Shown: in pieces, positions 1-45,153 of the stretch
How the letters are laid out: each line of letters begins with the position of its first letter
How positions within the stretch are numbered: position 1 is the first letter of the stretch
Origin: Patescibacteria group bacterium
GTDB taxonomy: Bacteria; Patescibacteriota; Minisyncoccia; Moranbacterales; UBA1568
Reading direction: 5' to 3'
Assembly (NCBI GenBank): GCA_038062975.1
Contig: JBBTWC010000008.1
Coordinates: forward strand, 1 to 45,153
Length of the DNA stretch: 45,153 bases
Notes under the pieces: model-generated
What the model was told of the DNA's origin: nothing
Database searches by the model: none
The model's input: the letters and a program-made list of their open reading frames with translations, nothing else
Made by a program: the position numbers and the translations under genes

Positions 1-8
1 GTCCAAAC

Positions 9-35
9 TTAGCACTCTATACTATGGATTGCTAA
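9..35 (+). promoter_or_regulatory. CIRCE-like inverted repeat (HrcA operator) upstream of dnaJ
   Basis: TTAGCACTC-N9-GATTGCTAA, one mismatch from the CIRCE consensus TTAGCACTC-N9-GAGTGCTAA. It lies about 60 nt upstream of the dnaJ ATG. A TATACT -10-like hexamer sits in the 9-nt spacer. Confidence 0.75.
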
Positions 36-93
36 TTTTTTTATTTTACGATACACTAGGAAATACTGATTGCATAAATGAAGAGGAAGTATT

Positions 94-1182
94 ATGGCAA
101 AAGATTACTACAAGGTGCTTGATATAGCCAAGGGAGCTACGGCCGATGAAGTGAAAAAGGCCTTCCGAAAACTGGCACATAAATATCATCCGGATAAGGG
201 AACCGGAAATGAAGAAAAATTTAAAGAAATAAATGAAGCCTATCAGGTGCTCTCTGATACAGAGAAACGCAAACAGTATGATCAGTTTGGTCAGACGTTT
301 AGCGGGAATGGAGCAGGGCCAGGGCAGGGTGCTGGAGGATATGACTTTAGTGGATTTTCCTCAGGTGGTTTTGACTTTGGTGGAAGCGGGTTTGAAGATC
401 TCTTTTCCGACATGTTTGGCGGGCAAGGAGGGAGAGGCGGACGTACTCGTCGGGGATCAGATATTCAGGTAGATACAGAGATTACGTTTGAAGAAATGGT
501 GCGTGGTACCAGAAAAGATATTCGTCTTCGAAAGTTTGCTCGTTGTGAAACATGTAAGGGTAATGGCGGAAAGCCCGGCTCCAAAGAGGAATCCTGCAAG
601 CGCTGTCAGGGAACTGGGCAAGTTCGTCAGACGGTACAGACCTTACTTGGAGCGTTCACGCAGGCTTCTGTCTGTCCTGATTGTCACGGAAGAGGGAAAG
701 TGCATACTGAAAAATGTGCTGAATGTCGAGGTGACGGACGTGTGCAACGCGAAGAAACGATTTCTGTAGATATTCCCGCTGGTATTCGTGAAGGACAAAT
801 GCTTTCGCTTTCGGGTCATGGGGCAGCTGGTGAAGCTGGGGCGCCAGCAGGCGATCTCTTGGTAGCGGTTCACGTGCGTCCTCATCCAAAGTTGAATCGA
901 AGGGGAGATGACATTGTTTCACATTTGACGCTGTCGCTTTCAAAAATGGCCCTTGGAGACAAGATTCCCGTAGAAACAATTGAGGGAACGGTGACGATGA
1001 AGGTGCCAGCGGGTACACAGCCCGGAGAAGTTTTTCGTATCAAAGGGAAGGGCGTACCACACCTTGGCCGAACAGGGAGAGGAGATCACTTGGTGACGGT
1101 TTCTATTCAAGTGCCAAAAAAATTAACGGCAGAAATGAGAAAGGCTTTGGAGGCTCTCGCGAAAGCAGAGAAGAAAGGCTAG
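94..1182 (+). CDS. dnaJ: Molecular chaperone DnaJ (type I Hsp40)
   Basis: J domain with HPD (KYHPDKG), a Gly/Phe-rich linker, and four CxxCxGxG repeats (CETCKGNG, CKRCQGTG, CPDCHGRG, CAECRGDG). GAGGA Shine-Dalgarno 6 nt before the ATG. Confidence 0.97.
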   Translation: MAKDYYKVLDIAKGATADEVKKAFRKLAHKYHPDKGTGNEEKFKEINEAYQVLSDTEKRKQYDQFGQTFSGNGAGPGQGAGGYDFSGFSSGGFDFGGSGFEDLFSDMFGGQGGRGGRTRRGSDIQVDTEITFEEMVRGTRKDIRLRKFARCETCKGNGGKPGSKEESCKRCQGTGQVRQTVQTLLGAFTQASVCPDCHGRGKVHTEKCAECRGDGRVQREETISVDIPAGIREGQMLSLSGHGAAGEAGAPAGDLLVAVHVRPHPKLNRRGDDIVSHLTLSLSKMALGDKIPVETIEGTVTMKVPAGTQPGEVFRIKGKGVPHLGRTGRGDHLVTVSIQVPKKLTAEMRKALEALAKAEKKG

Positions 1183-1296
1183 TTTTGCTCCGAAACTCTC
1201 TTTTCTCTATACTAAGGGAAGAGGGTGTTCTGTATTCTTTACGGCATGATCATACTGAAACCTCTTTTCCTTTTGTAAAAAACTCCTCCTCTTTCA

Positions 1297-3003
1297 ATGG
1301 CTGATTGGAAATACAAAATAAAAACTCCTCCTTTGATGGGAGGAGAAAAACTTCATCCTGTTACAGAAGCACTTCTGACAGAACGTGGTATACAAGATCC
1401 CGAAGAACGGGAGCGTTTTTTGGCGCCTCATTTTGAGCGAGATATCCATGATCCGTTTTTGTTCTCTCAGATGGAAAAAGTGGTGGAGCGTATCGGACAA
1501 GAGCGTGATGCAAAAAGGAAAATAGGAGTCTTTGGTGATTATGATGCAGATGGAGTAACCTCCTCTGTTATTATGCGCGAGGCACTTTTGGCGTGTGGAG
1601 TCGATGTTGTAGTGTACATTCCGGAGAAAAACAGCGAAGGCCATGGACTGAATACGAATGCTATTTCATTTTTTGAGAGTGAGGGTGTGAAACTCATGAT
1701 GACGTTGGATTGTGGGATGATGAATCACGAAGAAATTCGTTTTGGAAATGAACGCGGAATAGATACGATTATTGTTGATCACCATCATGTTCCAGAAGTA
1801 TTGCCGGAAGCATTTGCTATTATCAATCCCAAGATTCCCACAGAAACCTATCCTTTTCGAGAGCTCTGTGGTGCCGGAACAAGTTTCAAAGTGGCTCAGG
1901 CGCTGTATCAAAAGTTCCTGCCAGAAAGTACCGATCAGTTGAAATGGATTTTAGACGTTGTAGCAACAGGAACGGTAGCAGATGTTATGCCACTTATCGG
2001 AGAAAACCGGACCATTGTAAAATATGGTCTTTTAGTGCTTTCAAAAACCAGGCGAGTTGGGTTTCAGGAAATGTTTGCGGTTGGGAATATGAATATTGAT
2101 GAAGGAAAACTTCCAGATGCTAGAACCATTGGATTTCAAATAGCGCCTCGTATCAATGCTGCTTCTCGAATGGCGCACGCTATGTTGGCGCATGATTTAC
2201 TTATGGAACGAGATCCAGTAAAAGCAAGACTCTTAGCTCTGGATCTGGAAGCGCATAATGTTGCTCGTCGGAAACTGAGTACCGAGACAGCAGAAAATGT
2301 GAGTAAGCTCGCCAAAGAAAAATTTTCTGATAAGAAATTTATTTTTGCTGTCGGAGAGCACTACCCGTTTGGTATTGTTGGTTTGATTGCTGGGCGTATT
2401 GCGAATGAATTTCATAAGCCGACATGTGTTTTGTTCCGGGGAGAGGAAGAAAGTCAGGGATCGTTTCGCAGTATTCCTGAATTCAATATTATTGAAGCGC
2501 TCGAGCAGTGTGCTGATATGTTGGTGAAGTACGGTGGACACGCTCAGGCAGCTGGAATGACTATCAAAAATGATCGTCTCGACGAATTTTATGAAAAATT
2601 TAATGCTTTGGCAGAAGCCAGCCTGACAGACGTTGTAACAGAGCCCGAGCTTCTCATAGATGTAGAGGTAGAAGCAGGACATGTTACCAATGCTTTGTAT
2701 CGCGACGTCTCACTCATGGCTCCTTTTGGTCATGGAAATACGGAGCCTGTTTTTGCGCTCCATAACATGCGAGTGGTTGAGTGTCGTTTGGTTGGGAATG
2801 GCAGTAAGCATCTCAAGCTCAAGCTTGCTGATCCGAGTGGAGGGAAAATCTTTGAAGCGATTGGTTTTTCTTTAGCGAATGCCTGTGAGGATCTTGTGGT
2901 AGACGAAAAGGTGGATGTGGTATTTCAATTGGCAGAGAATACCTGGAATGGATCTACGACGCTCCAGCTGAAACTTTTGGATCTTCGCCGAACCGAGGCA
3001 TGA
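1297..3003 (+). CDS. recJ: Single-stranded-DNA-specific exonuclease RecJ
   Basis: DHH-family motifs (FGDYDADGVTS, IIVDHHHVP) and a DHHA1-type GGHAQAAG. 568 aa is typical of bacterial RecJ. Confidence 0.9.
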   Translation: MADWKYKIKTPPLMGGEKLHPVTEALLTERGIQDPEERERFLAPHFERDIHDPFLFSQMEKVVERIGQERDAKRKIGVFGDYDADGVTSSVIMREALLACGVDVVVYIPEKNSEGHGLNTNAISFFESEGVKLMMTLDCGMMNHEEIRFGNERGIDTIIVDHHHVPEVLPEAFAIINPKIPTETYPFRELCGAGTSFKVAQALYQKFLPESTDQLKWILDVVATGTVADVMPLIGENRTIVKYGLLVLSKTRRVGFQEMFAVGNMNIDEGKLPDARTIGFQIAPRINAASRMAHAMLAHDLLMERDPVKARLLALDLEAHNVARRKLSTETAENVSKLAKEKFSDKKFIFAVGEHYPFGIVGLIAGRIANEFHKPTCVLFRGEEESQGSFRSIPEFNIIEALEQCADMLVKYGGHAQAAGMTIKNDRLDEFYEKFNALAEASLTDVVTEPELLIDVEVEAGHVTNALYRDVSLMAPFGHGNTEPVFALHNMRVVECRLVGNGSKHLKLKLADPSGGKIFEAIGFSLANACEDLVVDEKVDVVFQLAENTWNGSTTLQLKLLDLRRTEA

Positions 3004-3057
3004 GGGAGGGAAATATGGTATTATAGAAGGGCAAAAAACTTACGATATCAAGAGAGT

Positions 3058-3486
3058 ATGGATCAGATTGTTATGTATTCGGATGGTGGGTCGCGAGGGA
3101 ATCCTGGACCAGCAGCACTCGGAGTGTATATTGAAACTTTGGGAAAGCAGTACGGAGAGTATCTTGGAAAAAAGACAAATAATGAAGCCGAATACTCAGC
3201 TATTGTTTCTGGTCTCAAGAAAATTCGATCTTTGGTAGGGAAGACCAAGGCCAAGGAAACCAAGGTGGAATGCCGGATGGATAGCGAACTAGCCGTGAGA
3301 CAGCTTACGCATCAGTACAAGGTAGAGAAGGAACATATCCAGAAGCTTTGTTTTGAGGTATGGAATGTGGCTACAGATTTTGCTTCTGTTTCTTTTGTAC
3401 ATATTCCACGAGAGAAGAATCAGGTGGCAGATAAAATGGTTAATGTTGCTCTCGATGAGCATTCGCATCAAAAAACTCTTTTGTGA
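3058..3486 (+). CDS. rnhA: Ribonuclease HI (type 1 RNase H)
   Basis: 142 aa with YSDGGSRGNPGPAA and NNEAEY motifs, plus Asp/Glu residues spaced as in the RNase H catalytic tetrad. Confidence 0.85.
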   Translation: MDQIVMYSDGGSRGNPGPAALGVYIETLGKQYGEYLGKKTNNEAEYSAIVSGLKKIRSLVGKTKAKETKVECRMDSELAVRQLTHQYKVEKEHIQKLCFEVWNVATDFASVSFVHIPREKNQVADKMVNVALDEHSHQKTLL

Positions 3487-4490
3487 AAATCTTTTCAAAA
3501 AAAAATCTTGTTATCGGAATTGTTCTCCTGGCTGTTGGCGCTGGAGTGTGGTGGTATCTGGAGAGTAAAAAGGAGGCCGAAGATGTTCCTACTGAAGAGG
3601 TAAAACGAGGAGTCGTTGTAGAGACTGTTTCTGTTACCGGAGAATTATTGCACGAGGAATATGCAGATCTTTCTTTTTTGACTCTTGGTACTGTAGAAAG
3701 TGTAGATGCTTCTATTGGAGATCGGGTAACCGAAGGACAGAAACTTATTACTTTAGATTCCCCAGCGCTTGAGTCTGAGCTGAATGCAGCTCGTATCGCG
3801 CTTTCCATTGCAGAAGAAAATGAAAAGCTCGCGAGAAGAACTTGGCATAGTCTTCGTCCCGAGGCTCGTGAAGCAAAGAAGCTGGCTACTGAGCAAGCCC
3901 GAGAAACGCTTCGAGGTGCAATGTCTCAAATGAAAAATAGCGTGATGACTTCTCCTTTGGAAGGATTTCTTTCAAAACTGGATGTTCGAGTAGGGGAAAC
4001 AGTGACAGCGGGAAAGGTTATTGCTCGTGTAGCCAAGGATTCTGGTTTTGAGATTGAAGCTCGTGTTCCAGAATCTGACATTGCCAAGCTAGAGAAAGGA
4101 ATGCGGGCTCGTGTTACCTTTGATTCCCTTTCGGATAATGAAATCTTTGATGCAGAAGTTATTGATATCGATCCTGCATCCACCGTGGTTCAGGATGTTG
4201 TTTCGTATAAAGTGACTTTCCGCTTTCCTTCGACCGATGAGCGTTTAAAGGAGGGGATGACAGTAAATATCGATGTTGAAACTTCTAAGAAAGAAGGTGT
4301 TTTAGTGGTGCCTTTTCGAGCTCTCACAGAACTAAACGGTGTAACGTATGCTGAAATTAAGGGTACCGATGGGAAATTAGTAAAGGTAGAGGTAGTAACA
4401 GGATTAGAGGGCGATGAAGGTGAGGTAGAAGTGATCTCAGGTCTTTCTGAGGGAGATAGAATAACGCTGGGGGCCAAACAGAAGAATTAG
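3483..4490 (+). CDS. HlyD/MacA-type membrane-fusion (periplasmic adaptor) family protein
   Basis: N-terminal signal-anchor helix (LVIGIVLLAVGAGVWWYL), a helical hairpin-like middle and a beta-rich C-terminus typical of efflux adaptor subunits. The GTG start overlaps the rnhA stop (GTGA). Confidence 0.65.
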   Translation: MKIFSKKNLVIGIVLLAVGAGVWWYLESKKEAEDVPTEEVKRGVVVETVSVTGELLHEEYADLSFLTLGTVESVDASIGDRVTEGQKLITLDSPALESELNAARIALSIAEENEKLARRTWHSLRPEAREAKKLATEQARETLRGAMSQMKNSVMTSPLEGFLSKLDVRVGETVTAGKVIARVAKDSGFEIEARVPESDIAKLEKGMRARVTFDSLSDNEIFDAEVIDIDPASTVVQDVVSYKVTFRFPSTDERLKEGMTVNIDVETSKKEGVLVVPFRALTELNGVTYAEIKGTDGKLVKVEVVTGLEGDEGEVEVISGLSEGDRITLGAKQKN

Positions 4491-4508
4491 CTTAGAATAA
4501 GGGAAATA

Positions 4509-4537
4509 TTGACATTTTACCTATTTTATGCTAAAAT
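4509..4537 (+). promoter_or_regulatory. Sigma70-type promoter for rnpB
   Basis: TTGACA (4509-4514), a 17-nt spacer, then TAAAAT (4532-4537). It ends about 15 nt before the first paired base of the RNase P RNA P1 stem. Confidence 0.6.
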
Positions 4538-4552
4538 AAATCGTTTCCAGTT

Positions 4553-4926
4553 CCTTTCTAGAACAGATTGGACTACTGCGCTTGAGCTTTACGCTTAGGT
4601 GAGGAAAGTCCGGACATTTGGACTCCAATAAAGGAGTCGTTGGTAGCGGGTAACGCCCGTCGTGAGTGATCACAGAGGTGCGAGCAGAGACGCCTTTTTG
4701 CGAAAGCAAAGGGCATCCAAGGCGCAAGTTTTGGATGAGCTCTTGTAGTAATACGAGAGGTGAAACGGCTAAATCCTTACCTGAATGCAAGGACGTGCCT
4801 GTCTCTTCTTGGAGCTCAAGAAGAGCTGGGAGTGCCGCAAAGATCCTTCTGGCAACAGAAGGGCAAGATAAATGGTAGTCGCCCGCAAGGGTACAGAATC
4901 CGGCTTATAGATCTGTTCTAGAAAGG
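4553..4926 (+). ncRNA. rnpB: RNase P RNA, bacterial type A
   Basis: Universal P4 strands GAGGAAAGTCCGGAC (4601-4615) and ACAGAATCCGGCTTATAG (4893-4910). GGTAACGCC element present. A perfect 16-bp terminal P1 pairing joins CCTTTCTAGAACAGAT (4553-4568) to ATCTGTTCTAGAAAGG (4911-4926). Confidence 0.9.
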
Positions 4927-4942
4927 AAATGTAAATGAATAT

Positions 4943-6373
4943 ATGAAGCGATCAGAAATCTTTTTTAGTTCTATTCAGGTTCCTATCGACGTAGTAATGA
5001 TTTTACTCGCAGCGACCTCTGCGTACTATTTGCGTAGCCTGCCAATGTTTCAGGGTTATGTCTCCAAGGTCTTTAATCTTGGTTTTCAGGAGTACATTAC
5101 GTCGGTTCTTATTTTGACTCCGTTTTTGATTCTGGTTTTGGCTTTGGAGGGTTTGTATACGATGCGCGTTACGCGCCGTTTTTGGCATGAAGCCTATGGA
5201 GTGGGTCGAGCCCTTACGCTCGCCTTTATCTTTCTTATTATTGCTATCTTTTTGAATCGCGAATGGTTTTCTTCGCGCTTTGTGATCGTTGTCGGTTGGG
5301 GGTTAGCTGTTATTTATATCGCTCTTTCGCGCACTATTATTCAGTTAATCCAGAAGTGGCTTTTGACGCATAAGGGTATTGGTGTGCATCGCGTATTGCT
5401 TATTGGCGTCAATAAAAAGATGCAAGTGATGCGGAGACAGCTTCAAAGAGATAAGGCTCGTGGATATAAGGTTGTTGATCAGATTGAAGATGTGAGCATT
5501 ACTCATATTAAAGAGATTCGTGCCCAAAAGGGTGTGGATGAGATTATTATTGGTGATCCGAGTTTTACAGACGAAGAACTGACGAAGCTGATGGACTTTT
5601 GTCAGATCAACAATATTACCTATAAGTATGTTCCAACGACTTCGCAGACTTCTCGGTTTACGATGAAGATTTTTGCTGGGGAACCTATTATTGAATATCA
5701 GCACACACCGCTTGATGGCTGGGCTCGTGTATTGAAGCGTGCTTATGATTTGGTGGCCGGACTTCTTTTGACGATGCTTTTTTCGCCACTCATGTTGGTG
5801 ATCGCCATTCTTATTAAGATTGAAGATCCGAATGGCCCGATCATTTATAAGAATGAACGCATTGGTGAAAACGGACAGAAGTTTTTTGTCTTCAAGTTTC
5901 GTTATATGCAGTGGAAATACTGTATCACCAAGGAAAATAAGGATTTAAAGGAGGCGATTGCTTTTGAGAAAAAACTGATTGAAGAGCGTAACAGTCGAAA
6001 GGGTGGAGTGTTGTATAAGATCAAGGATGATCCACGCAAAATGAAGGTAGGTGCTTTTATCGAGCGTTTTTCCTTGGATGAATTACCACAGTTTTTCAAT
6101 GTTCTCCGTGGTGATATGAGCCTCGTTGGTCCTCGTCCGCACCAGGAGCGTGAAGTTGAGCGTTACGCCGAATATCACCGAAGACTCCTTACGATCAAGC
6201 CAGGTATTACTGGAATGGCTCAGGTTTCTGGGCGATCAGATCTGGCTTTTGAGGATGAGTATCGACTCGATGTTTTTTATATTGAAAACTGGTCTTTGTG
6301 GCTGGATATCGTTATCTGTCTCAAGACAGCCGGAGCACTCTTGCGAAGACGAAAAAACGTTCGCGGTAAGTAA
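4943..6373 (+). CDS. Polyprenyl-phosphate sugar-phosphate transferase (WbaP/large PGT type, initiating enzyme)
   Basis: N-terminal transmembrane helices and a central CoA-binding-like domain (RVLLIGVNKK). C-terminal bacterial sugar-transferase motifs (DELPQFFNVLRGDMSLVGPRPH, KPGITGMAQV). Confidence 0.9.
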   Translation: MKRSEIFFSSIQVPIDVVMILLAATSAYYLRSLPMFQGYVSKVFNLGFQEYITSVLILTPFLILVLALEGLYTMRVTRRFWHEAYGVGRALTLAFIFLIIAIFLNREWFSSRFVIVVGWGLAVIYIALSRTIIQLIQKWLLTHKGIGVHRVLLIGVNKKMQVMRRQLQRDKARGYKVVDQIEDVSITHIKEIRAQKGVDEIIIGDPSFTDEELTKLMDFCQINNITYKYVPTTSQTSRFTMKIFAGEPIIEYQHTPLDGWARVLKRAYDLVAGLLLTMLFSPLMLVIAILIKIEDPNGPIIYKNERIGENGQKFFVFKFRYMQWKYCITKENKDLKEAIAFEKKLIEERNSRKGGVLYKIKDDPRKMKVGAFIERFSLDELPQFFNVLRGDMSLVGPRPHQEREVERYAEYHRRLLTIKPGITGMAQVSGRSDLAFEDEYRLDVFYIENWSLWLDIVICLKTAGALLRRRKNVRGK

Positions 6374-6380
6374 GGAAAAG

Positions 6381-6405
6381 CTTCCCCATAAGGGGGAGTT
6401 TTTTT
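6381..6405 (+). terminator. Rho-independent terminator after the PGT gene
   Basis: Stem CTTCCCC / GGGGGAG (7 bp including one G-U) with an ATAA loop, followed by TTTTTTT. Confidence 0.6.
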
Positions 6406-6406
6406 A

Positions 6407-6415
6407 TGCTATACT
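6407..6415 (+). promoter_or_regulatory. Extended -10 promoter element (TGCTATACT)
   Basis: TGnTATACT lies 28 nt upstream of the 6443 ATG. The same motif recurs in other intergenic regions of this window. Confidence 0.35.
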
Positions 6416-6442
6416 GTACTTGTATTTTTAATACATTGTCTT

Positions 6443-6805
6443 ATGCCACTCGTGTTTAAATGGCTTATCAGTGCACTTGCCTTTTTGGCTCTCCCGCATA
6501 TTGTTCCTGGAATTAGTGTGGAAGGATTTGGTACAGCGCTCGTCCTGGCTTTATTTTGGGGGCTTATTAATATTACGATCAAGCCAATTCTGCTTATCCT
6601 GACACTTCCGCTCAATCTTCTGACGCTTGGGATTTTTACCTTTATTATCAATGGATTTCTTTTGTGGCTTCTTGGAGGCATTGTAAAGGGATTCGAAGTG
6701 CAGGGGTTTTGGGTAGCGGTACTTGGAGCACTTGTTCTTTCTCTCATTAGTGCGCTTTCGCATTTTGTGATGCAAAAGAGTCTTCAGGAGCCGGTTTCCC
6801 AATGA
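6443..6805 (+). CDS. DUF360 / phage-holin-4_2 family small membrane protein
   Basis: 120 aa with four predicted transmembrane helices. The pattern ...GFGTALVLALFWGLINITIKPILLILTLPLNLLTLGIFTFIINGF... is characteristic of this family. Confidence 0.65.
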   Translation: MPLVFKWLISALAFLALPHIVPGISVEGFGTALVLALFWGLINITIKPILLILTLPLNLLTLGIFTFIINGFLLWLLGGIVKGFEVQGFWVAVLGALVLSLISALSHFVMQKSLQEPVSQ

Positions 6806-6902
6806 GCAGGTTTATAAAAAGGGGTTTTTAAGGCCTCTTTTTTCTTTGGGGAGAGTAGGTTACAATAGCTGGTAAAGGCTTTAATTCGGATGATTTCTTA
6901 CT

Positions 6903-7862
6903 ATGAAAGTACTTATAACAGGAGGAGCAGGGTTTATTGGTTCGACAACTGCAAAGGCACTTATGGATCGTGGAGACACCCCGATTCTTATAGATAACTT
7001 TAATGATTACTACGATCCTCAGGTAAAACATGATCGGATTAAGATTTTCCTTAAGAATTATAAAGGAAAATTCAAGCTGTATAAGGGCGATATCCGTGAT
7101 AGAAAGTTTCTTGAAAAAGTATTTTCGGCTGAAAAGCCAAAAAAGGTTATTCACCTCGCCGCTATGGCAGGTGTGCGGTATGCGATTGAAAACCCGAGTC
7201 TCTACGCAGATGTGAATGTCATGGGAACGACAAATATGCTCGACATGGCAGTGAAGTACAAGGTAAAGAACTTTTTGTACGCCTCATCCTCTTCTGTGTA
7301 CGGGAATAATAAGAAGGTTCCGTTTTCAGAGAGTGATAGTGTCGATACGCCTATTTCACCGTACGCTGCTACAAAAAAGGCTACCGAGCTTATGGCTCAT
7401 GTGTATAGTCATATTCACAAACTTCCGACAACAGGCCTCCGCTTCTTTACTGTCTATGGACCATGGGGCAGACCAGATATGGCGTTGTTTAAGTTTACCA
7501 AAGCGATTCTAGAAAATCAGGCTATCGAAGTGTATAATCGGGGCCAGATGACGAGGAATTTTACGTACGTTGATGATATTGTTTCTGGGATACTAACAAT
7601 ACTCGATCTAGATCTTTCTTGTGAGGTTATGAATATTGGAGGTGACCGAGAGGAAAAGCTTACCCGTTTTATTGAAGTGATTGAAGAGAATCTTGGAAAA
7701 AAGGCAAAGAAAAAACTCCTTCCTATGCAACCAGGAGACGTTCCTTCTACGGTAGCTGATATTCGGAAACTTCGGAAGCATGGCTGGAAGCCTACTACTC
7801 AGATTGAGAAAGGGATTAAGAACTTTGTTGATTGGTATAAAGAATACTACAAAGTTCAGTAA
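6903..7862 (+). CDS. UDP-glucuronate 4-epimerase-like extended SDR
   Basis: GGAGFIGS Rossmann motif, IDNFNDYYD, catalytic YAATK, and the family hallmark LRFFTVYGPWGRPDMALFKFTKAI. Confidence 0.8.
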   Translation: MKVLITGGAGFIGSTTAKALMDRGDTPILIDNFNDYYDPQVKHDRIKIFLKNYKGKFKLYKGDIRDRKFLEKVFSAEKPKKVIHLAAMAGVRYAIENPSLYADVNVMGTTNMLDMAVKYKVKNFLYASSSSVYGNNKKVPFSESDSVDTPISPYAATKKATELMAHVYSHIHKLPTTGLRFFTVYGPWGRPDMALFKFTKAILENQAIEVYNRGQMTRNFTYVDDIVSGILTILDLDLSCEVMNIGGDREEKLTRFIEVIEENLGKKAKKKLLPMQPGDVPSTVADIRKLRKHGWKPTTQIEKGIKNFVDWYKEYYKVQ

Positions 7863-7865
7863 GGG

Positions 7866-8609
7866 CTAGCGCTCTTTTGAAAGGATAATCCAAAGAGCAA
7901 GGAGGAGTGTTCCAAGGAGAAAGATACTGAAAAGAATCGCAAGTCCAGCCCCTTTGAAAAGAGGGGCTTTATATTGAGAAATTCTATCAGTGAGCTCTTG
8001 TAGATTTCCAAGAAAACTATCGTTACTATAAGCCGGGTGCATTTTCAGTGTGCGGTCTTGATAGAGCTTACCCTTTCCTTCATTAAAAAAACTTTTCCCG
8101 AGAAACTGTTCTTCGCTACTTGCCTCCAATACCGGGCGTTCTTTGCTTTTTCGGTCATAGGGAGAGAGGTAGGTGATTCTTAAGCAATACTCTTTTCCTT
8201 GGGAATCCGGTATAGAAGGAAAGTTGAAGCGGTAGTATGTATGGGGTTCTGGAGTGAGGAACGTAATACTCTTTTTTACGAGGACAGTTTGACAGGAGTG
8301 ATCTGCAAGAGAAAGGAGTATTTCTTCTCCTGGAAGAAGTCTGAGCTTTTCGATTAATATTTTTACTTGACTCAGGTTATTTTCAGACGCAGTAAACTTT
8401 TGAGTAAGCGGACTTTCTTTTTCTAATTTGATTTGGTCTGTTTCTCCTAAAAAATTATATTCTGAATCTGGAAAAGCAAGCTTTTCAAAGAAGAAAAAGG
8501 TAATAAGGAATATCCCGATGCAGAAACCAATAAGAAGGAAAAGGGGAGTGAAATGGATCTTTAGAGGTAAAGACATAGGGCTAGAGATAGTAGCGAGGAA
8601 TAATAACAT
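7866..8609 (-). CDS. Hypothetical bitopic membrane protein (one TM at each end, ~190-aa extracytoplasmic middle)
   Basis: ORF with hydrophobic helices at both ends and no recognisable motif. It overlaps the upstream gene by 29 nt. An alternative ATG at 8576 (MSLPLK...) would leave a 4-nt gap. Confidence 0.5.
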   Translation of the reverse strand: MLLFLATISSPMSLPLKIHFTPLFLLIGFCIGIFLITFFFFEKLAFPDSEYNFLGETDQIKLEKESPLTQKFTASENNLSQVKILIEKLRLLPGEEILLSLADHSCQTVLVKKSITFLTPEPHTYYRFNFPSIPDSQGKEYCLRITYLSPYDRKSKERPVLEASSEEQFLGKSFFNEGKGKLYQDRTLKMHPAYSNDSFLGNLQELTDRISQYKAPLFKGAGLAILFSIFLLGTLLLALWIILSKER

Positions 8610-10032
8610 TTATCACAGCATAGAGCAGAAGGAGGATCATGCCGAGAGTTAGAGCTTTTAGGAGTATATGGAATTGATGCTTATTTTTCGTAAAGAAACC
8701 GAGTCCGGTGATGATGAGGAGGATATGAGGCACAAGGGTAGGAAGAAAATAACGTCCAGGGGTACCAATAAGAATTTGACGAGTTGCGTCAAAAACACGC
8801 CAGTCAAAGAAACGGATAGCGAGCTGGAGTAAGAGAATGATAATTATAAAGAAAACGACGAAGCGTTTTTTTGGAAGGTATTCTGGAGGGGTTTTTGTAA
8901 TAAGGAAAAGAATAAGACCAAGGAGAGCAATTGCCTGTATATCCCAGATGAAAGTAAGTACGGTATTGGAAATCTTTGTGTCTAACCAGCCAAAATATCC
9001 CCAATATGAGGTATGCGTTCGCATAAAAGCACTCTTATCAAGGGTTTCCTTTCCATACGCTACCAAAGACTCTGCCGGAGAAGAAAATTTTGAGTTTGTG
9101 GTGAGATGGGTAATTGAGGCTATGTAGGATTTTGGTGTTATAAGAGAGGCAAGGATTATAAAGGCTGTTACTCCAATAAAGAGTTTCCAAAAAAACTTTT
9201 CATCCTTCTTGCGCCAGTATTGGACGACGAAGAAGACTATGAGTAAAACTGCCGTGACCGCGAGAACGATTCCTGGTCCTTTAGAATAGAGTCCGAGGAC
9301 GGTTGCAAAGAAGAGTATGCAAAGAGGAGGTATTTTTGGGCCATCTTTCAAAAGCCAAATGGTTGCGTATGTGAAGATGGTAAAAGACAGAATAAGGGCA
9401 ACATCTATATTTACAACAGAGGAAAGAAACACAAACATAGGTTGAAAAGCTACGAGTGTTGCAATAAGGATGCTCTCAAAGAGGGATAACCCGGCTTTTT
9501 TGGCTACGAGATACGTAAAAAGCACGACGAGCGCCCCAAGAAAGACTGAAAGAAGTCGTTGAGAGAGAAAGCGTGTAAAAAAGGATGTCGAAGAAAGGGT
9601 TTTTTCGATCCAACCACCAACCTCGTAGTAAAAAGATTTTGTTCCTGAAGCATTGTGAGAGGTTGTGTCTATATAACGTTTCCACTCATTTTGAGCGATA
9701 GCCTGTTCGTGTATCCCTGTGCTAGTTTGAGAAAAATATTCAGTGTTTTCTTTTTGCCAGCGGAGGTCATCGAATTGGAGCAGGTAAGCAGATTGGATTG
9801 TTTCTTCGGAGAGTTTGTATGTTCGAACATCTCCAAAGAGCTGTATCTGCGTCGGTTCTTGGAGGGGCCAATCTTTTTCTTTGGGTTCAGCCTGATACTG
9901 GATGGTGCCGTAGTGGATCTGTTCATCCGGCCCTTGATAGGCAGGGAAAAGGATAGCAAAAAGAACTCCTTGGGCTATAAAGAGTAAAAGAAGTACGATA
10001 ATATGGACTGGAAATTTTCTCAGAGAAGGCAT
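8581..10032 (-). CDS. Polytopic membrane protein, DUF2142-like / GT-C-like putative glycosyltransferase
   Basis: 483 aa with more than 10 predicted TM helices. The first loop carries an acidic motif (YQGPDEQIHYG), like the PDExxH of DUF2142 and the loop-1 acidic motif of GT-C enzymes. Confidence 0.55.
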   Translation of the reverse strand: MPSLRKFPVHIIVLLLLFIAQGVLFAILFPAYQGPDEQIHYGTIQYQAEPKEKDWPLQEPTQIQLFGDVRTYKLSEETIQSAYLLQFDDLRWQKENTEYFSQTSTGIHEQAIAQNEWKRYIDTTSHNASGTKSFYYEVGGWIEKTLSSTSFFTRFLSQRLLSVFLGALVVLFTYLVAKKAGLSLFESILIATLVAFQPMFVFLSSVVNIDVALILSFTIFTYATIWLLKDGPKIPPLCILFFATVLGLYSKGPGIVLAVTAVLLIVFFVVQYWRKKDEKFFWKLFIGVTAFIILASLITPKSYIASITHLTTNSKFSSPAESLVAYGKETLDKSAFMRTHTSYWGYFGWLDTKISNTVLTFIWDIQAIALLGLILFLITKTPPEYLPKKRFVVFFIIIILLLQLAIRFFDWRVFDATRQILIGTPGRYFLPTLVPHILLIITGLGFFTKNKHQFHILLKALTLGMILLLLYAVINVIIPRYYL

Positions 10033-10034
10033 GC

Positions 10035-10063
10035 TTGTTTTTCGTGTTTAAAGTAAGTATACT
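10035..10063 (+). promoter_or_regulatory. Candidate promoter for the 10107 operon
   Basis: TTGTTT, a 17-nt spacer, then TATACT in the divergent intergenic region, 44 nt before the ATG. Confidence 0.3.
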
Positions 10064-10106
10064 ATAAAAGATTGCTTTTCTAAAGCCTTTTTTCTTTTTT
10101 GCTCTT

Positions 10107-11852
10107 ATGTCAGAAACGAAGTATGACGCTATCTTAGTAGGTGGTTCCGGATTTATCGGGACGGCTTTTGCTCAAGCTCTTTCTCAAAGAGGAGAAAGAG
10201 TATTGAGTATCTCACGAGAAAAAAGTGGAGCGTTATTGAAAAATGTTACGGAAGAGGTTTTGGATGTGAGTGATAGAGAGGTGCTCGAAAGCAGGTTTCC
10301 AGAAGGAGACACTGTTTTTATCTTTATTGGACAAAACGGAGCAAATTTTGATGTAAAAAGCGAGTTACAAAATCTTAACAATCTGGTTTCCGTGCTTAAT
10401 ATGCGACTTCCAAAGAAAGTGTTTTATCTTTCTTCGGCTTTGGCATACGGCGAAAGAGAAATACCAGCAGAGGAAGATAGCTCGCTTCACCCGATTGATC
10501 CGTACAGTCAGTTTAAAAAAGAAGCGGAGGAACTCCTTGAGAAAGAACTTGATCCAAGGATTGCTTTGGGTATTTTACGTCTTGCAAATGTATATGGGAA
10601 TCCTATGAATCGTGGATTTGTAGGATTTGTTTTAAAGAATATAGTTTCTGGAAGTAAAGAAAAAATTACGATAAATGGAAACGGGCTTCAGGAACGGGAC
10701 TACATTTTTATTGATGATGTTATTTCTGCTCTTTTGGCTGTGAAAGAAGGTTTTGAGGGTCGAGACACGATAAATATCGCTACAGGGAAAAGTTACTCTT
10801 TGTTGGATCTTGTTGAAAAGATTTTTGAAGTTGCGAGACGTACGCTTCCGTACGAAGTGAGTGGAAAAGAAACGGTTGAAGTAAATAGGAGTGTCATTTC
10901 AAATACGAAGCTTCGAAAGAAGTATGGCTTCACCCCGGTATATTCTTTGGATTTGGGTCTTGAGCAGGCGTTGAAACGTTACAGTACCAAAGAAGAAGGA
11001 GTAAAGGATCGAAAGATGCTTTTCTTGGGAGGAGAAGGCTTTATTGGAAGGAATCTTTGCGAGTACTTTTCAAAGAAAAATAAATGTTTCTCTGTCGGTG
11101 TTCATGAATCCTGTTTTCCGAATAGGCGGGCAGATTTGATTCAAAAAAATCCGTATACAGAAAAGATCCCGGGAGAATATGACTACTGTATTCATCTTAT
11201 TGATAATAAGGTGGCACTCGATACATTTCTTGAAAAAGAGAAGAGTCTTGTTCAAAATCTTCCTCTTGAACACTGCAAACATTTCATCATTTTTTCTTCG
11301 GCTGTTATGTATGCGAATCCGGAATCGGAATATGGTTTACGAAAAAGGCTCTTGGAAGATTTTTATACGGAGTATTGTAACGAACGAAATATCCCGCTTA
11401 CTATTGTGCGCCCTTTCAATGCTTTTGGTCCATTCCAAATTCCGTATCGACAAGGAAGTCTTGTGGCGAATCTTATTTATAATTTTCAAAACGATAAGCC
11501 TACGGAGATAAATGATATGGATGCGAAGCGTGATTTTCTCTACTCTGAGGATATCGCTCGATTTGTTGAGTGTGTTCTGGCAAAGAAGAAAGAAGGGGTA
11601 TTGGATATCGGTACAGGAAAACTTACTTCCGTACGAGAGCTTATTGATCATTTAGAGCGTAGCGCTTTTCGAAAAAAACCGCTTATTATAGATAAAAAGA
11701 ACAAGGAAAATATTGAATATCGGGCAGCGCACCAGGATGTATTGGAAACCGGAAGTATGATAGACTTGGACACAGGTATTGAAAAAACCAACCAATTTTT
11801 TAAAGAGCATCAAGACATTGTTCGGGTCTGTATAGAAAAAAATCTCGGGTAA
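10107..11852 (+). CDS. Tandem double NAD(P)-dependent epimerase/dehydratase (two extended-SDR domains in one protein)
   Basis: Domain 1 has GGSGFIGTA, SSALAYG, YSQFK and RLANVYGNP. Domain 2 (from about nt 11013) has GGEGFIGRN, SSAVMY, YGLRK and RPFNAFGP. Confidence 0.8.
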   Translation: MSETKYDAILVGGSGFIGTAFAQALSQRGERVLSISREKSGALLKNVTEEVLDVSDREVLESRFPEGDTVFIFIGQNGANFDVKSELQNLNNLVSVLNMRLPKKVFYLSSALAYGEREIPAEEDSSLHPIDPYSQFKKEAEELLEKELDPRIALGILRLANVYGNPMNRGFVGFVLKNIVSGSKEKITINGNGLQERDYIFIDDVISALLAVKEGFEGRDTINIATGKSYSLLDLVEKIFEVARRTLPYEVSGKETVEVNRSVISNTKLRKKYGFTPVYSLDLGLEQALKRYSTKEEGVKDRKMLFLGGEGFIGRNLCEYFSKKNKCFSVGVHESCFPNRRADLIQKNPYTEKIPGEYDYCIHLIDNKVALDTFLEKEKSLVQNLPLEHCKHFIIFSSAVMYANPESEYGLRKRLLEDFYTEYCNERNIPLTIVRPFNAFGPFQIPYRQGSLVANLIYNFQNDKPTEINDMDAKRDFLYSEDIARFVECVLAKKKEGVLDIGTGKLTSVRELIDHLERSAFRKKPLIIDKKNKENIEYRAAHQDVLETGSMIDLDTGIEKTNQFFKEHQDIVRVCIEKNLG

Positions 11853-11863
11853 GGATAGTAAAA

Positions 11864-13270
11864 ATGTCTATGGAAGTCAAAAATATTCTCATCATTGGAG
11901 CGGGAAAAGCAGGGAGGCTTTTAGAGAAAGATATTCGTGAAAATCATCTCGAATGTCGTGTCGTAGGGTTTGTTGATGATAAGCCAACGAAAGGTGTTTC
12001 TTTGCTTGGAAAAATAAAGGATGTTTCAGTAATTCTTGAGAGTTATCGAGTTGACGAGCTTGTTATTGCGATACCTTCTGCTGATGGTGTGCTTGTGAGA
12101 AGCATCTTGCTTGAGAATAAAGGGAATCGAGTGCCTATTCGGATCGTACCACGTGAACAGCGTATTGTGGGTGCGAGTCAGGTTGCATATAAGGATGTAA
12201 AAAATCTTCATCCAGAAGATTTTCTTGGGCGACCATTTGTTCGAAAAAACGTCGATCGATTGAAGAAATTTTACAAGGGAAAGGTTGTTTTTGTTACAGG
12301 GGGAGCCGGATCTATTGGTTCCGAAATTGTTCGCCAGCTTATTGATCTTGAGGTCAAGAAGGTGGTTGTGTATGATAGCTCAGAATACCTTGTTTTTCTT
12401 TTAGAACAGCAACTGAAGGAAAGAAACCAACTCAGTCATTGTCAGTTGGTGGTAGGGAGCATCCTTCATGATAACAAGCTTGATTATCTTTTTTCTACCA
12501 TTAAACCGGACGTAGTGTTTCATGCTGCTGCTTACAAGCATGTGCACCTTATGCAAGATAATATTGATGAAGCGATCTATAACAATGTTATAGGTACGAA
12601 AAGGGTTATTGATGCTGCTGTAGCCAATAAGGTGAAGCTCTTTACTTTTATTTCAACCGATAAAGTAGTGAATCCGACGAGCGTGATGGGTGCTACAAAA
12701 AAGCTTTGTGAATATTATATTTCTTGTCTCAAGTCTCCTTCTACGAAGTTTAATATTGTCCGTTTTGGAAACGTTATCAATTCGAATGGGTCTGCGCTCC
12801 CTCTTTTTGAGAGACAGATGGATTTGTATGGCTATGTGACTGTGACGCATGAGAAAATGCAACGGTTTTTTATGTCTATCCGAGAGGCTGCTCAGCTGGT
12901 GATAGAAAGTACGGCTTTTGGAAAATCCAATACGATACATATTCTTAATATGGGCGAGCTTATCGGTATTTATGATGTAGCCCTTTGTTTGATTCGTTCA
13001 AGAAATATGGTTGTTGGAGAGGATATTGAGGTAAGGATAACCGGGCTTCGGAAGGGCGAAAAAATGATTGAAGAACTCTATACAGCCACCGAGGAAGGAG
13101 AGATGAAAACGGATAGATCTAAGAAGTACTTCACACTTAAAAATACTCAGGCGTGCCCGCGAGATGTGTTTACTCTTTTTCAAGAGCTTGAAGAGCAGGT
13201 AAAAAAGGGGCGATCGCACAGCTCTCTTCAGAAAACAATGAAGTCTATTTTTCCTTCACTGAAATCATAA
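11864..13270 (+). CDS. CapD/PglF/WbpM-type nucleotide-sugar 4,6-dehydratase (Polysacc_synt_2), soluble form
   Basis: N-terminal CoA-binding-like domain (ILIIGAGKAGR...VVGFVDD), then VTGGAGSIGSE and HAAAYKHVHLMQ. No N-terminal TM helices. Confidence 0.85.
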   Translation: MSMEVKNILIIGAGKAGRLLEKDIRENHLECRVVGFVDDKPTKGVSLLGKIKDVSVILESYRVDELVIAIPSADGVLVRSILLENKGNRVPIRIVPREQRIVGASQVAYKDVKNLHPEDFLGRPFVRKNVDRLKKFYKGKVVFVTGGAGSIGSEIVRQLIDLEVKKVVVYDSSEYLVFLLEQQLKERNQLSHCQLVVGSILHDNKLDYLFSTIKPDVVFHAAAYKHVHLMQDNIDEAIYNNVIGTKRVIDAAVANKVKLFTFISTDKVVNPTSVMGATKKLCEYYISCLKSPSTKFNIVRFGNVINSNGSALPLFERQMDLYGYVTVTHEKMQRFFMSIREAAQLVIESTAFGKSNTIHILNMGELIGIYDVALCLIRSRNMVVGEDIEVRITGLRKGEKMIEELYTATEEGEMKTDRSKKYFTLKNTQACPRDVFTLFQELEEQVKKGRSHSSLQKTMKSIFPSLKS

Positions 13271-13275
13271 GTGCT

Positions 13276-14166
13276 ATGCAGAGACTGCAAACATGTAAAT
13301 TGTGTTTTTCTTCATCCCTCATGACCTTAAAAAGGTATGAGGCAAAGACTGATACGAATAGTGACTGGAAGCATGTCTTTGAGACGGCTCTACAAGGAAA
13401 ATCGGTTATTTCTATCGATCTTGCACTTTGTCTTTCATGTGGCTTTGTCTTTTATCGTGATGTTCTGGATGAGAACGAATTGGAGCGTTTGTATGCCAAG
13501 GAAAATCGATACGAAAAGCATGAGGTGAGCGCAACGAAGCGAGGGAGAATTTGGGAATTGCAGAATATGAGCGCTTTTTTAGAGCGGTATACGAAGAATC
13601 AGGCTATTAAGGATATCCTAGACATTGGGGCAGGGGATTTTGTTGCTCTTGAGAAGATTTCTGCGCTTGTGCCACAGGCCTCAATTGAGGCGATAGATCC
13701 TTCTTATGCAAGTGATTCGCATAAGGGGATAAAAGTGTATCGAGTCATGTTGCAGGATTTTCAGCCGTACAAGCAGTATGATTTAGTGATGGCTATCCAT
13801 GTACTCGAGCACGTGGGAGATCTGAAGATCTTTTTGGAGAAATTACGGGGGCTCTCAAAGAAATTTGCTTATATTGAGATTCCTTTCCAGGTTGGTCCGG
13901 GTCTCTTTTTGAGTCGCAGTGTCAATGCGCAACATATCAATTACTTTACTCCAAAAACTATTACGCTTTTACTGGAGAAATATGGTTTTTCTGTAGAAGC
14001 TTTAGAGTTTAGTTCGGATGCTTATCGTTATAATGGTATGCCTGGTATGATTCGTATCTTTGCTCAAGTTACAAAAGAACAGAAAGGGGTTCGCGGGAAT
14101 GGTCTTCTTTCGAGTTTGTATTTTCTTCTCAGTCCGCTCATTCTTTTACGGAGCAAATTCTTTTAA
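13276..14166 (+). CDS. Class I SAM-dependent methyltransferase with N-terminal Cys4 zinc-ribbon-like motif
   Basis: CKLC...CLSCGFVFY is followed by motif I ILDIGAGDF and post-I/II elements (DLVMAIHVLEHV). Confidence 0.8.
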   Translation: MQRLQTCKLCFSSSLMTLKRYEAKTDTNSDWKHVFETALQGKSVISIDLALCLSCGFVFYRDVLDENELERLYAKENRYEKHEVSATKRGRIWELQNMSAFLERYTKNQAIKDILDIGAGDFVALEKISALVPQASIEAIDPSYASDSHKGIKVYRVMLQDFQPYKQYDLVMAIHVLEHVGDLKIFLEKLRGLSKKFAYIEIPFQVGPGLFLSRSVNAQHINYFTPKTITLLLEKYGFSVEALEFSSDAYRYNGMPGMIRIFAQVTKEQKGVRGNGLLSSLYFLLSPLILLRSKFF

Positions 14167-14175
14167 TACCTTTCT

Positions 14176-15432
14176 ATGCGAGATATATCCGAAAGGAACC
14201 TTATCGCCTGGCTTGGTCAAAAGGTTGGGTTCGATGCAGAATATTTCTTTAAGAATGGTTTTTGGGTAACGCTTCGATATATTTTTATTACTGGTCTCGG
14301 GATTTCTCTTTCGGTGGCATTCGCACGTCTTGCGTCTAAAGAGCTCTATGGGCAGTATCAATTTATTATCGCCTTTATCGCCTTTTTTTCTTTTCTTTCT
14401 CTGCCAGGCCTTAATGTTGTTACGTTGCGGGAGGCGGTTCATGGAAACATGTCTGCGCTCCGGCAAGCAGTGCAAAAGAGTTTTTTCTGGGGAATAGGTA
14501 TTTCTGTCATCAGTGTGTTGTACGGTGCATACCTCGTGCTCACAGGGGGTCCTCATCTCGGATTCGCTCTTATGGCAGGAGGAGTTATCGCGCCATTTTT
14601 TTATGCTCCAAATAATTGGTACGTCTTTTACGAAGGCAGATTAGATTTCCGATCTTCCACGGTGCGCATCATCATTACACAGATTCTCCTGTTCCTTTTT
14701 ATGTTTGCCGGGCTTTTCTTTCATCTGTCGATACTTTTTTTGGTGGTCTTTTACTTTGCTATTCAGGCATTTCTAAACATATATTTTTACACCGAAGTAT
14801 CCAAACAGATAGAAAAGGTTTCGACTCAAGTGTTGGATATGCGCTTTGCTCTCCTTGCGACTTTTCAAAAGTTTTCTTGGTCACTTTCTGAGAGTCTTCA
14901 GATTTTTATTATCGCCTTCCTCTATGGATTTGAAATGTTAGCTGTTTTTCAGGTAGCCTATCTTTTGATAGCGGCATTTTCTGGGTTTGTTGGAGCATTT
15001 TCTTCTTTATATTTCCCGTTGATTATGAAGAAGGAGCGCGTATTAGTTGGAAAAAGTCTTTTTCATAATCTCTTGCTCGGAATTCTTGGGGCTTTTGCCT
15101 ATATATTGTTTTTGAAGCTCTTTTTTCTCTTCTTTTATGGAGAAGCGTATCAGCAGAGCCTGCAATTAGCGTATAGTTTCTCTTTACTTGTTGTTTTTAT
15201 TCCTCTCCGGCTCTATATCATAAACTTTTTTACAGCACACAAAGAAAATGTAGCTGTCATTGTGGCAAATATCTTTTCCAATAGCATAGCCCTCTTTGCC
15301 TTTTTTGGTTTCAAAGATTTTGGATTCGAGATAAGCGTCTTGGCGTATATGTACACGCTTCACTTTTCGCTCCTCTTTTTTCTCGGAATAGTGTATATTG
15401 CTCCTCTCTTGAAGAAGAGAATAATGCTTTAA
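14176..15432 (+). CDS. Wzx-like oligosaccharide flippase (MOP superfamily polysaccharide biosynthesis protein)
   Basis: 418 aa with about 12 predicted TM helices. The N-terminus resembles the polysaccharide biosynthesis protein family. It sits inside a glycan cluster. Confidence 0.65.
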   Translation: MRDISERNLIAWLGQKVGFDAEYFFKNGFWVTLRYIFITGLGISLSVAFARLASKELYGQYQFIIAFIAFFSFLSLPGLNVVTLREAVHGNMSALRQAVQKSFFWGIGISVISVLYGAYLVLTGGPHLGFALMAGGVIAPFFYAPNNWYVFYEGRLDFRSSTVRIIITQILLFLFMFAGLFFHLSILFLVVFYFAIQAFLNIYFYTEVSKQIEKVSTQVLDMRFALLATFQKFSWSLSESLQIFIIAFLYGFEMLAVFQVAYLLIAAFSGFVGAFSSLYFPLIMKKERVLVGKSLFHNLLLGILGAFAYILFLKLFFLFFYGEAYQQSLQLAYSFSLLVVFIPLRLYIINFFTAHKENVAVIVANIFSNSIALFAFFGFKDFGFEISVLAYMYTLHFSLLFFLGIVYIAPLLKKRIML

Positions 15433-15470
15433 TAAAGGCATTATTAGGAATATATTTCTTTTCTGAACAG

Positions 15471-15479
15471 TGGTATACT
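15471..15479 (+). promoter_or_regulatory. Extended -10 promoter element (TGGTATACT)
   Basis: TGnTATACT lies 34 nt upstream of the 15513 ATG in an 80-nt intergenic gap. Confidence 0.35.
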
Positions 15480-15512
15480 AGAAAAGTAATCTCTTTGAGC
15501 TAGAGCTTTTTT

Positions 15513-16442
15513 ATGGAAAAACCTCAGGATTTCGAAACGATCCCTTGTCCTTTATGTACCGCAACGACCTTTGACGTTATTTACCCCGGGAGTTTTCCAG
15601 CAGAAATCTCTCAAGAATTTTTGACTGAGATCTATCGCTCCTCGAGTGATCAGACGCTCTTTGAGCAGGTGGTGCGATGCAGAGAGTGTCATTTAGTGTA
15701 CCTTAATCCTCGTCTTAATCCAGACCTGATTATTAACTCGTATGCAGAAGGAGAGGACAAAGCGTTTATTGAGCAGGATTCTATGCGAATTCGTACCTTT
15801 AAGACTGCGCTCAAAGATCTAGCGAAGCGGCATCAACTGGTTCTTTCTGGGAAAACAAAGGTGCTTGATATTGGTTGTGCTGGAGGCGCTTTTTTGCGCG
15901 CTGCTCGCGATCTTCGTTTGACTGTTACTGGTATTGAGCCCAGTAGATGGCTTGGTGAGTATGCGCGTACGAAACACGGTCTTGATGTGCGTAGTGGTAC
16001 CTTGAGTGATTATACGTTCCCAGAGGCAAGTTTCGATTTGGTAACGCTTTGGGATGTTATTGAGCATATACCAAACCCAAAAATAGAACTTCAGCACATT
16101 CACCGCCTTCTTGCGCCTCAGGGGCTTCTGGTTGTGAATTATCCGGATTTTGGGAGTCTCGTGGCAAAGTTCCTTGGGAAAAAGTGGCCTTTTCTCCTGA
16201 GTGTTCATTTAATTTACTACACCCCAGAAACTATCAGGAAACAGCTTGAAGAAAGTGGCTTCAAGATTATACGTCTTTGTATGCACTGGCAAACACTCGA
16301 ACTCGGGTACATCTTAAGGCGCATAGCTCAAACGTTTCCATTTGTTCGTTTTATTGCCACGCTAGTAGAAAAGGCTGGTCTCGGTCGCATACCAATAGTG
16401 TATTGGATGGGGCAGACGAAAGTAGTTGCAAAGAAATGTTAG
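15513..16442 (+). CDS. Class I SAM-dependent methyltransferase with N-terminal Cys4 zinc-ribbon-like motif
   Basis: CPLC...CRECHLVYLNP, then motif I VLDIGCAGGAF and DLVTLWDVIEHI. Confidence 0.85.
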   Translation: MEKPQDFETIPCPLCTATTFDVIYPGSFPAEISQEFLTEIYRSSSDQTLFEQVVRCRECHLVYLNPRLNPDLIINSYAEGEDKAFIEQDSMRIRTFKTALKDLAKRHQLVLSGKTKVLDIGCAGGAFLRAARDLRLTVTGIEPSRWLGEYARTKHGLDVRSGTLSDYTFPEASFDLVTLWDVIEHIPNPKIELQHIHRLLAPQGLLVVNYPDFGSLVAKFLGKKWPFLLSVHLIYYTPETIRKQLEESGFKIIRLCMHWQTLELGYILRRIAQTFPFVRFIATLVEKAGLGRIPIVYWMGQTKVVAKKC

Positions 16443-17098
16443 GGGAATTTTCAAAGATTCAGGGACTTGTTTTTGACATGGATGGAGTGTTGTTTTTATC
16501 AACTGATTGTCATGAGCAGGCATTTCGAGAAACGCTTCTCGAAGTCGGTATTGAAGATCTTACTTATGCGACTATCGCAGGAATGCGTACGGATGAGGCC
16601 TTTCGGAAGATTTTTTCTGATCGAGAAAAAGTTCTTTCCGAAGATGCCCTGAAAAATCTGGTTGCTAAAAAAAGAGAAAGGGCATTAGGGCTTTTAATGG
16701 AAAAAGGACAGATTGCTCCTGGAAGTTCAGAGCTTATTTCTCGGCTTCGTCAAAAATATCGACTCGCTTTGGCTTCATCGGCATCTCCACAAACCGTAGC
16801 CTTATTTTTAGAGAAGAGTGGTTATGCGGACGCTTTCGAGGTTATTCTTGATGGTTCTTTCGTTCAGCGCGCCAAACCAGATCCAGAGATATATCAGCAG
16901 GCTCTCGTCCGTCTTAGACTCACACCAGAGCAGGCTTTGGTTATTGAGGACGCGGAAAGTGGGGTTCGGGCAGCTCAGAGTGCCGGAATGTCTGTCATTG
17001 CTGTTCTTGGGAATAATGCAAAAGAGACCTTTTTACAGGTAAAGCCGACTATGGTAGTATCTAGTTTAATAGATATCGGGCCAATCTTGTTGTCTTAG
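16436..17098 (+). CDS. HAD-IA hydrolase (beta-phosphoglucomutase/phosphatase family)
   Basis: DMDGVLF motif I, SSAS motif II and KPDPEIY...EDAESGVRAA motifs III/IV. I take the start at the ATG at 16436, which overlaps the upstream stop. The track ORF from 16277 is an implausible extension through the preceding gene. Confidence 0.85.
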   Translation: MLGEFSKIQGLVFDMDGVLFLSTDCHEQAFRETLLEVGIEDLTYATIAGMRTDEAFRKIFSDREKVLSEDALKNLVAKKRERALGLLMEKGQIAPGSSELISRLRQKYRLALASSASPQTVALFLEKSGYADAFEVILDGSFVQRAKPDPEIYQQALVRLRLTPEQALVIEDAESGVRAAQSAGMSVIAVLGNNAKETFLQVKPTMVVSSLIDIGPILLS

Positions 17099-17107
17099 GC
17101 GCAGTAT

Positions 17108-17917
17108 ATGAAGATATTTACCCGAGGGGAAATCCAAGATTTATTTACAAAAGCAGCTGATCCGGCTCTTTGGACGGTGGTTATTCCTGTTGCCGGTAAG
17201 GGGACTCGTCTTGGTTACGATAAGCCAAAGATTCTGTATCCAATCGCTGGGCGGACCATTCTGGATCGTCTTGTCAGTCTTTTGGAGCCTTATTGTGGAC
17301 GGTTTATCTTCGTCTTTTCTCCAGAAAATGCGCTTCACGTTACACCACTTCTTGAGGAGGACGCGCGTATAGCCGGGCGTTTTGAGGCGCCTATTATCGT
17401 TGGTTCGCGCGGTATGGCTGATTCTATTTCTCAAGCCCTACCTCTTATTGATACCCCATATACTCTTATTATTTGGGGAGACCAAGTAGCTATCAGTAAG
17501 GAGACAATTGAGTCAGTTATGCGACTGCACCAATTTTCTCAGGGAGCAAAATTAACGCTCCCTCTTTTTCAGCGAGAAAACCCGTATGTTCATTATGAAG
17601 TAGATGAGAATGGCCTGCTTGTTCGTGTGCTTCAGAAGCGAGAAGGGGATACCATGCCTGCTCTCGGAGAAAGTGATGCGGGTCTTTTTGCCGTAGAGAC
17701 ACAGCGTTTGAAAGAGGTGTACGAACAAGTTGTACGAGACGGTTTTGTTCCTGGAAATGAGACAGGGGAGTGGAATTTTCTCCCGATGCTTCCTCTTTTT
17801 GTAACCACAAAAGAAGATATGAATGGGTACCGTTTGGATTCCTTTGAAGAAACAGTTGGTGTGAATGATAGTAATGATGCTCGTTTACTCGAAGCCTATT
17901 TTCATAAATGTACATGA
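17108..17917 (+). CDS. Sugar-phosphate (or phospho-acid) nucleotidyltransferase, GT-A-like NTP_transferase fold
   Basis: N-terminal VIPVAGKGTRLGYDKPKILYPIAG signature (GxGTRL plus K). Substrate not assignable. Confidence 0.75.
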   Translation: MKIFTRGEIQDLFTKAADPALWTVVIPVAGKGTRLGYDKPKILYPIAGRTILDRLVSLLEPYCGRFIFVFSPENALHVTPLLEEDARIAGRFEAPIIVGSRGMADSISQALPLIDTPYTLIIWGDQVAISKETIESVMRLHQFSQGAKLTLPLFQRENPYVHYEVDENGLLVRVLQKREGDTMPALGESDAGLFAVETQRLKEVYEQVVRDGFVPGNETGEWNFLPMLPLFVTTKEDMNGYRLDSFEETVGVNDSNDARLLEAYFHKCT

Positions 17918-19983
17918 GTATGAAAAAAGCTGGATCACTTCTTAAGGTAGTTATGTTTTCAGGAGGAAGGGGGACAGGAGCTCTTACAGAAGCTCTCCTT
18001 CGCTATCCAGACATCGAACTCACACTCTTAGTGAATGCGTACGATGACGGTCTTTCAACGGGTCTTTTGCGTCGGTTTATTCCTGGCATGCTTGGTCCGT
18101 CTGATATACGGAAAAACGTTTCTCGTTTCATTCAACAACGAAATGATCCGGCGTCTCAAGCGTTATTATTTTTGATTGAGTATCGTTTTCCTGAAGCCAC
18201 AGAAGTAGAGAGTGCGCTTACGACGATGCGTGACTTTATTCATTTCAGTGGAACAGGGGAGAAGAATGAAGTTTTGGAGGCGAGAGAGAAATTATCTTTG
18301 CAACAAGTGAGGATAGCGAGTCGTTATCTCGAGGCCTTTTTGCAATATTACGAGAAGCACATTCCTCATTTCCAGGAGTTTCCTTTTGCTGACTGTTCTT
18401 TGGGAAATCTTCTGTTTGCTGGTTGTTACTTAGTGAATGAACAGGACTTTAATCGCACGATTGCCGACTTTTCACAGTTTACGGAAATTGGAGATCGAGT
18501 GTTGAATGTGACTCAGGGCGAGAATAGGGTTTTAGTAGCTATGAAACACGACGGGCAGTATCTTCATGATGAAGCGAGCATAGTTGGTCCACAGGATGCT
18601 TCGCGTATTGATGAAATCTTTCTCTTGCCTCAGTATTTGAATTCAGCAACAGAGGCTATGGGTCAGTACAAGATTGATAATATTCGCTTTCTTCGGAATA
18701 AGGAGATGTTGCCTACTATCAGCTCTTCTGCTGATCAGGCATTACGGGAAGCAGATATTATTATTTATGGACCAGGTACTCAGTACTCTTCACTCTTTCC
18801 GTCGTACTTAACGAGTGGAGTTGCTGAGGCTATTCAGGCGAATACCCAGGCAGAAAAGGTCTTTATTGGGAATATAGCCAGAGATTACGACATTCTTGGT
18901 GAGGATGCCACCACGCTTGTCAGAGCCTTCCTCTGGAATATGAGTCGTAAGGTGGGAGGGTCAGTAGATTGTCACAATCTCGTTACTCGTTTTTTCTTTC
19001 AAAAACCAGAAACAAACACTGCAGGAGAAACCCCGTATGTGCCTTTTAATGCAGAGGAATTTGAATATCCACTTGAAAAAGTAACCTGGATTGATTTGGA
19101 AGGTGAAAAGGGAAAGCATTCGGGAAGTCGCACGGTTTCAGAGCTTCTGCTTATTGTGGAAAATCAACTCCATAAGCGAGTGAAGCATGTATCACAAAAA
19201 GTCTCTATCATTGTCCCAGCGCTTAATGAAGAGCGTACGATTAAGCAGGTTCTGCGTGAGCTCACACATCTCCAGTTTCCTGGCATGGGTCTTGAAAAAG
19301 AAATTATTGTCGTAGACGGTGGCTCCCGAGATAAAACATACGAAATTGCGAGCAAGGAGTCTTTTGTACGAGTGTATAAGAACGAAGGTCATCGTGGCCG
19401 TGGTATGGCACTGCGTCTTGGTATCGAAAAGGCAAAGGGGGATATCATAGTCTTTTTCCCATCAGATAGTGAATATACTGTCAGCGACATCGTACGCGTA
19501 GTTTCTCCGCTTGTGAATCAGGAATTTCCTGCCGTGTTTGGGAGCCGAGCTTTTCGACGTACACATGATTTAAATGGAACGTTGAAGCGGGTCTATGGAA
19601 ATAAAAATTTCCTCTTTCTGGTAAGTAAATACGGAGGTATGCTCTTAAGTGTCATGACACTTCTTTTGTATCAGCGTTTCATAAGTGATCCGTTGACGAG
19701 TCTCAAGGGTTTCAATGCTCGTATTTTCCGGACCATGAATTTCTCGAGTTATGGAGTTGATTTTGATATGGAACTGATAGCAAAGATTGCTCGCGAAGAG
19801 CATGTTATCCTAGAGATACCAGTCAGCTATACAGCGCGCACTGTTCAGGAAGGAAAAAAGATTACCCTGAAAGACGGTATTGCCTGTTTGATTGCACTAA
19901 TGCGCTTCTCTACATGGAAGCCAAAGAATAAACTTGTAGAAACAAAATATGCTAAAGGTGTCAATCGTTATTCCGGCGTATAA
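17908..19983 (+). CDS. Fusion protein: N-terminal YvcK/CofD-like (UPF0052) domain plus C-terminal GT2 glycosyltransferase domain
   Basis: The N-terminal domain has VVMFSGGRGTGAL, NAYDDGLSTGLLRRF..GPSDIRKN and IIIYGPGTQYSSLFPSYL. The C-terminal domain, from about nt 19198, has VSIIVPALNEE...IIVVDGGSRDKT...EGKKITLKDG. Confidence 0.8.
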   Translation: MYMSMKKAGSLLKVVMFSGGRGTGALTEALLRYPDIELTLLVNAYDDGLSTGLLRRFIPGMLGPSDIRKNVSRFIQQRNDPASQALLFLIEYRFPEATEVESALTTMRDFIHFSGTGEKNEVLEAREKLSLQQVRIASRYLEAFLQYYEKHIPHFQEFPFADCSLGNLLFAGCYLVNEQDFNRTIADFSQFTEIGDRVLNVTQGENRVLVAMKHDGQYLHDEASIVGPQDASRIDEIFLLPQYLNSATEAMGQYKIDNIRFLRNKEMLPTISSSADQALREADIIIYGPGTQYSSLFPSYLTSGVAEAIQANTQAEKVFIGNIARDYDILGEDATTLVRAFLWNMSRKVGGSVDCHNLVTRFFFQKPETNTAGETPYVPFNAEEFEYPLEKVTWIDLEGEKGKHSGSRTVSELLLIVENQLHKRVKHVSQKVSIIVPALNEERTIKQVLRELTHLQFPGMGLEKEIIVVDGGSRDKTYEIASKESFVRVYKNEGHRGRGMALRLGIEKAKGDIIVFFPSDSEYTVSDIVRVVSPLVNQEFPAVFGSRAFRRTHDLNGTLKRVYGNKNFLFLVSKYGGMLLSVMTLLLYQRFISDPLTSLKGFNARIFRTMNFSSYGVDFDMELIAKIAREEHVILEIPVSYTARTVQEGKKITLKDGIACLIALMRFSTWKPKNKLVETKYAKGVNRYSGV

Positions 19984-20680
19984 TGAAGAAGCTTTTATTG
20001 GAGCTCTTTTGGAAATAATTTTGAAGATCGATCTTTCTCCTATTGGTTTTGAACGAGAGATCATTGTGGTTGACAATGGATCGGAGGATAAGACCTTTGA
20101 GATAGCGTCTGCCTTCCCAGGGGTTCGTTGTTTGCGTATCGAGAAGAATAGAGGGAAGGGGGAAGGGACAAAATATGGTATTTCCCAAGCAACGGGAGAC
20201 TATATACTCATTCAAGATGCTGATCTTGAATATGATCCACAGGACTACATCCCTCTTCTCTCTCCTCTTCGTGAAGTAGATCGCCCAACAGCGATATATG
20301 GGAGTAGAATCAAAGGAGAGGAACGCCAAGGGTTCTTTCGGGGAAAACATCCAGAGAAGTCTGTCGCTATCTGGGTAGCGAATGAGCTTCTGACTTTTTG
20401 GGTGTGGCTTCTTTTTGGTAAGTATATTACAGATACGCTTACGGGATATAAAGTGTATCCCCGTGCTCTGCTACAGAAATTCACTATAGAGACAAAAGGG
20501 TTCGAGACAGATCACGAACTTACCGCCAAGCTTATTCGTTCCGGGGTGTTGATTCAGGAGGTTCCTATCCGGTATTACCCGCGGAGTGTAGAAGAAGGAA
20601 AGAAGATTCGAGCAGCTGATTTTTTTATTGCCGTATGGACATTTCTCAAATATCGTTTCGTAACACAGGGAAAATTCTAG
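19949..20680 (+). CDS. GT2 glycosyltransferase, DPM1/GtrB-like catalytic domain without TM anchor
   Basis: VSIVIPAYNEE, VVDNGSEDKT and DADLEYDP (DxD). It is a clear paralogue of the C-terminal domain of the preceding fusion protein and overlaps it by 35 nt. Confidence 0.9.
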   Translation: MLKVSIVIPAYNEEAFIGALLEIILKIDLSPIGFEREIIVVDNGSEDKTFEIASAFPGVRCLRIEKNRGKGEGTKYGISQATGDYILIQDADLEYDPQDYIPLLSPLREVDRPTAIYGSRIKGEERQGFFRGKHPEKSVAIWVANELLTFWVWLLFGKYITDTLTGYKVYPRALLQKFTIETKGFETDHELTAKLIRSGVLIQEVPIRYYPRSVEEGKKIRAADFFIAVWTFLKYRFVTQGKF

Positions 20681-21099
20681 CGAAGCTAGAAGCTTTTTAT
20701 GTATCACTGCCTCTCTCGTGGCAGCGTTTTTTGAAGTTCGGTATTACCGGAGGTTCTGCTTTGGCGATTGATGTTGCGATTTATTATGTATTGACACGGT
20801 ATGGGCATGTTCCGTATTTGCTCAGTAGAACCATTTCGTTAGGCGTTGCTATTTTCTGGAACTTTTCCCTGAATCGTCATTGGACGTTTCGCGCTACTTT
20901 AGGAAAGGTGCAACAGCAGTTTCCACGCTTTCTTGCTGTTATTGTTATGACTTCTCTTTTAAATCTTCTGTTAATGAAGATCGGTGTATCGTATCTCCAT
21001 CTTCATGATCTTTTGGTGATATTTCTTGTTTCTGCTCTCATAACATTTATAAACTTTTTTGCTCACTATTTTTGGAGTTATGCTGAAAAAGCTCAATAA
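20635..21099 (+). CDS. GtrA-family small membrane protein
   Basis: FLKFGITGGSALAIDVAIYYVL...NFSLNRHWTF, with four TM helices. The exact start is uncertain, since the track ORF overlaps the upstream GT2 by 46 nt. Confidence 0.8.
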   Translation: MDISQISFRNTGKILAKLEAFYVSLPLSWQRFLKFGITGGSALAIDVAIYYVLTRYGHVPYLLSRTISLGVAIFWNFSLNRHWTFRATLGKVQQQFPRFLAVIVMTSLLNLLLMKIGVSYLHLHDLLVIFLVSALITFINFFAHYFWSYAEKAQ

Positions 21100-22768
21100 T
21101 ATTTTACAAAGAATATCGTGGCCCCAAGTCTTCATTTTGGGAATGCTTTTATTTTTTGAAATAAGTATCCACCCTCTTGGTTTTGGGCCTGATCGTCGAA
21201 TTCATGATCCCGCCGTGTATCGTCTTGCTGATCCCGTTTATATGTCGGGTGATTGGTATACAAAAATGGCTACCGAGAGTGGTGTATACACCTTTTATGC
21301 CGATCTGGTGAATCTTGGTCCCACACTCGGGATCCCAGAGGAGGGATGGCGACTTGGATGGTATATCGTGAGTCTTGTCGCGACCTACGTTGCTTTACTG
21401 GCTTTGGCGCGTCTTTTTTTCAAAAGCCCTCTTGTTGTACCGCTTATAGCGGGTTTACATGCAGCACTCATAATAAGCGCTCCTCCTATTTGGCTCTACG
21501 GACCATTTCTGCAGATTGACGGAGGTTTAGCGCCTCGTTCTATCGGTATGGCGCTCTCTTTTGTTGCTCTCTATTTCCTCATTAAAAATAGAAGGTTTCT
21601 TCCTTGGATTCTTTTGGGCGTTGCTACGCTGGTGCACGTCTCTAATTCGCTCATTGTTTTTTCCCTTTTCTTTGTTGCTTGGTTGCTGTACGAGGGGTTT
21701 GTACGGTTTAGGATGAAAGAGCCTCATTGGAACAAGTTTATTCAACAGGGACTCATAACAGTAGGTGTGTACATTGTTTCGGGTGGATGGTTCGCTCTTT
21801 TTATCGCTACTCTTGGAGCTGGGCAAGAGACAACTTTTTCTGATGTGAAATTTATTTGGACATGGATATATCTTCGCGCCCCGTATATGGCACTTCCTCT
21901 TATGCCATGGCGTTCTTGGGTTTTATTTGCTCTTCATTGTATTGCGCTGGTATCGTGTTGGTATCTTTTGTGGAAGTCACGGAGAATTGAACACGAGGAG
22001 CGACTTCATTTGATAGGGCTCATTGGAGTAGGGGGTATAGTGTATTTTTTCGCTTTTTATTTTTTCGCTTTTATTTGGCCATGGTTGCCAGCTTTTCAAT
22101 TTTATTCTATTCGGGTTATCTATCTGACGTATTGTATTGCCTATCTTTTTATCGCCCTGTCAGTCGTTGTTGTCTATCAAAGATTACTTGAAAAAAGTGG
22201 ACGCTTCCGCTACGGAAAGCTTGCTCAACACGCTCTCACGACGGTTCTTTTCTTCTTTTTTTTCTTTGGAGTACTTTTGTTTACGCGTCCGGGCGAGGTT
22301 TTCCGAGAACGTGCACCAAAAAACCTCATGGCTACGTGGGAATATTCTCATGAAATGCGCATGCCGGATTCCTCTTCGCCAACCGTGCAGTATCTGAGTG
22401 CTCATCCAGAGCCATTTTTAGCTCCAATACACTGGTTTGGTTCACCAAAGTATTTACCGCATGTTGCGAGTTTTAAGACGTTTGGTTTTACGAAGCCAGG
22501 ACTTGAAGAATGGTTTCGACGTATGAACGATTTGAGTCGAGGTGAGCTTCAGAGTGAATACAAAAAGCAACTACAAGAAGGAAAGTTTCATCCGGTAGTA
22601 ATAGACTGGACGGCGTATTATATGAGTCTTACGCCAGCCGAGGTTGAGAAGCTTGGAGAAGAATATGATTTTGAGCTGTTTCTTACATACCAGTCGCTCG
22701 TGTACCCTTTTGAAGTAGTCGCAGAAGATGGAGACTACCGTCTCTATCGTATTCACACAAAAGAATAG
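21059..22768 (+). CDS. Large polytopic membrane protein with C-terminal soluble domain (GT-C-like transferase or polymerase candidate)
   Basis: 569 aa with more than 10 TM helices. The first loop carries an acidic/His motif (GFGPDRRIHDP). The C-terminal ~150 aa are non-membrane. An alternative ATG at 21080 is preceded by GGAG. Confidence 0.55.
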   Translation: MLTIFGVMLKKLNNILQRISWPQVFILGMLLFFEISIHPLGFGPDRRIHDPAVYRLADPVYMSGDWYTKMATESGVYTFYADLVNLGPTLGIPEEGWRLGWYIVSLVATYVALLALARLFFKSPLVVPLIAGLHAALIISAPPIWLYGPFLQIDGGLAPRSIGMALSFVALYFLIKNRRFLPWILLGVATLVHVSNSLIVFSLFFVAWLLYEGFVRFRMKEPHWNKFIQQGLITVGVYIVSGGWFALFIATLGAGQETTFSDVKFIWTWIYLRAPYMALPLMPWRSWVLFALHCIALVSCWYLLWKSRRIEHEERLHLIGLIGVGGIVYFFAFYFFAFIWPWLPAFQFYSIRVIYLTYCIAYLFIALSVVVVYQRLLEKSGRFRYGKLAQHALTTVLFFFFFFGVLLFTRPGEVFRERAPKNLMATWEYSHEMRMPDSSSPTVQYLSAHPEPFLAPIHWFGSPKYLPHVASFKTFGFTKPGLEEWFRRMNDLSRGELQSEYKKQLQEGKFHPVVIDWTAYYMSLTPAEVEKLGEEYDFELFLTYQSLVYPFEVVAEDGDYRLYRIHTKE

Positions 22769-22779
22769 AAAGCGTACAT

Positions 22780-23985
22780 TTACGATGCAGCTTCAGTAAA
22801 AGCAGTTTCGATTTTTTGAGAAATGAGAGATTCGCGAAATTTCTTTTGATAGAGTTCAAGAGAATTCTTTGAATACTTTTCAAGGAGACTTGGATCAGTT
22901 AAGAACTGCTGAAGAGAGGCAAAAAGAAATTCCTCTACTGGAGCCATAGCTCCCTTTTCTTCAAGAGAAAAAAGGGTTTCGTAGAATGTCTTTGCATTAT
23001 AGAGCTTTCCGTACATTTCCTTTGTTGTAGGATCGTAATCAAGAAGGGGGTGATTTTTGAAAACAAAGGCATTGTAATTCTCAAGAGCCATTTCGGTTGT
23101 AGCGTATTGGTCTGTTGCGATAAGGGGCATACCAAATGAAAGGGCTTCAATCAGTACAAGTCCGAACGTATCGCGGAATGTGGGAAAAATAAAGACATCA
23201 TGGGTTCGATAGAGATTTTCCATTTCCTCTGCGCTAAACGCCGCATCGAGCAGAGTGATCTTTGGAAGAGACAAGATATGCTCTTTGTCTTCTGGGAGAA
23301 GCATGTGCAGGGGAGTGACGATTGTCAGGGAGGCATCTGGATATACTTTTGAGATTTTTTCAAAAGCGTTTACAGCTTCTCGTCCTCCCTTTACATAGTA
23401 AATTCCCGTAAAGAGAAATTTTATAGAGGAAGAGAATTTTTTCGGTTCAACCTGTTTTGGGTCTTTCACGAAAGGGTATATCTGAACGGACTTTTTTCGG
23501 AGAACCTTCTCAGTTGATTGAGAAAACTTCCCAGTAGCAATCAGGCTTGTAAGGGCGGTCTCGCTCATAAAAATGAGTTTTTTACACTGCGGGAGGCGAA
23601 TAAGAAAAGCGAACCAGCATTTCGCAAGAAAGTTTCTCAGGATGAAGGGATCATAATTAAAAAGGGCGGCGCCATTTTCAACGTACACACAGTAGGGCTT
23701 GTTGGTGATAAGGAGACATCCGTAGGTAAAGAGGAGGTCGTGATTTTTTATAAATTTTATGCGGACATTCAAAATTCCTAACAGACGTCTGAGTCTATTT
23801 TGAAAACCAAGTTTTGAACGAGAGAACTCCTCACGAGGAGTCGACATGCTTTTTTTGTAGAAATCTTTTGTTTTGGCGTAGCGGTTTGAATACACAACAA
23901 ACTGGAACTTTGAAGTAGCCTTTCCAAAATCAAGTATATGTTTGCGGAGGTACGGTTGAAAGAGAAGAATCGTTTTTTGACGCAT
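22780..23985 (-). CDS. GT4 (GT-B fold) glycosyltransferase
   Basis: C-terminal Glycos_transf_1 signature FIFPTFRDTFGLVLIEALSFGMPLIATD. Confidence 0.85.
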   Translation of the reverse strand: MRQKTILLFQPYLRKHILDFGKATSKFQFVVYSNRYAKTKDFYKKSMSTPREEFSRSKLGFQNRLRRLLGILNVRIKFIKNHDLLFTYGCLLITNKPYCVYVENGAALFNYDPFILRNFLAKCWFAFLIRLPQCKKLIFMSETALTSLIATGKFSQSTEKVLRKKSVQIYPFVKDPKQVEPKKFSSSIKFLFTGIYYVKGGREAVNAFEKISKVYPDASLTIVTPLHMLLPEDKEHILSLPKITLLDAAFSAEEMENLYRTHDVFIFPTFRDTFGLVLIEALSFGMPLIATDQYATTEMALENYNAFVFKNHPLLDYDPTTKEMYGKLYNAKTFYETLFSLEEKGAMAPVEEFLFASLQQFLTDPSLLEKYSKNSLELYQKKFRESLISQKIETAFTEAAS

Positions 23986-23987
23986 AA

Positions 23988-24626
23988 CTATTTCTTTTCC
24001 AAGAGAATCCAGTAGCTTTGAGCAGCGATATCAACGTTGAAAATCTTTACAAAAGTACGTACCAAGAATCCTTTCCAGCTAGAACTGTAGTTACAGTGGA
24101 GGAAGCGACGGGAAATCTGTACTGAATGGACATGAGCATAGTGCTGGAAAAAGCGTTCGAGTTCTCTGTGACTAAAGAACCAACGGTGCCGATCATCTGG
24201 CTTTTCGAATGGTAACCCATAAAACTTGCCTGTTTTTCCACGAAAGAAGATGTTAAAACGAGTAAAGATGTCGACACAATTTGGGAGAGAAATAAGAACA
24301 TAGCGATTGGAAACCCGGAAGAGTTCATCAACCATTTCGTGAAGATTTTCCAAGTGTTCAAGCACTTCTGTGCTGACAACAAAATCAAATTGTCGGTCAG
24401 CAAAGCGGGAAAGTTTTTCTTTTTCTAGATCAATCTTAATATCGGGATCGCCGTAGAGGTCTACGCCGGTTACTTTTTCCCCGACGATTTTTTTGAATGT
24501 ATTGTAGTCACAACCGACATCGAGAGCTGATTGCGACTCGGCAATTTCTTTTTCAAAAGTTTTTGCAATGAAAGCAGCACGACCTTCTCGGTTATTGAAA
24601 TATTCGTATCGTTTTGGGAGGGGCAT
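23988..24626 (-). CDS. Class I SAM-dependent methyltransferase
   Basis: Motif I ALDVGCDYN, plus FDFVVSTEVLEHL. Confidence 0.8.
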   Translation of the reverse strand: MPLPKRYEYFNNREGRAAFIAKTFEKEIAESQSALDVGCDYNTFKKIVGEKVTGVDLYGDPDIKIDLEKEKLSRFADRQFDFVVSTEVLEHLENLHEMVDELFRVSNRYVLISLPNCVDIFTRFNIFFRGKTGKFYGLPFEKPDDRHRWFFSHRELERFFQHYAHVHSVQISRRFLHCNYSSSWKGFLVRTFVKIFNVDIAAQSYWILLEKK

Positions 24627-24660
24627 ATTCTTTTGATCTCAGGATAAATCCTGGATGTGT

Positions 24661-25656
24661 TTATTGGATAACGTTTGCGTACCTTTCGAGCATCTGTTTG
24701 AGAGAAAATTTTTCTTCGGCAATTCTTCGACTTTCTTCCGAGTAGGCTTTTTGGTTTTTAGTTATCTGTGCCAAATTATCAGCAAAGAGGCCAAGATTCA
24801 GAGCGCGTTTTTTCCAGAAACCTGTACCCTTGGTCTCTAGAAGAAGGCCATTTTTTCCAGTCTGGACGAGTTCGGCCATAGCTCCGTCATCAACACCGCA
24901 GATAGGGAGGCCGCAGGCCATTGCTTCGAGGATGTTATTGGGGCAAGGTGGGTTGAGATGAGTAAACAAAAAAACGTCAGCGCCTCGCTCGTACGCTGGT
25001 AAGTCCTTATTGTCTATTTTACCAAGAAATTCGACTTGTTTGAAATGGCTCCATTTTTGAGGGAGAGAGGCTACTTTTTTGGAAAAGGTGCCCGCTACCA
25101 GGCATTTGAAGTTATCTCCGTATTTCTTTTGGTATATTTTGAGTGCTTGGAGTAGAGGAAGTATTTGATCAGCACGCCGGAAAGCAGAGGCAGTAAAGAA
25201 AATACGTTGCTCTTTGTTATCGCGAAGAGTTCGTGTGTCCCCGAGTGGCGAAAAAAGAGAAAGGTCAACCCCATTGTAAATGAGCGCTGAGCGATCGTGC
25301 TGTTTCTTTCCGAGGAACACTTCTGAACAAAATTGACTGTAGGCACTTTGGTAAATAGTAAAATCGGCAAACCAATGACGGATAATCTGAGCTTTCAGAT
25401 TATAGAGAGGGAACTTCCACCCAGCCACTGTCCAATACCATGTGCCGTCAAGCCTTTGAATAATTTTCTTTTTTCTTTTTTTTGCATCCAAGAGATACCG
25501 AAACGGTGCTTGGACAATTGTGAGAAGAACATCGTAGTCAGGACGATACTCAAAGAAGACTTCATGACCGAGAGACTCCATTCCCTCTTTAAATTTAAGC
25601 GCAAAAGTTGCTGTGCCTCCAATACCTTTGACTGTGAAGGGGAGAAAGATTTTCAT
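24661..25656 (-). CDS. GT4 (GT-B fold) glycosyltransferase
   Basis: FLFTHLNPPCPNNILEAMACGLPICGVDDGAMAELV, the E-x7-E region of Glycos_transf_1. Confidence 0.85.
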   Translation of the reverse strand: MKIFLPFTVKGIGGTATFALKFKEGMESLGHEVFFEYRPDYDVLLTIVQAPFRYLLDAKKRKKKIIQRLDGTWYWTVAGWKFPLYNLKAQIIRHWFADFTIYQSAYSQFCSEVFLGKKQHDRSALIYNGVDLSLFSPLGDTRTLRDNKEQRIFFTASAFRRADQILPLLQALKIYQKKYGDNFKCLVAGTFSKKVASLPQKWSHFKQVEFLGKIDNKDLPAYERGADVFLFTHLNPPCPNNILEAMACGLPICGVDDGAMAELVQTGKNGLLLETKGTGFWKKRALNLGLFADNLAQITKNQKAYSEESRRIAEEKFSLKQMLERYANVIQ

Positions 25657-25659
25657 ACT

Positions 25660-26484
25660 TTATGAGAGATAACGTCTTTTGAGTTTTTTAATCCAGGTAG
25701 GCAAAATGAGAACAAGAAGAGGTTCAAAAATAGCCCCGTATTCTCGCCAGGGTCGATGATATTTCGGGAGGTAGGTAAAAAGAACTTTGAGATAGAGTTT
25801 CATCTGAGCGTTTTGATGATCAACAGAGATCCCAGAACCGAGTGTGCGATGACACAGGAACTCTTGGAGGTTATAGAATTTTGTGCGAGGGAAACAGCGA
25901 ACCCAGAGTTCGTAATCTTGAGCGTATCGTACAGAGGGATTATAGCTTCCAACACTTTGAATCAGATGAGTACGATAGCATACGGAGCTGTGGGCAAAGG
26001 GATTGCGCCAGAAAAGAGAGCGATCAATTTCAGCATGTGTTTCGGGTCGTGTCACTTTCTTCTCAATTGTTTCGGTATGATTGATGTAATTTGTTCCAAC
26101 GATACCGTAGTCGGTGTGCGCATCAAGAAAGGCGACTTGTTTGGCAAGTTTCGTTGATTCCCACCAGTCATCAGCATCTATTCTGGCAGTGTAGAGAGAA
26201 TGAATGATTTCTAGGCCACGATTTAGTGACTGAGTCAGGCCAATATTCGTCTTATTCGTAAGAAGGGTACATGGGATATGTGGAAATCTTTTTGAGACTT
26301 GCTCTATAATGTCTACGGTTGTGTCGGTAGAAAAATCATCAACAATCACGAGAGCGATATCTTGAAAGGTTTGGTTGTAAATGCTTTCTAAGCAACGCTC
26401 AATAGTCTTAGCGTCATTGTGAACAGAAAGAAGGATAGAAACCTTCTTTTCTCGATGCTCTTCTGTTTTCGTGAGGGTACTCAT
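25660..26484 (-). CDS. GT2 glycosyltransferase (soluble WcaA-like)
   Basis: VSILLSVHNDAKTIERCLESIYNQTF, VIVDDFSTDTT and ARIDADDWW (DxD). Confidence 0.9.
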   Translation of the reverse strand: MSTLTKTEEHREKKVSILLSVHNDAKTIERCLESIYNQTFQDIALVIVDDFSTDTTVDIIEQVSKRFPHIPCTLLTNKTNIGLTQSLNRGLEIIHSLYTARIDADDWWESTKLAKQVAFLDAHTDYGIVGTNYINHTETIEKKVTRPETHAEIDRSLFWRNPFAHSSVCYRTHLIQSVGSYNPSVRYAQDYELWVRCFPRTKFYNLQEFLCHRTLGSGISVDHQNAQMKLYLKVLFTYLPKYHRPWREYGAIFEPLLVLILPTWIKKLKRRYLS

Positions 26485-27317
26485 GTGTTTTTGAAAAAAA
26501 GAAACTCATTGCAACCAATACTTCGGGCAGGATTGAGCCTGAGACAAAGAAAGCCATTTTCTGCGAACGATGAAATGATCTCATCGGCTGGAGCGTATTC
26601 ATATGGATACCCACCAAGCCAGTCACGGATATCTGTAAAGAAATCCATGCCTCGAAGGGATTTGTACTCTGTTACATACCGGAAAGGGTTTTGTCCGTGA
26701 AGGAGAAGCCCAAGGAGTATGTAATCAGCATAGAGTGTTTCGAGAATACGCTTCCACCGCTGTGGACTTTTATTGTAGGCTCTTTTGATTCGATGCCAAA
26801 AAGGGGAGGTACCCTCGAGAAGGTGTGTATTTTTATTGTAGAGTGCGATGTAGAGTTTTCCCTCTGGCAATGAAAGGTCTCTCACGTTTTTAAGAGCCTC
26901 CTTCATGTTTCCTGTATGATGAAGAACTCCCCAAGAGTACACGACATCAAACTTTCCTAAAGTATCTATAAAGTTTTTATCGAGGGCAGAGCCAGTGAGG
27001 ATTTTCCAGTGAAGAGGACTTCCTGCTTTGGCATGAAGTTTTTTTGCGCACCAAACTGAGGCTTCATCAATATCGACACTGACGATTTCTTTGGCGCCAA
27101 GGCGGTATGCGGCGAGCGAAAAAAGACCACTTCCGCAACCAATATCGACAAAGGTTTTTCCGGCGATAGCTTCACGTCCACCTAAAAATGTTTCGAGAGA
27201 GAGTTCTGCTTCTCGAATTTGTTCATCACTGAGATGTTCGAGAAATTTCTTCCAGTTTTGACCGAAGCTGAAATAACGAGGGTCTTGGTAGTTTTCTTCG
27301 TACAGTTCGCTTTTCAT
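26481..27317 (-). CDS. Class I SAM-dependent methyltransferase
   Basis: Motif I FVDIGCGSGLFSLAA, then VSVDIDEASV and FDVVYSWGVLHH. There is a 4-nt overlap with the downstream GT2. Confidence 0.85.
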   Translation of the reverse strand: MKSELYEENYQDPRYFSFGQNWKKFLEHLSDEQIREAELSLETFLGGREAIAGKTFVDIGCGSGLFSLAAYRLGAKEIVSVDIDEASVWCAKKLHAKAGSPLHWKILTGSALDKNFIDTLGKFDVVYSWGVLHHTGNMKEALKNVRDLSLPEGKLYIALYNKNTHLLEGTSPFWHRIKRAYNKSPQRWKRILETLYADYILLGLLLHGQNPFRYVTEYKSLRGMDFFTDIRDWLGGYPYEYAPADEIISSFAENGFLCLRLNPARSIGCNEFLFFKNT

Positions 27318-27325
27318 AAGGAAAT

Positions 27326-28438
27326 TTAGTTCGACAGAGTAAGAAAGTACTCTCTCCAGCGAGAAACAGAATCTTTGAGGTTGTAGCGTCGCTCGATGCT
27401 TTCGGCGCCGTTTTGACCAAGGGTTTTGGCAAGTTGCTTGTCTGATACGAGGCGCTCGAGAGCATTAGCAAGACGCTGTGTATCTTTTACAGGACAGAGA
27501 AGGCCTGTTTTTTCATGAGTGACGAGTTCTTGGTTTTCCGGTATGTCAGTAGTAACAACAGGGAGTTTACTTGCCATAGCCTCCATAATAGCGTTACACA
27601 TTCCTTCAAAGAAGGTAGGGAGAGCGAATATATGAGAAAGAGCTAAGAGTTCTGAAACATCAGATCTTTGACCAAGAAAGAGAATAGCCTCTTTTGAAGC
27701 ATAGAGTTCAACTTGGTTTCGGAGAGCATCTTTTTCTTGCCCACCTCCAACGAGGAGGAGTTTCGTATCCGGATGTTTCTTGTAGAGTTGTTCAAAAGCC
27801 TCAAGAAGGTATCGATGTCCTTTATTGATATGAAGATTCGCGACACAGATAATAACGGTATCTGTTGCTTTGATTCCGAGTGAGTGTCTTAGTGTTTCAT
27901 TTGGTACAGTAGCTTGCAGAGATTCTATATCCATACCCGTTGGAACCACTGTCACTTTCTTTTCAGGCACTCCAAATTTTTCTACGTAGGTTTTTTTGAC
28001 CGATTCGGCATTTGCCATGTATCCTCGGCAGAAGTAGCGTGTAGATTTTTCGATGAAGCGGGCTATGCGGTACCGTGGGAAGTTATATGTGGTTGCTAAA
28101 GAAGAGATGACTTTGTACGGAGTGAAGATTTGGATAAAGAATCGACCGATAAGGTCAGGGAGGAGAAGGTGTGTGACGATTAAATCGGGATGAGTTGTTT
28201 TGAGAATCTTTCGAAGTCGTACATACGAAGCGATGTCCCAAGGATGCTTCTGGTTTACTTCAATGACTTTTATACCAGCACGTTCAAAATTCTCTGCCAA
28301 GGGACCTCTTCCTCGGAGTGTCACAAAAATACTCTCGAAAGTTTCGTTGAGAAGGGGAAGCATACGAAGAAGGGACATTTCGGCACCTCCTCGTTCTGCG
28401 GTATTAATGAGATGGAGAATCTTTTTCTTAGGCGCCAT
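27326..28438 (-). CDS. GT4 (GT-B fold) glycosyltransferase
   Basis: ILHLINTAERGGAE at the N-terminus and FALPTFFEGMCNAIMEAMASKLPVVTTD. I take the start at the internal ATG at 28438 (MAPKKKIL...), because the track ORF to 28510 runs 83 nt into the upstream gene. Confidence 0.85.
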   Translation of the reverse strand: MAPKKKILHLINTAERGGAEMSLLRMLPLLNETFESIFVTLRGRGPLAENFERAGIKVIEVNQKHPWDIASYVRLRKILKTTHPDLIVTHLLLPDLIGRFFIQIFTPYKVISSLATTYNFPRYRIARFIEKSTRYFCRGYMANAESVKKTYVEKFGVPEKKVTVVPTGMDIESLQATVPNETLRHSLGIKATDTVIICVANLHINKGHRYLLEAFEQLYKKHPDTKLLLVGGGQEKDALRNQVELYASKEAILFLGQRSDVSELLALSHIFALPTFFEGMCNAIMEAMASKLPVVTTDIPENQELVTHEKTGLLCPVKDTQRLANALERLVSDKQLAKTLGQNGAESIERRYNLKDSVSRWREYFLTLSN

Positions 28439-29522
28439 ATGTTCCAATGCAAGTAATACCAGCCTCTGGGTGCTCGAAAGCGTGGACATTTGAGAGGTTG
28501 GCATCAGCAAACCATTGCTCTATCTCTTCTTTGAAGTAGTAGTTACTTTTTGGTGTCGCGAGAACATCAAATGCATCGTTTAACTTCATATTGAAGGGAA
28601 AGTTTGCATAGTAGGAAAAAGGCACTTTGTCTGCAAGTTTTTTGAGGCCTACCGTTTTCAGAAGGACCGTGACCATGTTGATAAGGTGAATTGCAAAACC
28701 AGGGATGTAGCACAGTTTAAACAGGAGTGGTTTTGGAAGCTTCTTAAGGAGGCTTCTTAATGGTTCGTAGAAATACAAAGCGCGAGCATTATTTCGTCTA
28801 TTGTAAACCCAGATAAGCATATTTCCGCCTGAGACGAGCGTCGCCGGGAGGCGGGAGAATCCCTGCTTTGGTTTTGGGAGATGATGAAGCACTCCTATTG
28901 AATACGAGAGATCAAATACATTTTTAAATGGCATAGCATAAATATCTGCCTGCACGATACAGATATTGGGAATATCTTTTGTCATTTCGTAAGCCACTTC
29001 AACGCTCTCCCCAAGGTCGGTACCAAAGGAGACTTGCGTGCCTGAAAGCGCTGCCCATTTTGTGAATCGCCCAGAGCCACAACCTATGTCGAGCGTTTTC
29101 TTTCCCGCGAGATCTTTTTCTGTTACAAAAGGGCTCAAAAAGTGAAGAAAGTTCTGTTTTTCAAAATCATTCTCACGATAGATGTTTTTCCATTCGTACG
29201 AGAAACTTTCTGCTGTTTTTTTCTGATGTCGGAGAAAAGCATCAAAGTCGGGGATAGCTTCAATAGTCTTTTGCCATTCGTTTTGTATAGCCTCGGGTAG
29301 GCGATCTTTGTACTCTTTGAAAAATTCATGGCGTGACTGCAGGAGATTGTCTTTCAGCTCCCCGATAAGGATGCGCGGAATACCTCCGATTATCGGATAC
29401 CAGTTACTCTTGCTTGTAAGGAGGCCCGAAATAACGTGTCCTGAGTTTTCTTCAAAGGAGGTTATTTCAAAGGAGGACGAGTCAATCGGGTCAGACAGAT
29501 AATCGAGTAATTCTGTACGCAT
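28428..29522 (-). CDS. Class I SAM-dependent methyltransferase with N-terminal Trm112-like segment
   Basis: LLDYLSDPIDSSSFE...NWYPIIGGIPRIL resembles a Trm112-type mini-domain. It is followed by motif I TLDIGCGSGRFT and a long C-terminal extension. Confidence 0.8.
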   Translation of the reverse strand: MRTELLDYLSDPIDSSSFEITSFEENSGHVISGLLTSKSNWYPIIGGIPRILIGELKDNLLQSRHEFFKEYKDRLPEAIQNEWQKTIEAIPDFDAFLRHQKKTAESFSYEWKNIYRENDFEKQNFLHFLSPFVTEKDLAGKKTLDIGCGSGRFTKWAALSGTQVSFGTDLGESVEVAYEMTKDIPNICIVQADIYAMPFKNVFDLSYSIGVLHHLPKPKQGFSRLPATLVSGGNMLIWVYNRRNNARALYFYEPLRSLLKKLPKPLLFKLCYIPGFAIHLINMVTVLLKTVGLKKLADKVPFSYYANFPFNMKLNDAFDVLATPKSNYYFKEEIEQWFADANLSNVHAFEHPEAGITCIGTYGA

Positions 29523-29558
29523 AATGGGTAAAAAGGGATTATTCTCTCCATTATACTG

Positions 29559-31448
29559 TTAATCGAAGTATTCTTCAAACCAAAGCTCGAGTGTCAAAAG
29601 AGCCCAAATGCGAGGGGCGTGATTGATATGTGTCGTAAGGTGTTCTTCCAAGAGGCGTTGAAGAGAGGCCTTTTGAAAGAGTCCTCGAGAGAGCGCCTTC
29701 TCTGAAAGGAGTTTTTCTGCTACGTATGTTTTGAGTTCTCCTCGGAACCATTCTGCAATCGGCACGCCAAAACCCATTTTTGGCCGATACAGGATTTCTT
29801 TTGGAAGGATACCTTCAAGGGATTTTTTGAGAATGTACTTTTTATTATTGAGTCCCCGGATCTTTTTAGAAAAAGGGATGCGAGCGGTAAGTTCGAGAAA
29901 CTCATGGTCGAGAAAAGGGGAGCGTCCTTCGAGAGCTACTGCCATACTGGCAATATCAACCTTTACCAGGAGATCATCTGGAAGGTAGGTTGCAAAATCT
30001 GCATACACAGCTTGTTCGGTCTTATTTTTGGCCCCTGACTCGGTAAAGCGTGCTGCTATGAGGTCGTCTGTATTTTCGCTGCTTACCTTTTCTCGGAAGC
30101 TGTCAGTGTAGAGAGCTTTTTTTTGTTCATCGGTAAAATAGGAGGTGTAAGTCATATAACGCTTTCGATAATCCTGGGAAAGCGTTCGGGAGAATCTTGA
30201 GGCTCGTTCGAAGAGATCTGTTTGTATTTTTGAGGCAAGAAAGGCGGTGAGTGGCTGCAGAATGATCCGATTAAGGGTATCAAACCCTTCAAGCCAGGTA
30301 GAAATACGAAACGCGCTATAACGACTGTAGCCAGCGAAGTTTTCGTCTCCACCGTCACCATTTAAGGCGACTGTGACGTGGCTTCTGGTGAGTTTGCTTA
30401 CGTAGTAGGTAGGGAGAGCGCTGGAATCAGCAAACGGTTCTTCGTAGTGACGAACCAAAAGAGGGAGGACTTCGATAGCCTTAGGCTCGACAATGAATTC
30501 TGTGTGATCTGTTTTGAACTTCTCTGCGATCATTTTTGCATACTTCAACTCATTCCACTTTTCTTCCTTAAATCCGATAGAAAAAGTTTTTACAGGTGTA
30601 TCGGTATGCTTACTCATGAAGGCAACAATAGCGCTTGAATCGACTCCACCAGAAAGAAAAGCGCCTAGAGGAACGTCTGAAATCATACGGAGCTTTACGG
30701 ACTCTTCTAGCTTTTCGCGAATCAATTTCCCCCACTGCTTATCGGAAAGAGTGTCTTTTTTTGAGTAATCAAGCTTCCAATAGCATTTTTTTTCGACAGC
30801 CTTTGTTTTGAGATCGATGAAAAGATAGTGTGCTGGCTCGAGTTTCTGTATATTTTTGAACCCGGTCAGTGGCGCCGGACAATACTGCAAAGTAAGGTAG
30901 TGGTGGATAGCAGTGTAATCTGGTTCTTTTGTGTATTCAGGCTGAGTCAAGATAGCCTTGAGCTCAGAAGCAAAAAGAAAGACGTTGTCGTCTAAGTAGT
31001 ATTTAAATGGTTTTTTTCCAGCGCGGTCTCTGGCACAAAAAAGTGTTCCTTCTACGGAGTCGTAGAGAGCGAAAGCGAACATACCTCGCAGATGAGCGAG
31101 GCATTCTTTTCCATATTTGGCGTAGAGAGCGAGGATGACCTCCGTGTCGGACTGTGAATGGAAAACATAACCCTCTTTGAGGAGTGCTTCTCGCTTCTCT
31201 TGAAAATTATAGATTTCTCCGTTAAAAACGATAAAATACCGATCAAGATATGATTTCGGCTGATGTCCTCCAGGTGAGAGGTCTATAATAGCGAGGCGCT
31301 GATGTCCGAATCCTACGGTCTCGTCTTCTGAAATATAGATTCCTCTATCATCTGGTCCGCGATGCTGTATGGCTTCACTCATTTCAGAAATAGCCTGCTC
31401 GCTAACCTTCTGTGAAGTAAATGAAGCTTTGCCTACTATGCCACACAT
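29559..31448 (-). CDS. asnB: Asparagine synthase (glutamine-hydrolysing) family amidotransferase
   Basis: N-terminal MCGI nucleophile Cys2, a GATase-2 domain and the PP-loop SGGVDSS. 629 aa. Its position inside a glycan cluster suggests a sugar or acid amidation role. Confidence 0.9.
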   Translation of the reverse strand: MCGIVGKASFTSQKVSEQAISEMSEAIQHRGPDDRGIYISEDETVGFGHQRLAIIDLSPGGHQPKSYLDRYFIVFNGEIYNFQEKREALLKEGYVFHSQSDTEVILALYAKYGKECLAHLRGMFAFALYDSVEGTLFCARDRAGKKPFKYYLDDNVFLFASELKAILTQPEYTKEPDYTAIHHYLTLQYCPAPLTGFKNIQKLEPAHYLFIDLKTKAVEKKCYWKLDYSKKDTLSDKQWGKLIREKLEESVKLRMISDVPLGAFLSGGVDSSAIVAFMSKHTDTPVKTFSIGFKEEKWNELKYAKMIAEKFKTDHTEFIVEPKAIEVLPLLVRHYEEPFADSSALPTYYVSKLTRSHVTVALNGDGGDENFAGYSRYSAFRISTWLEGFDTLNRIILQPLTAFLASKIQTDLFERASRFSRTLSQDYRKRYMTYTSYFTDEQKKALYTDSFREKVSSENTDDLIAARFTESGAKNKTEQAVYADFATYLPDDLLVKVDIASMAVALEGRSPFLDHEFLELTARIPFSKKIRGLNNKKYILKKSLEGILPKEILYRPKMGFGVPIAEWFRGELKTYVAEKLLSEKALSRGLFQKASLQRLLEEHLTTHINHAPRIWALLTLELWFEEYFD

Positions 31449-31452
31449 ATCT

Positions 31453-32607
31453 TTATACGTTTTTGCTGTTGAAAATCTTCAGGTATTCTTCTGCCGTTTT
31501 TTCCCAGTCAAACCTATCTTTTACCGCTTCAAAGGCTTTTGCGCCAGAGGTGATCCGCACATTGGAATCAGAGGCAAAAAGGGAAAGCTTTTCCGTGAGT
31601 TGAGGGATGTTTTTTGGTTCGACTAAGAAACCATCACCATCACCATTTATAATTTCTTTGGTTCCTCCGACAATCGTTGCAATAATAGCTTTTTGGCAAA
31701 ATGCTGCTTCGATAACAGAGGTAGGTATGCCCTCAGTATAGCTTGGGTTTACAAAAATATCGAATGCTTTCAAAAGGGACATAGCTTCCCGAAAACTCTT
31801 GTGTCCGAAAAAGTATACTGAAGTTTCTATTTGTAGTTTTTCTGCGAGTTTTTCAAGAGAGGCTTTCTCTGGTCCGTCGCCTACAATGACACAGACACAG
31901 TCATTTCTTTTGAGGGCGGCAAAAGCATACAAGAGATCGGAAACGCCTTTCCCGCTGATAAGTCTTCCGACAAAACCAATAATAATTTTCCCCTTTGTCA
32001 TGGTTCGAAGTGCTTCATCTGGTTTTAGGAGTATCAAATCTTTACTTTCTACGCCTCGATATATAACCTGACACGAACTGTTTTTTGCGAGTCGATGCAC
32101 AAAGTTACACGAAGCCTGGGAGTTTGCGATGAGGGTATCTGCGTGTTGAAGAATAAACTTTCCAAAGGTACGGTCGTAGAATTCGCCTATTTTTGTGACG
32201 GTCTTACTTTTGAATTGGGCGAAATCAGAGCCGTGTTCAATATGAACCCAGCGAAGCTTCTTTTTTCGGGCGAAGGAACCTGCCATGAGTGACGGAAAGA
32301 AGAAGCGCGTCCGGGATATCACAAGATCGTATTCTTTTTCGGAAAGGAGTTTGTGCCATATTTCCCAAAACTCTTTTTTCCAAAACTTTGGAACAGGGTA
32401 GTTATGAATAAGTTCGAAAGCAGGGAAGCGGATTACGGAGACTCCTCCATATAGCATCTCGCTTTTTGGAGATGTTTCTGGTAAATGTGGCGTAAAAACA
32501 GTTATAGAACCACCTTTCTTTGAGAGGTGTTTGTTAAATTCGTCACTGTGACTTTCGAGTCCTCCAATGTGTGGGGGGTAATACGGTGAAAAAACAAGTA
32601 TTTTCAT
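31453..32607 (-). CDS. GT4 (GT-B fold) glycosyltransferase
   Basis: KILVFSPYYPPHIGGLE at the N-terminus and FVNPSYTEGIPTSVIEAAFCQKAIIAT. Confidence 0.85.
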   Translation of the reverse strand: MKILVFSPYYPPHIGGLESHSDEFNKHLSKKGGSITVFTPHLPETSPKSEMLYGGVSVIRFPAFELIHNYPVPKFWKKEFWEIWHKLLSEKEYDLVISRTRFFFPSLMAGSFARKKKLRWVHIEHGSDFAQFKSKTVTKIGEFYDRTFGKFILQHADTLIANSQASCNFVHRLAKNSSCQVIYRGVESKDLILLKPDEALRTMTKGKIIIGFVGRLISGKGVSDLLYAFAALKRNDCVCVIVGDGPEKASLEKLAEKLQIETSVYFFGHKSFREAMSLLKAFDIFVNPSYTEGIPTSVIEAAFCQKAIIATIVGGTKEIINGDGDGFLVEPKNIPQLTEKLSLFASDSNVRITSGAKAFEAVKDRFDWEKTAEEYLKIFNSKNV

Positions 32608-32610
32608 AAG

Positions 32611-34806
32611 CTATCTTTTAAGAACTTCCCAGATAACAACCTCGTCTTCTGGGAGTGTGTAGACTCGTTGAAAGCGGTCAGGATACTGATCGAATACAAG
32701 CGTTGCGACACCATTCGCGTCTTCTGTCTGAAAATATGGACGGTTTGCGTATGGATTGAGTTCGCTTGGTTTTGCGTAGTAAATGTAGACAGATTTTTCA
32801 TTTAAAGATGTGGTAGTAATGTAGGATCGGAAAGTATTTTCAAGTTGGATAATTTGTTCATGAAGAATATCAAGCTGAGTAATGGCAGAGTCGACATTTG
32901 ATTCGAGATTTGTTTTTTTGAGCCCTTGGATATTTTGAGAAATAGAGGTAACGAGTTCGCTCTGGTCTTTCTCAAATCCCTCAATCGTTTTTGGATGCAC
33001 AGGAGAGATTTTGTTGAAGATGTGTATGTCACTATAAAAATACGGATTGGTTATATCAACGGCCTCAGTATGCGCGTATACCTTGAGGATGGTCCAGTGA
33101 CCATGAGAAAGAAGTACTTTTTGTTCAGGAAGATGTTTTTTGATCCAGAGAGTAGATTCTACTTGGGCGGGAGTAACGAGATATTTCTTGAGTGAATTTA
33201 TGTAGAGTGCAGCCCCCGTATTGGCTAGGAATGCGACGAGAAGCAGGAGAGAGAATAGAGTTGTTTTTTTGGGTTGGTATTTGATGAGCGTTATGAGAAA
33301 TATGAGGAGGGTGATTCCTGCGAAGCCCCAGGCTCTTTCGGGAAGGAGGGCTATATTGAGAAATCTTGGAAGAAGCTCGGCAATAGCGAAGAAGAGCAGA
33401 AAAAGGCTTCCGAGGACGCAGATTTCTTTTTGATTCCGATTTTCTCTCCACCAAGTATTCCGAGATCGCGCATAAGCAAGAAATGCTATGAGGGCGATGA
33501 GTGCCAGAATGATGACCGGTCCAACGTAGAAAGCGTAGTATTTGAGTACACCCATCCAGTTGCCCCAACCGACAGCTCGTCCATCTATGTTGATGAAGCG
33601 AATAGGAAAGGTGAAGTTGGTGTCTAGGGTTACTATGCGTTCAATGATGCGCTTCATCCAATTCAGAAAGAAGCCGTAGAGATTAACGAGTACGGGGAGA
33701 TTATAGAAAAGAATAATAACGAAGAGAATGCCGGCGAACCAGTGTTCCGAGATTTTCTTCAGAAGGATACGGTGATAAGAGAGGAGCGTTACTGTGATCC
33801 AGGGAAGAAAGAAAATAGCAGCAATTTCATGGTAGGAGTAGGCAAGGAAGATGGTAACTCCTGATAAAAAATAAAAGAAGTCTTTTTTTACAAGCCAGGC
33901 GTACGTAATGAAAAAGAGAAAGAAAATGATACATGTATTAATGAGCGCTTGAGGGATAGAAGAAAGAGAATAAAGAATAAGTGAAGGGCTTGAAAGAGGA
34001 ATAAGAAACACAATGGATTGCTGGAGCCTGTTCGATAGGGTGCGTGCAACAAGGGCTGCTGGTATGAGAGCGAGTATGCTCAAGATTGGCAGAATATATT
34101 TAAAGAAGGCGTAGAAATCAATTCCAGCGGTATTTTGAAAGATGTAGGCAAACGATGAAAAAAGAGGGCGGTGCATTTGAATCGGCGTCAAAGAGCCACT
34201 GTTCATTTCTGGTTGAAGTTTGACGAGCCAATAGTAAGGATCGCTATCTGGAAGTGGGTAGTATGCGCTTACTACCAGGAAAATAAGTGCTGCATAGAGA
34301 ATGAAGGCGCCGAGAAGAGGGAGGAGGATATTGGTCTTCAGAAAGTTTTTGTACGAAATATTTTCTAAAGAAAAAGGAGCAAGTATTATGGCGAATAGAA
34401 AGATGAACAGAGTATTCAGCAGGGGCAGTTCTGTAAAAATATTTCCTACGAGAGAGTATTCGAGAGTAAGAAGAAGCGGGGGAAGAAGAAGCGAAAGGAT
34501 AGTAGCTATACTGAGTCTTTCCAGAAAATCAAATTTCTGTTTGGAGAGCTTCTCGAGAATGCTTGTAGCGTTTATACCGAAAAGAGGGAGTGCAACAAAG
34601 AGGATGAGAAGCGAAAATCCGAATTGAATGCTAGGGATAGAGAGAAAAGTTTCCGGCAAAAAAGAAAGAATACAGTATATTCCAAAAGGGATGCTATTTA
34701 ACCAAAATAATAAACCAAACCTTCCTGTCTTATTTTCCATCTTCTTGGATCCCATCGAGGGTTTTTTTTCTTGTGAGGACAGTGAGTTGTTGTTCCAGGC
34801 GCTCAA
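32611..34806 (-). CDS. Large polytopic membrane protein with ~180-aa C-terminal extracytoplasmic domain (GT-C-like transferase or polymerase candidate)
   Basis: About 14 hydrophobic helices, then a soluble tail with a heptad-like stretch (QSELVTSISQNIQGLKKTNLESNVDSAITQLDILHEQIIQLEN). The likely true start is an internal ATG at 34755 or 34740, because the longest ORF overlaps the upstream gene by 77 nt. Confidence 0.55.
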   Translation of the reverse strand: MSAWNNNSLSSQEKKPSMGSKKMENKTGRFGLLFWLNSIPFGIYCILSFLPETFLSIPSIQFGFSLLILFVALPLFGINATSILEKLSKQKFDFLERLSIATILSLLLPPLLLTLEYSLVGNIFTELPLLNTLFIFLFAIILAPFSLENISYKNFLKTNILLPLLGAFILYAALIFLVVSAYYPLPDSDPYYWLVKLQPEMNSGSLTPIQMHRPLFSSFAYIFQNTAGIDFYAFFKYILPILSILALIPAALVARTLSNRLQQSIVFLIPLSSPSLILYSLSSIPQALINTCIIFFLFFITYAWLVKKDFFYFLSGVTIFLAYSYHEIAAIFFLPWITVTLLSYHRILLKKISEHWFAGILFVIILFYNLPVLVNLYGFFLNWMKRIIERIVTLDTNFTFPIRFINIDGRAVGWGNWMGVLKYYAFYVGPVIILALIALIAFLAYARSRNTWWRENRNQKEICVLGSLFLLFFAIAELLPRFLNIALLPERAWGFAGITLLIFLITLIKYQPKKTTLFSLLLLVAFLANTGAALYINSLKKYLVTPAQVESTLWIKKHLPEQKVLLSHGHWTILKVYAHTEAVDITNPYFYSDIHIFNKISPVHPKTIEGFEKDQSELVTSISQNIQGLKKTNLESNVDSAITQLDILHEQIIQLENTFRSYITTTSLNEKSVYIYYAKPSELNPYANRPYFQTEDANGVATLVFDQYPDRFQRVYTLPEDEVVIWEVLKR

Positions 34807-35080
34807 TAGCAGAAAGGAGCTTGAAAACCATAAGGAAGAGCAGAAGGAACCCAGCGAGTATAACAGCGTTTATATTATCTTCGATACCGATAATATCGGC
34901 TACGAAATTTGTAACCTTTGGAAAGGCAACCACTATTGCCATGCCACCCCAGACTATGATTCGGACAGCGAGTTTCAACAAGGTCTGGCCACTCAGCTCC
35001 GAACGAAACTTTCGAATGCCTTGAATAATCATGGCGACCGCTAATACGATAATAACAATTTGATAGAGTGCGAGAGTCAT
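34730..35080 (-). CDS. DUF2304-family small membrane protein
   Basis: 116 aa with three or four TM helices and a C-terminal amphipathic tail (LSAIERLEQQLTVLTRK). It lies immediately downstream of a GT2, the usual context for this family. Confidence 0.7.
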   Translation of the reverse strand: MTLALYQIVIIVLAVAMIIQGIRKFRSELSGQTLLKLAVRIIVWGGMAIVVAFPKVTNFVADIIGIEDNINAVILAGFLLLFLMVFKLLSAIERLEQQLTVLTRKKTLDGIQEDGK

Positions 35081-35090
35081 AAGTAAAAAA

Positions 35091-35786
35091 TTAAGAAATT
35101 ATGCTCCAGATTATCTTATAGAGGGTCTTTATACCGTTTACAACGTTTTGTTTGTGTACTTTTCCCATTGAGTATTCAGTATAGCGCACTTCAATAGGGA
35201 CCTCTGTGAAGCTGAGCTTATGAGTATGTATTTCCCGTATAACCTCGCTATCATATTCGTAGCGGTCGGTTTTCGTATCGATACAGTCTGCGGCTTTTCG
35301 GGAATAAGCCCGAAAACCTGACTGACTGTCTGATACCCATAAACCATAGAAATACCAGGTAAAGGCGTTTCCAATATAGTTTGCAATAATTTTATACCAA
35401 GGCATTCCCTTTGGATGAAGAAGTCTCGTACCAAGGACAACATCTACCGCTCCTTCTTGTATGGGACGTATAAGGTTTTCTATATCTTTTGGATTATGTT
35501 GTCCATCTCCATCCAGAGTGACGATAATATCGGCCCCGAGAATTTTTGCTGCTTCGATACCTGTTTTTGTAGCTGCTCCCTTACCACGGTTTAACGGGTG
35601 GCGGAAGACTTTTACTCCAGACACCTTTCTTGCTTGAGCTGCTGTATCATCAGCGCTCCCATCATCCACGACAATAATATTTCGGTATCCGGCGGACTGG
35701 ATCTCGCCGAGAACCTCTCTGATTACCTTTCCTTCGTTATAGGCTGCAATAATGATCCACATACGTTTATGTATTGAGAATGTCAT
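35091..35786 (-). CDS. GT2 glycosyltransferase, polyprenyl-phosphate sugar synthase-like catalytic domain
   Basis: IIIAAYNEGKVI, VVDDGSADDT and TLDGDGQHNPKDI. An alternative ATG at 35762 (MWIII...) is possible. Confidence 0.9.
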   Translation of the reverse strand: MTFSIHKRMWIIIAAYNEGKVIREVLGEIQSAGYRNIIVVDDGSADDTAAQARKVSGVKVFRHPLNRGKGAATKTGIEAAKILGADIIVTLDGDGQHNPKDIENLIRPIQEGAVDVVLGTRLLHPKGMPWYKIIANYIGNAFTWYFYGLWVSDSQSGFRAYSRKAADCIDTKTDRYEYDSEVIREIHTHKLSFTEVPIEVRYTEYSMGKVHKQNVVNGIKTLYKIIWSIIS

Positions 35787-36516
35787 ATTTTCCAGAAAAA
35801 TCGTTCATACGTATCTTGAGGAGCGAAAAAAACATATTCAATGAATCCTGGAAGGGCTTTACGTTTGTCGCGCGCAAGTCTTTTTTGATGTGAACAGGTA
35901 AAACAGAAACCCTCATATTATCTTTTCGTGCCAGAAAGAGTATCTCTGCATCAAAGGCGAATCGACTTACGGTAAGAAGGGGGAAGATTCTTAATGCGGC
36001 AGTGCGTCGAAAGAGTTTGAATCCGCATTGAGTGTCTGAGAATTCAAAATTTCCCAAAATGAGTATTTGGAGAATATAAAAGCTTCTGGCGAGGAGTGTC
36101 CGGTACCATTTTGTCGGTTCTTCAAACTTTGATCCAGATGCGAGGCGCGATGCAATAACGATATCCGAAGCGTCAAGGGCAGAGAAAAAGGCAGATACTT
36201 CTTCTATGGGAATAGTAAGATCAGCATCAATAAAGAGTACAGATTCATATTTTGAGGCGAGGACACCTTGTTTTACAGCGAACCCTTTTCCGTGATTCTG
36301 TTTTAAGCATATGAGAACCAAGGGAATCTCAGGTTGAGCATTTCCAAATTCACGCACTTTTTCTTCTGTGGTATCTGGACTGCCGTCGATAACGACTATA
36401 ATTTCGAATCTTTCGAAATGTTGTTTGAGGTATCTATAAAGGACAAGCAGTGTCGTTTGTATGACATCGGCTTCTTTATAGCAGGGAACAATGACTGAAA
36501 TTTCTGGTTTAAGCAT
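35767..36516 (-). CDS. GT2 glycosyltransferase, dolichyl/polyprenyl-phosphate beta-glucosyltransferase-like
   Basis: ISVIVPCYKEADVI, VVIDGSPDTT and FIDADLTIPIEEV. Confidence 0.9.
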   Translation of the reverse strand: MLKPEISVIVPCYKEADVIQTTLLVLYRYLKQHFERFEIIVVIDGSPDTTEEKVREFGNAQPEIPLVLICLKQNHGKGFAVKQGVLASKYESVLFIDADLTIPIEEVSAFFSALDASDIVIASRLASGSKFEEPTKWYRTLLARSFYILQILILGNFEFSDTQCGFKLFRRTAALRIFPLLTVSRFAFDAEILFLARKDNMRVSVLPVHIKKDLRATNVKPFQDSLNMFFSLLKIRMNDFSGKYDILNT

Positions 36517-36596
36517 AGAGAAGGTATTGAAAGAAAGGTTTTTTCGAAAGCACCTCTGCCTTGGCCATTCATTCTCCTTTGGTAAATCTTCAGGCT

Positions 36597-36625
36597 AGTA
36601 TACCAGGAAAATCAAGGCTTTTCAA
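36597..36625 (-). promoter_or_regulatory. Candidate promoter for the minus-strand operon starting at 36516
   Basis: On the minus strand: TTGAAA, a 17-nt spacer, then TATACT, with TG immediately upstream of the -10 (TGGTATACT). Confidence 0.4.
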
Positions 36626-36638
36626 AGCCCTGAAAGTA

Positions 36639-36667
36639 TTGTCGAAATCAATAGAAAAGGGTACTAT
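36639..36667 (+). promoter_or_regulatory. Candidate promoter for the plus-strand operon starting at 36689
   Basis: TTGTCG, a 17-nt spacer, then TACTAT, about 22 nt before the GTG at 36689. Confidence 0.3.
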
Positions 36668-36688
36668 GGATACAATTATTGCAAATAT

Positions 36689-37636
36689 GTGTCTATGTTA
36701 GAGAATCAGCCGTACCTATCAATTATTGTCCCTCTCTATAACGAGGAGGGGAATGTCCGGGAACTTCACAGAAAGATCCATGAGGCACTCGAGAAGGTAG
36801 GAAAGTCTTACGAGATTATCTTTATAGATGATGGCTCGAAGGATAAAACACTTGAAGAAGCGAAGGGGCTCTCACCACTTCGTCTTATTGTGTTTCGCAA
36901 AAATTTTGGTCAGACAGCGGCTTTTGATGCGGGTATTAAAGCAGCTCGTGGAGAAATTGTTATTACCATGGACGGTGATTTGCAGAATGATCCAGCCGAC
37001 ATCCCTTTATTACTAGCAGAGATGGACAAGGGATATGATGTTGTCTCTGGTTGGAGACACAAGCGTCAGGATCCATGGAGCAAAAAGATTCCCTCCCGTA
37101 TTGCGAACTTTCTTCGAAAGATGCTGATCCATGACAACATCCATGATTCTGGATGTAGCTTGAAGGCATACCGAAGAGAATGTTTTCAGGATGTAGATCT
37201 TTTTGGCGAGATGCATCGTTTTATTCCGGCTATTTTGCAACTCGATGGTTTCCGGGTTTCAGAGGTAAAGGTTTCGCACTATCCGCGTATTCATGGGGTA
37301 ACTAAGTACAATTGGAAGCGTGGTATCAAGGGATTTGTAGATATGATCTCCATTTGGTTTTGGCGCAAGTATTCGTACCGTCCAATACATCTTTTTGGAG
37401 GTGGAGGAGTATTGCTGTCTGTGATCGGATCAGGCTTGCTTGGCTGGATGGCAGTAGAGAAGATTTTCTTTGGTGCTGCTCTTACGCAGAGAATCTGGCC
37501 GATGATGGGCGTCTTCTTTATTCTTATGGGAGTTCAGCTCTTTGTAGCAGGGCTTCTTGCGGATATCATGGTCCGCAATTACTATCATTCGCGCAACCGA
37601 ATGAATTACACTGTTCGTGAAGTAAAGGAACAATAA
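36689..37636 (+). CDS. Membrane-anchored GT2, polyprenyl-phosphate glycosyltransferase (GtrB/ArnC type)
   Basis: LSIIVPLYNEEGNV, FIDDGSKDKT and TMDGDLQNDPADI. Two C-terminal TM helices end in GVQLFVAGLLADIMVRNY, typical of GtrB/ArnC/Ppm-like enzymes. The start is GTG at 36689 or ATG at 36695. Confidence 0.9.
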   Translation: MSMLENQPYLSIIVPLYNEEGNVRELHRKIHEALEKVGKSYEIIFIDDGSKDKTLEEAKGLSPLRLIVFRKNFGQTAAFDAGIKAARGEIVITMDGDLQNDPADIPLLLAEMDKGYDVVSGWRHKRQDPWSKKIPSRIANFLRKMLIHDNIHDSGCSLKAYRRECFQDVDLFGEMHRFIPAILQLDGFRVSEVKVSHYPRIHGVTKYNWKRGIKGFVDMISIWFWRKYSYRPIHLFGGGGVLLSVIGSGLLGWMAVEKIFFGAALTQRIWPMMGVFFILMGVQLFVAGLLADIMVRNYYHSRNRMNYTVREVKEQ

Positions 37637-37673
37637 GGAGGAGTTGAAAAAAAGGAGGGGATAATTTGTTTGT

Positions 37674-38345
37674 GTGAGAAAAATGAAAATTCATCGCGGT
37701 AATTTTGAAAGTAATCTCTTGTTTTTAGACGAAACAGGACTTCTGGATACTCCAAAACGGATTTTGGAAATTGGTGCAGGGCGAGGGGTGCTTACTCGGG
37801 TCTTGAAAGACCGAGGGCATCAAATTATTGGCACAGAGATTAACCATGAATACATTGCGTTTGCCAAGGAGGAGAACGATGTCGATCTCGTTTTTACAAA
37901 TGTCGAAACAACCGACTTGCCGTTTCCTGATAAGAGCTTTGATTTTGTCATAAGCTTTGATGTTTTTGAGCATATTCCAGATAGCGATGCGCATCTCAAA
38001 GAAGTGTCTCGTGTTTTGGCGCCAGGAGGAAGCTATCTTCTCTGTACGCCAAATAAGCTTACTAATGTTCCATTTGAAATTTTGAAGGAAAAAAGCCTGA
38101 CAAAGTATAAGGAATATCATATTGCTCTTCACACGTTTTGGGGATTGAAGAAGCGATTGCAGAAGAATGGGTATCAAACGTCTTTTGTATCAATTCCCTT
38201 AGTCACTCCGTATTTTATCGATAAGATGAGGCGATACACAGGGAGTGTTGGTGTTTTCTTGGTTCATATATTGAAACCAGATGCTTGGCCACAGTTTTTG
38301 AAAACGAATTTTTACGTTGTTGCGAAAAAGCAAGAGGAAGTGTAA
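37674..38345 (+). CDS. Class I SAM-dependent methyltransferase
   Basis: Motif I ILEIGAGRGVLT, then FDFVISFDVFEHI and APGGSYLL. Confidence 0.85.
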   Translation: MRKMKIHRGNFESNLLFLDETGLLDTPKRILEIGAGRGVLTRVLKDRGHQIIGTEINHEYIAFAKEENDVDLVFTNVETTDLPFPDKSFDFVISFDVFEHIPDSDAHLKEVSRVLAPGGSYLLCTPNKLTNVPFEILKEKSLTKYKEYHIALHTFWGLKKRLQKNGYQTSFVSIPLVTPYFIDKMRRYTGSVGVFLVHILKPDAWPQFLKTNFYVVAKKQEEV

Positions 38346-38363
38346 AGAGTAACAAAAGTCTCT

Positions 38364-39671
38364 ATGAAACTCGCATTTATCGGTACTGGATATGTAGGGC
38401 TCGTTACAGGTGTCTGTATGGCAGAGTTAGGACACACTGTTGTGTGTGCTGATATTGATACTCGTAAGATCGCTCTTTTGAAACGTGGGGTGATGCCAAT
38501 TTATGAAATGGGACTGGAGGATTTAGTAGAGAAAAATGTGTCTGAAGGGAGGCTAACTTTTACGACTTCTATTAGTAAAGCTATTAAGGAGTCAGATGTT
38601 GTTTTTAGTGCAGTTGGTACGCCTGAGGATAAAAAGACTGGGAAAGCAGATCTGCAGTATGTGTATACTGTCGCAGAAACATTTGCCAAAAATCTCAATA
38701 ATTACAAAATCTTGGTTAATAAGTCTACGGTTCCAGTGGGAACGGCAGATAAGTGTCGAGATATCATCCTTCATGCGAGTAAAGGTGCGAAAGAATTTGA
38801 TGTTGTCTCTAACCCAGAATTTTTGCGAGAAGGAGCAGCTATCAAAGATTTTTTGAATCCTGATCGAGTGGTTGTTGGAGTGGCTTCGGAAAAAGCCAAA
38901 GTAGCTATGGAAAAGATTTATCGTCCGATAGCGCGAGCAGGACGGCCGGTTATCGTGACGGATATTCGAAGTGCCGAGCTTATCAAGTATGCTTCGAATG
39001 CTTTTTTGGCAACCAAGATTACTTTTATCAATGAGATAGCGAATTTTTGCGAGAAGACCGGAGCGAATGTAAAAGAGGTAGCCAAGGGGATGGGGGCAGA
39101 TAGTAGAATCGGTTCTCGCTTTTTGTATGCGGGTATTGGTTATGGTGGATCATGCTTTCCCAAGGACGTGCAGGCTCTTATTGAAACGGGCAAGGAATAT
39201 GGGCATAAGTTTCAGATTATTGAATCCGCAGACAAGGTCAATGATGCTCAGAAATTGCGTCCCATTACATTTTTGAAGAAACATTTTAAAAGCTTGAAAG
39301 GAAAGAAAATTGCGGTATGGGGACTCTCTTTCAAGCCACGGACAGATGATGTACGCGAGGCTCCAGCTCTCTATGTTATAGATGCTCTCCTTCAGGCTGG
39401 TGCCCGAATTATAGCCTTTGATCCGGTGGCTGAAGAGGCTTTTAAAGAGGCTTTTTCCGATAAACGAGTGAAGTATGCGAAGAATGCATATGCTGCAACA
39501 GAAGATGCTGATGCGCTTTTGGTAATGACTGAATGGGACGAGTTTCGGAGTGCTGAGTATTCGGAGTTGGCCTCTCGGATGAAGAATCGGGTAATTGTTG
39601 ATGGACGGAATATTTTTGAACGGAAAGAAGCAGAGGCAGAAGGATTTGTATATTACGGTATTGGAGTATAG
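38364..39671 (+). CDS. ugd: UDP-glucose 6-dehydrogenase
   Basis: IGTGYVGLVTG Rossmann motif and the catalytic Cys context GYGGSCFPKDV. GLSFKPRTDDVREAP in the C-terminal UDP-binding domain. Confidence 0.95.
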   Translation: MKLAFIGTGYVGLVTGVCMAELGHTVVCADIDTRKIALLKRGVMPIYEMGLEDLVEKNVSEGRLTFTTSISKAIKESDVVFSAVGTPEDKKTGKADLQYVYTVAETFAKNLNNYKILVNKSTVPVGTADKCRDIILHASKGAKEFDVVSNPEFLREGAAIKDFLNPDRVVVGVASEKAKVAMEKIYRPIARAGRPVIVTDIRSAELIKYASNAFLATKITFINEIANFCEKTGANVKEVAKGMGADSRIGSRFLYAGIGYGGSCFPKDVQALIETGKEYGHKFQIIESADKVNDAQKLRPITFLKKHFKSLKGKKIAVWGLSFKPRTDDVREAPALYVIDALLQAGARIIAFDPVAEEAFKEAFSDKRVKYAKNAYAATEDADALLVMTEWDEFRSAEYSELASRMKNRVIVDGRNIFERKEAEAEGFVYYGIGV

Positions 39672-39677
39672 GGTCTT

Positions 39678-40868
39678 TTGTACAAAGTCGTACCTATGAA
39701 AATTTTGTTTCTCAATTATGAGTACCCACCTCTTGGAGGTGGGGCGGGTGTCGCTACCGAAGCGATTCTCAATGAGTGGAAAGACGCTCCGGATTTTGAA
39801 GTGCATTTGGTGACGTCAGCTGTTTCGGGAAAGTACGAAAAAGCGCAACTTGGCACCTCTGTTTTTGTTCACCGACTTCCTATTGGAAAGAATTCATCTA
39901 AGCTCCATTCGCAGTCTTCTCGTGAACTGATTGCTTATTACTTTGCAGCACTTTTTTTCTTACCAGGTTTTATACTCCGAGAACAGAAGAAAGGGAAATT
40001 TGATGCAACACTCGCATTTTTTACGGTACCATGTGCAGCGTTGGCCTTTATAGTGAGTGTGTTTTTTCGTATTCCTTATGTGGTATCGCTTCGTGGAGCA
40101 GATGTTCCGGGGTTTAGCGAAAAGTACGATAAGCTCTATTTCTTTCTTAAGCCGGTTATTGTGTTCTTGTGGAAAAAAGCCCAAGGAGTAATACCGAATA
40201 GCAAAGGGATTCAAAGCCTTGCTTTGCAAACCAATCCAAAGCAGGCAATGCAGATTATTGAAAATGGTATTGATACAGATTTCTTTAAACCAGGAGAAGC
40301 CCCAAAGCCTGCGTCTCCTTTTGTGTTTATTTCTACTTCGCGTCTCACGAAGCGGAAAAGGATTGACACTTTGATTCGTGCTTTTGCTCGAGCATCCAAG
40401 AAAACCAGCGTCTCATTGGAACTGTGTGTTATTAGTGATGGAGAGGAAAAGGAAGCGTTGCAAGCCTTAGCAAAAGAACTTGGAGTAGGGGGAACAGTGA
40501 AGTTTCTGGGTCGAGTAGACCGAAAAGAATATCCGGAAATATATGCCCGAGCGCATGTTTTTGTACTCCCTTCGAAGAATGAAGGAATGAGTAATTCGGC
40601 TTTGGAGGCACTTTCGTTTGGGTTACCACTCATTGTTTCACGAACTGGAGGTATGGAAGAGATAGTTACTCACGAAAAGAACGGTCTCTATGTTGATCCG
40701 ACTGACACCGAAGAATTTTCTCAAGCACTCCTTCGTCTTGTGAAAGAATCCGAGCTTCGAGAAGAAATGTCCAAAGAAAGCAGGAAGCGCGCTTTGGAGC
40801 GGAGCTGGGGAAAGACCGCTTTGCAATTTAAGAATATTTTGGAAGGAGTGAGCCATAAGAAGATATGA
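39678..40868 (+). CDS. GT4 (GT-B fold) glycosyltransferase
   Basis: KILFLNYEYPPLGGGAG and FVLPSKNEGMSNSALEALSFGLPLIVSRTGGMEEIV. The start may be the ATG at 39696. Confidence 0.85.
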   Translation: MYKVVPMKILFLNYEYPPLGGGAGVATEAILNEWKDAPDFEVHLVTSAVSGKYEKAQLGTSVFVHRLPIGKNSSKLHSQSSRELIAYYFAALFFLPGFILREQKKGKFDATLAFFTVPCAALAFIVSVFFRIPYVVSLRGADVPGFSEKYDKLYFFLKPVIVFLWKKAQGVIPNSKGIQSLALQTNPKQAMQIIENGIDTDFFKPGEAPKPASPFVFISTSRLTKRKRIDTLIRAFARASKKTSVSLELCVISDGEEKEALQALAKELGVGGTVKFLGRVDRKEYPEIYARAHVFVLPSKNEGMSNSALEALSFGLPLIVSRTGGMEEIVTHEKNGLYVDPTDTEEFSQALLRLVKESELREEMSKESRKRALERSWGKTALQFKNILEGVSHKKI

Positions 40869-41851
40869 AAAAACACCTCTTTACTTTTTTAAAGGTATCC
40901 GTGACACTCGGGCTTTCGCTCTGGCTTATTTTCTCTTTGGATTGGCGTGAGGTAGTGACGCATCTCTCTGGCATCAGGATAGAATATATCTTCTTGTATA
41001 TTTTAATGCAGATCCTTGGAAATATTATCTCTTCACGGAAGTGGCAGGTTATTGCTCTGTATAAAAATATCTCCTTTTCTTTACGAGACGGGTTTTTTAC
41101 CTATATTACCGGAGCCTTCATTAATAACTTTCTGCCTTCGACTATTGGAGGCGATACGTATCGGGCAATGTGGCTTGCGAAGCGTTCTGGTCGCCGGTTT
41201 GCTTCGATTTCTACTGTTGTCTTTGATCGGTTTATTGGATTCTGGACGCTCGCGCTTCTCGCTTTGATTTTGGGATATTTTTTGTTGCCGTATTTGCCAA
41301 CCTATCTTCCAGGAGACTTTTCGCTCATGACACTTTCTTTGCTGACGTTTGCTGCGATTGCGCTCTATTTTGGTCTGACATTTGTGTATTGGCAACCATG
41401 GTTTCAGAAGCTCCTGCTTCTTATTCCCAGTCGCAGAATTCGCAGTCTGCTAGAGGAAATACATTCATTTAGTAAGCGAGATATCTGGTTTCGAGCGAGT
41501 GCTTGGTCGGCACTCTTTGCTTTTGTTGGTATAGGGCTGTCCAATCGTTTTTTGTTTTCTTCTTTGGGAGTAGAGGTCCCGCTTTTGCCGTATCTTGCCT
41601 GTATTTTTTCTATCGCTATCGTGATTAGTGCTCCGATTACTATTAACAACATCGGGGTGAAAGAGTGGGCATACGCTTTTTTCTTTACCATGATTGGTAT
41701 CGATTTTGAAGTAGCGGTTGTTGCTTCGCTTTTGTCTCGTTTTATTCAAACCTTTATTTCTTTCATTGCGTTACCGCATTATCTTTCTTCTCGGGAGAAA
41801 GAAAAAAGCCTCCGCGAGGAGGCTTTGGAGCCGAAAGAAATTCTTTCTTAG
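40865..41851 (+). CDS. MprF-flippase-like (LPG_synthase_TM / UPF0104) membrane protein
   Basis: Eight or so TM helices with FINNFLPSTIGGDTYRAMWL, characteristic of this family. There is no C-terminal lysyl-transferase domain. ATGA start/stop overlap with the upstream GT4. Confidence 0.7.
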   Translation: MKKHLFTFLKVSVTLGLSLWLIFSLDWREVVTHLSGIRIEYIFLYILMQILGNIISSRKWQVIALYKNISFSLRDGFFTYITGAFINNFLPSTIGGDTYRAMWLAKRSGRRFASISTVVFDRFIGFWTLALLALILGYFLLPYLPTYLPGDFSLMTLSLLTFAAIALYFGLTFVYWQPWFQKLLLLIPSRRIRSLLEEIHSFSKRDIWFRASAWSALFAFVGIGLSNRFLFSSLGVEVPLLPYLACIFSIAIVISAPITINNIGVKEWAYAFFFTMIGIDFEVAVVASLLSRFIQTFISFIALPHYLSSREKEKSLREEALEPKEILS

Positions 41852-44121
41852 TCTTTTTTCTTTGGAAAGGCGAACGCTTTGACGAAGTGTGACGAGCGAC
41901 CATTGATATACACGGCAAAGGCCGGATCGTTTCTATCGTAGTAGGTGTGAATAGGAATGGTGGTCGGATCTTTTTCTACCTTGGAACGAAGCATACCGGT
42001 CGTTCTGTTTTTCCGCACAGAGGAGACAACGATATAGTCGTAATTGTAACTATGGAGGGCGTAAGAATCGAATCCGCGCTCACAGTTCCCAACGAAGAAT
42101 TTACAGACACCATCTTTGTCTGTCCATATTTTAAGTTTTTCAGCGTTCGGGAGGCTATTGAGTATCTTGGCTATCTCATAGCTTCCAGGGCCCATATCTT
42201 TGAGATCCAATGAATAAGCCTTTGGAAGGAGCGAAGAGGCATAGCTCAGTGGAAAAGGGGTGAGGAAAAGCGATGCAAAGCCAGAGAGGCCGATAAGGAG
42301 TACAAACACATTAAAGGGGACTTTGTGAAGCAAAGAGAAGCGCTTTTGAAGCATTGAGAAGCCTTCTGTTAAGGCGATACCCGAGATGATAGCGGCTACT
42401 GGGAAAAGCATGATTTGATAACGGACAGTTGAGGCAACGCCGTTAATGCTGCTTCCGATATAGTAGAGGAAGATAAAGAGTAGAAGGTAGAGTGAGAGTC
42501 GTAACGCTTGTGATTCGTAGAAGTTTTTTCGGAGGAAGAAAAAAGGAGAGACAATGAGTCCAAGGAGCATCACCGGAATAATCGCAAAGACAAAGGGGTA
42601 GAAGTTGGTGAGGAACACTCCAAAGTAGTCGCTATGGAGGAGAATGTTTTTTGGAGAAGAAAGAAGGCGCATGAAGTCATAGAAATACATCCCACTCCAA
42701 GTGTTTCCGAGGGTAAAGAGAATAGCCCCCAAGAAGACTGTACCGAAGAAAAGAGCTAACGCCTGTTTCCATCCAGAAAAGAATTGCAAAATAATTTTCA
42801 GGAAGCGTGTCTTATTGAGCCACTGGTCGAGGATAATAAGGCCCAAGAGTACCAAGAAAAGAGGTGCTACTTTTTCAAAAGCCTGACTCATAAGAGTAGA
42901 CTCGAGAAGTTGCAGAGGATTAATCCATACTGCTGGCATGAGGCAGTAAAATGTTGTGAGAGCGAAGAATACAATGAAAGCGAGATGTCCAAGGGCTCGT
43001 TTTATGTACAGGGAAACATCTTGCTTTGTTATTTTTGGATGGTATAGGTATTCGAGAAAAATGAGAGCAATGAGGTATACGATAGCGATGTTGGCGACAT
43101 ATTTGGTAAGAAGAGCGAGTCCAAGAAATATTCCTGAAAAAACAATATAGCGGAAACGGTCGCTTTTTTGGTAGAGGAGATAGGAAAGAAGGGAAAGGGG
43201 AGTAAAGATCCAGAGAAGCGAATCTGGGTTGATAATCTTGGAAATACCAATGAGGACTGGAGAGGTGGCTATGAGCGCGTAGCTTATAAGAGCGCTTTTC
43301 TTTCCAATGAGACCTTCAAGGAAGAAGTAAAACAATGGTAAAAGAAGCGTGATAGCGAGAAGAAGAGGGAAGCGGTATGCGAAGTAAAAGCTCTCGATGT
43401 TTGGTGAAGCATGAAAGAGCGGACCCTCAAATTTTGTGTCATCGAATTCTTTGGCTGGTTTGAAGAAGAGTCCTGGGCCAGTGAGTATAGCTACCGTGAC
43501 GCCTGGTTTGTCGCTGACGTTTGTTTTTCGCCAGTTCTGGTCTTCTATATTGGCCCAGTAACGATTAATGCGTCCATCGAGCCAGAGGGGTTCATCAACA
43601 GCCGCGTATTTGGTGAGTTTATTGAGGCCAAAACCAAAGAAAATAAGAGTAAATATCGCAACGAGCCCGAGAGTGACGAGGCCTTGTTTTTTGATCCATG
43701 AAATAAGTGAGAGAGGTGCTTCTTTTTCGGTTGCGTATGCACGCTCATTCTTTGCAAAGTGAAGAGAAAAGAGAATACCAGTAAGAATTACTGAGAGCCC
43801 AAGTATGAGCCAGAAGAAGTAGTGAAAATTGTTTGACTGAGATAATCCATAACCAAGCAAAATGAGGCTTGGAGCAAAGAGAAGAAGAAAAGTGCGGACT
43901 TCTCTTTGCCACTGGAATTTTTTTGTAAAAAAAGCGATAGCGCCAACTGAAAGTACGATGAGTATCAAAAAGCCAGCATAGAAAAAATCATTGGAGAGCC
44001 CTATGCGAAGAAAAGAGAGGGATTTTGCCTGGAGGGCTACGAAAAAGAGCGTGTTAAGAACACAGAGAAATGACAAAAGGCCATATGTGGCCTTTTGAGG
44101 AGACGAGAAGAAGCGGTGCAT
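41848..44121 (-). CDS. ArnT/PMT-like GT-C family (GT39/GT83-type) polytopic glycosyltransferase
   Basis: 757 aa with more than 12 TM helices. The first extracytoplasmic loop carries YAAVDEPLWLDG (acidic DE motif). C-terminal soluble domain. Confidence 0.7.
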   Translation of the reverse strand: MHRFFSSPQKATYGLLSFLCVLNTLFFVALQAKSLSFLRIGLSNDFFYAGFLILIVLSVGAIAFFTKKFQWQREVRTFLLLFAPSLILLGYGLSQSNNFHYFFWLILGLSVILTGILFSLHFAKNERAYATEKEAPLSLISWIKKQGLVTLGLVAIFTLIFFGFGLNKLTKYAAVDEPLWLDGRINRYWANIEDQNWRKTNVSDKPGVTVAILTGPGLFFKPAKEFDDTKFEGPLFHASPNIESFYFAYRFPLLLAITLLLPLFYFFLEGLIGKKSALISYALIATSPVLIGISKIINPDSLLWIFTPLSLLSYLLYQKSDRFRYIVFSGIFLGLALLTKYVANIAIVYLIALIFLEYLYHPKITKQDVSLYIKRALGHLAFIVFFALTTFYCLMPAVWINPLQLLESTLMSQAFEKVAPLFLVLLGLIILDQWLNKTRFLKIILQFFSGWKQALALFFGTVFLGAILFTLGNTWSGMYFYDFMRLLSSPKNILLHSDYFGVFLTNFYPFVFAIIPVMLLGLIVSPFFFLRKNFYESQALRLSLYLLLFIFLYYIGSSINGVASTVRYQIMLFPVAAIISGIALTEGFSMLQKRFSLLHKVPFNVFVLLIGLSGFASLFLTPFPLSYASSLLPKAYSLDLKDMGPGSYEIAKILNSLPNAEKLKIWTDKDGVCKFFVGNCERGFDSYALHSYNYDYIVVSSVRKNRTTGMLRSKVEKDPTTIPIHTYYDRNDPAFAVYINGRSSHFVKAFAFPKKKD

Positions 44122-44129
44122 AGAGTTCT

Positions 44130-44157
44130 TTGCTTAAAAGGAAAAATCATTTAAAAT
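44130..44157 (+). promoter_or_regulatory. Candidate promoter for the terminal plus-strand gene
   Basis: TTGCTT, a 16-nt spacer, then TAAAAT in the 94-nt divergent intergenic region. Confidence 0.35.
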
Positions 44158-44215
44158 AAAGGAGAAGACCAGGGCCTTGTGCCTCTATTTTAATTCAGGT
44201 AAAAGAAAAAAGAAA

Positions 44216-45153
44216 GTGCCAAAACTCTCCCAAAAAAACGCAGTTTTTCTTGTTTTGATTCTTATTGTAGCGTTTGGTTTTTTCTTGCGTGCCTATCATT
44301 TTTCCGATTGGCTTCACTTTGAGCTCGATCAGGCACGGGATGCTCGTGTTATTGATGCTGCTCTTTCCGGGGGACCCGGAGAATTAACACTCCTCGGACC
44401 CAAAGCCGGAGGGACGTTTCTTCGGTTGGCTCCAGGATTTTATTATCTCCAGTATGTGAGTGGTATTATTTTTGGCGGCACACCAAGTGGTATTGCAATG
44501 GTCGTTTTGATTCTTTCGGTTCTTTCTATTCCACTTTTCTATTTTCTGAGTCGCTGGTTCTTTTCAGAATGGATCTCTCTCGGACTCACGCTCCTTTTTG
44601 CAGCCTCTCCTTTTATGGTGATGTATGGGCGTTTTGCATGGAATCCAAATTTGATTCCTTTTTTTACACTCCTTGGGTTCTACGCGCTTCTTCGGGCGGT
44701 AGATGGTGCTGAAAAACGGAAGAATCTTTGGTTTTTGGTAGCAGCTTTTGGTATAACAGCCGCAACCCACTTTCACTTCTTGGCTTTTCTTGCTCTACCA
44801 ACGATTACGGTGCTTTTCTTGGCTCTCAGACGACCAAAGATTGCCTGGCAGGCATGGGTTGGGGCAGTCTGTATCGTGTTTGTCCTTTATCTCCCAATGG
44901 TACTCAATGATATCGAGACAAACGGAGCAAACGTGAAAGAATTTTTTGGGGCTATTGGAGAAAAGTCTACCAAGGAGGACCATACTCTTCTGGAAAAAGG
45001 TATCCGAGATGTTTCGGAGCATGCTCTCGCTTCTATTGTTGTCACCACTGGATTTGAAGGAGCGACATTCCCCAGTTTTTCTTTTGATGGCAAGCGTCCA
45101 GTTCCATGGTTCTGTGATGCCAGTTGTGACAAAGGAAAGTGGTATGGAGCTGC
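44216..45153 (+). CDS. ArnT/PMT-like GT-C family glycosyltransferase, 5' part (runs off the window end; not in the supplied ORF track)
   Basis: Manual translation from GTG at 44216 gives an open frame to the window end: VPKLSQKNAVFLVLILIVAFGFFLRAYHFSDWLHFELDQARDA...FAASPFMVMYGRFAWNPNLIPFF... It has multiple TM helices and an acidic loop-1 motif. An in-frame TTG at 44177 is an alternative start. Confidence 0.7.
   Translation, partial: MPKLSQKNAVFLVLILIVAFGFFLRAYHFSDWLHFELDQARDARVIDAALSGGPGELTLLGPKAGGTFLRLAPGFYYLQYVSGIIFGGTPSGIAMVVLILSVLSIPLFYFLSRWFFSEWISLGLTLLFAASPFMVMYGRFAWNPNLIPFFTLLGFYALLRAVDGAEKRKNLWFLVAAFGITAATHFHFLAFLALPTITVLFLALRRPKIAWQAWVGAVCIVFVLYLPMVLNDIETNGANVKEFFGAIGEKSTKEDHTLLEKGIRDVSEHALASIVVTTGFEGATFPSFSFDGKRPVPWFCDASCDKGKWYGA

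What the first reader, a model, noticed from the sequence alone, without database searches (positions are those of the whole stretch)
16436..22768. HAD / nucleotidyltransferase / YvcK-CofD-like::GT2 fusion / GT2 / GtrA / polytopic protein: candidate uncharacterised glycan-decoration system
Six co-directional genes abut or overlap: 16436 overlaps the preceding stop, and there are overlaps at 17908-17917, 19949-19983, 20635-20680 and 21059-21099. The 691-aa protein joins a UPF0052 domain to a GT2 domain. The UPF0052 signatures are SGGRGTGAL, DDGLSTGLLRRF..GPSDIRKN and YGPGTQYSSLFPSYL, as in YvcK and the F420 enzyme CofD/FbiA. Established chemistry for that superfamily has two parts. CofC/FbiD, a nucleotidyltransferase, makes an NDP-activated phospho-acid. 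CofD then transfers the phospho-moiety to a hydroxyl, releasing NMP. YvcK binds UDP-sugars. Here a GxGTRL nucleotidyltransferase and a DxDG HAD phosphatase or mutase lie directly upstream. A GtrB-like GT2, GtrA and a large polytopic protein, the classic three-component lipid-carrier glycosylation layout, lie directly downstream. My inference is a pathway that activates a phospho-sugar or phospho-acid and attaches it, possibly as a phosphodiester, to a lipid-linked or surface glycan. I do not know of a characterised YvcK/CofD-GT2 fusion, but I cannot verify novelty without a search.
Basis: partly seen in the sequence, partly recalled or inferred. Interest (0 to 1): 0.75.

Follow-up and report, generated by a model that had tools for sequence, protein, structure and literature searches.

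The report
Uncharacterised YvcK-like–glycosyltransferase sugar-decoration cassette
A tightly packed gene set in a Moranbacteria-like genome, built around a protein that joins a YvcK/CofD-family domain to a lipid-carrier glycosyltransferase, belongs to a conserved and apparently unstudied cassette found in many bacterial phyla that most likely makes a modified lipid-linked sugar for decorating the cell surface.

Summary
All six ORFs, their domains and the quoted motifs are present. The 691-aa PF01933::PF00535 fusion is not an artefact: the search returned 1,261 relatives, all 120 listed carry both domains, and 248 GTDB species encode one.

The conserved unit differs from the one proposed. Across 85 loci from many phyla the core is HAD, nucleotidyltransferase (NT), YvcK-like::GT2 and a paralogous GT2. 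GtrA and the 562-aa polytopic protein are specific to the Patescibacteria clade. I show that protein has a GT-C fold. Other lineages carry YfhO, PMT_2 or another polytopic protein instead. Natural fusions link every domain: MT::HAD, HAD::NT, NT::YvcK::GT2 and HAD::NT::YvcK::GT2.

The N-domain is YvcK/GlmR-like rather than CofD-like.

Best reading: a cytoplasmic assembly line makes an NDP-sugar and loads it on polyprenyl phosphate. The YvcK-like domain adds a further step, possibly phospho-sugar transfer. The product is then flipped and transferred by a GT-C enzyme. That chemistry is inferred, not shown.

I found no characterised member. I rate it a new variant of a known kind, of moderate to high interest.

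The parts
15513..16442 (+). SAM-dependent methyltransferase (309 aa) with an N-terminal four-Cys zinc ribbon.
   Evidence: Methyltransf_23 1.2e-27. The nearest solved structures are the NDP-sugar 3-C-methyltransferases KijD1 and TcaB9, with the alignment starting in the Zn-ribbon region (1.6e-9). A homologue is present in 43 of 85 loci, usually directly upstream of the HAD gene, and is fused to HAD in two of them.
16436..17098 (+). HAD-IA hydrolase (220 aa) of the beta-phosphoglucomutase / sugar-phosphate phosphatase type.
   Evidence: HAD_2 6e-28. The best NCBIfam model is the beta-PGM family, at 117 bits, below its cut-off of 153. PDB neighbours are the TM1254 sugar phosphatase, CbbY and beta-PGM. 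It is present in 67 of 85 loci and fused to the NT in 11.
17108..17917 (+). Nucleotidyltransferase (269 aa), resembling the N-terminal domain of GlmU.
   Evidence: NTP_transf_3 1.8e-13. It matches the GlmU N-terminal domain over aa 23-266 (1e-16) and GlmU structures (4.5e-14). It is present in 79 of 85 loci and fused to the YvcK-like::GT2 protein in 14. The split from the next gene in the window is natural, because L021 is also split while L008 is fused.
17908..19182 (+). YvcK/GlmR-like (PF01933, UPF0052) domain of the 691-aa fusion, aa 1-425. Compared with YvcK it carries a helical insertion of about 60 aa and a conserved linker.
   Evidence: PF01933 3.5e-30. Foldseek gives YvcK structures at TM 0.76-0.80, normalised to the target. 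A profile of the domain hits only YvcK structures. D46, D47 and N322 are invariant and sit in the motifs that hold the GlmR catalytic residues D40, D41 and N198 (PMC10128056). The DDG match is seen in the printed alignment; the N322-N198 match is my inference. The helical insertion (helices at aa 100-154) is seen in the model.
19183..19983 (+). GT2 domain of the fusion (GT2f, aa 426-691), of the DPMS/ArnC/GtrB type, with a variant metal motif PSDSEY.
   Evidence: PF00535 7e-22. Structural neighbours are ArnC, DPMS and GpgS. The segment at aa 568-588 is hydrophobic (Kyte-Doolittle 1.75). P518, D520 and E522 are invariant.
19949..20680 (+). Second GT2 (GT2b, 243 aa), a paralogue of GT2f with the canonical DAD motif.
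   Evidence: PF00535 1.7e-27. It is 35% identical to GT2f (E=1e-44). The best PDB match is dolichyl-phosphate mannose synthase 5mlz (4e-15). The segment at aa 138-157 is hydrophobic. It is present in 76 of 85 loci.
20635..21099 (+). GtrA-family small membrane protein (up to 154 aa). It is a putative flippase or a membrane partner of the GT2s.
   Evidence: PF04138 8.4e-23. It has about three to four hydrophobic segments. Homologues occur only in the 15 loci of the window's own clade.
21080..22768 (+). Polytopic membrane protein with a GT-C fold (562 aa from ATG 21080; the ORF opens at TTG 21059). It is the putative extracytoplasmic transferase.
   Evidence: It has no Pfam or NCBIfam match. The family holds only 70 proteins, many on contigs of the same length as fusion-bearing contigs. 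The AF2 model has pLDDT 88 and pTM 0.89. The top eleven Foldseek matches are all GT-C enzymes, namely AglB, STT3, ArnT, ALG12, EmbB and ALG9, at probability 0.99-1.0 and TM about 0.33-0.42. An invariant GPDRxxHDP motif follows the first helix.

Best explanation
This is a dedicated cassette that builds a modified, polyprenyl-phosphate-linked sugar on the cytoplasmic face of the membrane. That sugar is then used to decorate a surface polymer or protein.

**Proposed order of steps**
1. The HAD enzyme supplies a sugar-1-phosphate, acting either as a beta-PGM-type mutase or as a trimming phosphatase.
2. The GlmU-like NT converts it to an NDP-sugar.
3. Where present, the zinc-ribbon methyltransferase methylates the nucleotide-linked sugar.
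4. The two paralogous DPMS/GtrB-type GT2s, probably acting as a hetero-oligomer on the membrane surface, load a sugar onto polyprenyl phosphate.
5. The YvcK/CofD-family domain fused to one GT2 takes the NT's NDP-sugar and performs a substitution at phosphorus. My preferred version is transfer of sugar-1-phosphate to a hydroxyl of the lipid-linked sugar with release of NMP. That would give a phosphodiester-bridged donor.
6. In this genome GtrA then flips the product, or anchors the GT2s.
7. The 562-aa GT-C protein transfers the product to its acceptor outside the membrane.

**What is shown:** domain identities, paralogy, conservation, the gene fusions, and the GT-C fold.

**What is inferred:** every substrate, the order of steps, and above all the reaction of the YvcK-like domain.

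**My probabilities:** about 0.7 for 'cassette that makes a lipid-linked sugar donor', and about 0.3 for phospho-sugar transfer specifically.
For: **Co-occurrence.** Among 85 non-duplicate loci from many lineages, the NT is present in 79, GT2b in 76 and HAD in 67. The lineages include Patescibacteria, Acidobacteriota, Planctomycetota, Bdellovibrionota, Magnetococcales, Margulisbacteria, Elusimicrobiota, Dependentiae and Myxococcota.

**Natural fusions tie all the domains together.** These are MT::HAD (2 loci), HAD::NT (11), NT::YvcK::GT2 (14) and one HAD::NT::YvcK::GT2 protein of 1,148 aa.

**The NT stays beside the YvcK-like gene even when that gene stands alone** (L088, L089). This fits sequential rather than redundant action, as with CofC then CofD (established F420 biochemistry, from my own knowledge).

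**Both GT2s look like polyprenyl-phosphate transferases.**
- Their best matches are polyprenyl-phosphate glycosyltransferases: AglJ, DPMS, ArnC, GtrB and PpgS.
- Each has one hydrophobic helix at the equivalent position.

**GT-C partners vary by lineage.** At least 38 of 85 loci hold a polytopic protein from one of four unrelated clusters. Three of them are GT-C-type by fold or Pfam: the window type, YfhO and PMT_2. The fourth, a 493-aa protein, has no Pfam match. That is what one expects of a portable donor-making module used by lineage-specific transferases.

**The YvcK-like domain looks catalytic.** Its putative catalytic residues are invariant.

**Context.** The window is a glycan locus of about 40 kb.
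Against: - No biochemical or genetic data exist for any member.
- The domain's nearest characterised relatives are YvcK/GlmR, not CofD. Their reported activity is UDP-sugar binding and GlcNAc-1-P uridylyltransfer (PMC5482804, PMC10128056). That favours a different reaction from the one I prefer.
- The role of HAD is not explained by the phosphodiester model.
- About half the loci, notably those with B12-radical-SAM genes, show no polytopic protein within 8 kb. The product may therefore not always be a GT-C donor.
- GT2f has lost the first Asp of the DXD motif, so it may not be a standard transferase.
- The inter-domain geometry of the model is uncertain (pTM 0.61), and I could not inspect coordinates.
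Confidence: 0.4

Rival explanations
1. The YvcK-like domain is a GlmR-type second nucleotidyltransferase. It makes the UDP-sugar used by the GT2 it is fused to, while the separate NT feeds the other GT2. The cassette would then produce two different polyprenyl-phosphate sugars.
For: - The domain matches only YvcK/GlmR structures.
- GlmR is reported to make UDP-GlcNAc from GlcNAc-1-P and UTP. That activity needs D40, D41 and N198 and D38/D39 in B. subtilis. The equivalent residues are invariant here.
- Two GT2s paired with two nucleotidyl-type enzymes is an economical pairing.
- Some Bryobacterales loci carry two YfhO paralogues.
Against: - The canonical NT is never dispensed with (79 of 85 loci, and beside the stand-alone versions).
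- It is fused directly to the YvcK-like domain in 14 loci, which fits sequential action better than parallel enzymes.
- Whether GlmR acts as a uridyltransferase in cells is questioned for S. aureus.
- The window's clade has a single dedicated GT-C partner.
Confidence: 0.22
2. The YvcK-like domain is a non-catalytic NDP-sugar sensor. It gates the fused GT2 so that surface decoration draws on the nucleotide-sugar pool only when that pool is full.
For: - B. subtilis YvcK/GlmR binds UDP-Glc and UDP-GlcNAc and acts as a regulator (PMC5482804, PMC7525490).
- In Listeria, loss of the wall-teichoic-acid GlcNAc decoration pathway suppresses glmR defects (abstract). This shows that such decoration pathways compete for UDP-GlcNAc.
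Against: - Conservation is very strong: 135 invariant columns across sequences 46-75% identical to the window protein, including the residues needed for GlmR catalysis.
- The domain is obligately linked, and sometimes fused, to a dedicated NT and HAD. That looks like a metabolic line rather than a sensor.
- The C-terminal part of YvcK, which holds the UDP-GlcNAc-binding R301, aligns poorly.
Confidence: 0.12
3. The YvcK-like domain modifies the NDP-sugar itself between the NT and the GT2, for example by ring contraction to a furanose or another isomerisation. The pathway would then be strictly linear, HAD to NT to YvcK-like to GT2, in the same order as the domains in the fusions.
For: - The domain order in the four-domain fusion matches this order.
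- In Mycoplasma fermentans, the locus for a beta-1,6-glucofuranan holds a GT2 synthase, an NDP-nucleotidyltransferase and a CofD-family gene. The enzyme that forms NDP-glucofuranose there is unknown (PMC11658790).
- Stand-alone relatives sit in similar GT2 + NT + CofD-family trios (L089).
Against: - The Mycoplasma CofD-family gene is described as split into two pseudogenes, yet the polymer is made.
- No member of the superfamily is known to isomerise sugars (my own knowledge).
- I could not test whether that gene belongs to this subfamily.
Confidence: 0.1
4. The cassette makes a soluble or membrane-lipid end product rather than a donor for surface glycosylation. One possibility is a GpgS/GpgP-style glycosyl-phospho-acid followed by dephosphorylation.
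For: - GpgS is among the better matches to GT2f (2.6e-16; TM up to 0.65).
- HAD phosphatases partner such synthases (my own knowledge).
- About half the loci lack a nearby polytopic protein.
Against: - Polyprenyl-phosphate transferases (AglJ, DPMS) score better than GpgS by sequence.
- Both GT2s carry a hydrophobic helix.
- GT-C partners and GtrA are adjacent in at least 38 loci.
- The window's cassette sits inside a surface-glycan locus.
Confidence: 0.08

Closest known systems
YvcK / GlmR (UPF0052; TIGR01826), the Firmicutes and Actinobacteria cell-envelope homeostasis protein
   Same: - Same fold (Foldseek TM 0.76-0.80 to 2hzb, 2o2z and 2ppv).
- It is the only PDB family hit by a profile of the domain.
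- The GGxGT, DDGxSTG, GPSDxRK, GN and GPG(T/S)xxSS motifs are shared, and the DD(+N) needed for GlmR activity is conserved.
- In both cases the ligand class is expected to be an NDP-sugar.
   Different: - It scores 94 bits against the family cut-off of 196.
- It carries a helical insertion of about 60 aa and a different C-terminal third.
- It is fused to a GT2.
- It sits with HAD, NT and GT2 genes rather than with yvcJ and whiA (that usual context is from my own knowledge).
CofC/CofD (FbiD/FbiA) of coenzyme F420 biosynthesis
   Same: - It falls in the same Pfam family, PF01933.
- A nucleotidyltransferase is an obligate neighbour. This mirrors the CofC-then-CofD logic, in which an NDP-activated phospho-compound is made and its phospho-moiety is then moved to an alcohol with NMP release (my own knowledge).
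   Different: - The domain profile finds no CofD structure at E<=1, and no CofD equivalog model appears among the NCBIfam hits.
- The NT is GlmU/IspD-like, not CofC-like.
- No genes for Fo or F420 synthesis appear in the window.
Three-component lipid-carrier glycosylation systems: GtrA/GtrB/GtrX, CsbB/GtcA/YfhO, GacI/GacJ/GacL, and PpgS/Rv3632/Rv3630
   Same: - A short DPMS-type GT2, a GtrA-family small membrane protein and a polytopic GT-C transferase lie in one operon.
- YfhO or PMT_2 proteins take the GT-C place in other lineages.
   Different: - There are two paralogous GT2s instead of one.
- One GT2 is fused to a YvcK-like domain.
- There is a dedicated HAD + NT (+MT) supply line.
- The GT-C protein belongs to a family with no Pfam model.
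ArnC/ArnD/ArnT (lipid A aminoarabinose) and the decaprenyl-phospho-ribose pathway
   Same: These are precedents for chemically altering a sugar after it has been loaded on polyprenyl phosphate and before a GT-C enzyme uses it (my own knowledge). ArnC is among the closest structures to GT2f.
   Different: The modifying enzymes there are a deformylase, a phosphatase and an epimerase. None belongs to the YvcK/CofD family.
Nucleotidyltransferase + phospho-group transferase pairs: LicC/LicD, TarI/TarL, TagD/TagF, ISPD/FKTN-FKRP
   Same: They show the logic proposed here. An NT makes NDP-X and a second enzyme moves X-phosphate to a glycan hydroxyl, releasing NMP (my own knowledge). The NT here also matches the IspD model (2.8e-9).
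   Different: The transferases in those pairs have unrelated folds. No YvcK/CofD-family enzyme is known to act on glycans.

Membership tests
CofD/FbiA (LPPG:Fo 2-phospho-L-lactate transferase) | Sequence membership: the CofD equivalog model, or similarity to solved CofD | tested here: not met
   Only the broad PF01933 model matches. No CofD equivalog appears among the NCBIfam hits. The domain profile finds no CofD structure at E<=1.
CofD/FbiA (LPPG:Fo 2-phospho-L-lactate transferase) | Genomic partnership with CofC/FbiD and with Fo/F420 genes (CofG/H, CofE) | tested here: not met
   The neighbouring NT is NTP_transf_3/GlmU-like, not CofC-like. No F420 genes appear among the window's annotated ORFs or in the sampled loci.
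YvcK/GlmR (TIGR01826) | Score above the curated family cut-off | tested here: not met
   93.9 bits against a cut-off of 196, matched in three pieces.
YvcK/GlmR (TIGR01826) | Fold and the catalytic DD + N residues | tested here: met
   TM 0.76-0.80 to YvcK structures. D46, D47 and N322 are invariant, against GlmR D40, D41 and N198.
YvcK/GlmR (TIGR01826) | UDP-sugar binding or uridylyltransferase activity | not testable with these tools
   This needs purified protein.
GAK-system CofD-like protein (TIGR04357) | Score above the curated cut-off | tested here: not met
   94.4 bits against a cut-off of 340.
Three-component lipid-carrier glycosylation (GtrA/GtrB/GT-C type) | A GT2 of the polyprenyl-phosphate glycosyltransferase type | tested here: met
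   By homology only. AglJ, DPMS, ArnC, GtrB and PpgS are the best matches for both GT2s, and each has a hydrophobic helix. All NCBIfam equivalog cut-offs are missed, so the sugar is unknown.
Three-component lipid-carrier glycosylation (GtrA/GtrB/GT-C type) | A GtrA-family small membrane protein in the operon | tested here: met
   PF04138 8.4e-23, above the cut-off. It is found only in the window's clade.
Three-component lipid-carrier glycosylation (GtrA/GtrB/GT-C type) | A polytopic GT-C transferase with an acidic motif in the first outer loop | tested here: met
   By fold. The top eleven Foldseek matches are GT-C enzymes at probability 0.99-1.0, although TM is only about 0.33-0.42. D38 and D43 are invariant in GPDRxxHDP after helix 1. 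Sequence models give no match.
Three-component lipid-carrier glycosylation (GtrA/GtrB/GT-C type) | A lipid-linked monosaccharide intermediate and transfer outside the membrane | not testable with these tools
   This needs lipid analysis and genetics.
Beta-phosphoglucomutase (TIGR01990 / TIGR02009) | Score above the curated cut-offs | tested here: not met
   108 bits against 189, and 117 against 153. Only the general HAD-IA models are passed.
GlmU | Bifunctional architecture with a C-terminal acetyltransferase domain, and the equivalog score | tested here: not met
   Only the N-terminal uridylyltransferase domain is matched (aa 23-266). The score is 61 bits against a cut-off of 367, and the protein is 269 aa.

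The most novel reading that the evidence does not exclude
The YvcK/CofD-family domain is a new kind of glycan-building enzyme. It would be a phospho-sugar (or other phospho-group) transferase that acts on a polyprenyl-phosphate-linked sugar held by its fused GT2 partner. The result would be a phosphodiester-bridged lipid-linked donor that a GT-C enzyme transfers as a block. If so, this would be the first biochemical role in glycoconjugate synthesis for the enigmatic YvcK branch of the superfamily. It would also offer a tractable handle on what that fold does with NDP-sugars.
Probability: 0.3. Interest if true: 0.8.

Novelty: new variant of a known kind. Interest (0 to 1): 0.6.

Why it matters
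**The YvcK/GlmR question.** YvcK/GlmR proteins matter for cell-envelope integrity and virulence in Gram-positive bacteria and mycobacteria. Their biochemical role is still debated: sensor, GlmS activator or uridyltransferase. Here a close structural relative is hard-wired by gene fusion between a sugar nucleotidyltransferase and a lipid-carrier glycosyltransferase, in many lineages. Natural fusions of this kind are strong evidence about which substrates the fold handles. They also provide a compact system to test.

**Possible new chemistry.** If the domain turns out to catalyse a new step, such as phospho-sugar transfer or NDP-sugar remodelling, that would add a reaction type to bacterial surface-glycan biosynthesis.

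**Surface biology of poorly known groups.** It would also help explain surface decoration in Patescibacteria, Acidobacteriota and predatory Bdellovibrionota.

**If it is ordinary.** If the domain is only a regulator or a redundant nucleotidyltransferase, the finding is an unusual variant of a familiar three-component glycosylation system.

Tried and rejected
- **Assembly or frameshift artefact for the fusion: rejected.**
  - The search returned over a thousand relatives, and all 120 listed have the same architecture.
  - The linker is conserved.
  - The NT/fusion junction occurs naturally in both split and fused forms in close relatives.
- **True CofD / F420 pathway: rejected** (no F420 genes).
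- **YvcK-like domain as the initiating phosphoglycosyl transferase of the locus: set aside.**
  - The window has a canonical Bac_transf enzyme at 4943-6373.
  - In other phyla the cassette sits in small operons with YfhO-type enzymes, which use monophosphate-linked donors (the donor type is from my own knowledge).
- **Soluble GpgS/GpgP-like pathway:** kept only as a weak rival (see rivals).
- **Literature:** three full-text searches found nothing on the fusion.
- **Inspecting the nucleotide pocket and the domain interface of the model:** not possible, because model coordinates are not exposed to the scripting tool.
- **Public annotation of the Bryobacterales F-183 plasmid copy:** the record is not in the plasmid collection.
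- **Locus L088, where the CofD-like gene stands alone:**
  - It seemed at first to show HAD::GT2 and MT::GT2 fusions parallel to the window's two GT2s.
  - Only the MT-fused GT2 is of the DPMS type, and its methyltransferase is unrelated to the window's.
  - I do not use it as a Rosetta-stone argument.
- **Read support across 19100-19200:** could not be checked, because no reads are available.

Full report
**1. The observation**

- HAD, 16436-17098
- Nucleotidyltransferase (NT), 17108-17917
- A 691-aa protein, 17908-19983
- A 243-aa GT2, 19949-20680
- GtrA, 20635-21099
- A polytopic protein, 21059-22768

Pfam confirms each assignment.
- HAD_2: 6e-28
- NTP_transf_3: 2e-13
- The 691-aa protein: PF01933 at 3.5e-30 (aa 14-336) and PF00535 at 7e-22 (aa 433-579)
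- The second GT2: PF00535 at 2e-27
- GtrA: PF04138 at 8e-23
- The polytopic protein: no match

No protein reaches the curated cut-off of any NCBIfam equivalog model. General subfamily models such as HAD-IA are passed. The precise functions are therefore not assigned by existing models.

Some overlaps depend on the choice of start codon. Identical database proteins begin at 17920 and 21080.

**2. The fusion is real and widespread**

A search of 5.8 billion proteins returned 1,261 relatives. All 120 listed carry PF01933 plus PF00535. Many are about 950 aa long and also carry the NT domain at the N-terminus.

An alignment of 22 full-length relatives, 46-75% identical to the window protein, has 135 invariant columns spread over both domains and the linker.

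An exhaustive search of 1.8 billion cluster representatives with the N-domain alone gave 320 clusters at E<=1e-30. Most are 640-700 aa long, which is the fusion length.

A scan of one genome per GTDB species found 248 species with a relative.
- MAGs labelled Patescibacteria and 'Bdellovibrionales'. These are the closest, at 64-72% identity.
- Many Bryobacterales and other Acidobacteriota.
- Magnetococcales, Margulisbacteria, Elusimicrobiota and Dependentiae.
- The cultured Bacteriovorax sp. BSW11_IV, Fluviispira multicolorata and Bryobacterales F-183.

The window itself is most likely from Candidatus Moranbacteria. Its RecJ is 63-72% identical to the listed relatives. Nearly all of those that carry an organism name are from Moranbacteria/Moraniibacteriota or other Patescibacteria.

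**3. What the conserved unit really is**

I called ORFs in the 85 non-duplicate fetched loci and searched them with the window's proteins.

| Component | Loci with a homologue (of 85) |
|---|---|
| NT | 79 |
| Second GT2 (GT2b) | 76 |
| HAD | 67 |
| Methyltransferase (window 15513-16442) | 43 |
| GtrA | 15 |
| Polytopic protein | 15 |

The methyltransferase gene lies directly upstream of the finding and overlaps the HAD start. GtrA and the polytopic protein occur only in the window's own clade.

The conserved core is therefore (MT)-HAD-NT-YvcK-like::GT2-GT2.

Natural fusions connect every piece.
- MT::HAD in 2 loci
- HAD::NT in 11 loci
- NT::YvcK-like::GT2 in 14 loci
- One 1,148-aa HAD::NT::YvcK-like::GT2 protein

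The window's separate NT and fusion genes are not an error. Close relatives exist in both the split form (L021) and the fused form (L008), and they differ only at the junction.

**4. The individual parts**

*NT.* It aligns over almost its whole length with the uridylyltransferase domain of GlmU. It carries the GxGTR(L/M) and (K)PK motifs of sugar-1-phosphate nucleotidyltransferases (read from the sequence; the motif assignment is from my own knowledge). Its likely product is therefore an NDP-sugar rather than an NDP-activated acid.

*HAD.* It is nearest to sugar-phosphate phosphatases and beta-phosphoglucomutase. Mutase and phosphatase roles cannot be told apart from sequence.

*Methyltransferase.* It has a four-Cys zinc ribbon. 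Its nearest solved relatives are the NDP-hexose 3-C-methyltransferases KijD1 and TcaB9. This suggests it acts on a nucleotide-linked sugar. It lacks their C-terminal domain.

*The two GT2s.* They are paralogues, 35% identical with E=1e-44.
- Both are closest to polyprenyl-phosphate glycosyltransferases: AglJ, DPMS, ArnC, GtrB and PpgS.
- Each has one hydrophobic helix at the same position. This fits monotopic membrane association.
- GT2b has the canonical DAD(LE) metal motif.
- GT2f has an invariant PSD(S)E, which keeps the second Asp and the Glu but loses the first Asp.

*Polytopic protein.*
- Its family has only 70 members and no Pfam model.
- It models with high confidence (pLDDT 88, pTM 0.89).
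- Its top eleven structural matches are all GT-C glycosyltransferases: AglB, STT3, ArnT, ALG12, EmbB and ALG9.
- An invariant GPDRxxHDP motif follows the first helix. GT-C enzymes keep their catalytic acidic residues at that position (my own knowledge).

**5. The N-domain is YvcK-like, not CofD-like**
- Sequence search finds the YvcK-family structures 2ppv, 2hzb and 2o2z.
- The AF2 model (pLDDT 82.7) superposes on them at TM 0.76-0.80.
- A profile built from ten N-domains hits only YvcK/GlmR-family structures (1e-26 to 1e-20) and no CofD at E<=1.
- Compared with YvcK it has a helical insertion of about 60 aa (helices at aa 100-154) and a divergent C-terminal third.
- Listeria GlmR needs D40, D41 and N198 for uridyltransferase activity, and B. 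subtilis GlmR needs D38/D39 (PMC10128056, PMC13046274). D46, D47 and N322 lie in the corresponding motifs here and are invariant.
- Whether GlmR acts as a uridyltransferase in cells is questioned for S. aureus.

**6. Context**

The cassette sits in a glycan locus of about 40 kb.
- A canonical initiating phosphoglycosyl transferase at 4943-6373
- Sugar dehydratases and epimerases
- A Wzx-type flippase
- Several GT4 and GT2 enzymes
- At least seven methyltransferases
- An asparagine-synthase-like amidotransferase
- UDP-glucose dehydrogenase
- Three more polytopic GT-C-like ORFs

In other phyla the core is joined by different polytopic proteins.
- YfhO in 8 loci
- PMT_2 in 8 loci
- An unannotated 493-aa membrane protein in 7 loci

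Together with the window type, this makes 38 of 85 loci.

Fourteen loci from Brocadiaceae, Magnetococcales, Bdellovibrionota and others instead carry B12-type radical SAM genes just upstream of the methyltransferase. Most of these have no polytopic protein within 8 kb.

Stand-alone versions of the YvcK-like gene still sit next to an NT and a GT2.

**7. Mechanism**

*Well supported.* The portable core paired with lineage-specific GT-C enzymes fits a module that makes a lipid-linked sugar donor on the cytoplasmic face. The product is then flipped and used outside the membrane, as in the GtrA/B/X, CsbB/GtcA/YfhO, GacI/J/L and PpgS systems (my own knowledge). I put this at about 0.7.

*Open.* The role of the YvcK-like domain is the open part. 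The family handles NDP-linked compounds and catalyses substitution at phosphorus. The NT is never dispensed with and is often fused to the domain, which points to sequential action on the NT's product.

I favour transfer of sugar-1-phosphate to the lipid-linked sugar with release of NMP, at about 0.3. This is the CofC-then-CofD logic, and also that of LicC/LicD and TarI/TarL.

The rivals are these.
- A GlmR-type second nucleotidyltransferase feeding the fused GT2 (0.22)
- An NDP-sugar sensor gating that GT2 (0.12)
- An NDP-sugar-remodelling step (0.1)
- A soluble, non-donor product (0.08)

The remodelling idea takes a hint from the Mycoplasma fermentans glucofuranan locus. That locus holds a GT2 synthase, an NT and a split CofD-family gene, and its NDP-glucofuranose-forming enzyme is unknown (PMC11658790).

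The pairing of two conserved GT2 paralogues, the variant metal motif of GT2f and the exact job of the HAD enzyme remain unexplained.

**8. Novelty and verdict**

Three full-text searches found no paper on this architecture. Source annotations are generic, for example 'CofD/UPF0052 family/glycosyltransferase'.

The overall logic is that of a known kind of system. The YvcK-like::GT2 core with its dedicated supply line is an uncharacterised variant. It is rare per genome (248 of about 186,000 species) but spans many phyla.

I rate it a new variant of a known kind, with interest 0.6.

Noticed in passing
window 4560-4923 (+): Bacterial RNase P RNA, class A (127 bits, E=1.4e-38). It lies between an HlyD-like gene and the initiating sugar transferase of the glycan locus.
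   Followed up: no
window 1297-3003 (+): The listed RecJ relatives are 63-72% identical to the window's. Nearly all of those that carry an organism name are from Candidatus Moranbacteria/Moraniibacteriota or other Patescibacteria. The closest fusion-bearing MAGs are nevertheless labelled 'uncultured Bdellovibrionales' in their records. That label is probably a taxonomic mislabel.
   Followed up: partly
window 4943-44121: The cassette sits in a glycan locus of about 40 kb. The locus holds a Bac_transf initiating enzyme (4943-6373), dehydratases and epimerases, a Wzx-type flippase (14176-15432) and several GT4 and GT2 enzymes. It also holds UDP-glucose dehydrogenase (38364-39671), an asparagine-synthase-like amidotransferase (29559-31448) and at least seven SAM methyltransferases.
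   Followed up: partly
window 8581-10032 (-), 32611-34806 (-), 41848-44121 (-): Three further polytopic ORFs are likely GT-C-type. The first matches DUF2142/PMT and has 10 hydrophobic segments. The second is 731 aa with no Pfam match and 12 segments. The third matches PMT_2 and has 15 segments. Nearby lie other short GT2s (35091-36516, 36689-37636) and an LPG_synthase_TM protein (40865-41851). These may form additional lipid-carrier glycosylation modules.
   Followed up: partly
window 13276-14166 (+): A second Methyltransf_23 protein (296 aa) also begins with paired Cys motifs (CKLC...CLSC). It looks like a zinc-ribbon paralogue of the cassette's methyltransferase.
   Followed up: no
L002 2949-6075, L036 3873-5528, L042 4117-5649, L044 12115-13710 and 10 other loci: In 14 loci from Brocadiaceae, Magnetococcales, Bdellovibrionota, Fluviispira and others, one or two B12-binding-type radical SAM genes sit directly upstream of the cassette's methyltransferase. 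Most of these loci have no polytopic protein nearby. This may be a chemically different sub-variant of the cassette.
   Followed up: partly
L088 6143-12248: This is a distant variant with the YvcK-like gene standing alone, flanked by an NT, a HAD::GT2 fusion and an MT::GT2 fusion. The GT2 in the HAD fusion is of a different type. The GT2 in the MT fusion is DPMS-like, but its MT is unrelated to the window's. A 698-aa membrane protein and a PMT_2 gene follow.
   Followed up: partly
window 17900-17925, compared with L008 and L021: Close relatives differ in whether the NT is fused to the YvcK-like::GT2 protein. The fused and split forms differ only by a few bases at the junction. The fusion has probably been gained or lost repeatedly.
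   Followed up: yes
whole window: GC skew is positive in every 2-kb window (0.05-0.27), including 22780-36516 where the genes lie on the minus strand.
   Followed up: no
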